From Vairimorpha necatrix (lineage: Eukaryota), in the NCBI GenBank assembly GCA_036630325.1, contig CP142729.1:372001-436000 (forward strand): a DNA stretch of 64,000 nucleotides. Direction: 5' to 3'. Position 1 is the stretch's first letter, and each line of letters begins with the position of its first letter. This document shows, in pieces, positions 1 to 64,000 of this stretch. Position numbers and translations under genes: made by a program. Under the pieces are notes generated by a model that worked only from the letters and a program-made list of their open reading frames with translations, searched no databases and was not told where the DNA came from.

Positions 1-853
1 AAACTTTGAATAACAGATCGTTTTGTGTGTTCAATGACTGCATGTATTAAATCAAGCGATTTGATTTGTACAACAATTGAAATACTTTGATGATTATTCT
101 GTATTCTTATTGTGTTATCATTGGATAGGAAAATTTGACTTAATTTATCAATTGATACTAAACATTATAATACTCCAATTTTTTTTTCACTTCTAATGCC
201 TAACGATAGTTTTCTTAAGAGCCTTGTTTATAATTCTTTTTTTAAGAATTTAGATATTTTGCATAATCTATACTTTATAAGAATATTTTAACCTTTTTCA
301 AATTTCTCATGTTTTTAAAATAGAAAAATTATTTTTTTAATTATGTACTAATTGTAGTAACAATTATATTCGTCTTTTTATTAATACAAGCCATATAAAT
401 AGCTTACTAGAGCAAAAATAGTATTAATAAACATTATTTGCTCTATTGTTTTATCTCGCGATAAATTTTTATTCAGTGATTCGCTTGTCTTAACCTTTGA
501 ATACTATTATATTATTAATTACTTAGTTAAAAATTAACTAGTAAATATAAAAAAATAAATTTAACTTGCCCGTATAAAATTCTTCAATTTTATCAACGAG
601 ACGATACATAGCCTTCTTATATTGCAATAAAATTATTTAGAACGGCCCATTAACTAGTTAACATGTAATAGATAACAATTTAATTGTTTTCTGCATTAAA
701 TGAATTTAATTAGTAACTATAGTATAATAATCGAAGGCATTTTCAAAATATGAATTCTATGTAAAAAATAATTAGAAGGTAATTTTGTCAAGACTTGTTA
801 ATAATTCTTTAGAATTAATGCTGAGTCGTTTTTTTGTCCGATATTAGATTTAA

Positions 854-1643
854 TTTTTTTTTTCTTGCAAGTAAGAGGTAGGGAGAAACCCTACATAGGG
901 ACCAGAGGGATTTGGGAGTGATCCTCATCCAACTGGTACTGTGAGATTCTTACTCACTAAAACTCCCTCCATACAGTTTGCCGGTGCAGCAAGCTCCGCC
1001 GTATCCATTGGACTTTGGCTCCAGGAGAACACTTTCCATTTATAACTCAAATCGCGTCCAGAGTGACCTCACAGCGGATATACTTAACGGGCATGGTTAT
1101 CTATAACCCGAGGAGAGACATCATCGTACTGACTCAAAGGTCCCTACAATCATCTGTATTGCACACACGGCTCCTTACACGACCACATCCCCAGCCCGGC
1201 GTTTTTATTGGGCTGCGTTGACCTTTAGTCTCTCACTAGTTTCGGCCACCGTGTTACAGAATCTTGTGGGATAGGGTCCACGAGACCTTCTATTGCCCTA
1301 CTTCGTCTAGTCTCTTAGTTAGCTCTAGAATCCTACTCTAGAGTCACCAGCCATGGGCTCCAACTAGGCCGTACCTATTAGATACTTTTATTTATTATTA
1401 AGTCACCAAAGGGCGATACTGCTTTTTGGCCTTGAGGTGCGTTTCTACACTAGATTCTAACCCCCTGTGGCTGGACACACACAAGTTTCATTGAATCAAC
1501 TTAATGATTATCGTAAACATTTTCATCATCTGAGTTGTTCCAACTGCATCATAGAAAGTAGAAACAATTTTGGTGCCCCTGGGAATCGAACTCAGCCATT
1601 GCTCAATGGAAGCATTGCATTCTACCACTGTGCTAAGGGCACC
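854..1643 (-). mobile_element. tRNA-derived SINE, copy 1 (~790 bp), poly(A) tail, 13-bp TSD
   Basis: GC-rich island. On the - strand it starts with a tRNA-like head at 1643 and ends in A10 (T run 854-863). Flanked by the direct repeat ATATTAGATTTAA (841-853 and 1644-1656). A colinear diverged copy lies at 38976-39744. Confidence 0.88.
1571..1643 (-). ncRNA. tRNA(Gly)-like head of the SINE (Pol III A box and B box)
   Basis: - strand reads GGTGCCCTTAGCACAGTGGTAGAATGCAATGCTTCCATTGAGCAATGGCTGAGTTCGATTCCCAGGGGCACCA. It has a 7-bp acceptor stem GGTGCCC/GGGCACC, A box TAGCACAGTGG and B box GAGTTCGATTCC. The anticodon arm is irregular. The Gly assignment rests only on resemblance (CAGTGGTAGAAT, CTTCCA). 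Confidence 0.75.
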
Positions 1644-2492
1644 ATATTAGATTTAAACACTACACGAAATTAATTCCAATTAAAAAAAACCTAAGAAAAC
1701 CTAAAAAGAAATAGAAATAACATCAACAAATTTACGTTAGCCGAGTTGGCAAAGTTATAGAGATATGATCTATTGTCAACTAAATTTTTCTACTTGTATA
1801 ATTTGAATACCAATAGCAATTAAGTAATGACAAAATGATTTTTTACTCCAATAAACATGATTAAGTTTTAAATTTCTATCTTGACGAATATATGAAGAAT
1901 TCATCGAGAAAATTATTTGTATTACAGATAGATACAGACCTTGAAAGATTACGGGATGCTACATATGAAGTGTGGCGTAAATTTGTAGATTCAAGATGGC
2001 TAGATATTGTGGCTTAGATTTAGCTACGGCATAAGAGGCTTTATAAATGTATTATTGATTTATACTTTTTATCAAACGTTTCTAAGTCATTAAGATAAGC
2101 TTGTTTTTTTATTTTTAAGACGTAAACTATTTATTAATTAATTATTGTGCAGTTTTGTCTTCTTTTTTTAGTTTCGGTGATTATTATTCTGAAGCGAAAG
2201 AATGTGTAAGAATTGGTTAATTAGGCAAAATTTTATTCAGAACATAATGATGTGCATATTTGTATAAGAATCTCCAGTTGTACTTTGATAAATTACCTTT
2301 TTATTGACATAAATAAGATCAATCGAATAATGGCGATCTTTTTTTTTGTAAACTTGCTATCATTATCGTACTATATTTATATTTTTTTCTTAGCATTAGG
2401 CATGGAATGCACTTTTCTATTTAATAGAATTAATGATAATTCTTTGATCTTTGTTTGTTCGGCGAACAAAAGAACTTATTTTTTCCCCATAT

Positions 2493-3410
2493 ATGTTTTT
2501 ACTCCTCTATTTTTTAATTTGTTCCGACAAGATTGATCAAACAGAAAAAGACAATTTAATCAAATTGACCAACGAATCATTGACAATAAATTCACAAAAA
2601 AGCAAATTTAATAAATCTTCAGATGAATGTTACCTTCCATTAAAGAAAAGAAAATTCTATGTAGTTGAACAGGAAACTAAAACGTTAACAGTAGACAATA
2701 CCTTCGATCATAAAGCAAGATGTTCAAATGTACAGACGTTTAACCAAGAAAATTATAATTTTAAGAAATGTAATGTCAGTAAACAAACTATCAACACTAA
2801 GAATTATACAGATTATAAAGAATTGTTAAAAAATTTAAAAGAGCAAATACAAAAGTGGGACGCAGAAGACGAAAAGACTGAAAGTAAGTTTAAAGTTTTA
2901 AATTGTGTCAATTCAAAAGAATACAACATTTATAAAGATGCAAACCGTGCAATTAATATGAGATTTTATCAGTTTTTTAAATCAATAAATATACATAATA
3001 ATAAAATTAGAAGATTTTTAGAATATGATTCTATATTTTATGGTAAAATCAATCCCTTGATCGAAAATATAGATTTTATCGAAGAAATCATAAAATACTT
3101 AGGAAGAATATTGCCAAAAAAAAAGAATTATATAAGTAATATTTACAGATTAATAGATTTTTATAGTGTGTTGCCAACAAGATTGGAAATTTTGAAAGAT
3201 GAGTTCAAGATTATCGAAAAATTTAAAATTTTTAAAATGAAATTTAATCGAAGCTTTCCTAAAATGAACGAAGAAATAAAAGATGTTAAAAAGTCGTTAA
3301 ATTCAATACACGAAAAATTAAAATATTTTTTTAGTGAACTAAATAAAGTAAAAGAAAATAGTAGAGCTATCACAGAAAATTTAGAAAAAATTCTATTAAC
3401 GAACTATTGA
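2493..3410 (+). CDS. Orphan predicted secreted protein, ~305 aa, family S300 member 1 (signal peptide + LPLKKRK motif)
   Basis: ORF 2451-3410 in the track starts at a non-ATG codon. The first ATG at 2493 follows CCCCATAT and gives a hydrophobic N-terminus MFLLLYFLICS. Colinear paralog of 42200-43111 (shared CxLPLKKRK, LLKNLKxQIQKWD, FIEEIxKYL, DFYSVLPxRL, ITENLEKIxLxNY). Confidence 0.85.
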   Translation: MFLLLYFLICSDKIDQTEKDNLIKLTNESLTINSQKSKFNKSSDECYLPLKKRKFYVVEQETKTLTVDNTFDHKARCSNVQTFNQENYNFKKCNVSKQTINTKNYTDYKELLKNLKEQIQKWDAEDEKTESKFKVLNCVNSKEYNIYKDANRAINMRFYQFFKSINIHNNKIRRFLEYDSIFYGKINPLIENIDFIEEIIKYLGRILPKKKNYISNIYRLIDFYSVLPTRLEILKDEFKIIEKFKIFKMKFNRSFPKMNEEIKDVKKSLNSIHEKLKYFFSELNKVKENSRAITENLEKILLTNY

Positions 3411-4337
3411 TATTCCATTTATTTAAGAGTATTAAGTTTTTGTGTGTTATTGTACTATATTGTGCCACAATATATTCTATTTGTTATACTAACATAAACT
3501 GTTTACCTATAATATTTTATCTTCGTTATTTTATCAACGAAAATTGAATTATATTGTTTTTTCACTTTACAAGTATGTTCTTTTTTAGCAAAAAATTATT
3601 TCTTGAACATATAATCAATAGGTGCAAAAATCAGTGATTTCTATATCAGCATTCTTGTTTTTTTGTATAAGAGTGGTTAAGCTGCTTTTATCTTTAAGAT
3701 AACAAAAAAAAACAACACTAAATAAATTTATGATTTAAATAACTGTAAAATATAAAACAAAATCAAAGAATAAAAAAATAAATTTAATATAAACGTAAAA
3801 AGTATGGCAATTTATAAAACAACTTTTAATTACATATTTGTTTAGTTTTATTTAAGCATCAGTTATGAAAGGGAGAATGTAAAAAAAGTTTATAAATTTA
3901 ATTAGTTATTAGATAAGTCTAATTATAATGGTCCAAACTCTTTCAGTATAGTTTTTTGACTATTGCTAATCATACTTTTTATACCTTTGTTTGTATTGAT
4001 GCCTGTATGCTCTCGAATAAACAGCTATCCGCCTTAAAACGCCTTTTCTTTGCTTGATTTCTTTCAAGGCGCTAAAAGCTCTGGTATTTTTCTTCTTTAC
4101 ATTATCAACTATCCGTAATCTCGTCTTGTATTCATAAAAAACTCAATGTATATTTCGATACAATAGATTTAATGTGTGCTTTAAAAAGAAAAAAACTTTT
4201 TTGTTATCTGATGTACATGTTGTGATGTTTTTCATTCTGAAAAAGCTGATAAACTTTTAAGAATTATTAATTAGTCTCAGAGAATTTGCGTGAAGCATAT
4301 TATTTTTCAATAACTTTTCAAATTTATTAATAATAAT

Positions 4338-4465
4338 TGTCGTAGTTACTTACGCCTAAACCGAGCATTTATAATGCTTGGATATTTCTTTATATTTTTA
4401 TAATATTTTACCCCATCTTATGGAAGGAGAAAAGAAACAAATGAAAATAAATAATATTAATAACA
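4338..4465 (+). repeat. 5' LTR of element A (128 bp)
   Basis: TG...CA, followed by TGGCG, homologous to 9118-9228. Confidence 0.85.
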
Positions 4466-7400
4466 TGGCGACAATGACCAATGGTATAATAAATTTCCAT
4501 GGTAACCCAGACGAAGATATAGTAGTATGGCTAAAAGATCTACTACTTATAACTAAATTAGCAGGTTTGGGAGAGGAAGATGTAATGCAAATGATACTGA
4601 TGAGCTGCGAAGAAAAGCCCTTTCTTGTTTTTTGAAATAATGGAAAGCCGGCAATGGAAAATAAGCGGCGATGAATTTACAACCCTTCTTAAGAAACGGT
4701 TTGTCAAGTATAATGACACGGAATTTACACTATCAAAATTCCTTACTTCTCCTATGCCCTCATCAAGAGAAGAATTTTCAGAATTACTTAAGACTGGAAC
4801 ATTTATTCTAAACAAAAATTTTATGAATGTAGGAGCATTAATGCAGGTACTCATTAGCAAGTGCCCAGATACAATTAAAGCCTCTCTTTTTGAAACAGCC
4901 GAAAAGACAAGAGACTGGCAACACTTCTGCCAAAGAGCAGAGCAACTATCATGGATAGCATATCCAGATAAATTACTAAACAGAGTTTTACCGCCTTTAA
5001 TAAAACTAACTATACAAACCCCGCTAAATATAAAAGCCCTCATAAACAAAAAAAGATTTTGTAAGATCCATGGGACGGGTAATCATGATACAGAATTTTG
5101 TTTTACTTTAAAAAACTAAAGAATATGGGTTGGATAGAACCATCAAATAAAAAAAAAATTAATGTAGTGAAAGAAGACGAAGAAGAAATTGACCAAGACA
5201 GTCCAATCTATGAAAATAAATCTGAAATTATTTATTCGGTGAATACGTTAAACAATACATCAAACAAATTCTTCATATATGCACAAATTGACAATACCAG
5301 AAGATTATGTCTCATAGATACTGGAGCCGATGGTCTCGATAATACATCAGGATATAGTTAGTCCTAATATGAAAGAATATATACATCAGAATACAATACG
5401 ATCGGCTTGTGGAACAGATATGAAATTAACGGCAAAGTTAAAAAATATCAAAATAGAAATCTTTGGATCCAAAATAAACTTCTCTCCTCTTATTACTGAA
5501 ACAGAACCAAGATACATCATAGTTGGGACAGATGTGATAACGCAGCACCCAGAAATTTTAATTAAAGTACTGACAAATAAAAAACTTGTGTCAAAAAAAA
5601 TTATAGAGAAGTTCCTAACTATTAATCGGGTCGAAGAAGAAGAACATCTAAAAAGCAAGGAAGATATTTTGAAAAGATATCCAGAACTATTTAAAGAAGA
5701 AATCAATACAGAACAGACTTGTCAAGAAGGTAGACATAATATAGATGTCGGAGAAAGTGGACCTATATACTGTAAATTATCACGAATCCCAATACACTAT
5801 GAAAAAGCAATTGACGATGAAATAAACAAAAATCTTAAATTGGGCATTATCACTCATAGTAAGAGTCCATGGAACAGCAGAATAGTACCAGAAACAAAAC
5901 CTGATGGCACTTTGCGTATGTGTATAGACTTCAGGCGATTAAACAAGATAACAAAAAAGACAAATCACACCAAGGATAGACGAAATTCTTGATAAACTCA
6001 ATAAGTCAAGTATATTTACATTACTAGACGCCACAACAGGATATTATAAACTAGAAGTCGACGAGAAGGATAGAAAAAAACTGCATTTTCATAGAAATCA
6101 GACCATTATGAGTTTGTAAGAATGCCATTCAGACTTTGCAACTCTTCGGCAACTTTCCAAAAACTAGGATAGAATATTGAGAGAATATTTGGGTTAATTT
6201 GTTATTGCGTATTTAGATGATGTCATTATTTATTCAGAGAACATTGCGGAACATAAAAAGCATGTGGAACTTGTATTAAATAAAATTAAAGAGGCCAAAA
6301 TCACACTTAACAAAAAAAATTTTAATTTTATAAGACTGAGCTAAAGATACTAGGAATAGTAATAGTTTAAGGAAAATAAAACCAGGCCCATAAAAAATAG
6401 AGCAATAAAAAAATATCCTATTCTAACTAATTCAAGGGAACTAAGATCTTTCTAGGGTTTTATTAATCATTGTAGAGAATTTATAAGAAAATATGCTGAA
6501 AAATCAAGACCCCTTTTTTAACTTTTTAAAGGGGAAAGTAAAAAAAAGCTGCAAGAGGATAGAACACGATGATGATACAATCTTAGACTTGGAATCATTA
6601 AAGAAAGAATTGACTGAAGAGACATGTATACAGCCAGATTTTTCCAAAGAATTTATTTTAATAACCGATGCATCTAATACAGGAATGGGAGCAATATTGG
6701 CTCAAGTAGACGCAAATGGCACAGAGAGGATGAGATCAGCATACAGTAAAAGCTTTGAAAAACATCAATTGAACTATTCCGTTAAAGATAAAGTTTTTCT
6801 GGCCGTTTTAAAAGAAATAAAAAACTACGGCACTATCTCGTAGGGAAAAATTATATACTAAAGACCGACCATCGTGCGCTAGTTTATTTGTAGGAATGTA
6901 AGGATTCGACTACAAGTTTACTTAGATGGGCTATGAAACTTCAAGAATATAAGTTTAAAGTCGAATACATAAAAGGTGAAGACAACGCAGCCGATGGATA
7001 CTCGAGAGTTTGTAGCGTACATAAAGCGCGCGAAGAGAATATGAATATAACTGAAATTGTCAAACAGAATATCCTGAGTGAGCATCATTTGACATTAGGA
7101 CTTGGTTCAGCAAACAACATGAAAGCAATAATAAAAGAAAGATATTAGTGGAAGGGAAAGTATAGTGATATAGATAGATATTACTTCAAGCATATAACAT
7201 GCTCAAAAGCGGATAACGGAAAAGTAAAAATTGAAAATAAAGTCATTGAAACGAAGAAAACTAATGAACTTTGGGAAGTAGATCTAATAGGAAAAATAAA
7301 TGACAATGGAAACCCCAATTTATAGTCATCTGTGCATACCACCATACTAAATGGATTGAGACGAAAATAATATACCAGAAAAATTCCCTTGAAATTATAA

Positions 7401-7933
7401 AAGCACTTGAAGAATTTATGAGTAAGTCCAATGAAAAGCCAGATAGAATATTATCAGATTGCGGACAAGAATTTTCAATTATAAAGGTGTCAGATTGGGC
7501 CCACAGGCTGGTATTAAATGGGACTTCTCGTCCCCATTCCATCATCAGACCACTGGAGCTGTTGAACGTGTGATCAAAACATTTATGAACAAGTTGAAAA
7601 AGTTCACACGTTTTGGAAAGAGACATTAGACAAAGCTTGTAGACGTTGCAACTTTAGTCGTAAATTTATCTCAAAACAGAGCTATTGGGCTTTACTGTCG
7701 TATATAAAAAGAGGAGATTGACAGAATTGAATATAGATAACCCCCTGAGTCAATCCAAAGTCTTAATTTCAATGATTTATCGGAAAAAAAATTTTAAGAG
7801 AATTTTAGAGAAATATAGGCAACATATCATAAAAGAAAAAAAACTAAAAGACGTTTATAAGAAAGGAGAGAATGAGATGGCAGTATTCAGACCGACTCAA
7901 AACAATTAAATTAAATTGGACGCTAGGATTTAG

Positions 7934-9005
7934 GGCTAAAATCAGCTTTAGTGTAAAAAAACTGGGGGGATCAAAATTTTTAAAAAATTGCCCCTTTTTT
8001 TTAAAAAACGAAGGGAAGAGAAAACTTCAGAAAAAAAAATAAAATATAATTAAGATATAAAAATGCATGAAAATTAACTTTAAAATAAATAAAATATATC
8101 AAAACATAATTTTAATAATGCTTTGAAGATGTCTTCGCTCTCATTTCTTTTAATCATATATAGAACTAAATATATTTCAGCAAATTCATAAGTCCTACAC
8201 CTATTAGATATAGAGGCTTTTAAAGACCCACAATTCCCTTCTATGGTGTTTGTATGCACACCTGTCTCCCTGTCTCTAAAAGTTTGACTGTGATTCACAG
8301 TCCTATGGTCCGCGTAATGGCTTTTTAACGTTATATAGGCCTTCCACACATCGGAATGAATGATAGATTTCAAATTTACATGCTTAAATAAGATCGGCAG
8401 CAATGTATCCTTGTTTTTTTTATTTATTATGACAAACATTATCTTCTTTTTTGTTGTTCTTTCTACCATCCCAAAACACCAAAATCCTTTAACTAATTTT
8501 CCCCTGTGGTATTTATTCTTACCTATTTTACTTTCGTCGATCTCCACTATGATATTTTCGCCTCCTATTTGTTTTGTTTTATTAATATATTTTTCATAAA
8601 TTTTTAATTTATTTAATTTCTCAAGTGTAGCACTTACATTTTGCATATTACAGTCCAAAATTTTAGAAATATGCGCTATTTTAAGTCCCATTGTCCATAG
8701 ATTTACAATTTTCAGCATAAGAATATGATCTATCTTAATATTTGAAAATAGAGTATTATTCCAAATTGAAAATCTTTGGCCGCATTTGGGAAATTTACAT
8801 CTCAAATAAAATGTTTCGTTAGATACTCTAGATGTATCCCAGCCACAAATTGAACATTTCTGTTTATATTTCTTTCTTAGCAGATGTTCATAAAAATCTT
8901 CAATTTCTTCTTTACTTAGCATTCCCTTCGTTTTTTAAAAAAAGGGGCAATTTTTTAAAAATTTTGACCCCCCCCATTTTTTTTACACTAAAGCTGATTT
9001 TAGCC
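7934..9005 (-). mobile_element. Merlin (IS1595/ISXO2-like) DNA transposon, 1072 bp, apparently intact
   Basis: ~84-bp TIRs starting GGCTAAAATCAGCTTTAGTGT (7934-8017 and 8922-9005). Perfect 8-bp TSD GGATTTAG (7926-7933 and 9006-9013). Confidence 0.95.
8080..8922 (-). CDS. Merlin/ISXO2-like DDE transposase, 280 aa
   Basis: N-terminal CSIC..CKFPKC zinc ribbon, IGGENIIVEIDESK, WCFGMVER, HSDVWKAY, VNHS, HTNTIEG. Confidence 0.93.
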   Translation of the reverse strand: MLSKEEIEDFYEHLLRKKYKQKCSICGWDTSRVSNETFYLRCKFPKCGQRFSIWNNTLFSNIKIDHILMLKIVNLWTMGLKIAHISKILDCNMQNVSATLEKLNKLKIYEKYINKTKQIGGENIIVEIDESKIGKNKYHRGKLVKGFWCFGMVERTTKKKIMFVIINKKNKDTLLPILFKHVNLKSIIHSDVWKAYITLKSHYADHRTVNHSQTFRDRETGVHTNTIEGNCGSLKASISNRCRTYEFAEIYLVLYMIKRNESEDIFKALLKLCFDIFYLF

Positions 9006-9117
9006 GGATTTAGAGTATTGCAGAGACTTTCGGAAGACGCATACTTGATCTTCAATGGAAAGTCAAAACTAAGAACCATTAAAGCTCATTTAAAGGCTGT
9101 TATTAGAGTTGAGGGGA

Positions 9118-9228
9118 TGTCGTAGTTATTTACGCTTAAACCGAACATTTATAATGCTTGAATTTTTCCTATAATATTTTAACTACATCTTATGGAACAA
9201 GGAAACCGAATAAAACATTTCAATAACA
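9118..9228 (+). repeat. 3' LTR of element A (111 bp)
   Basis: Follows the PPT, TG...CA, homologous to 4338-4465 with indels. Confidence 0.85.
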
Positions 9229-10222
9229 ATAAAAAATATTTTTTTTATACTATATACTACTAAAAAATAAGAATCTAGGGCATATTATTACATCTCAATT
9301 CTATATTTGCGGCAAGCAGGTCCAAAAACTTGAAAAGTTTTGACTTTACTTTTTCATTTGTTCGCAAGACCGAAAAAATACAATCAAACACATAAAATAT
9401 TACAAAATTTTGAGAAAAAAATTTCCCGAATTGCACCCTAAAAAAAATTCTTAAAATTTTTTAACGTAGTTCAAAGATGAAAATGACTAAAAAGCACTAA
9501 TTTGCAAATAAACATATATTTATGACACAATTTGATCTGTGGAATGCTAAAATTATGTATTATTGACTAAAAAATATTTTATCATAAATCACAGTGCCAA
9601 TATAAAAATCTCGTTAAAACATAGAAGTTATTAGAAAATATAATTCGAAATAAATAAAAAATACCGTATTATTATAAGTATGCCGGCATATTATATATCT
9701 ATAGCAATGTAAAATTTTAAACAAAATAAAACTAAAATATCTTTTATACTAAAATACTATTATATTAAAGCCTATTTATTATCTAGTTCATCTTTTTTAA
9801 ATTAGGTTAAGCATAATACTATTGAAGAAACTTAAAGAAAAAATAAATTAGGTGTGTAAACTTCTGTTAATATTATCTATCTTATAAAATATCAATTGCA
9901 AATGTTTATTGAGATTATGGCATTAAAATTTATTAAGTGATTTTTGAAGATGTGACATTCTCTTGATACTAGTCAAGGATTCGAATTGAAATGAAATAGT
10001 AAAAAAATTAATATCAGGAGTTTTAAGCCTTGAAATCAACGGATATGTGTGTTTGAGTTCGATTAATGTTGAGGTATGATACAATAAGACTAATTTATTA
10101 AAATTTTTACTTAATTTTTACATTATAAGAAAAACTAAAATAACATTTTAAAAGATAAGATCAAAGTGTGATATCTCAACTACAACAAGTAACAATAGAA
10201 TAATAAAGGAAATTTTTAATTG

Positions 10223-12535
10223 TTAAATCTTATTTTTTATAGCTTTTATCAAATCATATTGTATTTTATTTAAAAATTCTAATAAAACAAATATTAAATC
10301 TTTTTCGCTTATCAGTAATTGAAGTCTAAGCAACTTTTTTTGGCATAAAGGTTTAATGTTCGTTGGATTTTTCCTCTCATTCTCAGACAATATTTCTAAT
10401 ATCTCCATATATTCTCTATTTATATATATTCTTATTGATTCTTTTATTTTACGACATAAATATTTATAGAATCCTTTTAAATCATCATTTTTATCCTTTT
10501 TCAAAGGTTTAATATTTTCAATAGATATTTTTTCTAAAATCCCTTGAGCCAAAATAGAATATATGAATAATTTTTCGATCTTATTTATTTCCACATTTTG
10601 TAACCCATCATTGTCTTTGATCATTACGTCCTGATTATCAAAAATAGTTTCAATTCCCATATATAAAGCTTTATCTTTCATATAACTTGCTGCAAATATA
10701 AATATATCATGATTTATGTTGTCAAGAATAATTTTTATATCATATTTGAAATCAATTATATCATTCTTGGTCAAAGTAGAATCACTCATTTTTTGTTTAA
10801 TGTTGTTAATTATAGGTTCTAACAAAGCCAAAACGTATTTTTTGGAATTTTTATGCAATCTTTCGCTTAAAAATACACTTATTATTTTACTATTATTTAT
10901 TACTTCATTACTATTTAATCCTAAATTAAAAATAACATCATCTTTGTTAACGAATAACATATCTTCTAGATTATAACAAACGTTAGATTTGTTTTCTGCA
11001 AACAATGATGTCATTTTGATCAATTCCCCAGAAACAATTCTTTTATATTTTTCAATCCTGTTAAGACCATAAACTGTTATTCCTGACATTATTTTTGTTA
11101 AATCTATATTATTTTCTTTATAGAACATCTTAGGATTCATCGTAATCTTTAACCCCATTAAAAATTTTTTTTTGTTCATTTGGCTTCCTATTATTTTTAA
11201 AGTTCCAAATATACTGTCACATTTAAATTTATTTTCGTTTATAAACTTTTCGGCTTCTAATAATAAGCAAAATTTAATTAAATATTCTGCTGATAAGTTT
11301 TTTTGATATGTTTTTTCTATTACTATATTTATAAGCTCAGTTTTTCTAGTATCGCCTAATTCATCGCTCTCAATTATTTTTTTAAATTCGGCTTTATTTA
11401 TTATTTGCATATTCAACAAAAGATGTGCAAAAATTATACACAATGCTGTGTCTGTTTTATTTAATAGTCTTTCTAGAAGAAATTTTACTTTATCTTCAGT
11501 TTTCATTAACCTATAAAACATTTCAACACATAAATTATTTTCATATTTATTTTTCATTGTAGAAGAAAGTTTTTTAAAAAAATATTTAAACTCTGATAAA
11601 CATTTCTTGCTGATAATAATTCCATCGTTGAGATTAACAGAATTTGTCTCCAAAAAATATTTGTTCGAATCATAATCTTGTGTGAATTTTATCTTATCTT
11701 TATTTATCTCGATTTTAAATTTACTATCTAATATAATTTCTGTAAAACTGCAAGCTTCCATTTTAGGTTGAACGTAGTTTTGTAAATCATCAATATAAAC
11801 GTTCTTATATAATTCACAATAATATTTACTGATTTTTAAGTCAAAGTCATTGTCATATATCGTTGTTATTTCATGACTTAACGGGAATTTTTCTATATTA
11901 ATTTCTTTTATATCAATTTCAAATATATGATACATATCATATAAACATATAGAAAAAATTATAAATCGTGATTTGTTACGTTTTACGCATACCAAATTAA
12001 TATGTTGAAAATTTCGATCACCATAAGATATATTATTTTTTAAATTGAATAAAATATTTTCAATTAATATATTTTCTTCAATAATTTGTTCATAAACTAT
12101 ATCGTGTTTCACTCTAATTCCTTTTCTCAAAGTTTTCAAATGACTAATTATTTTACTATATAAAGGATGATAAATAGCTTGTAGTGGATTGTATATTATT
12201 ATTAAAGATTGCATATATATTTTTTCGTAATTTTCTAAAATTTTTTTTTCTAATTCTTCGATAATAGTCGTAGTAGATTTTTTAAAACAATTAACTTTCA
12301 GTTTTTTTATTAAATTTTCTTTCGGAAAAAAATTACGAGATAAAATTTCAAGATCCGAAATTAGCTCATTACTATCAGTATTAAACCATAATCTAAATAT
12401 TGTGCAAACGTTTTTATCAATTAAGTAATAGTCGTTGTTTTTTACTTTGTTTTTTATTACAGTATTAAGATTATTATATATCTTATAAAATCCTTGTATA
12501 AATTGGATAAGATTTAATACTTTAACAATTTTCAT
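10223..12535 (-). CDS. Orphan predicted secreted protein, ~770 aa, family L770 member 1
   Basis: Long ORF. The first ATG at 12535 is preceded by CCCCAA and gives MKIVKVLNLIQFIQG. Clear paralog of 32209-34515 and distant paralog of 52426-54732. Confidence 0.88.
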   Translation of the reverse strand: MKIVKVLNLIQFIQGFYKIYNNLNTVIKNKVKNNDYYLIDKNVCTIFRLWFNTDSNELISDLEILSRNFFPKENLIKKLKVNCFKKSTTTIIEELEKKILENYEKIYMQSLIIIYNPLQAIYHPLYSKIISHLKTLRKGIRVKHDIVYEQIIEENILIENILFNLKNNISYGDRNFQHINLVCVKRNKSRFIIFSICLYDMYHIFEIDIKEINIEKFPLSHEITTIYDNDFDLKISKYYCELYKNVYIDDLQNYVQPKMEACSFTEIILDSKFKIEINKDKIKFTQDYDSNKYFLETNSVNLNDGIIISKKCLSEFKYFFKKLSSTMKNKYENNLCVEMFYRLMKTEDKVKFLLERLLNKTDTALCIIFAHLLLNMQIINKAEFKKIIESDELGDTRKTELINIVIEKTYQKNLSAEYLIKFCLLLEAEKFINENKFKCDSIFGTLKIIGSQMNKKKFLMGLKITMNPKMFYKENNIDLTKIMSGITVYGLNRIEKYKRIVSGELIKMTSLFAENKSNVCYNLEDMLFVNKDDVIFNLGLNSNEVINNSKIISVFLSERLHKNSKKYVLALLEPIINNIKQKMSDSTLTKNDIIDFKYDIKIILDNINHDIFIFAASYMKDKALYMGIETIFDNQDVMIKDNDGLQNVEINKIEKLFIYSILAQGILEKISIENIKPLKKDKNDDLKGFYKYLCRKIKESIRIYINREYMEILEILSENERKNPTNIKPLCQKKLLRLQLLISEKDLIFVLLEFLNKIQYDLIKAIKNKI

Positions 12536-14146
12536 TTGGGGTAAAAAAAAGTACTTTGATATATTTATTTTATGATTGTTTAGCAATTTTTTCAGTTCAG
12601 TTATTAAACTCTTTTTAATTTTTAACTAATATTTTGTATTTGGGCGTCAACTGTCAAAATCGTTGCTAACAATGATGATTTTGTTATTTGATAGATGTCA
12701 TGTAAATAGTTGTACATTAAAAATTTTTATTTTCAAAGATCAAAATAATTATAAAGATTCAAAAATTGATCCAAACGTTTAATAATAATGAAAAGAGTTA
12801 AAATAAATTTATTTAATATTTTTTTAAGTACCAAAAAGCATAAGTTTTATTGTTAATTAAAATTATAGTTAATTTTGCAATGTTTATTTCTAAGAAAAAA
12901 TTTTTATAAAGTTTAAGAGATAGTAGAAATTAAATTTAAAAATTTTATATTAGTGCATACATTTTACGAAACCATGTTTTAAAAATCTAAATAAAATATT
13001 TAAAACTTCTTAGTATCATCAGAAAATCAAAAAAACCTTATAAAAATTTATTATAACATTAAGTATATTGATTTTATTATATTTGTTTTTGATATTAAAA
13101 ACATAATTTATAGATTAAAAATCAATTCAACATTGTTTTAAATTCTTTAACATATTTTTATTTCTACCAACAAAGTATTTTGTGTATAATTTGTAAATTT
13201 CTTTATTAAATTTAATTATAAAAACTAGTTTGCTATCTGATGTAAACAACTATGAAAAATTGTATAATCTTGTATTCACATTTATCTAAAATAACCTGAA
13301 ATAATACAATCGACGTGGTAGAACGATTCGAACAGAATTTTTCTCGTTTCATATCATATCTCCAACACAATTAAAGCCTGTCCTTAACACACAAACATAT
13401 AGCTAATTTTTGCGGCAGTTTATATTTTATAATTTGTTTTAATAATACCTTTGCAAATCTTAGAGTTAAACTTTACAGATTAAAAAATAAATGTCAACGT
13501 TTTTAATATCCTACACCATAAAGATAAATTAAAGTAAAAAATCAATCTTTTTTATGTTATTAATTAAAAACATACGCCCTTCTATGAAAAATCTGCATTT
13601 AATATTTAATTTAAATATGTCGATTTAAATATTTTACATTGAATACGTCATATGTAGAATTTTTTTTGAAAAAAGATAAACAGGTTTTAAATACCGTAGT
13701 AATATATTTTATTATTTCAATATCTATTTCATTTAAGTTGATTTAGAGGTAGTAACATTTATAATAAATATATATAATTCTTGATAAAATGTAAAAAACA
13801 ATCATCATTGACACACACAAACTTGATATGATTGGCCAATAATTTTTATTTTATGCTTGATGTCGACTAAATTTTTCTCTGTATAGAAAATCATTATGTC
13901 ATATGCATATTGGTACATAAATTCTTTTAAAATTTGTTTTGGTTAACATTTGTAAGTTTAAATCAAAGAAATCCGCATATTACTAAAAATAATAATCATG
14001 TTAAGCACACATGTTAAGGGATGCCAAAAAAAGATTTAAAAGTTGAGACATGAACGACTAGTCAAAAATATGTTATTTTTAGGAGATAATTGTCATGTTT
14101 TCGTTGGACATACCCATTTTAAGAATAATTTTCAAAATAGTTTTTA

Positions 14147-15013
14147 GGAGCATTTTCACTTTATCCCCCCCCCTTACCAATATAAATTGAGAATTTTTAA
14201 AAAATATCCCCTTTTTTCGAAATTCGAAGCGGAAAAAATGTGAAGGAGCAAAAGTCAAAAAAATAAAGTTGTAATAAAATAGCATATTTACCAAAAATAA
14301 AACAATTGTTTTTTCGTTTTTTTTTTTCAATTTTTTAAAAATTTCCTTCTTCCAATTATTGATCAAGATTTATCTTTATTGTACATTGCAATGTATAACA
14401 ACGAAATCTCTATATAAATAATATTTATAAGGTTCATTTGCTGTTATAAATGAATATTTTTCAAGAATTAAAGAATTTTCCAAACATGTAATATTTTACT
14501 TTTGGAGCTAAAATATAACATATCTTATTAAATTGACATTATATACGATTCAATAATTCTTTAAAGAGCATAAATATAACATAATTATTCTCTGTTTGTC
14601 TAGAAAAACCAATGAAAACCTAAAAAACAAGACTAATAAATATACTACCAAACTAAGAATAACCAAACCTAGAATCTGTTTTAAACAACATAAACTGTGT
14701 ATAAACATGTTTATCTTTGGCAAAAATTAAATGTAAAGACAAAAGAAAGCAATAGGTTAAAACATATTTTTACAAATTTAGACTTCTATTTAACTCATAG
14801 TTTATTAGAAAACATTATTAAATTGGTTTAAATAATATATTTTTTATAAATTATGTTCAAATTAAATATTTATAAGACCATTTTTTTACTTATGTAAATT
14901 TTTCTCTGTTCCTTTCCGCTCTGGACGCTTCGACTTTTGAAAAACAGGGCTAAAAATAAAAAATTCTGTATTTATATTGGTAAGGGGGGGGGGGGATAAA
15001 GTGAAAATTAGCC
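14147..15013. mobile_element. Degenerate Merlin-like TIR element (non-coding)
   Basis: Imperfect long inverted repeats ATTTTCACTTTATC(C)nTTACCAATATAAAT at ~14152 and ATTTATATTGGTAA(G)nATAAAGTGAAAATTAGCC ending at 15013. The right end matches the GGCTAA terminus of the other Merlins. No TSD and no convincing transposase. Confidence 0.6.
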
Positions 15014-15707
15014 ATAAACTGCATATATGTCGTACTTACAATGTAGTAACGAACATACAAATTCCATTTGTTTGTGTGACTAGTCTTGGCAGGCCGATTG
15101 AGATGCTACATGTCTTTGGACATATTTGACAGAAGTTATTTGTGACATCGGCCCCTGTGATGTAGTAATGTTAATCACAGTAATTTTTCGGAGATTAATT
15201 TTAGGATAAAACATTAAGTATAACAGTGCATTAAAGAATTAAAATTTCAAGAGCTAAAAACGCTACTGTAAGTAACGATAATTTTTAAAAGTTTGTATTT
15301 TGGGACATAGGATTAGAAAGAAGAAGCAAATTTTAAGATGCTAAGATGTTAGTGATCAAAGTATAATTGCAACTATTAGAAAAAAGCTAAATGAAAAATT
15401 TCAAATTTTCTTGAAATTTTTATTGCTACTGAAAGGAATGGAGCATCTATTAGTTTTTTAATATAGCAAACAAAGAAATATACAATAAATAAGATATTTT
15501 AAACATCAAGAGGACTTAAATTAAACAGTAATTCCGATTTCGCAAAGCAGAGCATTACGGATGTAAAAAGTAATGATTAAAATCATGAAGTGAGTATGAA
15601 GATATGGTAAGAAATTAAAGAAAAATGACAAATCTAAATTTAGAAAAATATGTTGAGAAAACACCTTAGGTTTTTAAACGAAGAAAGAAAATTCTGGGGA
15701 TATAAAA

Positions 15708-15756
15708 TGTGATATATTTGTATAATTTCTATTCCCCATTATGATAAATAAAGACA
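15708..15756 (+). repeat. 5' LTR of element B (49 bp)
   Basis: TGTGATATATTTGTATAATTTCTATTCCCCATTATGATAAATAAAGACA. Confidence 0.92.
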
Positions 15757-18500
15757 TGGGGCGATACCGAATCGTCAGTTTACAAGTGTGGACTGTGGTC
15801 TAGAGGCCAAAAAGTTATTAAAAAAAGTTAGAAGAATAATGTATAGGTTGGAGATGGAGGAAATAGAAATCAGTTTGTGGAAGCAGAGAATATTTATGGA
15901 AGGAAGTGAAGAAATAAAAAATTTCATGGTAGAAAGAATTAGTAAAGAGGACGAATATTATAAAATAATTGAGAAATTAGAGGAGGAAATATGTAGAGAA
16001 GAAAGAATTAAAAAAGAAGAAGAAAATAGGAGAGAACTTATGGAGGTCATAGCTGAGAATGTTAGAGAAACTGTGAGAAAAGAAATTCAAGAGAAAGATT
16101 TAGTTTTAAGGAATACAGTACAAGAAATAAGAAATAATAGGAATTGTTTTAATTGTGGTAAATTTGGCCATATGGCTAGGAACTGCTATGTAGGAAGGAA
16201 CAATAATCAGGAAAATAATAAAAAGTTTAATAAGTACTTAAATTTAGACGAAAACCAAAGTTGTAGTAGCAGTAATGATAATAAAGAATATAAACCAAGT
16301 GGAAAGACAAAACGAGTTAAGTTAAAGGAATGTAATAATAGTGATAGACACATAAAGAAAGAATATATGCGAGCAATAAAGAGACGAAAAGAAGATTACT
16401 GAAGAGGGAATTTACGTTGGAAGATCTCAAAGCGGAATATGAAGAAGTTTTTAAACAAGGAAATGAGGTTATAAGTTATTGTACATTAGAGAAGTGTAAG
16501 ATAGATACTCCAGAGGGTAAGAAGATAGTCAGAAAGGGACAGACGATCCCGCAGGCTTTGATCAAACAGACTGAGGAATATATTAATGATTTAGAAAATA
16601 GAAAAATTATAAGAAGATCGTCTTCGGAATGGCGAAACCCAATAAGAGCGATACTTAAACCAAGTGGTGAAGTAAGACTAGTTAGTAATTTTATAGGGTT
16701 GAATGATTTAGTCGAGAAAGACCCGTATGAGCTAACGAATATGAGAGAAATAATAAGAGCTACGCAAGGGTCGATAATATTTACTGTTGTTGATTGCAAA
16801 GAAGTATTTTACCATTTTGAAATCGAAGAAAAAGATAAACATAAGACGGCGTTTGAATTTAATAAAAAAGTTTACGAATGGAATAGTATGGTGATGGGAT
16901 ACAAAAATTCCCCACAGATACTACAGAGAACGATGAATATGATTTTTGAAGATTTGCGAGGAAATGGTGTTGAGGTATACATGGACGATATAGTAATACA
17001 TGCCAACAATAAACGTAAACACGATGAATTAGTAATAGAGGTTTTAGAAAGAATTAAGAGAAATAAAATGAAATTCAATATTGGGAAAATACAGTTTAGA
17101 CAAGCGGAAGTAAAATTATTAGGTGTGACGCTGAATGGAATAGACATGACGGCCGACGAAATAAAGAAAAATGAAGCCTTGGAGTATCCGGATCCAAAAA
17201 CTTTGACGGAATTGAGGAGGTTTCTAGGATTGACTGGATGGTTCAGACCATTTATAAAAGATTATGGCGGGCTGACGTTGAAAATGACAGATAGTTTGAA
17301 GAAAAATGGCAATTCGTGGAAATTTACGGAAGAGATGAAAGAGGAATTTACTAAAATGAAAAATGTGTTAAGAAATATGGGAAGACTAAGATTACCGGAC
17401 TATAATAAGGAGTTCATACTAAGAACAGACGCTAGCAATTTGAGATTGGGTGCGGTGTTACTTCAAAGAATGAGAATGGGGAATGGGTTGCTATACAATG
17501 GGCATCTAAAAAGCTAACTCCTACCGAAATAAGATATGGAATATCAGAAAAGGAAATGCTTGCGATATATTGGGGCATTGATAAATTTAAATACGAGTTA
17601 AGAGGTAGGAAATTCAAGATAGAAACGGATCACAAAGCACTGGTGGAGATGAGAAATAAACCGTTTTTCAATAATAACAGAATAAATCGCTTAATCTAGA
17701 AGATACAGGAATATGATTTTATCGTGGAATATAAAAAACCTGATGAGATGGTGGTAGCAGATGCGTTGAGTCGAATAAATATGGAAGAGGATATTAAAGA
17801 AATGAAAAATAAAGAGCGAACAATCAAGCAAACAGAAGGTAAATGGAAAGCACATGTTTCTTCCGAGAATGGAAAGCAATATTGGCAATTTGACTCAGGA
17901 CGTAAAGTTGAAATACCACCTGAGAATATAAGGAGACAATTAATCCAAGAATATCATGAAAAAGTAGGCCACAGATGCATGACAAGTGTTTATTATGCAA
18001 TGAGAGAAGAATACTATTGGCCAGGAGTAAAGAAAGAAATAACCGATGTTATAAAACAGTGTCAGAAATGTCAGATATATAACAGGAAAAATATGGGTGG
18101 TTGTGAATTTGTAGATACGTCGAGATACTTAGAGAAGGTTGCATTAGATTTGATAGACTTTAGAAATGAGAAGAAATATGTTTTAGTTGCTATCGATTAT
18201 TTTACACGTAGAGTATGGGGAGTAGTTATAAATAACAAGTCAAATAATAATGTTGTTGGATTTTTGAAAAGATTATGTGAGCAAGGGAAGAAACCAGAAG
18301 AAATTATTACAGATAACGGGAAAGAGTTAATTAACGTGGAATTTAGAAAATTTTGTAGAGATCTCGATATAATACACCGACAAGTAAGTATAGAAGCGCA
18401 TAGAAGTAACGGAAGAGTAGAGCGTGTTATAGGAACTTTGAGAGAAAGTATTTTAAAGTCGGATGCGAAAACTTTTGAGGGTAAAGTGTATAAAAGTATC
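15756..18500 (+). pseudogene. gag-RT-RNaseH-integrase pseudogene of element B (5' part)
   Basis: ORF fragments 15788-16402, 16417-17517 and 17724-18500 are colinear with the 1006-aa ORF at 28918-31938 and broken by frameshifts. Confidence 0.88.
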
Positions 18501-18711
18501 TGTTACCGGATATATCAGATCCGCTTGTTATAAGGCTGAAGTGCCTTCCCTAACATTATTGTTTGTTTGTTTGTTTACTGTCATCGCTTGTCATGTAAAC
18601 AAACAAACAAATAAAAGTATTTAAGGAAGACCCCTAAAATACGTATGCCAAATAAACAAGTTACTTCTAAAAGCAAGTCTTTTCCTTCCACCAGCTCCTT
18701 CGCTGGTAACA
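18501..18711 (+). repeat. 5' LTR of element C
   Basis: TGTTACC...GGTAACA terminal inverted ends, direct repeat of 22332-22542. Confidence 0.93.
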
Positions 18712-18749
18712 TTGGCGACAACGGGATTAAAACCAACACACTAGAAGCG

Positions 18750-21700
18750 ATGATGGAAAAACTGGGAGTTACAACTAGCAGAATGTTGTATTTTCAAGGA
18801 GAAATTGGGAAGGATGCCTTGATATGGCTAACCCAATTCAGTTACCTTGAAGGAGAGTGGAAGGATCAGAAGCTGATGAAGTACACGAAGAAGTACTTAA
18901 GAGATTCGGCTCTGCTATGGTACGAGGCTATGATTGAAGATGAGGTAGAAACTTACACAGACTTTAAACAGAGATTCCTTAACAAGTATGGGAAATGAAG
19001 AGCTCAGAGAAGGGAGCAACTCTGTAAAAACGTTCTATAAGAAACTGTATACTGGACCGAAGTCGCAGAACTTAGAAGACTTTGTTTACGAATTGATCAA
19101 GCTAAACAAAAAGGCTAAAATTGACGTTACTGAGATAATTGAAGAATTATCTAGGTACTTCCCACTATCATTAAAAGAAAGAGTGGAGGAAGCCACATCG
19201 TGGAATGATCTATTAAAGGTCTACAGCAACAACATAAAACTAATCGAGACAGTAAGAACAAGAAACGAAAACTCAAAGCAAAAGGAGAGGAGTTCCGAGT
19301 CTGATATGAAAAAGAAAACTAATAACACTAAGAGAAAGTTAGAATGTTACAAGTGTGGTGGAGAGCACCTATTTAGAGACTGCAAACACGAAGGAAAGAA
19401 AGTGTTGTCTATGAATGCAGTCCCGTCGTCCTCGGATAATAACTTTAATATAGTAGAAGGCTTACATCGAGGAGAGAGAGTAAAAATACTGTTTGATTCA
19501 GGAGCGTAAAATTCATTCATTAATCATGATCTTGCCAGAAGAGAAAAGCTCATACCCGTTCATGGAGTGAACCTAAGAGCTGCCTTTGCTAGCACTGAGA
19601 TCAGAAACTCAGTGGAGACTAAAATAAAAATTAATGATGATGACTACAGAACAGCGTTATTTGTAGTGGAAGACCTTGAAGGTGATATAATATTAGGGAG
19701 AGACTTTATGAAGAAACATAATGTTCAAATAGACTATGGAAGTCAGTCAGTTAAAATCGATAATAAAACTATTACGTGCTATAAACTTTTTAATTTAGAA
19801 AAGACACCGTCAAAGTTATCAAAACCTGATCTATCTTCGAATTATAATGTTCATAAATTGATTAATGACTACAAAAGGAAGCTGGAAACCGCAAAAGGAA
19901 AGAAAAAGTTAGTGGAACATAAAATCGAACTGAGTGAACGGAAGGTAATATGCAAGCGAAACTACCCACTGAGCCTCGATAAAAGAAAGTTTATCCAAGA
20001 GGAGGTTGAGAGGTTACTAAAGTCGAACGTGATAGAAGAAAGCACAAGCGTTTGGAATGCCCCAACGGTTGTCGCTCCGAAAAGAAATGGTGAATATAGG
20101 CTATGTATAGACTTTAGAGAGCTTAATGATATTACAGTGAAAGAATTATGTCAGCCACCGCTGATTGAAGAATGCTTAACATATCTAAGCGGTGCAAGAA
20201 TATTCTCTCAACTAGACCTAGAGAAGGGGTACTACCAGATACCAATGGAAGAGACATCTAAGAAGTACACATCGTTTATGACACCTTCAGGCAAATTCTA
20301 ATTTAAGAGAATGCCGTTTGGTCTCACTAATGCTCCAGCTACCTTTCAGAGCCTAATGTACAAGATATTCAGGAAACAGCTAAATAGGACCACAGTCGTT
20401 TATTTAGACGACACATTCGTATACTCAAAGACTATCGAGGAGCATTATGGGCACTTAAAAGAAGTATTAGAAATTCTAGCAGAGAACGGGCTTAAGGTAA
20501 ACTTTGATAAAAGCAACTTCATGACAAAGTGATATCAATATTTTGGGATACAGTATAAAATCCGGAAAGCTCACTCCAGATAAATCTCGTATGGGGCCTT
20601 TAGAAAAAGAATTTGAAATCAAGAATGTAAAACAATTACACTCTATAATCGGACTTCTGGGATTCTATCGGATGTTTATAAACAACTTTAGTAGAAAGGC
20701 GCTAGAAATACATCGAACAATAAACGAAAAGCTTCAAATTACAGAGAAAGTGCGGAATGACGTTGAATCATTGAGGAAAGAACTTATTTCCACGCCATGG
20801 TTGGCACTCCCAGACTTAACGCTGTCGTTTATCATTGAAGCAGATGCATCAGAAGAATGTATAGGAGGTGCTTTGAAACAGGTACAAGACGGAGAAGAAG
20901 TAACGATTCGTTGTGCTAGCCGAAAGCTTAATAAGCATGAAAAGAACTACACGACGCTGGAGAAAGAAGCCTTAGCTATAATATTTTGCGTAAAAACCTT
21001 TAAAATGTATCTGCACGCCGAGGTCCTGATAAGAAGCGACCACAACCCTCTACAGTGGCTGTATAAAGTTAAGAACCCCCAGGGCCTTAATTGCTCGATG
21101 GCTTATGTTCTTAAGCGATTTAAGATTCAAAATAGAATATAAGGAGGGAAAATCTCATACCCTTCCAGACTGCTTGTCAAGGGTTTACGCGTCGAGTATG
21201 GATATCGTAAGTTCCGACACGAAATTAACAAAAGACGATATGATTAGAGAAAATCATCATTACATAGGACACGGAGGTGCGGAGGCCACAATGCTCTTCT
21301 TAAAATCGCAGAACCTAGCTAATGATATCAGCCCTAAAGATATCAGGAGAGTAATAAACGGTTGTCAGACGTGTATAGAGCACAAGAAACCTAGGAAAAA
21401 GTTTGTAACCTTCCCCACAAAACTCGAGTCAGCCTTTAAAATGATTGGAATCGATTGTATAGGGCCTCTACCCAAATGTTCCTCCGGAAAAAGATTTATC
21501 ATCGTAGCAACGGACTACATGACTAAATGGGTAGAAGCCAAGGCGGTAAAACATAAGTCTGCGTTTGAAATAGCAAAATTTATTATTGAGGATATTTTCA
21601 GCCGGCATGGAACGGTAGACGTAATAAGGAGTGACCAAGGGCTAGAGTTCACAAATCAGATTGTTAGGAAGATCTCGGAACTCTTCGGCGCTCGGTTTAG

Positions 21701-22384
21701 ATATTCCAGTCCGTATCACCCCAATCCAATGGACTTGTAGAGAGGACCAATCAAAGCCTGATTGTAAAACTTGCAAAGGCGGTAACAGATTATCAAAATC
21801 AGTGGGATAGAATACTACCACTGATCCTTATGCAGTATAGGCTGTCCCCAATCGGTAAACTAAAGATGTCCCCCTTTGAAATGCTTTATGGGAGGAAAGG
21901 CGCATTGCCTAAGATAATCAAAGAACTTCCAAGTGACTTTGAAATGCTATTTATAGATCCAGCAGAATACCTCAATGAGCGTACTACAGTAACTAATGAG
22001 ATTAGAGAAGTTATATGTGATATTAATAATAGTGAGATTAAGAAGCATAAACGACAGATGAAAGGGAAACTGATTGCTGACGACGTAAAAGAAGGGTCTC
22101 TTGTCTTTATCAAAAACAGGAACATGTCTAGTAAACTAGACAAGAAATATATAGGACCGTATATCGTTTCAAAGAACAAGACTAAAGGCACTTATAAAGT
22201 AAAAAGCCTAGAGAATGGAATAGAACATCTTATAAATCGATGTGACTTCGTAGTGTATGAAAAAGACGAAAAAATGTTAGAAGATACTACCTCTTCCCTG
22301 GAAGTGAAGCCTTGTCTTAAGGAGGGGAGAGTGTTACCGGATATATCAGATCCGCTTGTTATAAGGCTGAAGTGCCTTCTCTAA
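18750..22384 (+). pseudogene. gag-pol pseudogene of element C
   Basis: Gag (YLRDSALLWY), CYKCGGEHLFRDC, protease LFDSGA + DIILGRDF, RT (YRLCIDFRELN, MPFGL, YLDD), RNase H (EADAS), integrase (DCIGP, SDQG, GPY). At least three in-frame stops and three frameshifts. Confidence 0.9.
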
Positions 22385-22542
22385 CATTATTGTTTGTTTG
22401 TTTGTTTACTGTCATCGCTTGTCATGTAAACAAACAAACAAATAAAAGTATTTAAGGAAGACCCCTAAAATACGTATGCCAAATAAACAAGTTACTTCTA
22501 AAAGCAAGTCTTCTCCCACCACCAGCTCCTTCGCTGGTAACA
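22332..22542 (+). repeat. 3' LTR of element C
   Basis: Direct repeat of 18501-18711 after the PPT. Confidence 0.93.
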
Positions 22543-22920
22543 GTATCGATATATATAATCAGAGCTATCATACAGGAATATAATGTACACCAATAGAAGC
22601 GACTGAAGATAAAACTGGAGACGTAATGCTTGAAAATAGCCCTATAGGGAAATATTGTAATAGGTTTGGAAAGGGAAAGATCGAAAAATTTAGTAAAGGT
22701 CAATTGGTAAGAATAGCTAAACGAGAAAATTTGGCAGGTGTTAATAAGTATGAAAAAGGAAGATTTTTGGATACAGGAAAAATTGTTGAAAAGTGTGGAA
22801 AGGACTCTTATATTGTAAAACTTAGTAATGGTAGGCTTGTGAAGAAGAGACATTATGATCTGAAGGGTATGCTTGGGGTAGATGTGAAAATTAGATGAGA
22901 CTAACCGTCTTGAGGGGGGA

Positions 22921-22969
22921 TGTGATATATTTGTATAATTTCTATCCCCCATTATGATAAATAAAGACA
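22921..22969 (+). repeat. 3' LTR of element B (49 bp)
   Basis: Direct repeat of 15708-15756 immediately after GAGGGGGGA and followed by TSD TAAAA. Confidence 0.92.
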
Positions 22970-24590
22970 TAAAATATCAAAAAATTAAGCACAGAAACAA
23001 ATCAAAACATCTAATGGACGACAAATGATTAACGGTTGTTAATTAGTATAACAAAGCATACTTATTTGCATTAAAACGTTAAGGCATTGTCATAATCAAG
23101 ATCAACATATAAAAATTTGAAAGTCCAAGAATGAACACATAAGTTAGTCTCTGTGTTACAAGGCGACTGACTTCTAGGTAGGGCAGTTTTCATATGAGTA
23201 AATTTTTATAAAAAAAATTATAGTGTATTCTTTTATACAAAAAGGAAAAATTAGAAGTATCGATGGAAGTAACAAAAATGAGAGGATTAAAGCAAAATTC
23301 TCCCGTTTCCACCTCGATATATAAGTTAACATATTCTTCTGAACATATTTTAAAAAAATTATAAACTCTTAATAAAATTTTTAACGTGAATAAGTTTATT
23401 AAGTGTATATACAAAAAAAACTTTACAGGCTAAAAGAGACAAAATGGCCTTTTTAACTTCTAAATCAGTTCTAATCTTTGGCTTATCTAAGGAAGGGTCT
23501 TCTGAGTGCCATTGAAAAAACGAGTATTCTCAAATGAATGTGTAATTATTGAAGCGCAAAGCTGCATTTCATATGACGCATTTAACGGCATAAGAGTTAT
23601 TTTATAATAAGGATTGTACGTGAACATATGGGCAGAACACGATTGAATTAATTCATCAAGTATACTTTCTATAGTATAGTATTATAAGTTATAAAAACAG
23701 CATAAATTTTAAAACAGAACATGAGCCTTTAGCAAGAAATTTAATAAAAAATAGAGAAAGAATTTATGTAAATGACATTATATCGTATACTAAAATGAGC
23801 AAAATGAACAGTTATTAAGGGTATTACAAAAATTACTTTAAAACAATGGAAAGTTGATTGCATTTTGTAAAAAATACAGTAAATAGTAAAATAAATTATG
23901 TTTATGTTAAGCATATAAAACATAGCATTATCAATATTTGATAACGCACAAAATATTCTTCTATTATTAACTAATTCAATTGAGGTTAGAAGATTTAAGA
24001 ATATTGTTTGGTTCAAGGATTTTCGAGGGACTACGCTTGAATTAAGGGCAAAATTAACAAATATGTAATAAATAGTACAAAGTATTTGTGATAGAGGAGA
24101 AATATATATATATTTCGAATTTACTTATTTATGGAATTTTAAGCTTTGAAAAAATACATAGTTGTAATTATAATGGAGTGGTAGCTTTTTACTGGGTTTA
24201 TATTGTTGGTCTAGATGAGTGTTGTTACATGTAATGGCCAAAATGATAAGGTATTTATAATAGCTAAAAATACATTGGTACTAAAGTCGATTCAGGATAA
24301 CAAGAAATGTGCGTGTGTTTCAATGCTTAAGAAATCCGAATTGCGAGGTAAAGGATTAGTTTTAAAATGATCACAAGCTTTATATGAGCATAGAAATAAT
24401 CTCGATTTTTGACTATCGTATTAAATGTGTGCTGAGAGTGTAAAGATTAAATATTTTAAGTAAAATATAAGACATTGTTTACTCAATTGAGCCAGGAACG
24501 CCGTGTTTCAAACAATAAATTAAAATTAGAATAAAAAAGAGGGTTAAAATTCGAGATTCAAGATGTAATTGTAAACTTTATAAAATAGAC

Positions 24591-25175
24591 GGTTAAAGTA
24601 ACCTTTTACTAATATTTTTCGATATAGGGGTTGTTTGTTTTTTTTTTGCCCTTTTTTTCGAAAACGGAGGAAAGAATTCGGACAGGAGAATAATTAGAAA
24701 TGTCCTATAAATGGTTTTTTAGACTATAACGTGATAAAAGTGTACAATATATAATTTCAAATTATTAATTACATGTTTTAATGAGGTTCATGTCCTTATA
24801 AACAGAGTTACCAAGAAAATAAATTTTTAACTGGTTTATCACTTTAAATTAATTTGTGAACTAAACAGAATTCTTATATTACAGTTACTTTTGCTCATTC
24901 TCATGTCTAATCAAAAAAGAAATTTTACTACCTGTTATAAAAGGTTAAACTAAGACCTCTTATTAACATAAATAAAGTTCAAAGCGGAACATTATTATTG
25001 TATGCGATGTTCATTTATATTATTAAATTTACATTTTATTCTAATTTACATTTGGTTGATTTTTATTTATTTTTGTTTTTTTCCTTAAATTCTCTTGTCT
25101 CTTTTTTCGAAAAAAGGGGCAAAAAAAATCAAAAAACCCTATATCGAAAAATATTAGTAGAAGGTTACTTTAGCC
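24591..25175. mobile_element. Non-autonomous, internally deleted Merlin derivative (585 bp)
   Basis: TIRs GG(T/C)TAAAGTAACCTT(T/C)TACTAATATTTTTCGATATAGGG..., related to the TIRs of 35302-36310. The interior starts like that transposase's 5' end but has no ORF. TSD only partial (AAATAGAC/AAATTTTC). Confidence 0.8.
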
Positions 25176-25714
25176 AAATTTTCTAATAAAGTACTAAAAT
25201 TCAAGTTAAAATATAGCTAAAATCATTTATTTTGTATGTTTTACTGACTTTAGCCCAGGATTAAGTTATCGATTGAAAAAATTTAATTTCGCATAATACG
25301 TCAAATATACAAAAAAATTAGCAAAGGATTCGATTATTCACCTACGGTAGGTATATAATTGATCTGATTAACATTAAATGGCAATAAAGAAAACTTTTTT
25401 GCAGTCTTTGCTGTAAATTAATTACAAATAGTCTTTGGGAAAATGAATAAATTTCAAGTGATACTAAAATAAAAGTGAAAAAACATCTTCTATTTTAAAT
25501 AGATAATTTGATCGCAGAAACTTGCTTTCATATTACTATATTGTGTTTAAAACAGTTTTACTAAGTTGTGTAAATATTTTAACGATACGTACCGAGAAAA
25601 GCATTAAGCCATAGGATTATCGGCTAGGTTATAAAACATTAAGGATAACCTCCCGAACGTATCAAAAATTATAACGCGTTTTTTATTAAATTTTACGAAT
25701 TTAAAAAAATATAA

Positions 25715-26000
25715 TTTATGTTTTCACGTTGGACTGAAGCTTCCCATTGTAGGCAATAGACGATTATACATGAGCCCTTATAATTGGAAGTTGCAATGCA
25801 ATTAAGATGGTAATTAAATAAAAAAATAGTAAAAACGACCAAAAGGAAAATTTTAAAAGAGATAAGACGCATTATAGAATGTTTTAGAAATCTATGATAA
25901 TATAGGTCTTTCCTTAGACTACTAATTTAAAATACTATGAAATACTTATTTGATTAAGAACGCATATGCGGAAAAGAACATAGAAACTAAAGTAAATCTA
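25715..26000 (+). pseudogene. Possible highly decayed retroviral-type integrase remnant
   Basis: Short translations FSRWTEA (~25722) and NAYAEK (~25959) resemble rve integrase motifs in the right order. No open frame. Confidence 0.3.
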
Positions 26001-26685
26001 AGAAACGCGACTGTCCGAAAGAGGATTTATATCATATTGGGCGGGTAAACATAAATTATATAGACTTATATACATGCCTAAGAACCAATTGTATGGTTTT
26101 TACTCCACATAAAAATATAGAAATAAATTGTACTTCAAACAAAATTTCCTAGGGTCGATGGCCAGAAAAGAAAATGTTTAAAAAATATGTAGCATCATTG
26201 AAGTTAGAAAAGCAAAAAAATTTTTATACAGAGAGTATATTAAAATTAAGCACACATGAAAAAAAGTAAGACTTCTTAAATTTATAACTTGGCTTTTAGA
26301 AGAAGATCTTTGACTTATAAAAGAATTTTGTGTCTGTTGTAATTTATAAAGACGATTAAAATGATTCGATGAACTGAAAACTGTCGACGAAATTTCATCA
26401 AGGCTTAATTTTGTATAATTAAGTAACATAATAGTGCTTTTATTATACATTTATGGCGTTTTTATTTTTTGACGGCAAAACTTCAGGGTAGTATTCTTAA
26501 AAATTTCACCTCATAGATGTATAAGATGACGAGATAGAAAAACTTAAATGACAAAATATATTTTTAATTCTAAAAAGTTAAAGAAAGTTTGTACTGAAAA
26601 AATGCATTATTTAGGTGTATATAAAACGTTTGTACACTATTTTTTTATTTTAGAAAGTAATCTATTGGTAATTGTTGAAAGTATA

Positions 26686-26732
26686 ACATGTCAAATGTCA
26701 TCAAATTATTTATCAAATGACATTTGACATGT
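26686..26732. repeat. Perfect 16-bp inverted repeat (15-nt spacer) built of TGACA motifs
   Basis: ACATGTCAAATGTCAT (26686-26701) / ATGACATTTGACATGT (26717-26732). Confidence 0.8.
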
Positions 26733-28889
26733 GACATTTGAACTATAAATTCCGTAAATAAATAAACCCATGTTTTCTAATAACAGTTTTGCGTACAACA
26801 GTAATAAATATAAATGCCATTTTTTGCGGGCATAAATCTATAATACGTTGAAATGAAAATTTGACTGATTTAAAATGTTAGATTAATAAAATCAATAAAG
26901 AATTTTAACTTTACAATATACAAGTTAAATAATTTAAAAATATCAAAAGAACTTAAAACTTATTTTGTAGTGAATATTTTTTTAAGAGTTTGATATATTG
27001 AAATGAATAAATGTTAAAAAAAGGAATATACCCAGAAGTAGACTTTAGAAATATAAAGTGTTAAAAGCATCATAAATAAAAAATTCTTATTTGGCAAGTA
27101 ATATAGAAATCATGATTCCTCTTAACATTAAATACATTGGTATCTTCTTTTTTAACTTTTGATGTGTAAAATGCTATTTTGAAAAAATATCTTTCAAAAA
27201 AAAACTAGAACTTGCAAACTTATTCTCTAAGAACGTTTATATGTGTTCATATTAACACATATGTCCAATTTCAGATCGAACGTAGCAAAATGCAAAATGT
27301 ATTAAAGGTTTAACACATTTTCGAATGCTATTTTTACATATTTTTGCAAAAAAATTAGTGGGAATATGCATATATTTATATAATATGAAAATTGAATGAT
27401 GTAGTCATTCAAGAATACGTTTTTATTATAATCAATTTTGTTTCTTTCATCTACATAGTCTTAAGGGCACATTTCCTTTTATGTTGGTGAGCGGGAAACT
27501 ATTGTACATTTTCGCTTAATTAACAATGTGTTGAAAAAGAGGAAAATACATATAGAATAGTATTCTTGAGTCTCCAGGGTGTTCAAAGTACCACTAAAGA
27601 TCCGCTCATTGGCATATTATATTTTAGATGGTCATTGCATTTACATGATTCATATTTTTTCTTTTATGATGCTGAAAGACATTAAAAAATTATAAAATCT
27701 AAAACTTGTACTTTTTAATTGAATTGTTGCCATTAATAAAATCGGCAACAACTCAAGGATACATCTTATGATGGTGCACTGATAAAAAAGAGCAATAATT
27801 TAATTGGTCTTATTTATAAACAAAGTAACTAATTTTTAATATAAAATAAGGTAGACGGCGCAGATTTTTTAATGTTGATATGATTATCATTACATGTTTA
27901 TAAATATCTCAATAGTCCATACTATGGTCCAATTGCATGTAAAAAAAAATATATGCCATACGTAATCCTTTTGTAGCTTTGTTTTACACAATATTATCGC
28001 ATATAGCATAAAATTTGCAATAATGTATCTGCAAATATAATTTCGAGACTTTCCAGTTACAGGATAAAAGCGAGTTTAAATTCTATTATATACAATGAGT
28101 AAATTACGAACAAATAACGTAAAACATTCTTTTTCAGACGAGGGGGCATTTCTACACAATCATATATGGGCTGTAGTCACTATTAAAGAAATATGATAGC
28201 TTTGTTGAAACATAAATTTTGCATTTCATTACAAATCTTTTTATTCTTTGCGAAAACCAGATATAAAGGCAGAAAATACTTATTTGCATCATTTTAGATT
28301 ATAATTAATCTATTTTGCAATGAAAGTATATTGTATATATATTTATTTTTAATTTTTAAATGGATTTAGAAAAGATGTTTTTTTTTCTAAAGATTGATTA
28401 TTTACGCGAAATAATAAATTTTAAAAGATTATAATATTTTTTTTTGTGAGTAAATTAAGATGACGATTCCAGAGTTACTAGGAAATAGCACATATTTTGT
28501 TAATTTTATGTATAATAAATGTTCGGTTGTACGTATTGCATTTATTTATGTTATTTCACTAACATAACCTATTTAATATTTAAAAAAACAATGTACCTAA
28601 GGCAATGAAGTAAGAGAGGTGCAGACAAAATTTATAAGAAGAATTAGAAGGTCTAGTATTATACTTTGTAATTCGACTTCAAATTTTCTAATATACTCGA
28701 GAAACCTCCGGAAATATATATTTGATTTATATAGTATCCGAGAGCAATAATAAATGCGTAATAAAAATTCAAATAGAAGTTTAAAATATATTAGAAGCCT
28801 TATGGGCTAGTTAAATGGTATATATAGCTCAAAATAATATACCATTATTATTTTTGTTTAACATTATGAGTAACAGGGCCGTTATTACA

Positions 28890-28927
28890 TGTAGGGTTTA
28901 GAACCCTTAATAAATAAATGGTTAACA
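28890..28927 (+). repeat. 5' LTR of element D (38 bp)
   Basis: TGTAGGGTTTAGAACCCTTAATAAATAAATGGTTAACA. Confidence 0.95.
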
Positions 28928-31900
28928 TGGCGAACACAAGGATGAACAGGGAAACAAGAGAGTCCCGTAGTCAAGAGGCTAGAACATTAGAGAAAGAGGC
29001 AATTAGGATAGATAAGAGACTAAAGTTAATATTGAAAGTTGAGAAAGTTGAGTGGAAAGATGTTATGGATTTGGCATCTGCGAACTTGCAGGATTATATT
29101 TTTGAAAATTTTTGTGACGGAAGGAGCAGTTGGGAGGAAATTTATAAAGGCTTACAAAAAGGAGCAGAATTTGAGAGAGAGTCAGAAGAAAGACAAGAAA
29201 TGATTAAAGAGATTATGGATAAAGTGTTGAAAGAGTTTAGGGAAGAAAGAAAAGAAAATCTTAGGATGTATAGGAAAAGAAGAGAAATCAGAGAAACTAC
29301 AAAATGTTTTATATGTAAGAAAGAAGGGCATTACGCTAGAGAATGTCATGAAAGTGTAGCTGGTAGGGAAAAATATAAAATTAAAAAGGAACAAGTTTTA
29401 CAGAAAGAACCAATTATCAACAATGAAGGGAAAAGATGTAAAACAGTAAATAAGTTAGAAAATTTAATTGAAAAGTATCCGGAAGTTTTTAAAGAATCAG
29501 AAGAAAAGATAAAATATCTCACAGGAGAGAAGTGTCCAATAAATACTAAGCAAGGTGAAAAGGTTGTGAAAAGAGGGCAGAATGTGCCATACTACCTTAG
29601 GGTGAAATTTGAGGAGTACTTGAATAAGTTGGAAAATAGAGGGGTTATAAGACGTTCCAAAAGTGAGTGGAGGAGTCCAATAAGAGCACTTGAAAAACCA
29701 AATGGGGACGTAAGATTGGTAAGCAATTTGATGGCGTTAAACGATTTGGTTGACAAGGACCCGTACTCACTACCGTTAATTAAGGATATTATGAGAGCCA
29801 CACAGGGGTCAAAAGTATTTACGGTTATCGACTTAAAAGAAGGGTTTTATCATATTGAGATTGAGGAGCACCATAAGCACAAAACAGCATTTGAAGTGAA
29901 TGGTCGAGTATACGAATGGAATAGTATGGTTATGGGGTTTAAGAATTCGCCTCATATAATGCAGAGAGTAATGAACAGAGTTTTAGATGAATTCAGAGGT
30001 AAAGGCGTGGAAGTATATATGGATGATATAGTTATTCATGGTAAAGACGTAAGAGTGCATGACGAGTTACTAGAGAAGGTAATTAAAAAGTTTAAAGAGT
30101 GTGGGTTGAGAATAAACCAAACAAAGATACAATACAAAAAAGATGAGGTGATGTTGCTGGGAGTAACAATTAATGGGGAGGTCATGGGACCGAATGAGAT
30201 TAAAAAGCAGGAGACATTGGAATATAGAAAACCTGAGAATGTTAGAGAGTTAAGAAGATTTTTAGGACTAACTGGTTGGTTTAGAGACTTTATTCCCAAC
30301 TATGCGTATAGAACAGTAAGGCTTACTGAGGCTTTAAAGAAAGATGTTAAGTGGAATTGGACGGAGGATATGGAAAGAGCTTTTGAGGATATGAAGCAAG
30401 GCTTGAGAGATATGAAAAAGTTGAAGATTCCGGACGGAAAAAAGCTATTTAGAGTAAGAACTGATGCGTGTGATACGGGGATCGGAGCAATTCTATTACA
30501 AGAAAATAAAGAGGGTGAGTGGATTCCGATACAATGGGCATCGAAAATGTTGACTCCTACCGAGCGAAGATATACGATAAGTGAGAAGGAGATGTTGGCG
30601 GTGTTTTTTGGAATAAAGAAGTTTGAAAGTGATTTGAGAGGAAGGAAATTTCATTTGATGACGGATCATAAAGCATTAGCAGAGATCAGAAATAAGCCAT
30701 ACTTCAATAATAACAGAATAAACAGATGGGTAGAACAGATACAAGAGTTTGACTTTACAATAGAATATGTGAAAGGGGAGTTGATGACAGATGCAGATGC
30801 GTTAAGCAGGCAGTATGATCAGGTAGAAGTTTCGTATGAACAAAAAGAAAAGGACAACAAGAGAAAAGAAGTGATCGAAAAACAAATTTTGGGAAAAAAG
30901 CAGAAACATATTAAAGAAAAGGACGGTAAACAGTATTGGGAATTTTCCACAGGTGAGGTGAAAGAGATATTGAGCCTAGATAGTAGAGAACATGAAATAA
31001 CAAGAGTACATGAGGAGTTAAACCATAGAGGTGTCAAAGGCACTTATTATAACATTAAACAAAGATGGTATTGGCCTGGTATGAAAGATCATATTAATAA
31101 GGTAATTAAGAATTGTGAAATATGTGGGATTAACAATAGGAAAAACACAGGAGGATGTGATTTCGTAGTAACTAGAAAGAAATTGGAGAAAGTGGCGTTG
31201 GATTTAATGGACATAGGTGGAGAGAATAGGTATGTGTTACTGGGTATTGATTACTTTACTAGAAGGTTGTGGGGTTCGAATTTGAGATGTAAAGAGAGTA
31301 GTGAAGTTATAGAGGTATTACAAAAGTGGATAAGGGAAGATGGATTTCCAGAGGAATATGTGACAGACAACGGAAAAGAGTTTGTAAGTAATAGATTTAA
31401 AGAATGGTGTAGTATTAATGATATTAAACATAGGAAAGTGGGTTTAGAAGCTCATAGGAGTAATGGTAGAATCGAGAGATGCATCAGAACTATAAGAGAG
31501 ACATTGATAAAGCAAAATGATGGGAATATTTCTGAAAAGATAGAAAGAGCAATCAAAGGATATAATAATACACTACATACAGCAATAAAATGTACGCCGA
31601 TGGAAGCGTGGAGAGATCAAACTGCTGAAGTTATAATTGAAAATGATGAAAATGGAAAATATGCTGGTCGGTTCAAGAGAAGACACAGAGAGACATTTAC
31701 AGTAGGCCAAGAGGTAAGAATCGCTAGGAGAGAAAATTTAGGTACACGTGCGAAAACAGACAAGGGAAGATTCACGGGTCGCGGAAGGATCGTAGCTATA
31801 AGTGAAAATGATTCATATATTGTGAGACTACTGGATGGTAAAATTGTTAAAAAGAGGCATTATGATTTGAAAGAGATAAGGAAGAGTTGTTTAGAAGATG

Positions 31901-31938
31901 GAGAGACTACCCGTCTGGAGGGGGGATGTAGGGTTTAG
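28918..31938 (+). CDS. Single polyprotein: vestigial Gag + CCHC knuckle + RT + RNase H + integrase (no protease), 1006 aa (or 1003 aa from ATG 28927)
   Basis: CFICKKEGHYAREC, IDLKEGFYH, MVMGFKNSP, VYMDD, VRTDACDTGIGAIL, SEKEML, TDHKAL, HEELNH..CEIC, LDL, TDNGKEF, NGRIER. No D[ST]G protease motif between the knuckle and RT. Confidence 0.95.
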   Translation: MVNMANTRMNRETRESRSQEARTLEKEAIRIDKRLKLILKVEKVEWKDVMDLASANLQDYIFENFCDGRSSWEEIYKGLQKGAEFERESEERQEMIKEIMDKVLKEFREERKENLRMYRKRREIRETTKCFICKKEGHYARECHESVAGREKYKIKKEQVLQKEPIINNEGKRCKTVNKLENLIEKYPEVFKESEEKIKYLTGEKCPINTKQGEKVVKRGQNVPYYLRVKFEEYLNKLENRGVIRRSKSEWRSPIRALEKPNGDVRLVSNLMALNDLVDKDPYSLPLIKDIMRATQGSKVFTVIDLKEGFYHIEIEEHHKHKTAFEVNGRVYEWNSMVMGFKNSPHIMQRVMNRVLDEFRGKGVEVYMDDIVIHGKDVRVHDELLEKVIKKFKECGLRINQTKIQYKKDEVMLLGVTINGEVMGPNEIKKQETLEYRKPENVRELRRFLGLTGWFRDFIPNYAYRTVRLTEALKKDVKWNWTEDMERAFEDMKQGLRDMKKLKIPDGKKLFRVRTDACDTGIGAILLQENKEGEWIPIQWASKMLTPTERRYTISEKEMLAVFFGIKKFESDLRGRKFHLMTDHKALAEIRNKPYFNNNRINRWVEQIQEFDFTIEYVKGELMTDADALSRQYDQVEVSYEQKEKDNKRKEVIEKQILGKKQKHIKEKDGKQYWEFSTGEVKEILSLDSREHEITRVHEELNHRGVKGTYYNIKQRWYWPGMKDHINKVIKNCEICGINNRKNTGGCDFVVTRKKLEKVALDLMDIGGENRYVLLGIDYFTRRLWGSNLRCKESSEVIEVLQKWIREDGFPEEYVTDNGKEFVSNRFKEWCSINDIKHRKVGLEAHRSNGRIERCIRTIRETLIKQNDGNISEKIERAIKGYNNTLHTAIKCTPMEAWRDQTAEVIIENDENGKYAGRFKRRHRETFTVGQEVRIARRENLGTRAKTDKGRFTGRGRIVAISENDSYIVRLLDGKIVKKRHYDLKEIRKSCLEDGETTRLEGGCRV

Positions 31939-31964
31939 AACCCTTAATAAATAAATGGTTAACA
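31927..31964 (+). repeat. 3' LTR of element D (38 bp)
   Basis: Identical to 28890-28927 and contains the ORF stop codon. Confidence 0.95.
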
Positions 31965-32208
31965 TTACATTTAAATTGTAATAAATAAGGTATTTTATGT
32001 ATTTATTATTAATACTCACAAGTACGGGAAGAATTCAAATACTGAACACAAAAACAATTAAATATTTAATTATATCAATTTTAGCTCTGACGTGTTATTA
32101 AAAATACATAAATATACAATTAAGCCATAAAGCCGAACTTCATCATGCGATGTATATTTTATGCATCAAATACATATGAATGGATTGCCAATTAATAAAT
32201 TTATTTGT

Positions 32209-34515
32209 TTAAACTTGTTCTTGACATTGCAATGAATTTATAAAATCATCATGTAATTTAGCATTTAAAACTTTAGGTAAAATAATATTTAAGTCATTTT
32301 CGTTCATAATTAGATGAAATATATGTAAAGTTTGTTGACAAAAAAGTTTGATACTTGATTGATTTTTTAACTCACATTCAAATAACATTAGGAAGTTTTT
32401 TGAATACTTTCTTTTAATACTGGTCTCTAAATCTTCATGTAATTTATCATGCAATTCTTTAAAGAAATTTTTTATGTCATCCTTTTTATTATTTTGTAAA
32501 AATCCAAAATCTTCAAGATACATTCTTTGTGTTATCTCTTCCGTTATGAGGTAATTTATGAAAAAAAAAGTTATTTCTTGTATTTCATCATTAAATTCAT
32601 AGCTGATGTTCTCAGAATATAATGTATTTCGAATTTTAATACATTTAGCATCTTTTTTTATTTTTTTTAAGGCTAAAATAAATGTCATTTTTCTAAAAGT
32701 TTCTAAAATATTTTTTATGCCATATTTAAAATCCTGTATATCACTTTTGTCAAATGTACTTGTACACATTTTTTGTCGAAAGTTCTTTATTGTAGGTTCT
32801 AAACATTTAAAAAAATATTTTTGTGCATCTAAGTGCAATTTTTCTGAAAGCGCTGTGTATATTATCTCGTTATTATTTGTTACTTTATCACTATTTAAAC
32901 CTAAAATAGTAATAATATCATATTTCATAAAATAAGTTATGTCGCCTAAATTGTTGCATCTATTTGCTATATTTTCAGTGAATAATGATATTATTTTGAT
33001 CAATTCCCCAGAAACAATTCTTTTATATTTTTCAATCCTGTTAAGACCATAAACTGCTATTCCTGACATTATTTTTGTTAAATCTATATTATTTTCTCTA
33101 TAGAGCTTCTTAGAATTCATCGTAATCTTTAACCCCCTTAAAATTTTTTTTTTGTTCATTTGGCTTCCTATTATTTTTAAAGTTCCAAATATACTGTCAC
33201 ATTTAAATTTATTTTCGTTTATAAACTTTTCGGCTTCTAATAATAAGCAAAATTTAATTAAATATTCTGCTGATAAATTTTTTTGATATGTTTTTTCTAT
33301 TACTATATTTATAAGCTCGGTTTTTCTAGTATCGCCTAATTCATCGCTCTCAATTATTTTTTTAAATTCGGCTTTATTTATTATTTGCATATTCAACAAA
33401 AGATGTGCAAAAATCATACTTAATGCTGTGTCTGTTTTATTTAATAGTCTTTCTAGAAGAAATTTTACCTTATCTTCAGTTTTTATTAACCTATAAAACA
33501 TTTCAACACATAAATTATTTTCATATTTATTTTTCATTGTAGAAGAAAGTTTTTTAAAAAAATATTTAAACTCTGATAAACATTTCTTGCTGATAATAAT
33601 TCCATCGTTGAGATTAACAGAATTTGTCTCCAAAAAATATTTGTTCGAATCATAATCTTGTGTGAATTTTACCTTATCTTTATTTATCTCGATTTTAAAT
33701 TTATTATCTAATAATGATTCTGTAAAACTGCAAACTTCCATTTTAGGTTGGGTGTAGTTTTGTAAATCATCAATATAAACGTTCTTATATAATTCACAAT
33801 AATAATTACTAATTTTTATGTCAAAGTCATTGTCATGTATCGTTGTTATTTCATGATTTAAAGGAAATTTTTCTATAATAATTTCTTTTATATCAATTTC
33901 AAATATATGATACATATCATGTGAACTTATGGAAAAAATTATACTTCGTGTTTTATTGTGTTTAGTACATGCTATACAGAGATTAGGAATTATACAATGG
34001 ATTTCCATCTTTAATGTCGAAACAATTCTGGCTAATAGTTCATTTTCATCGATAATGTGTTCATAAACTATGTCGTGTTTCACTTTAAATTCTTTTCTCA
34101 AAGTTTTAAAATATTTTAAATGATTAATTATTCTACTATATATAGGATGCTTACGGGCTTGTTTTTGATTATAAATTATTATTAAAGATTGCATATATTT
34201 TTTTTCGTATTTTTCTTTACATTTTTTTTCTAATTCTTCGACAATAGCTGTAGTAGATTTTTTATTACAGTTAATTTTCAGTGTTCTTATTAGATTTTCT
34301 TCCGTAAAAAAATTATGAAATATAATTTCTAAGTCTAAATTAAGCTCGCACTTATCAAAATCAAACCTTAAATTAAATGCCATAACACCTCTTTGATCGA
34401 TCGTAAAAAAATCATTATTCTGTATTTTATTCATTATTATAACATTAAGATTATCATAAATTTTTTGAAATCCATGTAAAAAAAGAATTGTTAAAAATAT
34501 TTTCAGCATTTTCAT
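32209..34515 (-). CDS. Orphan predicted secreted protein, ~768 aa, family L770 member 2
   Basis: The first ATG at 34515 is preceded by CCCTTA and gives MKMLKIFLTILFLHG. Paralog of 10223-12535. Confidence 0.88.
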   Translation of the reverse strand: MKMLKIFLTILFLHGFQKIYDNLNVIIMNKIQNNDFFTIDQRGVMAFNLRFDFDKCELNLDLEIIFHNFFTEENLIRTLKINCNKKSTTAIVEELEKKCKEKYEKKYMQSLIIIYNQKQARKHPIYSRIINHLKYFKTLRKEFKVKHDIVYEHIIDENELLARIVSTLKMEIHCIIPNLCIACTKHNKTRSIIFSISSHDMYHIFEIDIKEIIIEKFPLNHEITTIHDNDFDIKISNYYCELYKNVYIDDLQNYTQPKMEVCSFTESLLDNKFKIEINKDKVKFTQDYDSNKYFLETNSVNLNDGIIISKKCLSEFKYFFKKLSSTMKNKYENNLCVEMFYRLIKTEDKVKFLLERLLNKTDTALSMIFAHLLLNMQIINKAEFKKIIESDELGDTRKTELINIVIEKTYQKNLSAEYLIKFCLLLEAEKFINENKFKCDSIFGTLKIIGSQMNKKKILRGLKITMNSKKLYRENNIDLTKIMSGIAVYGLNRIEKYKRIVSGELIKIISLFTENIANRCNNLGDITYFMKYDIITILGLNSDKVTNNNEIIYTALSEKLHLDAQKYFFKCLEPTIKNFRQKMCTSTFDKSDIQDFKYGIKNILETFRKMTFILALKKIKKDAKCIKIRNTLYSENISYEFNDEIQEITFFFINYLITEEITQRMYLEDFGFLQNNKKDDIKNFFKELHDKLHEDLETSIKRKYSKNFLMLFECELKNQSSIKLFCQQTLHIFHLIMNENDLNIILPKVLNAKLHDDFINSLQCQEQV

Positions 34516-34571
34516 TAAGGGCAAAAATCTAATACTTAAATAGTAAAATTGATTATTTAGACATGTGCAAC

Positions 34572-34575
<4 letters not shown>

Positions 34576-34606
<31 letters not shown>
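34576..34606. repeat. (TA)15 microsatellite upstream of L770 member 2
   Basis: Direct reading. Confidence 0.9.
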
Positions 34607-34608
<2 letters not shown>

Positions 34609-35301
34609 TCATTATTTTTTGCATGACTTTTACATATATAATCGCAATTTTGTGGTTAAAAATTTAATAAATGTCTTTTGCATCACGTGCAAATCAAAAT
34701 TTTATCAAATTTTTTGTAACATTTCTGCAATTAATCTTATCGATTTAATTGTGTATATGTTGTTTAATTTTTTTAAGTTTATATTTTATGGTCAAAGAAA
34801 GATTTATATACTAATCAAAATCATAATTTATTGATAAAATTCGTAGAAATTGCCATTTAAGAGCTTAAATATTAAACGACTTGTAATATTTACACTTTAC
34901 GTTTCTTTATAATCATACATACAGTAATTCGAAATTATAAACTTACGTATCCTAGTTTTATTTTATAAATTATTAGATAAGTAAACTTACAACACTTAGA
35001 CTTCAAGATTTAATATATAATATTTAAAAAAACTGTTGGGTGGTTTAATATAAATGATATAAATCGGAATAAATTTGCTTTTTATCTTATTAAAAAAACT
35101 GAAACATGACTACTAATCTTTTTTTAATGTTTATTGTGATTTGTTTCCAATTAATTCCATTGAAAGTTTTGACAGATCAATTAAAAATTTGACATTTATA
35201 ATCTAATTAAATTAATGAGAGAGATAATTAAAGAAAAAATTAATATGTTTACTGCAATATATTTGTGCCTTTAAGATTTTATGTCTAACGTATAATTTTT
35301 G

Positions 35302-36310
35302 GGCTAATGTCGGCTTTAGGAGAAAATTTTCGATATAGGGTTTTTTTTGCCCCTTTTTTCAAAAATGAAGGAGAAAATTCAAACAAGAGAGCAATTAGAA
35401 AACATATATAATGCATTAATAACCAAAAATAAAATAAAGAATTGTGAATTATGTGAACTCAGCTGATAATAAAGAATAAACAAAAACTTATTGGAAATGT
35501 AAATGGAGTACTTGTAAAAAAAACAGTTTCAATATGGAAAGGTACTTTATTTCAAGATTCTAGACTTAACCATATTACAGTATTACAAATACTTAATATG
35601 TGGATTCTAGGATATCCTCGAAAATCTATTTGTCAAATTTTGGGTTTATAGCGGAATCTGTGTCATTTATACTAAAAAGTTAAAAGAATTGGATATTTAT
35701 GAAAAATATTTATCTAGTATTGGCGTTATGGGCGGTGAAACACAGTAGTGGAAATCGATGAGACGAAGATTGTCAAGAATAAGAATATTAGAGGTAGAAT
35801 TGTGAAAAGTTTCTGGTGTTTTGGTATGGTCGAACGTACCATACACCGCCGAATTATATTTATATATATTAAGAAAAGAGACCAAATAACGCTAACTAAT
35901 CTTTTGTTAAAATATGTAGACAGAAATAGTATAATTTATAGCGATATGTGGAGAACCTACCGTAATTTAGGCTTAAAATTTAACCAACATCTAATGGTAA
36001 ATCATTCTCTACACTTTAGAGACCCACTTACTGGAGTTCATACCAATATCATAGAAGGTAATTGGCGATCTTTAAAAAAATCTATACCAAATAGAAATAG
36101 ATCAGTTCGGAGTGCGAAACTTTATTTATTCAGGTATATGCTTCAAAGAAATTCTTCTAGTTCCGTGTTTGAAGCATTAATAAATTTATTGTTTTATTTT
36201 TTATTTTTGTTTCTTCCTCCACATTCTTTCTCCTCCATTTTTGAAAAAAAGGGGCAAAAAAAACAAAAAACCCCTATATCGAAAATTTTCTCCTAAAGCC
36301 TACATTAGCC
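35302..36310 (+). mobile_element. Merlin DNA transposon (1009 bp), frameshifted transposase
   Basis: TIRs GGCTAATGT(C/A)GGCTTTAGGAGAAAATTTTCGATATAGGG. Perfect 8-bp TSD AATTTTTG (35294-35301 and 36311-36318). Confidence 0.93.
35365..36200 (+). pseudogene. Merlin transposase pseudogene
   Basis: C-terminal frame has VEIDETK, WCFGMVER, SDMWRTY, VNHS and HTNIIEGNW. The N-terminal part is broken by frameshifts. Confidence 0.88.
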
Positions 36311-37329
36311 AATTTTTGTACTGGTATTCTCAATTAGATGTCAAATATGGTTTTCTGATCTAATTAATTGACATTTCATTTTCATTTTTGATAAAATACA
36401 AAAAACGAATCATGTGTACATAGGTCTATAAATTTTATCAATAGTCTTTATTTAAACTCTTTATGTAATAGCCCGAAGGAAAGAACATTTTTAAAAAAGA
36501 AAAAAAATATATAAAATAGAATCTTTGGCAAAGACGGGCTGTATATAAAAGTTGATAATGTAATTTTTTTTTTTAGTCCCAATTACATAAGAAAAACTAG
36601 TATTTTTAAAAGTGATTAAAAAACCTTTTGTGAAATCAATTAACCTCGTAAAAATGCTACAAATATATAAATTCATATTATGACTGGTAGTTTTTGATAA
36701 GTACTTTGTTTTATAAGCGAAATATACGATATAATCGTTGAAAATAGCCGTAATAATGTCTATTTATCATAAAAAGCAAAATTACATGCAAAATGCATAT
36801 AACCAATTAAATATCTGCAAGGGTTATAAAAGAACGTCATTACTACAAACGTTTGATTGTAATTTCCTCAGCCTTTATTTGCCACTTTTACATGAAATAT
36901 TCTTTCTAATTTATGTTATTGTTACTTCTCTACCATTTTTTACGTAAAAATTTTTAATGCTAATGAAAAAAATGAAAATATATTATTTTAAATTTTTCGT
37001 GTTAAATATATATTTTTTTTCTATGTTTTTAATATTTACAAAATTGGCTAAAAATTATATTATGTTCTAATTATTAATGTATTTTTTGTTGTATGGTCCT
37101 ATGATTTATAATATTCAAAAAATCTTTTTCTCAACATTTATCAATGCATTGTTGTATTAAAACATACCTCAGGTAATGATATCCTTGGTCGATGAATTTT
37201 TTAACTTCTTTCAATAGCAGCTTTGATCTATAATCAAAACTTTTATGTTAATGAAGTATCTTTTCTTGCCTTATGTCTCTATTTCATTCTTCATGTCTCT
37301 CTCTCTCTCTTTGTGAGTGGAGATGATTA

Positions 37330-40300
37330 AAATCTCCGTCTCATGTCTTCCTTCATCACTTCAGAAATCTCCTAATATTCTATATTCTAACAAAATTCTT
37401 TCAAAAGCCTTATATATATCAACAGATTGGATGTACGGCTCGACGAAAGTATGTATATCAAGCTTTCTGTATTAAATTTCATGGTCTTTGGTAACCATAC
37501 CTTCCCATTTTAATACATACTGAATACTGTCACATTAAAGCCATTCATCATGTACATTTTATTGGCAAGAATGTCTACTTTCAAGCTTCTCAACTTCCAC
37601 CTGCTTGAAATTATCAATTGAGATTACCCGAATTTAAATATGAGCATTTCTTTCTTTTTTTTCGTCTATAACTACAAGATCTGGTCTGTTGTGTTTAATA
37701 TTAATATTTTATAATGAATGTGCCAATCCTTACTTCGACCTCTCTATTTGAAATTACTTCCTAGACAGAATGACTCTTTTAGTTTCTTTGTCGGCGTTAA
37801 GTAGTTTTTATTTGCACAGTAACAAGTGACTTTACAAAGTCTATATTACGTCTTCTCATGTATCCAAATCTGTCATTTTCCCTCATCTAGATAATAAATG
37901 GTCAGCTGTTTTATTGTCTTCTCAACAATGTGAATAATTCATTCTCTCCGACAAACATGTTTCTGTATTGCAAGTAACAGAGTTTAGCTTTCATCTTGCT
38001 AGATGGTTTTATGTTTAAGCCATATTGCCAAATCTTTTATAGGCACGTCTTTGTCTTGGGCTCCTACGTACAACCCTTTATCTTAGGTTTCGTTTTTATC
38101 TCATTGTACGGGCTTAGCTTTTGTGTTTCTTTGAACTTCTTACTGATATCTCTCTTGTTTCAAATTATATTTGCAAGCTAGCAATTATTGATTATCCAAA
38201 GATGGCATCTATCGTATTCTAGGATCTTCGATATTACTGCTCTTCTTCTAATTGCATTTTAGTATTCTCAAACCCCTATATAAGGCCGAGCAGCATTGCT
38301 TCGGTGCGGAATGTAATATTGACCAAGCCTCTTCTCTTGGCAGATATATGTGTTGTTTTTGCTGTGTGTAGAAGGATTTCGTTTTATGTATATGTTTGTC
38401 TAACTGTGTCATCTAATTCACTAATATTTCTTATTCAATTTACTATACCCTTGTAGTAGTTTAGATTTAGAAGTCCAAACTTACTTTTTTTTTGCTATGT
38501 TTTTTTCCGGATAATTCTGTTATTGCTAGCTTTAGCACTCTGTTTTTTATTTCCTGTTTTATTCTTTGCTTTATTTTTTTCGTGGGTTCACCGAATTTTT
38601 ACAGTTGTGCAAGAGGTAATTGTATGTACTTGTTTCGTCTAGTTTCACCATATTTATAGTAATTTCTAGAGGTTTTTTTCTTATTTCTTTAATTGATATT
38701 TAGGTTGATTGTCCCGCATAGCTCTTCTGTTTCATTTATCATTTTCTTTAGATTTTATTTGTTTTCGGCATGAGTTTTAGATCTTCAATAAACAACAGAT
38801 GGTAGGAGCTGAGCTTTAACTTTTGTGCAGGTCTTTTTAAATATAGGACGTTTCTCATTTATCTCTGATGAGTGGCTGAATGCATATGACAAAACGGCAT
38901 GGGAAAAAAAAGTATTACCCCATTAAAATTCTCTATTACTTATTTTCTTCGATATCATTTCAGTATTCCCGTATATTTTTTCTTTGCAAGTAAGAGGTGC
39001 TGAGAAAACTTACATCTGGACCAGAGAGATTTGGGTGATCCTTTTCACTGTTACTGTTAGATTCTTATTCACTGAAATGCCCTCCATATAACTTGCCGGT
39101 ACAGCAAGATTCGTCGCATCCATTGGACTTTGCTCTAGGAGAACACTTTCAATTTATACCTCAATCGCGTCCAGAGTGATCTCACAGAAATATAATATAA
39201 GGTCATAGTCATCTATAATTTGAGGAAAGACATCATTGCACTAACTTAAGGGTCCTGACAAACATCTGTATCGCACACATGGCTCCTTACAAAATCTATC
39301 AGCAGCCAGGCGTTTTCATTGGACTGAGTTGACCCCCCTTCTCCCACTAATTGTGGCTACCGTGCTACTTTATCTTGGGGGATACTGCCACGAGAGCTTC
39401 TATTGCCCTACTTCTTTTAGTCTATTATTTAACTCTAGAATTCAATCTAAAGTGCACCAATACCGGACTAAAATTAGGACCTCCTATCAATTACTTGTTT
39501 GTATCATTAAGTCACCACAAGGATATTGCAGTTTTTGGCCTTTAGGTGCGTTTCTACACTAAATGCTAGACATTAAGGCAGGACACGCAATGATTCATTG
39601 AATTCACTTCATAATTTCGTGTACATTTTCATCAAATGAGTTGTTCAAAAAGCATCATTTAAAGTAGAAATAATTTTTGAGCCCATGGATTTGAATCTAA
39701 ATTGCATATGGACGCATTGGCTTCGACCTCTGAGCTAAAGGACCTTACCACCGCAAAAAAACATTTAATATTCTTATTTTGGTTCCTTAAAAAATTCGTT
39801 CATCTACTTGGGCAGCTTCAGTCTTCCAATACATAGTAAAAGAAAACTTGTGGTTAACCGAGTCGAATGCCTTCTTTACGTCGACCAGAATGTCTTTAAG
39901 TTGTTATTTTATTTCTTGTTTATCAAATATTAAATAAAGCCTTCTACTTTGCGACTGTAGCCCTCCGGCTGTTCCAAGCTGGTTTTCTAATACTAAGCTT
40001 TTCTTTTCTCTTTTAACTATTACCTTTGACACGAATTTTGTTACTAACTTGTTTAGTTTACAAAGACATGTAATCGGTCTAAAATCTCATTCCAATTTAC
40101 AATCTTCCCCCGGATATTTGAAAGGTGTTCCTTGTCGTTTGCCATTCTTCCATTTGTACTGGATTGAAGAAGATTGTCTTTAGTTTCTCGTATAACAGTT
40201 CATTTATGAAACTAAACTTTTTTATCCAAAAGTTGTATATCTTATCGGGTCCAACAACTTTCCAGCTGGGCAGATATTTTATAATGCTTTTGAATTTTCT

Positions 40301-40420
40301 GACATTTGGCAATTTAATGTTCTGTTTTTTTGCGTCTGTCCTTCTAAGTGCCTTTTTACTAAGTCTCACGTACTTATATTTTTGCTGGGTCTACCTCTGA
40401 TTTATTTTACTTTCCCGGTA
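37330..40420 (-). mobile_element. Decayed non-LTR retrotransposon of RLE type (R4/Dong-like), interrupted by SINE copy 2; ends approximate
   Basis: - strand fragments in order: GPDKIYNFWIKKF, RPITCL, VDVKKAFDSVNH, HLLFIEDLKL, HCxEDNKTADHLLSR (CCHC relic), HNRPDLVVID (restriction-like endonuclease), QVEVEK, WEGMVTKDH. Confidence 0.85.
38976..39744 (-). mobile_element. tRNA-derived SINE, copy 2 (diverged)
   Basis: Colinear with 854-1643 throughout (shared TTGCAAGTAAGAGGT, ATCCATTGGACTTTG, AGGAGAACACTTT, AATCGCGTCCAGAGTGA, CTTCTATTGCCCTACTTC, AGGTGCGTTTCTACACTA). Head has A box TAGCTCAGAGG and B-like GATTCAAATCC. No TSD visible. Confidence 0.85.
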
Positions 40421-42199
40421 AGAATATCTTATTCTTTGTGTCCACAAGGTGGGGTTTTGTGGTAACTTCGCCTTTATTAGGTCTCTATAACTTTAGTTAT
40501 TTGTATATGTATATAATAAATATGTTCATTTTCAATTTTTTTTGTTGTATTGGTGGGCATATTGGCTTTCAAATTAAATTTTTTCTAATCATGCTGTTGT
40601 ATTTTTTTCCTTTCTTAGCAAAAACATCTATACATAACGTAGTCTTTTTTAATGACCACTTTTTTTTTTCTTATGATTATCTACATAAATTTTTAAGAAT
40701 GTGTATACAAATTTATTTGTAGAACGCCGACATATTTTTCAGATTAGCAATCTTACAGGGTTAAAGGTATTTTTTTAGCAAAACACGGATCTGTTGTCAC
40801 ATTATGACAAACATCAACCCTGTTAAATATTTTTTAAGTGATATTGTTTATAAGACAAATACAGCTTTCGACGAAAAATAACTTTTCTATCTCTTTTAAT
40901 TGTATTACAAAGAGTTGAAGCAAAATTATATTGTAGTGCCATCTTAATTATATTTCAGACATTCTTACTTAAATAGATTTAATCAACTTAGTTTGTTTAT
41001 TTAGTGGAAGTTTAGGAAAAAAAGTTATTTTAAATAAACAAGATATGTTATTACAAATAAATTTATAATAAAAAACATACTACTTTATATTTTTTGTATT
41101 ATTTTTCTGCAATCAATGTTTCTGTCTGGTAGTCTAAATTTAATTACAGTATTATAAAGGTTCTTGACAACGCCAATCTAGTGGTAAAATTGTCTTTTTA
41201 TAACTATTTTTTATGCAACTGGCCTTAGGTGGTTTTTGACTTGCCATATGATTGTCATTTGTTACATAACAATAATGTTCGTAAACACTTTTTTATGAAA
41301 CATGCCTTTTATTTAATTTTTCACGAATTAATCAGATCCTCTTTTTTCTTTAAAATAATGATACCTCTAACATAAGTTCTTCTTTTTACATCTTATTGGC
41401 AAATCGAGTTGTAACAAAGAGAAAAGAATTATTCTAAGTTTTGTATAAAATAGAAATTTATTTAATGAAATCTATGTGTAAATAGTTATCCAATTTTTGT
41501 TCGAAGTAGGTATAATAAAAAGTTATGATTGCGCATTCCTGCTCAATTTTTATATTTTATTTTCGAATTTTTTAAAATTTGAACGGCGGGTTGAATATAA
41601 AAACATTTACTGTGGTCACGCCCCTTTATGCGTTCAAGTTTATAGGCTCAGGGAGTTTTAAGAATTTAGTTCTGTTAAAAAATGTTTAGCCGTTCGAAAT
41701 TTTTAAACCTTCAGTATTTCTTAAGTTGATCGTATGATGTCTGATTTTTATAATTTCTCCTTTGACGAAATATTTAATGCAATGCTTTTGTTGCGGTTCT
41801 CTTTTTTGCAATTTTGTGTCCCATCTCGTCTGATTTAAATTATTTTTTCTGTATTTCACTAATAGATGTTTTCGGAAAAAACGAGAAACTTATATAGTAG
41901 CACATGATTTTGACTTACAAATACTTCTCTATTAATTTCTTGGAATATCTCAACATTTTAATCAGTTTAAGTCTCTATTGACATATATTCAAAACCTTCA
42001 TCGGGTTGGTATTGTCTTTTTTTTATTGGCACGTTGTGTAAAAGCAATTTGTGCTGATTTATTTATGATATCGTACTATAAATATATTATCTTTTTTATA
42101 TTTTTCAGTATGTAAAAATAATATATGTTTTAAACGATTGATTTGAACGTTTGCTGCTTTTTTTTCTTCTGTTATAATTGAATTTGTCTTTACCCATAA

Positions 42200-43111
42200 A
42201 TGTTTTTATGTATCAGTGTATTGATTTGTTCAAATAATATCGAACAAAATATTAATTACAATTTAATGCAAACGAACAGCACATCATTACAAACAAATAT
42301 ACAAAAAAGGACGATATCTAAATCTAACGATGATTGCAATCTGCCATTAAAAAAAAGAAAATTATATTTAATTAATGAAGAGTCCACAATAACTACCGTA
42401 GAAAAAATATCATATAAAGCAAATTCTTACGATTTTTTGCTCACCAATCCAGAAAATAGAAATTTTAATAAATGTAACATTAGTAAAGAATCTTTTATTA
42501 TAAAAAAATGCAAAGATTATAAAATATTGTTAAAAAATCTTAAATATCAAATACAAAAGTGGGATGAGTATGATAATAAAACAGAAGTAAATTTTAAAAT
42601 TGTATATGGAAAATTTACAAATGAATATTATGCTTATGAATATGCCCAAAGTATACTTTATCAAATGATCTACGATCTAAATTTACATTTAAAGCAAAAT
42701 TTCGATAAAATTTGGGAATTTTTAGATAATTCTAAATCTAAACATAAAAACATTATTTTAATAGAAAAATTAAATTTTATCGAAGAAATAACAAAATACT
42801 TAAAAAGAGTATTGCCTAAAAATCTTAATTATAAAAGCAGGAGTTACAAAATACTAGATTTTTATAGCGTTCTGCCTGCTAGGCTAAAAATTTTGAAAAC
42901 CGGGTTTGAAGTTGTCAAGGAAATTAAAATTTCAAAAAACAAATTCATCCAACAGTATTTTAAAAGCGGAGATGAGATAACGAATTTTAAAAATTCTATA
43001 ACGCTAATACATAATAAATTGATACATTTTTTCAATAATATTGAAAAAGTGAAAGAATTTTGCAATACTATTACTGAAAATTTAGAAAAAATAGTATTAA
43101 TGAATTATTGA
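42200..43111 (+). CDS. Orphan predicted secreted protein, 303 aa, family S300 member 2
   Basis: ATG preceded by CCCATAA, N-terminus MFLCISVLICS, motif CNLPLKKRK. Paralog of 2493-3410. Confidence 0.87.
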   Translation: MFLCISVLICSNNIEQNINYNLMQTNSTSLQTNIQKRTISKSNDDCNLPLKKRKLYLINEESTITTVEKISYKANSYDFLLTNPENRNFNKCNISKESFIIKKCKDYKILLKNLKYQIQKWDEYDNKTEVNFKIVYGKFTNEYYAYEYAQSILYQMIYDLNLHLKQNFDKIWEFLDNSKSKHKNIILIEKLNFIEEITKYLKRVLPKNLNYKSRSYKILDFYSVLPARLKILKTGFEVVKEIKISKNKFIQQYFKSGDEITNFKNSITLIHNKLIHFFNNIEKVKEFCNTITENLEKIVLMNY

Positions 43112-46100
43112 AATAATCTAACATATTTCATCTACAAATCTATTCCAATTTGGATGTCTTTTTCTATCACCTTTTTCATTATATTTATAAATTCGTTTAA
43201 TTATAATTGTCTCAAAAGTCTATATTAAAACTAAAGTAATCAGCTATATTTTTCATTTTAATAGAATTGAAAATACTTGATATAAAAAGGTATCAATGGC
43301 AGGAAAACGACGAAGTAATAAAATTGTTAAAAATATACTATCATATACAAATTGAGCATCATGAAATAACCCTACTTGAAAATTTTTAACTTTAATGACT
43401 TTAACGTTTATTTGAATTTATCATAATCATAATTACAAAGAACAGAATTAGCACATAATTGGTACAAATATAAGGCATTTAAAAATAATATTTATTTTAA
43501 CATTGTACTTTTATAATGCATAAATTTATCAAAAAATAATACATTTTTACTTGTATTAGTTTTATTGACTACGGTAATATCACATAAATATTTATTAGAT
43601 GGTTAAATTTGAGATGTTATTAAAATAATAAAATTTATGTGGCTAATAATTTCCGGAGAATCCTCTTTTTAGACATTAAAAAATATTGAACCATTTCTTC
43701 GTAGATTATATCATAAAATTTCCAGGTTTTTTTCTGTAATTTAAGCCTTCAATTTGACATGCAATTGGATTTATAAAGTAGAAATTTTGGATTAAGATAT
43801 TATTTATAAACTAGTTAAGCTTTTTGTTTTAATCTTATTACGCAGTACACTTACAGAAAAAAGACAAACTTGTGATTACTTTTAGATGTTTACATGTAAA
43901 ACTTTTATTGTAGTCTTTCTATAGAAAAAAAAATTGCATGAAAATTTAAATTACATTAAATTCTTGATTATTTATATACTACCTTCACACTCAAATATCG
44001 AAACACAAAAAAATAATGTATTCAATTTATCATTGAAATAGTGTTTCTATCATAATTATTTTATAATTTTTTAAAAATGCTGATGTTCGGCTCATAGAGT
44101 ATTTTTAACATATTTAATAAGTTTATACTTTTAAAATTGAACAACAACAAGTGATGAAAAAATCTTTCACTTTATAATAAATTTTTTTTAAATTACCTCG
44201 TTTTCAAGTCGTTTTTAAAAAATCATTTCATAATTAATATAATGGAATTGTTTGCTATTGATTATAACCGAATATCTTCATAAAAATTGAAAATATGATT
44301 TTAAAAATAATAATTAGACTACCGGCTTTTAAGTAATTTTGTAAATAATTCCTATCTTTTAAAAATTTTCAACAACAAACAAATATTGAAAAAGAAATCG
44401 TTCTGTTTTGATGTGGATTTTTACTAGATATGAGAACCAATGTTCTACAGTTAAAATTCCTTTTATCGATTGAAATCAACAATATTTTGTTTACTGACAT
44501 ATCTAAAAGCAATAACAATGATGGAAAAATTAATTGTCAAGGGTCATTGAATCTTTTTGATAAAATTCTTGCAATTTAGCATACATTTTTTTTCAACAGT
44601 TCTTTCTAATTTTATTGGAAACAACTGATAATTTAAAAAGTTTTATTAGACCATAAAACCCAACTAGTAGATCAAAAAATTGATTGGTTGATTATAATTA
44701 AAATTATTTTAAGAATTCATTAGAAAGAACCTAAAATGCTGTATATTAATTTGAAGAGCTTTTACTTATAATAAACATAAAGCTTTTGCATTTTAGTGCA
44801 TCTAATCTCAATCTTAGGAAATATAGTTTTTAAGGTACTATAAGAAAGAGGAAGGCGTTATTACACATGACTCAATTTTTAATATATCGTGTAAATAAAT
44901 CAAACAGGTCAGTTACGGCAAAAACACCAATGTATATAACATAAAAAAGCGTCTTTTTGTAAATTATTCGTTTTTTAATATATCCAGACACAAAAATAGA
45001 TCGATGATGCGTTCAAAAGAATACTGAGATTTTTTACATTCTTTTCCACTACACTACATCGTTTCAAAAGTCAAAAAATTTTAGTCCCTTTTTTATTGTA
45101 TAAAATTACTTTATTTGGGTATAATATCTTACTTACTAATTAATTTTCACAATCTATACTCACAAATATTTCTGAAAGTTCCCGGAGTTTCTCCGTAAAT
45201 TTACATATTAGTTCCTCGAACACCCCTTTCTATTCAGTATCAAGCCCATGTCTGATTGACATAGTTAGGCTTTCGAAAGTCATTTTAAGGACTATTGTCT
45301 GTATATTTGCTTCCGTTCTGGGCTCTGATCGGAGCTCTTTGATATGCGAGCGGTGGAGATAAGTTACTATTCCAACCATGTCATAACATAAAGAATAATT
45401 TTCGGCTTTTAATTATAGAGAGAAGAACATAGTTTTAAAGCAAGTCGTATTTATGATTCTTTTCTGTTTCTATCGCATGATGGTTGTTAAATTTTCTGGT
45501 GTAAAGATTTGATTTTCATTAGATTTAACTGTATTTATTTACTTCCTTAAAACTTTAGAAAAGCTTGGAAATATGTTTTTTTGGATGCATTCATAAACCA
45601 GTAATTGCATATTCTACCTCTATTACGAATCAAAAATGTTCTCATAAAATTTATACTAGTAAAAGAATGTATATTTTGATTTTCTATTTACAATAAAAAA
45701 AAATTTTTTTCGCAAACACTTTGAGTAACACGAATTTAGCAACAACCGCAAACAAAGGAATTTTGCTATTAAAGTAACGACGTTTCGAATGTTTATAAGA
45801 AAAAGCAAATTTACATAAATAAACTTTTTTATGGAAAGGGGGATTCTTACACCAAGATTGCCGTATTCTTATCACCAATTTAAAGGTCATTAATCCAATG
45901 CAACACAACTTCAGAGCACGCGTGTTTGTCAGAGAATAGAGTTTCAAAAAAGCATCTATATCTAACCAGAAAACTAGCTATCTTTAATTCATATAAACAT
46001 TTTGTTTGCAATATCAAAACAAAAAAAAAAATTTATTAAGATAGTCAGGGTAAAAATTGTATGCATCATATTTGTATTGAATTTAGAGCATAAGAATATT

Positions 46101-48479
46101 TAAAACGTATTATAAAATTGATGAGTATGACGTTAGTGTACCTATAATTCTTGTTGGGGTCTTTGTAGTATGGACATACTAGATAATAAATTGCGCTTTC
46201 AAGTATATAAAATTAGACATTTGTTAAACCCCCATATTATTGTTATTTAGAAATTCTCATAATAACGATTAGTTGGTTTTTTAGAATATAATGTTCTATT
46301 ACTTTATTGTTTATTAATCAATATGGCCCTCTTGTAGCAATTTGCTTAAATACTTTTTTAACTAATATAAATAATCGAACTCCATTTGGAGGAAATAAAT
46401 TGCGAAAAAAGTTGCAGAACTGTGTAAAAAAATAGCTTCATAAATGTTTTACGCAAAAGAGTGATAAACATTCTTTATTTTCTACAAACACATGTCAGAA
46501 TTTGTTGGGTTCGAGAATTCTAATGGTCAGCGTAAGTTTAACACATGACAATTATAATAGTACATTTTTGATGTATAAAATAAGTACATAATATAAAGCA
46601 ATAACAAAATAAGAAATACGTGAAGATAAAAGAATGTAGTTAAAACGCTGTTAGAATTTAGTTATAATCTTCGTTGTAATAGATAATTATTCACCATGAT
46701 GTAAATAATGTGATCATTTACAGTTTTTGAGAAAAGGTAAAAAATACATTATGGTCTGTTTTTATTAATATTATTAACGCAATCGAAAATATGCTGTAAA
46801 AACAATGACTCATTTGTAACTATCATACAACGTTCTCAATATTAGACGCAGGAAGCTTCCATTAATAGATGAAAATGGTGTTTTGAAGCTAGGGTTTGTG
46901 AATTTTTAAATTTCACTCTTGAGTACAAAAGTATTGACATTCTCCAAACTTAAATAATTTCGCCATGGACTATACAAACTTCACAAACTTATTAAAATGT
47001 TTTTTTTGATTATAAGCACAATTTACGTTTTTTATTTTTTTTAATTGTATAACTTGTAGCCTTCAAGCTGTAATACTTTTAAGAGGTGTTCTCTCCTTTA
47101 TTAATACTTTTTTATTTTAAAGCCTTTATAGCGTTTGCTGACAATAAATGTCTTTGATAGAACTTAAAGGTCTGCACGACCTTTTTGACGCGATCATACT
47201 CTTTATTCTTGCATGAGTAAAGAACGAAATAAAAAGTTTTTAATTAATAAAATTTGTATTTAATGAAGAACAAATCTTATCATTGATCATGCCACAAACA
47301 GTTTAAATAAATTTTGTTATACGCTTTTTATTGATAATAGCCTGTCTGAAATTTATATCTTTTCTAAGTTTACCTCAATTTGATTTTCTTTATATTTACA
47401 TTTTTTGTATTCAGCAAATTCAGAGGACTATGAAAATTATTAGAATGTATACAAAACCGCGATTATATAGATCGCTGTTAATACTTATATATCCTTTTTA
47501 TACATTTTATTTGATCAAAGAATATCTTTTCAAAAAAAAGTTATTATATCATTTCGATGTAAGTTGGTTTAAGCGACAAAATTTCGATTTACATTCTTCT
47601 TCATGGTAAGATGGATAAATTTCGTCAAAATTATCACTAAAAACTATTCTATGTATGTATTTACACAAAATTTTATTTTTTTTTGATGAATAAATCTAAA
47701 AACAAAAATATAGATCATATAAAATAACCTCAAACAAAATCCTTTGTTAATTTTTTCATTATGTCTAATATAGATTTAAACTGCAGATAAGAAGATTTTA
47801 ACATTGTTTAACATAGAATCCTGACCTATTTTATTCTAGTATGAAACTGATACAGATTAGATTGTAGCCACGAAAAAAATCAAAAAAAAAATATCAAAAC
47901 TTAAGGGGAAAAACTATTTTGATAAGTCATCAAGAATGAGAAAAGGTATTTCTTGATAAAAAACAAAGCAAATAAATAATACATGTTGATTAAAAAAATC
48001 GCCGAACATACCATAAAAACGTTCTCGCTTTCAATACAGAACAGATCTAAAATCGATGCGAGCGTAAAATCCTTATTTTACGACATTAAGTCACATCATA
48101 TCGATAAATAAAGTGGTTGTTTAAAACATGATAGTTTTTTAATTAGATGGAACTATGAAATTACAGCACTTGCATTTCTGGCTGTTATAGCATTCAACCC
48201 ATTTTTAATGACATTTAAAACAGTATTCATTGATTATACAAAAAAATTAATTCGAAAAAAGAGAGAGATCGAGTTGTATATTTAATTCAGTAAAAAATCG
48301 AAGCGTACTTAGTAAGTCTAATTTCTATCGAGCATACATGTTATATTCAGACATGTCTACTTGTTCAAAGTAAATGAAAGGCCAATTTTATTGGATTTAC
48401 TAAAGTGACTCTGGGATATCTTGTGCGTCTTTGGTATTTGATCGGGATTTTTTTAATAAAATTCCGAATACTAAAATTG

Positions 48480-49440
48480 AAAAATTCGTATTGAAATTTT
48501 CGATCATATAACATAGAAAGGCACGAATGTGAAATTTTAGTCATACAGAAGCTTTTATACAGAATTTCGAATTTTAGACTTTTAATCATGTTAAACGTGC
48601 CGATTGAAGAAATAATATGTTTTAAATGCAGTGAAGTACATAATATTCAATGTGAGAAGGATGTAAAGAGTAGTACAAGCGTACAAACTATAAGTGCATT
48701 GCAAAATATCAATAAATCAAAGAAGCAAGTTCCTTCGAATAAATTACTGCATATAAATATTTTTAAACCTATGTAGAAGTAGCTATTTTACATTAGAATC
48801 AAAATTGTTTGTTACGTCATCTACAGTTGCTAATGCAAAAAAACAACTTAGAGAAACTTTTAAAAATAGAATGTCATATAATTGGTGGGCCGGGTAAAAT
48901 TAACCAAGTTGATGACTCTGATATTTGTAGTAGGTATAAAACAAGATTGCCAACAAGTTCAAACATTCAATTACTGACAAGGTTTGAATATTAGGCATAG
49001 TAGAAGCCGATAATCTTACCAACTTTTACATTACAGGGATAATGAATAGGACTATCGAGGGTTTAACAGGGGCTTAATGTGTAAAATGGGGATAATTTAG
49101 ATTTTTCATAGTGATGGTCATCCAAATTATTTGGGAAATGCACGAAATCTTTGTTTCGAGCAAAGGTTTCAAACCACTTAACGGATTCAGATCTCCAGAT
49201 GAAACTCATACCAATAATATTTAGAATACATTGTCGCAGTTAAAATCGAAATGTCCAAATAACATGGAGTTAAGTGTACATAAATAAATACCTGCTTAAT
49301 ATATTTATGTATAGAGAAAAATTTGTGTAAAGAAAAATAAAAGGTTTTTATGGTTTATATTATTTTTAATTGTCTAATTTAATAATTAAATTATGTTTCT
49401 TGTTTTTTTTCTATTTTTTCCATTACAAAGGGGGGGGGGG
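48480..49440 (+). pseudogene. Decayed Merlin transposase relic (different subfamily); ends approximate
   Basis: Fragments IIGGPGKINQVDDSDIC, LGIVE, SDGHPNY and HTNNI in the correct order. No TIR pair found. Confidence 0.65.
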
Positions 49441-49800
49441 TGTTGGAGTCTGATCGAATACCAAAGAAGCACCGGAAACTTAATATAACAAATTGACGCA
49501 ATCCAGAGGAGCTACCTCTGGACAAATATAGTTCTATTAAATTATACGTTTTATTTATTTGATTAAAGCCTCGTTGGGCATCCGTAATGGGATACTGGTC
49601 CCTGGCTCTGAGGCCCTTCCTTGGTCGTGGATTCCAAGGGTATTGATCTTTGTCTTGTCTCATAATTTTGTGGGGTCAGGGCAAAAAGGAAATAAATATT
49701 TGATTTTTGGAATAGACCGGTTGAATGGTCTATTTTCCAAAAAGGGAAAATTGATAAAATAAAAATAAATAATTTGTGGTATTTATAATACCACACAAAT
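49441..49800. other. GC-richer, hairpin-rich island: LTR-like fragment or structured RNA
   Basis: Starts TGTTGG directly after a G run. Stem-loops at 49502-49522, 49619-49639, 49705-49742 and 49775-49795. Confidence 0.35.
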
Positions 49801-52425
49801 AATAGTATATCTACAAAAATACTAAAAAAGTTACATTCAATAATACATAATAATAAAGAGTTATAGAAGTCTAGAAGTAAATGAAGGGAAGGATATGGCT
49901 CGGGATTATCAAGGAAACTTATAAAACATTAGCGCAGCTCTTAGAGACCTATCTATAATATGTATTAGAGAAGTTATTTGATAAATAAAGGTAAAATACA
50001 GATTTATGTAGGACTATACAATGCATGATGTGTGAAGTATGTGTGAAAAATAAATTATAGTCTTAAATGACTTAAATGAGATTCAAGACATATTTAAATA
50101 TTTTTTGTGTAATAATAAGATAGAAACTGCTATATTTTTATCGAAGTAATTCTACTTCTAGAAATTGTTGTCTTTGGGCTGATAAACTAAGAAAATTTAG
50201 CTGATTAAAAAAATTAAATGCTAGTTTCTGAATTTTATATGAGGACAGTGAAGTATGTTTTTTTAATACACTAACATATGTTTCCTGTTTTTATGACAGG
50301 ATTTATAAATATTGTTTTGTAAAATTTAAGTTCCTTTTTTTAGTTTCAATTTTAGTTACTTAATCTTTAAAAGATACTTTTTAATTTATAATTTAGAGAT
50401 TTTTAAGCTATACATGGAAGTAAAATTCGTGAAAAGTGTATAAATCTATATGAATTCTATTATTAATCGTCTTTTACTCTATTTTATGCACTAGTTTAAA
50501 AATTTTCTGTGCTTAAGTTTTTTACAATTTTGGAGGAAGAGCTAATAAATTCCGAGAAATATTTTAAGAAATTTTAGATCTAAGTTTTATGAAAAAAATA
50601 ATTTAAATAAATTTTAAGAACATTTGGTACGGTTAATTTTTTTTATTGATCACTCAATTAAATTATTATTCGATACTGAATGGGAAAAAAACCGGAATTA
50701 GAGATTTTCAAGATTTCAGAACCACGCATAAAATTGAATAAACTTTTCTGTATAATGCGGTCAATAGATGAACATTGGCTTAAATAAAAAAAGATGGAAA
50801 TAATGCAACTTGTTATATACTTCCTCAATAAAAAATTTTACCTGAGATACTTCACAGACATTTTTAAAAAAGCTAATGAAGGTTTATTTGCATACAAATA
50901 TAGCTTATACAATAGTAAAAAATAATTTAAAGGATAAAAAATTCAAATTAATAAATATGTTAATTGGTCATAATTTTTGAACTCGTAATGAACAAAAAAT
51001 TTATTATATAAATTATTTATTGCAAAAATAGTAATCTTTACCGTAATAAAAATTGGGTCCAAACAATTTTTAGTAGTATACATAAGCATTTCTGATCAAT
51101 AAAATATATAATTTTGCTTATAAAACCTTTTGAAGAATTTTTTCGTAATTGTTTAATCTATTTAAAAAATGAATTATTATTAGCCTGCTGTAAAGAGTTC
51201 TCTCTTTTTGCAATATGATACATTCAATTATGAAATAATTCTTATAAAAAACAAATGTCATGCCCACGAGTGCACAATCCGTTCTTTAAATAGTTATAAA
51301 GTAAATTTTATTATATTGTATATTAGTTATATTTATTTAATTTTTGCTCTTGCCCATTAATTATTTCCTAGGTTAATCTGGTTAGAGCATCTACAATGTT
51401 GTAGCTCGTTTTTTCAATAGATATTTTTCCTTGGCCTTCATTTTAATTTTTTGTTTATACATTATACAGAAATGCGAATGCGAGATGTTTTAAGAAAAAA
51501 GAAATCTATATGTCAGAGTAAAAAATAAAACAAGTGGGTCAATCGTGTAAATTTTTTTTGTTTTTTGATGCAAAAAATGGTTTATGTTACTATTGACTAA
51601 AATATTTTCTATAAAGAATGCAAAATTTTATTTACTATATGTATTCGTTTATCATGATGTGTAGGAAAAAAAAATATGCATTTGATACATAATTGACGTC
51701 TATATAAAGTATTTGACGCGAGGGAAAGAATATTGCTATCAAAAAAATGAATGCGGAAGAAAAACTTCAATGATTAGAATGTAATTAGTTCGTGTAAAAA
51801 GCTTTCGTGTACCATTTTAGTGTGTATATGCTTACAACAGGATATTGTAATTGGCATCATTGTGTATTGTTAAATTCGAAGAGTCTTTTTATGTATCATA
51901 ATGTTGTATAAAAAATATAATATAAAACGGCCTTATTTTGGTTCATTGATACATTAAAAATCATCCAAATATAATTACAAAAAGACTATTTGACATTTTT
52001 ATAAACAACTTAAGATGTCTAAAACAACATTTTTAAACTTATCAAATTCTAGAATTTATATTCTGTTTATAAATCTTTTTTTTATAGATTTATAGCTCAC
52101 AATGTGATCTGTTTGTTTTTTATTAATATTTTTCACTTCATTATCGCAAATTGCAAGCCTTTGATATAACATCTTTTAAATACAAATTTTTATCTAATTA
52201 TACTTTATTTTTGTATTAATTCTAAGTCTTGAAAATTTTAGAGTACTATTAGTTTTTTAGATCCAGACTTTATTCATTATCTTTAAATAAAACATAAAAA
52301 GATTCAAGATACATTTTTATTACATATGAGATTTTTTATTCATGTATTATTTTCTTACGCAAGTTTAATAAGATTGATTTCGCAAATAAAATAATAGCAC
52401 AAAATAACAAATTAAATGATTAACT

Positions 52426-54732
52426 TTAGACTGCGAAAACTTTTATTAAATCTTTTACTAATTTTATTCCAAATTTACCTTCAAAAATTATACAAATGGC
52501 ATCTTCACTAAATAACTTTTTGATGTTTAAAATTTTATTTTCACATTCGGTCTTTTTGATAGTATCATTTTTCATAATACTATCTAAATATTCCATTAAG
52601 TACAGATTAAAATATTTAAGCCTCTTGTTTTTAATATTAAGAAAAATTTTATGCTTTAAGTCTTTAAAAAATCTTTCTTTTACGTTAATTTTGAATTCAT
52701 TTATCTGCACAGCTTCACTACCTTTTGTGAGAGCTGAAATTGCTTTTATCAAATTATCATTTTTCAAAACATATTCAATCTCTTTTATTCCCTGTTGTTT
52801 CATTTCATTTTCGAAAGATAAAATCTCTGACAATTCGAATATGTTATTAAACCTTACATTATAGGCTCTGCTTTTTATTTTATTTAACGCTTTAATTATT
52901 TTTGGTATTGTTATCTTTTTAAAAATAGTTTCTAGTTTATTAGCCAAATATTTTAAATTTTTAGGGAAAAGTTGCATTTCTTTATTGATTTTTTTTATTT
53001 CCTTAATGCATTTTTTTTCTTCTTTTTTCTGATTTTCATTTGTATATTTCTCTAGTTTTGTTCTTATTATTTCATTCTTACTTTCCAATTCATTCTCATT
53101 GATAATTAGGCGGGTAATAATTTCTCTTTTTGTAATTTCAGTCATATTTACACTGTTTGTACATATATTTTTTTCTGAGCCTGTAAATAAGGATATTAAT
53201 TTAATTATGTAATCATCCATGTCTATTTGAAACGTTCTAATTTCCATTAAATGGACTTTTAAAATTTCTCTATATGTTTTCAATAAGTCAATTTCAAGAT
53301 TTTTACTTTTTAAATAATATGATAGTGTCATTTTTCCTTGAAAATATTCTCTATCTATAATATTATGTCCGATTTTTTTCAAAGTGTCAAATGTTGCATC
53401 CTCACTTACATCATTTTCATTCATGTAAGTTTCGCATTCTATGAATAAAAATAATTTCATCATGAAACTAGTTGATGCGTTTTCATGATTCAAAATAAAT
53501 GCTAATAAGGCATTTATAAACTTCTTTCTTCTTTTATCATTTAGTTTATCATCAGAAACAGCATCATCTAAATCATTTTTAGTTATTAATTGCTGATCCA
53601 ACAATATATGTGCAAATATTATTTTGATTGATGAATGTCGTTTTGTAATTATAATGTTCATGAGAAACTCTAAATTATGACTACATGCTATTAATCTAAA
53701 AAACCATTCAACTTCCTTTGAAAAATCATCTTCTCCTATTAATCTAGAAACCTTAATAAAACATTCCTGGAAATCTGCAAAACATTGTTTATTGATGATA
53801 TGATAACTATAAAAAATACTCCACCCTTTTTCTAAGAAATAATAATAATAACCTTCTTTTTGTGAAAATAGGACTTGTCCGTTGCTAATTTCTATTTTAA
53901 ACTTTTCATTTGCACATTCAATCATATTTAAAGAGCAATATATAGAAAAATCAGTAAATGAAGTATTGATTATAGGAATACGAACGAATTTATACAAATC
54001 GAAAACATACTTACTAATGTTAGTATCCGATAAATTATCATAAAAAGTTATAATTCTAACTAACTTGATTAAATCATCACAATATAAATCTATTGGATCT
54101 ACGTCAAATAAATAATAAATATCATCAAAGTATATATTAAAACGTATAACGGAATGTAAATGTTTTCTTAAGTTAATAATTGGTGAGTAGGTATTAATCT
54201 CATCACATTCATAATTTCGGTTAGTAGCATCGATTATTTTGATATAGTAGTTGCTCCACATGTTATGATCATCAAGAATGTATTCATAATATATATCGCA
54301 ATTAAACCGTTTTTTATTCCTTTCCTTGTTTATTTTTTCGAAACGTTGAACAATACTTCTGTAAATGGGGCATTTTTCGTATATCGATTTCGTATATATT
54401 ATTATAAAATATTTTGATAGTTCATTTTTACATTCACGCATTAATTGATTTTCAAAGTTTTCTACGGCTTGCTTTAAAGATATAAACCTATAATATACAT
54501 ATATAGTTCTAATGTTTTGTTCATTAGATACTTCATCTACGGTTTTAATTTCTCCACGGATATAATTATCTGTGTCATACGTTATCAATACTCTCACATA
54601 ATCTTTATTTACATTAATTGTTTTAAAATCCTTATTATTTATTTTATTTATAATAATAGCACCAAGTTTTTCGCATAGATGTTGACATGAGCATATAAAT
54701 ACAACGTTGAGCAATATTTTGCTAATATCCAT
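52426..54732 (-). CDS. Orphan predicted secreted protein, ~768 aa, divergent L770 member 3
   Basis: The ATG at 54732 is directly preceded by CCC and gives MDISKILLNVVFICS (upstream in-frame ATG at 54801 also possible). Shares spaced motifs with the other L770 proteins (IIIY, DIxYExI, ISKY, KFKIEI, YFLE, FxRL, IIFAHxLL, TLKxIG, IKxxSLF) and has the same length. Confidence 0.85.
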   Translation of the reverse strand: MDISKILLNVVFICSCQHLCEKLGAIIINKINNKDFKTINVNKDYVRVLITYDTDNYIRGEIKTVDEVSNEQNIRTIYVYYRFISLKQAVENFENQLMRECKNELSKYFIIIYTKSIYEKCPIYRSIVQRFEKINKERNKKRFNCDIYYEYILDDHNMWSNYYIKIIDATNRNYECDEINTYSPIINLRKHLHSVIRFNIYFDDIYYLFDVDPIDLYCDDLIKLVRIITFYDNLSDTNISKYVFDLYKFVRIPIINTSFTDFSIYCSLNMIECANEKFKIEISNGQVLFSQKEGYYYYFLEKGWSIFYSYHIINKQCFADFQECFIKVSRLIGEDDFSKEVEWFFRLIACSHNLEFLMNIIITKRHSSIKIIFAHILLDQQLITKNDLDDAVSDDKLNDKRRKKFINALLAFILNHENASTSFMMKLFLFIECETYMNENDVSEDATFDTLKKIGHNIIDREYFQGKMTLSYYLKSKNLEIDLLKTYREILKVHLMEIRTFQIDMDDYIIKLISLFTGSEKNICTNSVNMTEITKREIITRLIINENELESKNEIIRTKLEKYTNENQKKEEKKCIKEIKKINKEMQLFPKNLKYLANKLETIFKKITIPKIIKALNKIKSRAYNVRFNNIFELSEILSFENEMKQQGIKEIEYVLKNDNLIKAISALTKGSEAVQINEFKINVKERFFKDLKHKIFLNIKNKRLKYFNLYLMEYLDSIMKNDTIKKTECENKILNIKKLFSEDAICIIFEGKFGIKLVKDLIKVFAV

Positions 54733-57700
54733 GGGCATATGAAAATGTTGCAATTTAATATAAATATTAATTAAATATAACAATATTTGTTTATAGCTCA
54801 TATATATATATACCTAGAGAATTAACATACGCTATAAAAAGAAATATATGTCAATACCATTAATTTAACAGTATTTGATTTTTGTAAATATTGTATATTT
54901 ACGTAGATATACGGCAGAAACACATAAAAACATACCCTTTATTGTGATTGCTTTGTCCACGAACAATAGATCAAACCGCGAATTTGTTAACACAAAAAAT
55001 AAATTGTTTATATAATAAAATCATTTTTTAATCATAAATGTTAAATATAATCAATAAAAATATAAACGAGTATTTTCAAATGTAAAAATCTCCTTGTTTC
55101 TAAAAAATATAGAACAAGTTACCATACATATTTTTTTAAACTTTTTATTTAACTTTAATTGTTTATATTAATTTAAAAATGCTTAAAAATATATTTGAGT
55201 TATAGAGGAATAAACGGTTATAATTTCTTGTTTTTTATACGGAATTTTATTAAAAAAATTCTTCCAAATTGACACCAACATAACCTCAAAAGAGTTAGTA
55301 TGAACTTTATATGGAAAAGAATGAAAAACAATGTTTTCAAAATCTGCTGACCGGGGGGGGGTTTGCAATAACCTTTTTTATACACCAGTTTATACTAAAA
55401 ATGTATCTATCAAAATTTATAAAATGGTGGAGATAATTAAATTGCTTATGTATTCTCAAGTTTATGTATAAAAGTATTGCATCCTATATAGACTAAAGAA
55501 AATAGGTAAGGCACCATGTCCTATGGACATTAACTTTTCATTGATTTCTATTTATTTAAACATATACTTTAAGGAAAGAAACAGGATTGAGATCGTACTT
55601 TTCTATAATCCAAAAAAACGAGCACACAGAAGATTATTTTTGTTAAAGCTTGTTTGTTTTTTATTTTTTTACATTTTCTTTACAAATTCAATAAAAGACA
55701 TTTTTTTTTCACAATAAGCAAGACATGTCTTTTATGGTGATAACATCCCATTAAATCTCTCTTTTTGGCCAAGCGAGAATTTATTAAAAATAAATCTATA
55801 AAGAATATTTAGTCTTATGCAAAGCCTTCAAACTATAACATTGTTAACTATAAATTCATTTTTATTAGGATTTCGTATTTGTAACGTTTAAATGTATAAG
55901 TTTGTTTATTTAAATAGACTAAATAAAAAAATAAAATTTTATTGAAATTAAAAAGGCATTCTTGCAAAATGCGTTCTATAAATTTCAAGAACTGTAAAAA
56001 AGACTAATGTAAAATGAAAAAGGTGCACAGCTGAATTTTTTCTAAAGATTTATTTGTAATTCTTCATTTATTGTTTATATATCTCTAGCTTTTTATATAA
56101 AAACGAAAAAAGAAATGTTATACTTTTTTAAAGAAGAAATAAAAGTATAGAATTAAGATAAAAATAAATTAAAATGAAATTGAGGTCATGGAAAAAAAAT
56201 TACCCACAGTGAGTTTTTTTTTGACTTTAATTATCAATTAACAATTATAATTTTAGATATTAAACATTTATTTAGGATTTCTATCTTTTCTACAAGTTGC
56301 TTGGAGCAAAATTTCAAAATTATAAATCCTGAAATTGTAAGGAATGTCAAACGTGCTAAACATGTAGCAGCTCTTGAGCTTCTACGACAAAAAAGTTTTA
56401 TTTATGTCTACAATTGTGGTTTTGCCAATTTAAAGAAGCTTTTTTCTCTAAATTAATGAATTTTTAGCGGAAACCAAAATAACAATACCTTGCATGTATT
56501 GTTTATATTACATGTATAATTAAATAAAAAAATTACAAAATAAAGATAAATATGTATATTACAAAAAAACAATATGGTAGTAAAACAATATCGCGATTAA
56601 AATTTCGTATACTGGAATTACAAAAAGTAGGTTTATATGAGTTTATACCTTATTTAGTGAAACAAACTGTGAATTGAAAATACATTGCAAGAATAATTAT
56701 ACAGAGAATTTAAATTTGACATTGCAATCACGAAGATAGTAATTTTATCTGAACATTTTCTTTTTGTAAACACTAAAATATTGTAGCAAATAATAATGCA
56801 TAGTCTAAGATAAAAGGTTAACTACTAGTTTTCAAGACGGAGCTATGTTTTTTTTTAAATATATTTAATGATTTTAATTCTTGACACACAATTTCTTTAG
56901 CATGGCAGAGAATAAAAAACCATCGAGCACATGAAAAAAAACAAAAGAAGACGTTGTAAGTTCCGTCAAGGCATGAGCCGTAAAATAATACATATATGTT
57001 AGAATGGATTGATTGATGTTAACTGAAAAGAAGGTGTTGACTTTATCAGTAGAGGATCCGCAGAGACAAAGACGTTTTGAGCTATGAAGAGCAGTAAGAA
57101 ACATATTGACTGCAATAATATCTAGCGCAAGAAATGTCTAGTTTGAGGTAGTGTTACATTTCAATATTCACATTCAAAGCTATCATGGCAAGATAGCTGA
57201 ATCACCAGTATTATAAAGATCTAGAGAGATTTGAAAAGAGAATAAAATCTAAAAGAAACTGTGTTGTAGTTATAGATTGAGATAGACGGATAAATCTTGC
57301 ATCATTGTTGGAAAGACACATGCGAAAAAATCATGCTCATAGACATTATGTATCATAACATGAAAGAAAGTATCGCAAAGACCAATCATTGCATAGTTAG
57401 TATTACGCGAAAGAGTAAAGCGCAGACCAAGGTCAGTTAACACAAAATTTCACTTTTATTTATAAAGTTATGTTGTAAGCGTAAAAAATGAAATATTAAA
57501 TTAATCAGTTCTTAATTTAGCGTGGAGATGTTAAGATTATATATTGCATAAATTGCATCCTTAACTTACAATTATCCTAAAAGTTTTAAAAGAAATTTGA
57601 TAGAGTTGTAGAGTTTTTATCTATGCAACCATTTAACAATTTTTAAAGGAAATAAAGTCTAATGCGGCACTTAAAACTACAAGCTATAACTCCTGTAAAC

Positions 57701-57915
57701 ATAAATAATATTCAAAAATATTGATCAAATGATTTTTTAGTACTTATGCCAATTTTAATTAACAATAGGGTTTCGTAATTAAAAATATATTTTATAAATA
57801 TAGTTTATTCGTCATTTGACGCATTTTATTGTAATGTTACGCGTTTTTTTTAATAAGTACACGTGGAAAAAAAAATTTATTCCCTGATATTAGAATTTTA
57901 GAAAAATTTTTGTTT

Positions 57916-58862
57916 GGCTAAAGTCAGCTTTAGGATGGAAATTTCGTTTTTGTTTTTTTGTCCTCTTATTAAAAATAGAGAAAAGGCTTGTACAAAAGAA
58001 CAAATAGAGAATGTTGTATAATATAAAAAGCAAATAAGCTAAATCAAAATTGTGAATGTGAAATTCAAGATGTTTCAATTAGTAAAAAATATGGTTTTAA
58101 GTAGTTCATAAGTACGTGCAAAGCGACAAATTTTATTTAAAAATCTAGGCTTAGTCATATTACAGCATTACAAATACTTTATTTGGGATTCTTGGCTATC
58201 CGCGTATGTCCTTTTCTCAAATTAAAGGGGGCTTCTTTTGCTTTAATATCTAAAAATATTAAAAAATTTATAGATACTGACATTATGATAAATATTGATC
58301 TAGTTTAAAGAATCTAGGCTGAGAAGTGCAATAGTATAAATCTACGAGATGAAGCTTGGGAAGTATAAATATAAAAAGGGTAACTAATATATTGTTTCGG
58401 TATTTGGGATGGTCGAACGTATCATTCAATGTAAATATATACAACTACATATTAAGAAAAGAGAAAAAACTTGCTGAACTTGTATTAAAGTATGTAAGTA
58501 GAAGTAGCACAATGTATGAAGATATTTGGAGGTAAGTCAATTTATATAGTACTATATTTACCAACTCCATATGGTTAATCAATTAGTACATTTAAAAGAT
58601 CTAGGGTCAGGAGTATATGCATATACTATGGAGGGCAATTAATATCTTATAAAAATTCTAACAAATAGAAACAGATCGTTCATTTAAAAAACTTTTTTAG
58701 GTCTATATTTCATAGGAATTCTTCAACTTCAGTGTAAAATGCCCTACTAAATCTATTATGCTTTTTATTATTTTACTTACTTCCTCAACATTTTCTTTAC
58801 CTCATTTTATTTAAGAGAGCAAAAAACCTAAATGCAAAATTTTTAGCTATAGTTCTTACGCC
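57916..58862 (+). mobile_element. Decayed Merlin element
   Basis: Left end GGCTAAAGTCAGCTTTAG with an eroded right TIR. Relics VFGMVER, MVNQ and GVYAYTMEGN align to the 35302-36310 transposase. No TSD. Confidence 0.72.
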
Positions 58863-61307
58863 CAAAAAAATATAGACTTATTTTTGACCGTAAACATCAG
58901 ATAAAAAACCTTAGGAAAGTTTGCAATCTTTCTAAAAGCAATTTACAGCGATAATACTCATAGATTTTTACACAAGTGAATTTATAATTATATAAATTTG
59001 TCCTTTATGTAAAAATATAAATAATATAAATATTATATTCCTTAATTAATAAATCACAAGAAATAAAAAATACAGGACCAGGTCATATTTTGTTACATTT
59101 CGGCCTTTAATCTTTACAAATCATACATTAGTATGTATAAATTTTATACCTATCATGACATTAAATATAAGGATTTGTAGATAAATCTTCATGCTAAATT
59201 ATATTACTTTTACATTTTCAATCTTCTTGATTCAAATGTATATAATAAAATTAATCAATTTATTGGAATTGCATAAAATTTTTTATCTTATATGATCAAA
59301 GCTTAGAAGTAACGACAGAACATTTTTCTATTAACGCATAAAAATTTAAATTATTCATATTTATGGATTTCTGAAATGTTGCTTGATAAGTTTATGTTCT
59401 TATCGATAAGCATACTACTTTAAAACATTCCAATTATATTTTTATGAATCATCATAACCGTGGTAAAAAAATACAGATTCTACAAATATGTTGAAATAAA
59501 AAACTTACATTTTATGTCTTATATCTTCCTCAAGTACATTATGTATAAAAGAGTTATACTGTCTTAATTAATTATACTTCCATATTATTTCCCCTAAGTC
59601 CGAATCAAAAGACTCAAATCTATGTATTATTGTCAAAAAAATGACAATTTACTTGAGAACTTCGTAACACTATCATCTTAATCGCAACGAACCACATTTT
59701 ATTTGATTTACTGATTGTGCAGCGATTTCTATTGTTGATTCGTATATTTTATTCTAACTTTGTTAATTCGGTTATTCAATTATAATTTTTTTTAATTTAA
59801 AAATAACCCTGTGCTTTTAGAAAAAAACAATGACCATTGTGCATGTAAATCTTTCGAATAATTATTTAGCATAATAATTCATTTACCAAACTTTTTATAC
59901 AAAAAAAAAAGAATGTATGATATTAGCTAACTTGTACTTATTGCTTATTCTTAATCTAATATTCATTATTTTAAATTAAGTTTATTAGTATTGAAATTTT
60001 TATTTATTAATTCCAACATTTTAATCTTTAGTTAAATTTTTTAATGTCACTACTTAATCACTTCATTTTTGCACAGTATTTAGAAATATGCGCTATATGT
60101 GTTATAAAGAGCTTTTATTAAAAAAATCTTTTATAAATGATATACATTATTTTTTTAAACAATGTTTTGATTTATATTAACTATTATTTGAGAACAGTTA
60201 AATAATCATAGCAGATTTTAATTCATTGTTACGTTGTCAGTCCGTTAATCTTGACTTTGTATGTTTTTAGCTATTATGTAATATTGTTTCAATAACTTAA
60301 TTTTAAAATATTATACTTGCGTTCAAAGTAAGTATTTTTAGTATAATCTTATACACTTTCAATAAATATAAGCTTAGAATTTAGGTATTTAATGAATGGT
60401 GATAATATAAACATTGTGTTTTTTTTGTCACAATTTATGTACTTATTTTACAAAGCTTAATAAAAGTGATACGATTGTAAGAATTTATACAGTTTAAATA
60501 ATTTTTACATAGATTAGGCATAATTTTTTTGATAAATGATTTTACGATAAAAATTTATAAAAGGACGATTAACGCTATTACTTACCCAAATAAGGTGCCA
60601 GAATTAAAGTTTTGTAATCTATATATTACATGTTTTTTAACATACATATCTAGGGAAAGTATTCAATCTCATAATTATCACGCTTACTTATTTGTTAATT
60701 GAATAAATAAAATACAACTTACTCCAATAATCTATTGTAAGAAATGTATCTTTTGTATCCAGTAAAGTATAAAAAATACCAAAATTGTATAGTTAATATT
60801 CAATTCTATGTATCACATAAGCTTGTTGATAAAATAAAAAGAGACCAACAAAGTTTTTTATTTTTTTCGTATTTTCTATAAATATTGATTATAAAGAAGC
60901 TGCCTTAATCGATACATACGTAAAGTTAATCAATAATGGCCACGCGCTTTCGTATATGATTTGAAAGATAACAATAGTAGAAATAAACATTGAAGGCTAA
61001 AGTTTATACGATCTAGAAATAATAGATCTAGTAACTTATAAATTTATTATTTCAAATCAAAAACGAAAATAAATCTTTCTGTTAAAACCTTACGCCAAGT
61101 TAAACCCTCTCTCGATGCAAGCAATGTACAAAAAACAGGTCTTCCGCACAAAAACGTATATTTAAAAGCTTAAAAATAAATTGTAAATTTAGTTAATCCG
61201 AGAATGAGTGAAGATGTTAGGTGCTAATGACATAGAGCCGATTTTAAGAGGGATTTTTTTAACACATGGTTCTGTTTCCGTAGCTTAAAACAAGAAATTA
61301 TATACAA

Positions 61308-64000
61308 TGTTAACCATTTATTTATTAAGGGTTCTAAACCCTACATCCCCCCTCCAGACGGGTAGTCTCTCCATCTTCTAAACAACTCTTCCTTATCTCT
61401 TTCAAATCATAATGCCTCTTTTTAACAATTTTACCATCCAGTAGTCTCACAATATATGAATCATTTTCACTTATAGCTACGATCCTTCCGCGACCCGTGA
61501 ATCTTCCCTTGTCTGTTTTCGCACGTGTACCTAAATTTTCTCTCCTAGCGATTCTTACCTCTTGGCCTACTGTAAATGTCTCTCTGTGTCTTCTCTTGAA
61601 CCGACCAGCATATTTTCCATTTTCATCATTTTCAATTATAACTTCAGCTGTTTGATCTCTCCACGCTTCCATCGGCGTACATTTTATTGCTGTATGTAGT
61701 GTATTATTATATCCTTTGATTGCTCTTTCTATCTTTTCAGAAATATTCCCATCATTTTGCTTTATCAATGTCTCTCTTATAGTTCTGATGCATCTCTCGA
61801 TTCTACCATTACTCCTATGAGCTTCTAAGCCCACTTTCCTATGTTTAATATCATTAATACTACACCATTCTTTAAATTTATTACTTACAAACTCTTTTCC
61901 GTTGTCTGTCACATATTCCTCTGGAAATCCATCTTCCCTTATCCACTTTTGTAATACCTCTATAACTTCACTACTCTCTTTACATCTCAAATTCGAACCC
62001 CACAACCTTCTAGTAAAGTAATCAATACCCAGTAACACATACCTATTCTCTCCACCTATGTCCATTAAATCCAACGCCACTTTCTCCAATTTCTTTCTAG
62101 TTACTACGAAATCACATCCTCCTGTGTTTTTCCTATTGTTAATCCCACATATTTCACAATTCTTAATTACCTTATTAATATGATCTTTCATACCAGGCCA
62201 ATACCATCTTTGTTTAATGTTATAATAAGTGCCTTTGACACCTCTATGGTTTAACTCCTCATGTACTCTTGTTATTTCATGTTCTCTACTATCTAGGCTC
62301 AATATCTCTTTCACCTCACCTGTGGAAAATTCCCAATACTGTTTACCGTCCTTTTCTTTAATATGTTTCTGCTTTTTTCCCAATATTTGTTTTTCGATCA
62401 CTTCTTTTCTCTTGTTGTCCTTTTCTTTTTGTTCATCCGAAACTTCTACCTGATCATACTGCCTACTTAACGCATCTGCATCTGTCATCAACTCCCCTTT
62501 CACATACTCTATTGTAAAGTCAAACTCTTGTATCTGTTCTACCCATCTGTTTATTCTGTTATTATTGAAGTATGGCTTATTTCTGATCTCTGCTAATGCT
62601 TTATGATCCGTCATCAAATGAAATTTCCTTCCTCTCAAATCACTTTCAAACTTCTTTATTCCAAAAAACACCGCCAACATCTCCTTCTCACTTATCGTAT
62701 ATCTTCGCTCGGTAGGAGTCAACATTTTCGATGCCCATTGTATCGGAATCCACTCACCCTCTTTATTTTCTTGTAATAGAATTGCTCCGATCCCCGTATC
62801 ACACGCATCAGTTCTTACTCTAAATAGCTTTTTTCCGTCCGGAATCTTCAACTTTTTCATATCTCTCAAGCCTTGCTTCATATCCTCAAAAGCTCTTTCC
62901 ATATCCTCCGTCCAATTCCACTTAACATCTTTCTTTAAAGCCTCAGTAAGCCTTACTGTTCTATACGCATAGTTGGGAATAAAGTCTCTAAACCAACCAG
63001 TTAGTCCTAAAAATCTTCTTAACTCTCTAACATTCTCAGGTTTTCTATATTCCAATGTCTCCTGCTTTTTAATCTCATTCGGTCCCATGACCTCCCCATT
63101 AATTGTTACTCCCAGCAACATGACCTCATCTTTTTTGTATTGTATCTTTGTTTGGTTTATTCTCAACCCACACTCTTTAAACTTTTTAATTACCCTCTCT
63201 AGTAACTCGTCATGCACTCTTACGTCTTTACCATGAATAACTATATCATCCATATATACTTCCACGCCTTTACCTCTGAATTCATCTAAAACTCTGTTCA
63301 TTACTCTCTGCATTATATGAGGCGAATTCTTAAACCCCATAACCATACTATTCCATTCGTATACTCGACCATTCACTTCAAATGCTGTTTTGTGCTTATG
63401 GTGCTCCTCAATCTCAATATGATAAAACCCTTCTTTTAAGTCGATAACCGTAAATACTTTTGACCCCTGTGTGGCTCTCATAATATCCTTAATTAACGGT
63501 AGTGAGTACGGGCCTTGTCAACCAAATCGTTTAACGCCATCAAATTGCTTACCAATCTTACGTCCCCATTTGGTTTTTCAAGTGCTCTTATTGGACTCCT
63601 CCACTCACTTTTGGAACGTCTTATAACCCCTCTATTTTCCAACTTATTCAAGTACTCCTCAAATTTCACCCTAAGGTAGTATGGCACATTCTGCCCTCTT
63701 TTCACAACCTTTTCACCTTGCTTAGTATTTATTGGACACTTCTCTCCTGTGAGATATTTTATCTTTTCTTCTGATTCTTTAAAAACTTCCGGATACTTTT
63801 CAATTAAATTTTCTAACTTATTTACTGTTTTACATCTTTTCCCTTCATTGTTGATAATTGGTTCTTTCTGTAAAACTTGTTCCTTTTTAATTTTATATTT
63901 TTCCCTACCAGCTACACTTTCATGACATTCTCTAGCGTAATGCCCTTCTTTCTTACATATAAAACATTTTGTAGTTTCTCTGATTTCTCTTCTTTTCCTA
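61308..64000 (-). mobile_element. Second, near-identical copy of element D (5' end beyond window)
   Basis: The 3' LTR at 61308-61345 is the exact reverse complement of the 38-bp LTR, followed on the + strand by the PPT complement TCCCCCCTCC. The interior matches ~29271-31964. Confidence 0.96.
61334..64000 (-). pseudogene. Element D polyprotein copy with a 1-bp deletion near 63512
   Basis: GACAAGG-CCCGTAC here vs GACAAGGACCCGTAC in copy 1. Downstream of it only K/R, Y/D and R/K differences were seen in 715 aa. The indel could be a sequencing error. Confidence 0.85.

Follow-up and report, generated by a model that had tools for sequence, protein, structure and literature searches.

The locus at 28890–31964 of the window (the whole stretch of 64,000 nucleotides analysed, from a Nosema/Vairimorpha-like microsporidian) raises the question of whether terminal repeats of only 38 bp can serve as the LTRs of a retrotransposon that encodes its own enzymes. 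The first-pass annotation had proposed a 3,075-bp element with identical TG...CA repeats, a perfect 5-bp target-site duplication (TSD), a sequence resembling a primer-binding site (PBS) that begins with TGGCG, a G-rich polypurine tract and one LTR-to-LTR ORF covering about 98% of its length, and each of these features is found in place. The 5′ LTR (28890–28927) and the 3′ LTR (31927–31964), both on the forward strand, are 38 bp long, run from TGT to ACA and share the sequence TGTAGGGTTTAGAACCCTTAATAAATAAATGGTTAACA with no differences; they are flanked by identical copies of the TSD, TTACA, at 28885–28889 and 31965–31969. The motif TGGCGAACAC lies immediately 3′ of the 5′ repeat, where the PBS-like segment TGGCGAACACAAGG (28928–28941, forward strand) abuts the LTR inside the ORF, and the polypurine tract GGAGGGGGGA lies immediately 5′ of the 3′ repeat, ending at 31926. 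The same border closes a 3′ block, GAGACTACCCGTCTGGAGGGGGGA (31903–31926, forward strand), delimited by the family alignment of 3′ ends, in which a small AGAC/GTCT inverted repeat is followed by the G-rich polypurine tract, and which is coding in this copy. TG..CA ends with a target duplication of 4–6 bp are the terminal features of Ty3/gypsy elements, and here they take the form of the identical 38-bp repeats and TTACA. The repeat search extends the match to 40 nt, since the bases that flank the 38 bp happen to agree, one at either end. That the repeats themselves arose by chance or through faulty assembly is hardly conceivable: no match to the LTR, allowing up to three mismatches, occurs in any of 100 dinucleotide-preserving shuffles of the window, sequencing runs made independently in separate studies carry the element (0.86 of sampled words in X1 and 0.80 in X2), and the structure recurs in unrelated assemblies.

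The coding capacity is contained in a single forward-strand ORF of 1,006 aa (28918–31938), which takes up 3,021 of the 3,075 bp (98.2%) and has both its start and its stop inside the LTRs. The 5′ LTR holds a TAG at its positions 10–12, CCC at 15–17, overlapping AATAAA signals at 20–29 and, at 29–31, the in-frame ATG with which the ORF begins, and the TAG at positions 10–12 of the 3′ LTR (31936–31938) is the stop; a second in-frame ATG spans the border between LTR and PBS, being composed of the last LTR base and the TG of the PBS. The short Gag-like N-terminus is followed by a CCHC zinc knuckle (aa 129–144, 29302–29349), a reverse transcriptase (RT; aa 259–418, 29692–30171, with YMDD at aa 367–370; Pfam RVT_1, E 2.1e-31), an RNase H (aa 481–611, 30358–30750; RT_RNaseH, E 2.5e-30, and RT_RNaseH_2, E 9.6e-28) and an integrase delimited by Pfam (30985–31434), with an H2C2 zinc domain (aa 690–741, 2.6e-14) and a DDE core (aa 766–839; rve, 3e-10), all on the forward strand. 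The catalytic residues D369 and D370 of RT, D516, E558 and D583 of RNase H, and D762, D817 and E853 of the integrase are invariant across 30 aligned family members. The order RT, RNase H and integrase, with enzymes closest to those of the Ty3 type, is that of Ty3/gypsy.

Ty3 itself has a 5-bp duplication, TG..CA ends and a tRNA-type PBS; its LTRs measure about 340 bp, its GAG3 and POL3 frames are separate and overlap, and it encodes a protease. The Tf1 and Tf2 elements of Schizosaccharomyces pombe have one ORF from Gag through integrase and LTRs of about 350 bp, encode a protease and prime themselves; fungal proteins named after Tf2 are distant matches of the mini-LTR element, at 27–29% identity. 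The best solved relative of its RT, RNase H and integrase is Ty3 of Saccharomyces cerevisiae (PDB 7q5b, 4ol8 and 6r22; E 2.6e-117 and 9.2e-100), the Gag-Pol entry 7q5b being the best PDB match of the polyprotein (E 2.6e-117), and the domain order is the same; in Ty3, however, 585 residues of capsid, nucleocapsid and protease precede RT, which starts at residue 586, whereas only 223 do so in the mini-LTR element, where RT starts at about residue 224. An aspartic protease between Gag and RT is usual for Ty3/gypsy, yet not defining in RT-based classification. To judge from its sequences, the mini-LTR family is without one: no Pfam protease is matched in aa 1–260 at E up to 10, no retropepsin stands among the 60 listed PDB matches of aa 1–235 at E up to 10, and a D[ST]G motif upstream of RT is absent from 27 of the 30 family members and present in the other three at non-homologous places. 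The Gag-like part, which spans about 125 aa up to the zinc knuckle, matches no capsid family in Pfam or PDB, and residues 1–230 reach a best score of 0.84 in the ESM Atlas, below the lead threshold of 0.9, with generic gag/protease clusters as the matches. Because RT, RNase H and integrase are homologous to those of Ty3/gypsy and the protease is missing, the mini-LTR elements are filed as a protease-less lineage inside this superfamily and not as typical members of it. Among the Nosema bombycis elements Nbr1–8 (Xu et al. 2006), ‘nearly all’ encode Gag, protease, RT, RNase H and integrase, according to the summary given in PMC2474625.

An element with a protease motif coexists with the mini-LTR kind in the window. 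It is a classical Ty3/gypsy element (18501–22542, forward strand) with 211-bp LTRs, a length of about 4.0 kb, the TSD GTATC, a PBS that begins with TGGCGA and the motif LFDSGA; it resembles the mini-LTR element in host group, superfamily and 5-bp duplication, and differs from it in LTR length, in size, in its protease motif and in its placement in the tree, outside the mini-LTR clade. The classical element lies inside a second mini-LTR family element (15708–22969, forward strand; 56% amino acid identity to the element at 28890–31964), whose 49-bp LTRs (15708–15756 and 22921–22969) have one mismatch between them and are flanked by the TSD TAAAA (15703–15707 and 22970–22974), and whose decayed ORF it interrupts. 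This coexistence, the failure to find a protease throughout the 30 family members analysed and a Gag-like part of just the length given above are in keeping with a non-autonomous element, which would provide its own RT, RNase H and integrase, borrow the protease, and perhaps the capsid, from a classical Ty3/gypsy element of the same genome, and owe its small size to being a parasite of other elements. Nevertheless, such dependence is unlikely. The family has a long history and much diversity, with 55 proteins at 38–74% identity whose sources include at least Nosema and Vairimorpha, and with an element of the same architecture published from Anncaliia; it has also retained long, intact ORFs of some 1,000 aa, and together these points suggest selection for what it encodes itself. 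Moreover, the classical copy in the window is itself broken by stop codons, and no test made here ties the two kinds together.

The relatives also bear on whether the short repeats are a property of this copy or of its lineage. The first-pass annotation had taken them for true LTRs and had named longer LTRs in other copies as the sign of a deletion derivative; what is found is a stable lineage trait with no sign of deletion. The second copy of the element, cut by the window end (61308–64000, reverse strand; 99.6% identity, with nine substitutions and one frameshifting 1-bp deletion), carries the same 38-bp sequence as its 3′ LTR (61308–61345), and the LTR of L068, at 67% amino acid identity, is likewise 38 bp long. 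Paired LTRs could be delimited in six elements, at 38, 39, 49, 58, 66 and 67 bp, and four further single LTRs measure 38, 47, 49 and 49 bp, these being less certain in length than the pairs since they were delimited from the polypurine or PBS side and by comparison with relatives. All ten LTRs delimited in the clade are at most 67 bp, and no long-LTR member was found among the relatives on public contigs (range 38–67 bp); L001, L002, L004, L068 and L072 show no flanking repeat pair because their contigs hold one end only. The descent of the element by deletion from one with ordinary LTRs of at least 100 bp, for which no support was found, is therefore very improbable, the elements with 211-bp LTRs in the same genome belonging to another clade and the published relative from Anncaliia algerae having an LTR of 50 bp. 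The expectation of 5-bp TSDs at other loci holds in part: they match in three of the six elements with both LTRs, and L005, L069 and L070 are without a match. The contigs that carry these three come from short-read metagenomes or MAGs, and their flanks may be chimeric.

In a tree of 62 rows, made by a quick search under a single-matrix model and rooted on long-branched outgroups, all 50 rows of the family group in a single clade (SH-aLRT 97) with the 58–67-bp forms in basal position. The 55 family proteins include 29 on contigs of 2,991–3,288 nt, those relatives that are named belong to Nosema granulosis and Vairimorpha necatrix, and the scan of viral contigs returned no relative. Even L070, at 36% amino acid identity, has an intact ORF of 1,088 aa, which begins at the border ATG and ends at a stop codon within the 3′ LTR. 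Members of the clade are about 3.1–3.9 kb long, with LTRs of at most 67 bp of the form TGT..CCC..ACA, a border ATG and a protease-less single ORF of about 1,000 aa, and the element at 28890–31964 shows all of these characters.

The type of the clade is Aalg retro L from Anncaliia algerae, published with an LTR of 50 bp and a total length of 3,127 bp (Parisot et al. 2014, GBE, PMC4202319, Suppl. Table S1, File S1), and compared here by reading the printed consensus by eye. On that consensus, the LTR counts 49 bp, its end GTTAACA followed by TGGCG is an exact match to the element, a GAGACTA.CCGTCT block with a G-run stands ahead of the 3′ LTR, and a single polyprotein with a CCHC knuckle is encoded. 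The ORF is annotated from position 32, in the LTR and directly after CCC, and the apparent copy-number columns of the Table S2 row hold values of 19–45 for the three strains (PMC4202319). Aalg retro L differs from the element in genus, in LTR length (49–50 versus 38 bp) and in the end of its ORF, which lies before the 3′ block and leaves it non-coding, whereas the ORF of the element runs into the 3′ LTR. The suggestion that the element might be undescribed stands insofar as no paper discussing LTRs below 100 bp on coding elements was found in the open-access literature searched, Pan 2013 and the 2024 Nosema review hold nothing on LTR length, and in Parisot et al. 2014 (PMC4202319) the portion of the main text that was available contains no comment on LTR length, the word ‘protease’ being absent from the main text altogether; it falls insofar as that study lists Aalg retro L. 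The mini-LTR kind is barely described, yet not wholly undescribed, a table row and a consensus having been published for A. algerae, and since the family already stands in a published supplement, the gain lies in its recognition and explanation and not in a new class.

The 99.6% identity of the second copy and the sequencing runs point to recent movement. The word depth of the X1 contigs is about 60–65 over the element versus about 3 on its flanks, which as a word depth of contigs is only a hint of copy number, and contigs with different 5′ flanks start precisely at 28890 (X1 record 3; in X2, a loose end at 28889). Across four DNA runs, the empty site was not recovered and no contig joined across the element; the 19 runs listed include none carrying the element that is recorded as RNA. 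Taken together with the anatomy and the phylogeny, these data make it very probable that the locus is a recently active, apparently complete Ty3/gypsy LTR retrotransposon of a microsporidia-specific clade with LTRs of 38–67 bp and no protease in its single polyprotein.

How such LTRs might work is suggested by what they conserve. In eight aligned LTRs, the only columns shared by all are TGT, ACA and a central CCC, and CCC lies 16–21 nt from the LTR end in nine of nine LTRs (the published one included), with 14–43 nt upstream of it; in most family members, an ATG follows CCC inside the LTR. A T-run plus CCC ending 2–4 nt before the ATG is likewise present in four of the five non-transposon ORFs of at least 200 aa in the window, as against 11 nt between the CCC of the element and its first ATG. 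In the sections available of the two studies concerned, a CCC motif is reported within 15 bp of start codons in Nosema ceranae (Cornman 2009, PMC2685015), and in Encephalitozoon cuniculi the 5′ UTRs are described as shorter than 7 nt, with CCC immediately ahead of the start and AAUAAA close to stop codons (Peyretaillade 2009, PMC2803860). From these parallels we infer that the tiny microsporidian promoter and the AAUAAA signal may have allowed U3, R and U5 to shrink. Subfamilies vary in which of CCC and AATAAA comes first, and a single U3/R/U5 map may accordingly not apply to every one of them. At the other end of the element, a block of the GAGACTACCCGTCTGGAGGGGGGA type is present in five of eight aligned 3′ ends and in a variant form in the three basal ones, and a G-rich tract occupies the same place in all eight.

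In the cycle that can be proposed from these signals, the A/T-rich stretch and CCC of the 5′ LTR would act as a minimal microsporidian core promoter, with transcription starting in the 11–21 nt that separate CCC from the end of the LTR, and the same few bases would give the 3′ LTR its stop codon and AAUAAA, with polyadenylation at or just beyond the LTR end; U3 would then measure about 17 nt, R about 10–20 nt, and U5 would be nearly nil. Alternatively, the LTR could be devoid of a promoter, transcripts arising by read-through from flanking DNA and the 38 bp providing integrase ends and transfer homology only. For microsporidia, the accessible parts of PMC2803860 document transcription overrun and transcripts that span several genes, and those of PMC2685015 run-on transcripts, and a U3 of at most 17 bases is very little for a promoter; however, CCC is invariant and keeps to 16–21 nt from the LTR end in nine of nine LTRs while the rest of the LTR varies, most members place an ATG downstream of it within the LTR, and an RNA begun upstream of the 5′ LTR would contain both LTRs entire and need another transfer scheme, all of which leaves a promoterless LTR quite improbable.

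Under the core-promoter reading, the 3′ end of a tRNA would prime at the TGG abutting the LTR, and a short strong-stop DNA would be transferred via R. This TGG adjoins the LTR in eight of eight 5′ LTRs seen and in the published A. algerae consensus. The single tRNA of the window (Met, 1570–1644, reverse strand) does not match the PBS, no tRNA lies on the loci of 14 relatives, and the acceptor-stem pattern derived from the L070 PBS returned only a palindromic non-tRNA match, in one of three MAGs. Self-priming in the manner of Tf1 was also considered and set aside, no complement of the PBS region being noticed in the LTR on inspection. The plus strand may be primed by the conserved AGAC..GTCT and G-run block, and integrase would join the TGT/ACA ends and so generate the 5-bp duplication; the polyprotein may act uncleaved, or be cut by a protease supplied from elsewhere. 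The broader proposal, that a whole enzyme-coding Ty3/gypsy clade has packed promoter, R, poly(A) signal, stop, start and both integrase ends into 38–67 bp by way of the host CCC signal, and has discarded its protease, is put forward tentatively, as somewhat less likely than not.

LTR finders set a minimum LTR of 100 bp by default, and repeat annotation that relies on them would therefore overlook mini-LTR elements or record nothing more than a ‘reverse transcriptase’ or ‘endonuclease’ gene in their place, a practice suggested by the protein names of the Vairimorpha necatrix relatives. Were the compressed-LTR clade confirmed, standard LTR finders would be missing these elements across microsporidian genomes, and, among enzyme-coding elements, their LTRs would be the shortest known to work. 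A Gag-Pol without protease raises the question of maturation. The element illustrates how far an LTR can shrink with apparent function kept, and offers a case from nature in which to test how short U3, R and U5 can be; in microsporidia, where about 20 nt ahead of the ATG suffice, the size of the control region of a mobile element may be tied to the promoter economy of its host.

The two 38-bp direct repeats that the first-pass annotation had read as LTRs of a Ty3/gypsy retrotransposon at window positions 28890–31964 (3,075 bp) are both present and identical (TGTAGGGTTTAGAACCCTTAATAAATAAATGGTTAACA; 5′ LTR at 28890–28927 and 3′ LTR at 31927–31964, + strand), begin with TGT and end with ACA, and in 100 shuffles of the window with dinucleotide composition preserved, no match to them arose at ≤3 mismatches. 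The 5-bp target duplication TTACA adjoins both LTRs (28885–28889 and 31965–31969), and the PBS-like TGGCGAACAC directly 3′ of the 5′ LTR and the G-rich, PPT-like GGAGGGGGGA directly 5′ of the 3′ LTR lie where they had been placed. The further claim that about 98% of the element is one reading frame is equally borne out: a single ORF of 1,006 aa (+ strand; 3,021 of 3,075 bp) starts at ATG 28918, LTR position 29, and stops at TAG 31936–31938, positions 10–12 of the 3′ LTR, with a second in-frame ATG formed by the final LTR base and the TG of the PBS. Since PBS and PPT are both within the ORF, the internal region is left without any non-coding base.

Along this ORF, Pfam models recover, in this order, a CCHC knuckle (aa 129–144; 20.8 bits, at the cut-off, with the N-terminal 260 aa scanned alone), RVT_1 (aa 259–418; E 2.1e-31), RNase H (two models, aa 481–611; E 1e-27 to 1e-30), the integrase H2C2 zinc domain (aa 690–741; E 2.6e-14) and rve (aa 766–839; E 3e-10). 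Invariant in an alignment with 29 relatives are D369/D370 of the reverse transcriptase (RT), D516/E558/D583 of RNase H, the H2C2 residues, and D762/D817/E853 of the integrase. The best solved relative of the 30-member profile in the PDB is Ty3 Gag-Pol (7q5b; E 2.6e-117), with profile positions 224–654 aligned to Ty3 residues 586–1012, so that about 223 residues stand ahead of RT in the mini-LTR polyprotein versus 585 in Ty3. A protease was not found by Pfam, the PDB profile search or the D[ST]G motif across the 30 members: no protease family matches aa 1–260 at E ≤10, the 60 PDB matches listed for aa 1–235 (E ≤10) comprise nucleocapsid zinc knuckles and otherwise just helical proteins matched by chance, and D[ST]G is absent 5′ of RT in 27 of the 30 members, the other three having one at non-homologous places. 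A Gag-Pol of this kind would act unprocessed or be processed in trans. The CCHC knuckle is found in 26 of the 30.

A copy with such short LTRs could be a one-off or a deletion derivative of elements with longer LTRs; this is contradicted by a second copy, by a related family with 49-bp LTRs and by public relatives, whose LTRs measure 38–67 bp. The second copy (61308–64000, − strand), interrupted by the window end, has a 38-bp 3′ LTR identical to that of the first, and its body differs by nine substitutions and one 1-bp deletion causing a frameshift. The related element (15708–22969; 56% aa identity), with a decayed ORF, has 49-bp LTRs with one mismatch, the 5-bp duplication TAAAA, TGG directly 3′ of the 5′ LTR, and GAGGGGGGA directly 5′ of the 3′ LTR. 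Nested in it is a classical Ty3/gypsy element (18501–22542; 4,042 bp) with 211-bp LTRs, the duplication GTATC, the protease motif LFDSGA, frames interrupted by stops, and a PBS start, TGGCGA, like that of the mini-LTR element. When contigs from four DNA sequencing runs of different studies were compared with window 28400–32500, word depth in run X1 was about 60–65 over the element and about 3 over the flanks, a word depth rather than a copy number, which hints at many copies. In one X1 contig (record 3) with an unrelated 5′ flank the match begins exactly at 28890, and run X2 has a loose end at 28889. Several differences between the two copies (30077, 30765, 30807, 30835, 31443) recur as letters in contigs of these runs, so neither variant is confined to this assembly. 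In none of the four runs did a contig span an empty site.

Among public-contig loci, both LTRs are present in L003 (39 bp; 51% aa identity; duplication TTATA), L070 (58 bp; 36%), L005 (66 bp; 36%) and L069 (67 bp; 38%), and one end in L068, the closest relative found (38 bp; 67% identity), L004 (49 bp), L001/L002 (49 bp) and L072 (about 47 bp), these single-LTR lengths being less certain as their bounds were set from one side and by likeness. The shortest LTR among the members seen is thus 38 bp, in the mini-LTR element and L068. The ORF of L070 is intact (1,088 aa): it opens at the border ATG and its stop codon is at position 16 of the 3′ LTR, so the LTR-to-LTR design recurs in a distant member. 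The expectation of 5-bp duplications at other loci held in part: they match in three of the six elements with both LTRs, and not in L005, L069 and L070, all three short-read metagenome or MAG contigs, where the two sides flanking a repeated element may derive from separate copies. In L001 (1–60) and L002 (about 1040–1105), one mini-LTR element's 5′ end (LTR plus TGGCACCC) directly abuts, in inverted orientation, a truncated copy of a second such element, an arrangement suggestive of insertions that are nested or head-to-head in the organism concerned.

A protein search with the polyprotein gave 124 matches, the top 55 at 38–74% identity and at least 424 bits, before a fall to 306 bits and 28% identity at match 56. 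Named family members are from Nosema granulosis, Vairimorpha necatrix and Vairimorpha apis, and 29 of the 55 proteins are on contigs of 2,991–3,288 nt, approximately the size of a whole element, which fits short LTRs without proving them. The closest match, P0001, bears a Clostridium protein name. L068 and L070 are in one MAG labelled Clostridium sp., L071–L073 in one labelled Turicibacter sp. and L069 in one labelled Erysipelotrichales; these bacterial metagenome-assembled genomes are used as species representatives, yet carry microsporidian retrotransposon contigs, apparently through contamination of low-GC bins by eukaryotic DNA. A phylogeny had been proposed as a check; a rapid maximum-likelihood tree (LG+G4, with SH-aLRT as sole support measure) of 62 rows (13 cut from window or locus DNA, 37 family proteins of at least 850 aa and 12 other Ty3/gypsy rows) unites all 50 family rows in one clade (SH-aLRT 97) and places the nested classical element, along with a further gypsy remnant from the window, on the outgroup side. 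Mini-LTRs are the rule within this clade. Forms with 58-, 66- and 67-bp LTRs branch first, with the 38–49-bp forms inside, which suggests LTR shrinkage over time, a direction dependent on rooting by long-branched outgroups.

Elsewhere in the window, a decayed gypsy-like RT/RNase H remnant (5330–7079, + strand; 24–27% identity to the mini-LTR polyprotein) is not part of the mini-LTR clade in the tree, and a 280-aa ORF (8080–8922, − strand) has a DDE_Tnp_IS1595 domain (E 5.9e-16), of the transposase type tabulated as Merlin in microsporidia by Parisot et al. 2014 (PMC4202319). Three ORFs of 770–791 aa (10223–12535, 32209–34515 and 52426–54801, all − strand), in which no Pfam family was found, are paralogues, the first two sharing 64% identity with each other and 28–30% with the third, and constitute a lineage-specific gene family; 245 bp separate the stop codon of the second from the mini-LTR element downstream of it. 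A tRNA-Met gene (anticodon CAT; 1570–1644, − strand) has a U1-A72 first pair, and its 3′ end matches none of the PBS sequences seen.

The 38-bp LTR holds TAG at positions 10–12, CCC at 15–17, AATAAATAAA at 20–29 and ATG at 29–31. GGGTT-TAG-AACCC (28894–28906 and 31931–31943) forms a 5-bp inverted repeat looped around the stop codon, of which L068 keeps only GGG...CCC; it may be due to chance or tied to GGG-like/CCC-like start signals. Only the TGT start, the ACA end and a central CCC are conserved in all eight aligned 3′ LTRs. CCC lies 16–21 nt from the LTR end in nine of nine LTRs, the published Aalg retro L (retroL) of Anncaliia algerae included, and the segment 5′ of it varies from 14 to 43 nt, which places the shrinkage in the U3-proximal part. 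A/T-rich sequence followed by CCC is a start-associated signal of microsporidian genes: CCC is within 15 bp of most Nosema ceranae start codons in passages of Cornman et al. 2009 (PMC2685015), and passages of Peyretaillade et al. 2009 (PMC2803860) give, for Encephalitozoon cuniculi, 5′ UTRs of <7 nt by RACE, CCC directly ahead of the start, AAUAAA close to stop codons, polyadenylation 16–68 nt past the stop in most genes tested, and frequent overrun. In the window, four of five non-transposon ORFs of at least 200 aa have a T-run and CCC ending 2–4 nt 5′ of the ATG, among them the paralogues at 10223–12535 and 32209–34515; the one at 52426–54801 lacks it. In the 5′ LTR, CCC and its A/T context would direct transcription to begin somewhere in positions 18–28; the 3′ LTR would draw both its stop codon and its poly(A) signal from these same bases, and cleavage would fall on position 38 or slightly beyond it, leaving an R of about 10–20 nt and almost no U5. 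The shortest known retroviral R regions are of the order of 10–20 nt. Read from sequence, 38 bp could thus serve as a full LTR through a CCC promoter and a poly(A) signal; weak points are the distance from CCC to the first ATG, 11 nt in the element versus 2–4 nt in host genes, and the reversed order of AATAAA and CCC in other subfamilies. The 24-nt block 5′ of the 3′ LTR (GAGACTACCCGTCTGGAGGGGGGA), an AGAC/GTCT inverted repeat followed by a G-run, is kept at the DNA level in five of eight aligned 3′ ends, the three basal ones having a variant of it; its position 3′ of the stop codon in the A. algerae consensus points to conservation as a cis signal and not as protein.

The A. algerae transposon catalogue of Parisot et al. 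2014 (PMC4202319, Suppl. Table S1) lists retroL with an LTR of 50 bp, an ORF at 32–3049 and a total of 3,127 bp, retro S (LTR 45 bp; total 3,806 bp), with a different Gag judged by its printed start, CK (73 bp) and BU (90 bp), the remaining complete elements having LTRs of 105–272 bp. The printed retroL consensus has a 49-bp repeat at both ends, beginning TGTTAT and containing AAATAAATACCC with ATG at once after it, and shares with the mini-LTR element the LTR end GTTAACA followed by TGGCG and the same block ahead of the 3′ LTR; the two elements are clearly of one kind. Main-text passages of that paper on these elements describe microsporidian Ty3/gypsy as three microsporidia-specific groups with one polyprotein and make no mention of LTR length; the word 'protease' is absent from its main text. 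A passage in PMC2474625 credits 'nearly all' of the eight N. bombycis families from Xu et al. 2006 with a protease, a wording that leaves room for one without. No paper discussing LTRs <100 bp on coding elements was found in the open-access literature searched. The element is therefore of a kind already in a published supplement and not a new class; as far as the open-access literature searched goes, recognition of the clade, its protease loss and the proposed link of LTR size to the microsporidian minimal promoter are not in print. With RT, RNase H and integrase encoded and mini-LTRs throughout its clade, it is best described as the extremely reduced enzyme-coding LTR retrotransposon first proposed, recently active.

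Follow-up and report, generated by a model that had tools for sequence, protein, structure and literature searches.

A 3,075-bp Ty3/gypsy-type LTR retrotransposon of Vairimorpha necatrix lacks an aspartic protease

Maturation driven by a retropepsin is regarded as a fixed step for LTR retrotransposons and retroviruses. Protease-defective Ty1, Ty3 and retroviruses are defective in transposition or infection, and normally more Gag than Pol is required. Tf1 of fission yeast produces Gag and Pol from one ORF without a frameshift, and it encodes and needs its own protease. Reverse transcription without retropepsin maturation is found in DIRS/Ngaro elements and in LINE-type ribonucleoproteins, and LINEs encode a protein that binds nucleic acid and acts on the RNA from which it was made. 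These elements rely on a tyrosine recombinase or on target-primed reverse transcription, and do without the system of LTR, primer-binding site (PBS), polypurine tract (PPT) and DDE integrase.

One source puts most reported LTR retrotransposons above 4 kb (PMC3281118). For microsporidia, Parisot et al. (2014) described microsporidia-specific gypsy groups and stressed the presence of one polyprotein instead of gag plus pol (PMC4202319). Table S1 in the supplement of that paper includes "Aalg retro L" of Anncaliia algerae, a complete element of 3127 bp with a 50-bp LTR, an ORF at 32–3049 and 19–45 copies. The word "protease" has no occurrence in either the main text or the supplement, and the tiny LTRs pass there without comment. 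The Nosema bombycis elements of Xu et al. (2006), as paraphrased in PMC2474625, "nearly all" contain five domains including protease; this wording implies that the original article may mention exceptions. In the literature searched, which did not extend to Xu et al. (2006), microsporidian LTR retrotransposons without a protease were nowhere described.

The window analyzed here is a 64,000-nucleotide stretch of V. necatrix contig CP142729.1, and all coordinates refer to it. Positions 28890–31964 hold an intact and complete LTR retrotransposon of the Ty3/gypsy type, 3,075 bp in length (element D). An exact repeat search located its 5′ LTR of 38 bp (TGTAGGG...GTTAACA; 28890–28927, plus strand) and, together with direct reading, a 3′ LTR of the same sequence (31927–31964, plus strand). 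Three exact copies of this 38-bp repeat were observed in the window, against zero expected by chance. The two LTRs are identical, have TG...CA ends, and are bounded by a perfect 5-bp target-site duplication, TTACA, read directly at 28885–28889 and 31965–31969. A primer-binding-site-like stretch, TGGCGAACACAAGG (28928–28941, plus strand), adjoins the 3′ side of the 5′ LTR and is so named by position only. A polypurine tract, GGAGGGGGGA (31917–31926, plus strand), lies within the coding sequence and adjoins the 3′ LTR.

ORF calling and Pfam domains delineated a single uninterrupted polyprotein ORF of 1006 aa (28918–31938, plus strand; calculated mass ~118 kDa), in agreement with an initial annotation of this DNA that had reported no gag/pol frameshift. 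The ORF starts in the 5′ LTR and stops at a TAG in the 3′ LTR, such that coding sequence overlaps the PBS-like stretch, the PPT, and parts of both LTRs. The start had been placed at 28927. This is indeed an in-frame ATG, formed by the final A of the LTR and the TG of the PBS-like stretch, but it is the second one; the first lies at 28918, within an LTR that also contains a CCC run and AATAAA. Taken together, the LTRs, target-site duplication, PPT, and an ORF overlapping both LTRs indicate that element D is complete and has no space for a further gene.

Ends of related elements were also read. TGG directly follows the 5′ LTR in all four 5′ ends read (element D, its relative D2, L003, and the minus-strand element of L002), and the PBS-like stretches fall into three classes beginning TGGCGA..., TGGGGCG..., and TGGCACCC.... 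The sole tRNA gene in the window (Met, 1570–1644) has no match to the PBS-like stretch of element D, and no tRNA was found in the other loci read. A conserved motif, GAGACTnCCGTCT, precedes the PPT; a search for a hairpin there gave RNA folds no better than those of shuffled sequences (z of 0.67, −1.32, 0.15, and 0.03).

The polyprotein begins with a helical module at aa 14–127 (28957–29298, plus strand), a Gag remnant delineated by AlphaFold. It is followed by a single nucleocapsid-type CCHC zinc knuckle at aa 129/130–143 (29302–29346, plus strand; Pfam zf-CCHC), and the family profile matches HIV-1 NC (E about 1e-10) and Ty3 Gag (E 0.01). We measured about 126–129 aa before the knuckle, close to the ~125 aa first estimated. 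Next comes a linker of 36 aa that is lysine-rich in composition (aa 144–179; 29347–29454, plus strand; AlphaFold pLDDT <50 at aa 156–177), which leads to reverse transcriptase (RT) with its lead-in at aa 180–480 (29455–30357, plus strand; RVT_1 E 2e-31; D305, YMDD at 367–370). The sequence LENLIEKYPEVF starts at aa 180 and LIEKYPEVF at aa 183, so that the earlier figure of ~35–40 aa between the knuckle and the LIEKYPEVF segment becomes 36 aa to the RT lead-in. RNase H occupies aa 481–611 (30358–30750, plus strand; RT_RNaseH E 2.5e-30), where D516, E556, and D583 were checked. Integrase occupies aa 690–985 (30985–31872, plus strand; Integrase_H2C2 E 2.6e-14, rve E 3e-10, and the AlphaFold fold), with an HHCC zinc domain, a D762/D817/E853 core, and a beta-rich C-terminal domain. 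All catalytic residues of RT, RNase H, and integrase are kept. The only long low-confidence stretches inside the AlphaFold polyprotein, aa 156–177 and 627–637, lie at domain borders, and both linkers are rich in lysine and glutamate.

Element D thus resembles canonical Ty3/gypsy elements (Metaviridae, e.g. Ty3) in its TG...CA LTRs, 5-bp duplication, PPT by the 3′ LTR, CCHC knuckle, RT-RNase H-integrase order, and integrase of the HHCC and DDE type, and RT-IN trees place it among gypsy elements. It differs in its total length of 3,075 bp, in LTRs of 38 bp that are far below the usual length, and in an ORF that overlaps both of them. It further differs in having a pre-knuckle Gag of ~128 aa, predicted to be a single helical module rather than a two-lobed capsid, and in lacking a retropepsin. 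The linker occupies the protease position of canonical elements, and the retropepsin that characterizes Ty3/gypsy elements between Gag and RT is absent. Tf1 is similar in its one ORF without frameshift and different in its protease.

The absence of an aspartic protease from element D was established by several routes. Neither D[ST]G nor an ILGxD-type motif ([ILV][ILVM]G.[DN]) occurs within aa 1–260, in line with the initial annotation, and an NPGP motif is also absent there. Pfam at E≤1 returned zf-CCHC, RVT_1, RT_RNaseH, Integrase_H2C2, and rve only; the profile search proposed earlier thus found neither a retropepsin nor a Retrotrans_gag family. We also trained a custom retropepsin HMM on 31 gypsy protease segments; even with filters off, it did not match the element D protein at E≤10. 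Scanning all six frames of the window with this HMM found nothing on the plus strand of 28890–31964, while matching, as a control, two other gypsy elements in the window, C (19510–20298, E 7e-8) and A (5089–5358, E 0.031). The HMM also detected 24 of 42 non-training proteins outside the clade at E≤1e-3. Of 48 proteins tested (P0001–P0045 and P0048–P0050), 47 had no match at E≤10; P0014 had one match of 20 residues (E 2.8). The nearest outgroups (P0046, P0047, P0051, and P0054) all had Pfam aspartic-protease matches.

Alignment to the protease-bearing sister confirmed that there is no room for a protease of ~100 aa. In BLASTP, aa 180 of P0001 aligned to aa 298 of P0046, directly after the P0046 protease (197–292), so only 36 aa separate the knuckle from sequence homologous to the post-protease part of P0046. 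In the 31 of 47 clade proteins having both landmarks, the knuckle lies 57–135 aa (median 75) from the RT landmark. Structure prediction, likewise proposed as a check for a retropepsin fold, was performed for aa 1–186 (mean pLDDT 79.6) and for the full length (mean pLDDT 75.6). The models contain no beta-rich domain before RT, only helices, the knuckle, and the low-confidence linker.

The initial annotation had also described most of the capsid as missing. A two-lobed capsid is not seen, which upholds part of that claim, but AlphaFold predicts that a small Gag-like helical module is kept. Residues 21–140 are confidently folded (pLDDT about 80–97), with helices at 14–38, 46–52, and 55–65 followed by a 56-residue helix at 72–127. 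We compared this module with known proteins by sequence and by fold. No N-termini matched in pairwise BLAST at an E below 0.01, the N-terminal profile A2 had no hhalign match to P0042 or P0046, and hmmsearch of PDB sequences returned matches centered on the knuckle only. Against 10 canonical gypsy Gag-Pol proteins, the profile aligned the knuckle alone (26 columns, probability 88%). An A2 search of a representative library gave 8285 matches at E≤1e-3, mostly multi-knuckle proteins, and added only further truncated family members. Foldseek with the module had no match in PDB at E≤1e-3 and none in BFVD, and a wide fold search with VIA-align peaked at Z 6.4 with generic helical hairpins; the Arc C-lobe appeared at Z 5.1, within noise. 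Language-model look-alikes of aa 1–128 were Gag-type clusters at 0.84–0.86, a lead only.

Relatives of element D share its organization. We identified 47 relatives without protease, with named members from Nosema granulosis, V. necatrix, and Enteropsectra breve. In a FastTree phylogeny of 64 rows, protease-less rows formed one group of 36 (support 99) whose sister is the protease-bearing pair P0046/P0047; one protease-less stray, the N-terminally truncated P0049, fell outside. In an IQ-TREE phylogeny of 36 rows, all 21 protease-less rows lay on one side of a branch with SH-aLRT of 96. P0046/P0047 form the nearest branch in both trees and, at 38% identity, are collinear with element D over the stretch that begins at the RT lead-in and ends at the integrase C-terminus. 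They differ in having a detectable aspartic protease (Pfam E 4.5e-4; custom HMM E 1e-21), and the Gag of P0046, about 190 aa long, also differs in lacking a knuckle.

Together, these trees place protease loss as a single old event at the base of the lineage, shared by the whole clade, which kept diversifying afterwards. The three alternatives offered by the initial annotation without a choice between them, namely an unprocessed fusion, a host protease, and borrowing in trans, shared the premise that the protease is gone; this premise holds in an even stronger form, as the loss is old, single, and clade-wide. Clade members diverge to 45–55% identity and come from several microsporidian genera. 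Persistence on this scale argues against a defective copy, and it makes lasting reliance on the protease of one helper family less likely.

The clade layout is a single polyprotein of about 1000 aa with a short helical N-terminus, one knuckle, a linker with no room for a protease, and RT-RH-IN, into which element D fits. Of the relatives with 940 aa or more, about 27 begin with M and have the same layout. Linker length differs among members, and an alignment of 21 family members revealed no conserved motif in either linker. LTRs are short (element D, 38 bp; D2, 49 bp; L003, 39 bp; L005, 38 bp; L004, 49 bp; L002, 49 bp), and all those read have a C run and an AATAAA-like motif. In the clade as in element D, the ORF begins at the 5′ LTR or within it. 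Duplications of 5 bp were present in all three elements with both ends (element D, D2, and L003), and a purine-rich G run precedes the 3′ LTR in D2, L003, L005, and L004 as well. Clade matches were found mostly on contigs of 3.0–3.3 kb. Copies of clade elements are already filed in bacterial MAG records. A scan of viral contigs revealed no relative.

By its layout, we also place "Aalg retro L" within the protease-less clade, as a different family member from another species. Its consensus, compared by eye only, encodes a knuckle; at its start, TGGCG comes after a TG...CA repeat (PMC4202319).

The window contains further elements of both kinds. A second copy of element D (61308–64000, minus strand; 3′ LTR 61308–61345) is cut by the window end. 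It is 99.6% identical to the first, with 9 substitutions and a 1-nt deletion that causes a frameshift at aa 281. D2 (15708–22969, plus strand) represents a related protease-less family of about 50–56% aa identity with 49-bp LTRs (15708–15756 and 22921–22969), TAAAA as target-site duplication, and GAGGGGGGA as PPT. The D2 copy carries frameshifts, and a gypsy element with a protease (18501–22542) is nested in it and divides it in two. Elements A and C were said to keep protease motifs and longer Gags, and they do: A encodes CLIDTGADG (ORF 5089–5361) and C encodes KILFDSGA (ORF 18949–19509). Element C has an in-frame stop in its protease region, while element A has LTR starts that are 84% identical and a transposase-gene insertion.

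From these comparisons, we lean towards viewing element D, which is complete, as a probably active member of an ultra-compact autonomous lineage. Its polyprotein would function uncleaved or be cut, at its two disordered linkers, by proteases that the element does not encode. The short LTR would supply minimal microsporidian signals, namely a CCC-type motif, a very short 5′ UTR, and AAUAAA. According to PMC2803860, microsporidian 5′ UTRs are shorter than 7 nt, a CCC-like motif stands before the start codon, and AAUAAA is used. With such minimal signals in a short LTR, R would be just about 10–20 nt. The polyprotein may bind its own encoding RNA by means of the knuckle and the long helix. No maturation by an element-encoded protease would follow, and RT, RNase H, and integrase would act tethered in a ribonucleoprotein, not in a matured capsid shell. 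Any cleavage would be incidental, by cellular proteases acting on the disordered linkers (aa 156–177 and 627–637). Integrase would insert the cDNA, making the 5-bp duplication.

A bolder proposal, which we put forward tentatively, is an LTR lineage without protease and capsid shell, in which one uncleaved Gag-remnant-NC-RT-RH-IN protein forms a cis-acting ribonucleoprotein and leads a LINE-like life on an LTR/integrase chassis. The likeness to DIRS/Ngaro elements and LINEs is a functional analogy only; element D keeps the LTR, PBS, PPT, and DDE integrase. Two points count against a polyprotein that works uncleaved: the defects of protease-defective Ty1, Ty3 and retroviruses, and the failure of a single uncleaved fusion to supply more Gag than Pol.

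A less likely explanation is that element D is autonomous for RT and integrase and parasitic for maturation, with co-resident protease-bearing gypsy families of the A or C type supplying the protease that cleaves its polyprotein and perhaps the Gag that packages it. Borrowing of proteins by non-autonomous LTR elements is well known, e.g. for TR-GAG (PMC4350172), and a protease could reach the two predicted disordered linkers. Since protease-bearing elements A and C share the 64-kb window, one such element being nested in D2, a helper protease is available in principle, though both local copies are broken while element D is intact. Given an old loss, divergence to 45–55% identity, and several genera, cleavage sites would need to keep fitting foreign proteases in many hosts, yet linker sequence and length are unconserved. 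These points against a helper are not decisive.

We judge it comparably improbable that a cellular protease replaces the lost retropepsin through obligatory processing at the NC-RT and RH-IN linkers. The long low-confidence stretches fall exactly at these domain borders and are rich in lysine and glutamate, but flexible linkers are equally expected in a permanently uncleaved fusion, and the 21 aligned family members share no linker motif.

That element D is a dead or domesticated relic, its missing protease reflecting decay, is very unlikely: the second copy is frameshifted and D2 is both frameshifted and interrupted, but in the first copy the 1006-aa ORF and the catalytic residues are intact, the LTRs are identical, and the target-site duplication is perfect. 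In addition, the two copies are 99.6% identical, some 27 relatives with 940 aa or more keep the layout, and the published Anncaliia consensus has 19–45 copies (PMC4202319).

The canonical CA of Ty3 is roughly 200 aa. The least credible alternative, already largely refuted, is that the N-terminal 230 aa conceal either a highly divergent protease or a complete capsid of two lobes: microsporidian Gag and protease can be hard to detect (element A has no Pfam match despite its LIDTGA motif), and the Gag-type look-alikes and the Arc C-lobe were the leads towards a capsid, but the confident model has four helices and is entirely alpha, where retropepsin is a beta fold, just 36 aa are available for a protease, profiles align the knuckle alone, and about 110 structured residues are insufficient for two lobes.

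Our findings have consequences for how such elements are detected and studied. LTR finders usually apply a minimum LTR length of about 100 bp and will therefore miss these elements, while domain classifiers that require a protease will label them incomplete. At 3.1 kb and one ORF, element D is a handy test object for retrotransposition assays. If the LINE-like proposal is true, 3,075 bp with 38-bp LTRs and an R of about 10–20 nt would mark a lower size limit for an autonomous LTR element. A lineage that lost its protease once and then spread over several microsporidian genera is a natural experiment on the dispensability of maturation, and it bears on the minimum size of a capsid protein and of an LTR.

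Element D, a Ty3/gypsy LTR retrotransposon, lies in an AT-rich region crowded with mobile elements (G+C approximately 22-36% per 2 kb). Its polyprotein is encoded by a single uninterrupted ORF on the + strand (28918..31938; 1006 aa), matching the initial annotation, which had found no gag/pol frameshift. Pfam assigned a CCHC knuckle (aa 129-144), RVT_1 (aa 259-418), an RT-type RNase H (aa 481-611), an integrase zinc domain (aa 690-741), and an integrase core (aa 766-839). The ORF is flanked on both sides by an exact 40-nt repeat which, read with its flanks, gives 38-bp LTRs (TGTAGGG...GTTAACA) at 28890-28927 and 31927-31964, with the 5-bp duplication TTACA on either side. The PBS-like stretch TGGCGAACACAAGG directly follows the 5' LTR, while the polypurine tract GGAGGGGGGA adjoins the 3' LTR. 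The first ATG lies inside the 5' LTR, the second consists of the last A of that LTR and the TG of the PBS-like stretch, and the stop codon falls within the 3' LTR. Element D is complete, and with 3,021 of its 3,075 bp coding it could not accommodate an additional gene. Three copies of the terminal repeat are present in the window (0 expected by chance). The third lies at the end of another copy of the element (61308-64000, - strand), which is truncated at the window boundary and is 99.6% identical, with a 1-nt deletion and nine substitutions.

No aspartic protease was detected in element D by Pfam, custom HMM, homology boundary, or AlphaFold. Pfam returned neither an aspartic protease nor a Gag family in the 1006-aa polyprotein, even at E ≤ 1. 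The short spacing first reported held on measurement: about 126-129 residues precede the knuckle (approximately 125 claimed), and 36 lie between it and LENLIEKYPEVF (aa 180), at the lead-in to RT (35-40 claimed). Residues 1-260 contained no D[ST]G or ILGxD-like motif, as had been noted, and no 2A-like NPGP. A custom retropepsin HMM, built from 31 gypsy protease segments in the homologue list and run with filters off, gave no match to the polyprotein at E ≤ 10. As a control, 42 proteins that lay outside the clade and had not been used for training were scored with it, and 24 of them reached E ≤ 1e-3. In a six-frame scan of the window, the HMM recovered elements C (E 7e-8) and A (E 0.031), which do keep the protease motifs ascribed to them (LFDSGA and CLIDTGADG, respectively), and gave no match on the + strand of element D. 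BLASTP against P0046, the nearest protease-bearing relative, was collinear from aa 180 of element D, equivalent to P0046 aa 298, immediately past the P0046 protease (Pfam 199-287; custom HMM 197-292).

An AlphaFold model of aa 1-186, with 12 family sequences as input, had a mean pLDDT of 79.6, with averages per block of roughly 84-97 across aa 21-140. It comprised helices at 14-38, 46-52, and 55-65 and a 56-residue helix at 72-127, followed by the knuckle, a helix at 144-161, and low-confidence sequence. The full-length model (mean pLDDT 75.6) was consistent with this, its only long internal low-confidence stretches being aa 156-177 (NC-RT border) and 627-637 (RH-IN border). As retropepsin is a beta fold and neither model contains one, no hidden protease is present by structure. 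Four independent checks (profile, window scan, homology boundary, and structure) all speak against a hidden protease.

As modeled, the module ahead of the knuckle is a genuine, confidently predicted structure, yet small. Profile searches matched the knuckle only (HIV-1 NC, about 1e-10; copia, 2e-4; Ty3, 0.01; Arc, 0.08), and hhalign against 10 canonical Gag-Pol proteins aligned 26 columns around it. Foldseek yielded nothing at E ≤ 1e-3 in either PDB or BFVD. The best VIA-align score (Z 6.4) reflected generic helical hairpins, with the Arc C-lobe (Z 5.1, rmsd 3.0, 63 residues aligned) within noise. Language-model look-alikes of aa 1-128 were Gag-type clusters at 0.84-0.86, a lead only. Because profiles matched only the knuckle and nothing specific emerged by fold, the module would amount to no more than a single capsid-like lobe, its last helix continuing into the nucleocapsid knuckle, and it may or may not descend from capsid.

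A protein search identified about 47 relatives at no less than 40% identity, partial proteins included. Full-length relatives were mostly 950-1050 aa, on contigs of 3.0-3.3 kb, and named sources included Nosema granulosis, Vairimorpha necatrix, and Enteropsectra breve. None of the approximately 47 carried a precomputed protease family, and the custom HMM found no protease among clade relatives, the sole exception being a 20-residue match in P0014 (E 2.8). Among the 31 of 47 clade proteins with both landmarks, the distance between knuckle and RT landmark had a median of 75 aa (range 57-135), and a low-complexity insert makes up the one longest linker. Further truncated members, obtained with an N-terminal profile, had the knuckle leading straight into RT.

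FastTree analysis of RT-IN (64 rows; 11 short rows with missing landmarks left out) placed 36 protease-less rows in one group (support 99), sister to the protease-bearing P0046/P0047. One protease-less row, the N-terminally truncated P0049, strayed. With IQ-TREE (36 chosen rows, RT+RH, LG+C20), all 21 protease-less rows fell on one side of a branch (SH-aLRT 96). Absence of the protease characterizes the lineage and does not reflect damage to this copy, and the simplest reading is a single loss followed by long diversification. The basal pair P0042/P0044 has neither protease nor knuckle and an N-terminus of about 245 aa. Given this pair, simple deletion may not explain the short knuckle-bearing N-terminus of the crown group, which could instead have been acquired later as a replacement.

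The window holds a second protease-less family, D2 (15708-22969), with 50-56% identity to D; here too the interval from knuckle to RT contains no protease. This copy is frameshifted, carries the protease-bearing element C nested within it, and has 49-bp LTRs, the TSD TAAAA, and the PPT GAGGGGGGA. The metagenome locus L003 has 39-bp LTRs and the TSD TTATA, and single LTRs in loci L005, L004, and L002 measured 38, 49, and 49 bp, respectively. All LTRs examined (D, D2, L003, L005, L004, and L002) contained a C run and an AATAAA-like motif. These are consistent with the minimal microsporidian signals described in the PMC2803860 abstract: 5' UTRs <7 nt, AAUAAA, and a CCC-like motif ahead of the start codon.

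The motif GAGACTnCCGTCT, immediately 5' of the polypurine tract, encodes an ETTRLEGG tail (window 31899-31926 and 22895-22920; L003 about 3642-3662; L005 about 2699-2724). It is conserved at the nucleotide level though family members are only 50-67% identical in protein. RNA folds at the motif were no better than shuffles. In L002 (about 1030-1090, - strand), a family member in opposite orientation adjoins the RNase H coding region of another gypsy element, resulting in a chimeric 843-aa ORF. Contigs L005-L008, which carry these microsporidian retroelements, are filed publicly as bacterial MAGs (Clostridium sp., Turicibacter sp.), which looks like eukaryotic contamination of bins. Elsewhere in the window are an IS1595/Merlin-type transposase fragment (35739-36296, +; DDE_Tnp_IS1595, E 8e-16) and three paralogous ORFs of about 800 aa (10223-12625, 32209-34608, and 52426-54813, all -; 64% and about 28% identity). 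The latter had no Pfam match and look like a host multigene family of unassigned function.

Parisot et al. 2014 (PMC4202319) reported gypsy groups specific to microsporidia in which a single polyprotein is encoded. 'Aalg retro L' appears in Supplementary Table S1 as a complete element (50-bp LTR, ORF 32-3049, 3127 bp), with 19-45 copies in three strains according to the supplement. Compared by eye only, the consensus as printed opens with a TG...CA repeat, then TGGCG, and includes coding sequence for a knuckle. Neither the main text of PMC4202319 nor its supplement archive uses the word 'protease', and the literature searched yielded no description of protease loss in microsporidian LTR retrotransposons. 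A passage in PMC2474625 paraphrases Xu et al. 2006 as finding Gag, protease, RT, RNase H, and integrase in 'nearly all' Nosema bombycis elements, so exceptions may have been noted earlier. Element D belongs to a type that has been catalogued but not described, a variant of Ty3/gypsy elements that lacks the protease and has tiny LTRs.

The initial annotation proposed an uncleaved fusion, a host protease, or helper elements, an interpretation that our results support in part; to this we add that protease loss is common to the clade, and the choice among the three is an evolutionary argument only. We lean toward an uncleaved polyprotein. Transcripts would start and end inside the 38-bp LTR, giving a very short R, and the polyprotein would bind its own RNA via the knuckle and long helix. 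Tethered RT-RH-IN would carry out reverse transcription and integration without retropepsin maturation or a mature capsid shell, any cleavage being incidental, at the two disordered linkers.

It is unlikely that co-resident gypsy elements supply a helper protease. Element C (18501-22542, +), nested in D2, has 211-bp LTRs about 97% identical, the TSD GTATC, and weak Retrotrans_gag and aspartic-protease Pfam matches; TGGCGA is common to its PBS-like start TGGCGACAACGGG and element D. It also has an in-frame stop immediately past LFDSGA and several frame breaks. Element A (about 4338-9179, +) is an older gypsy copy; over 62 nt its LTR starts share 84% identity, and an IS1595/Merlin-type transposase ORF (8080-8934, -) splits it. 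Obligatory processing by a host protease is doubtful to a similar degree. There is very little chance that element D, with its intact ORF, is a dead relic, and still less that it conceals a protease or full capsid. Element D is complete, intact, and recently copied, a member of an old protease-less clade, and probably relies on an uncleaved polyprotein.
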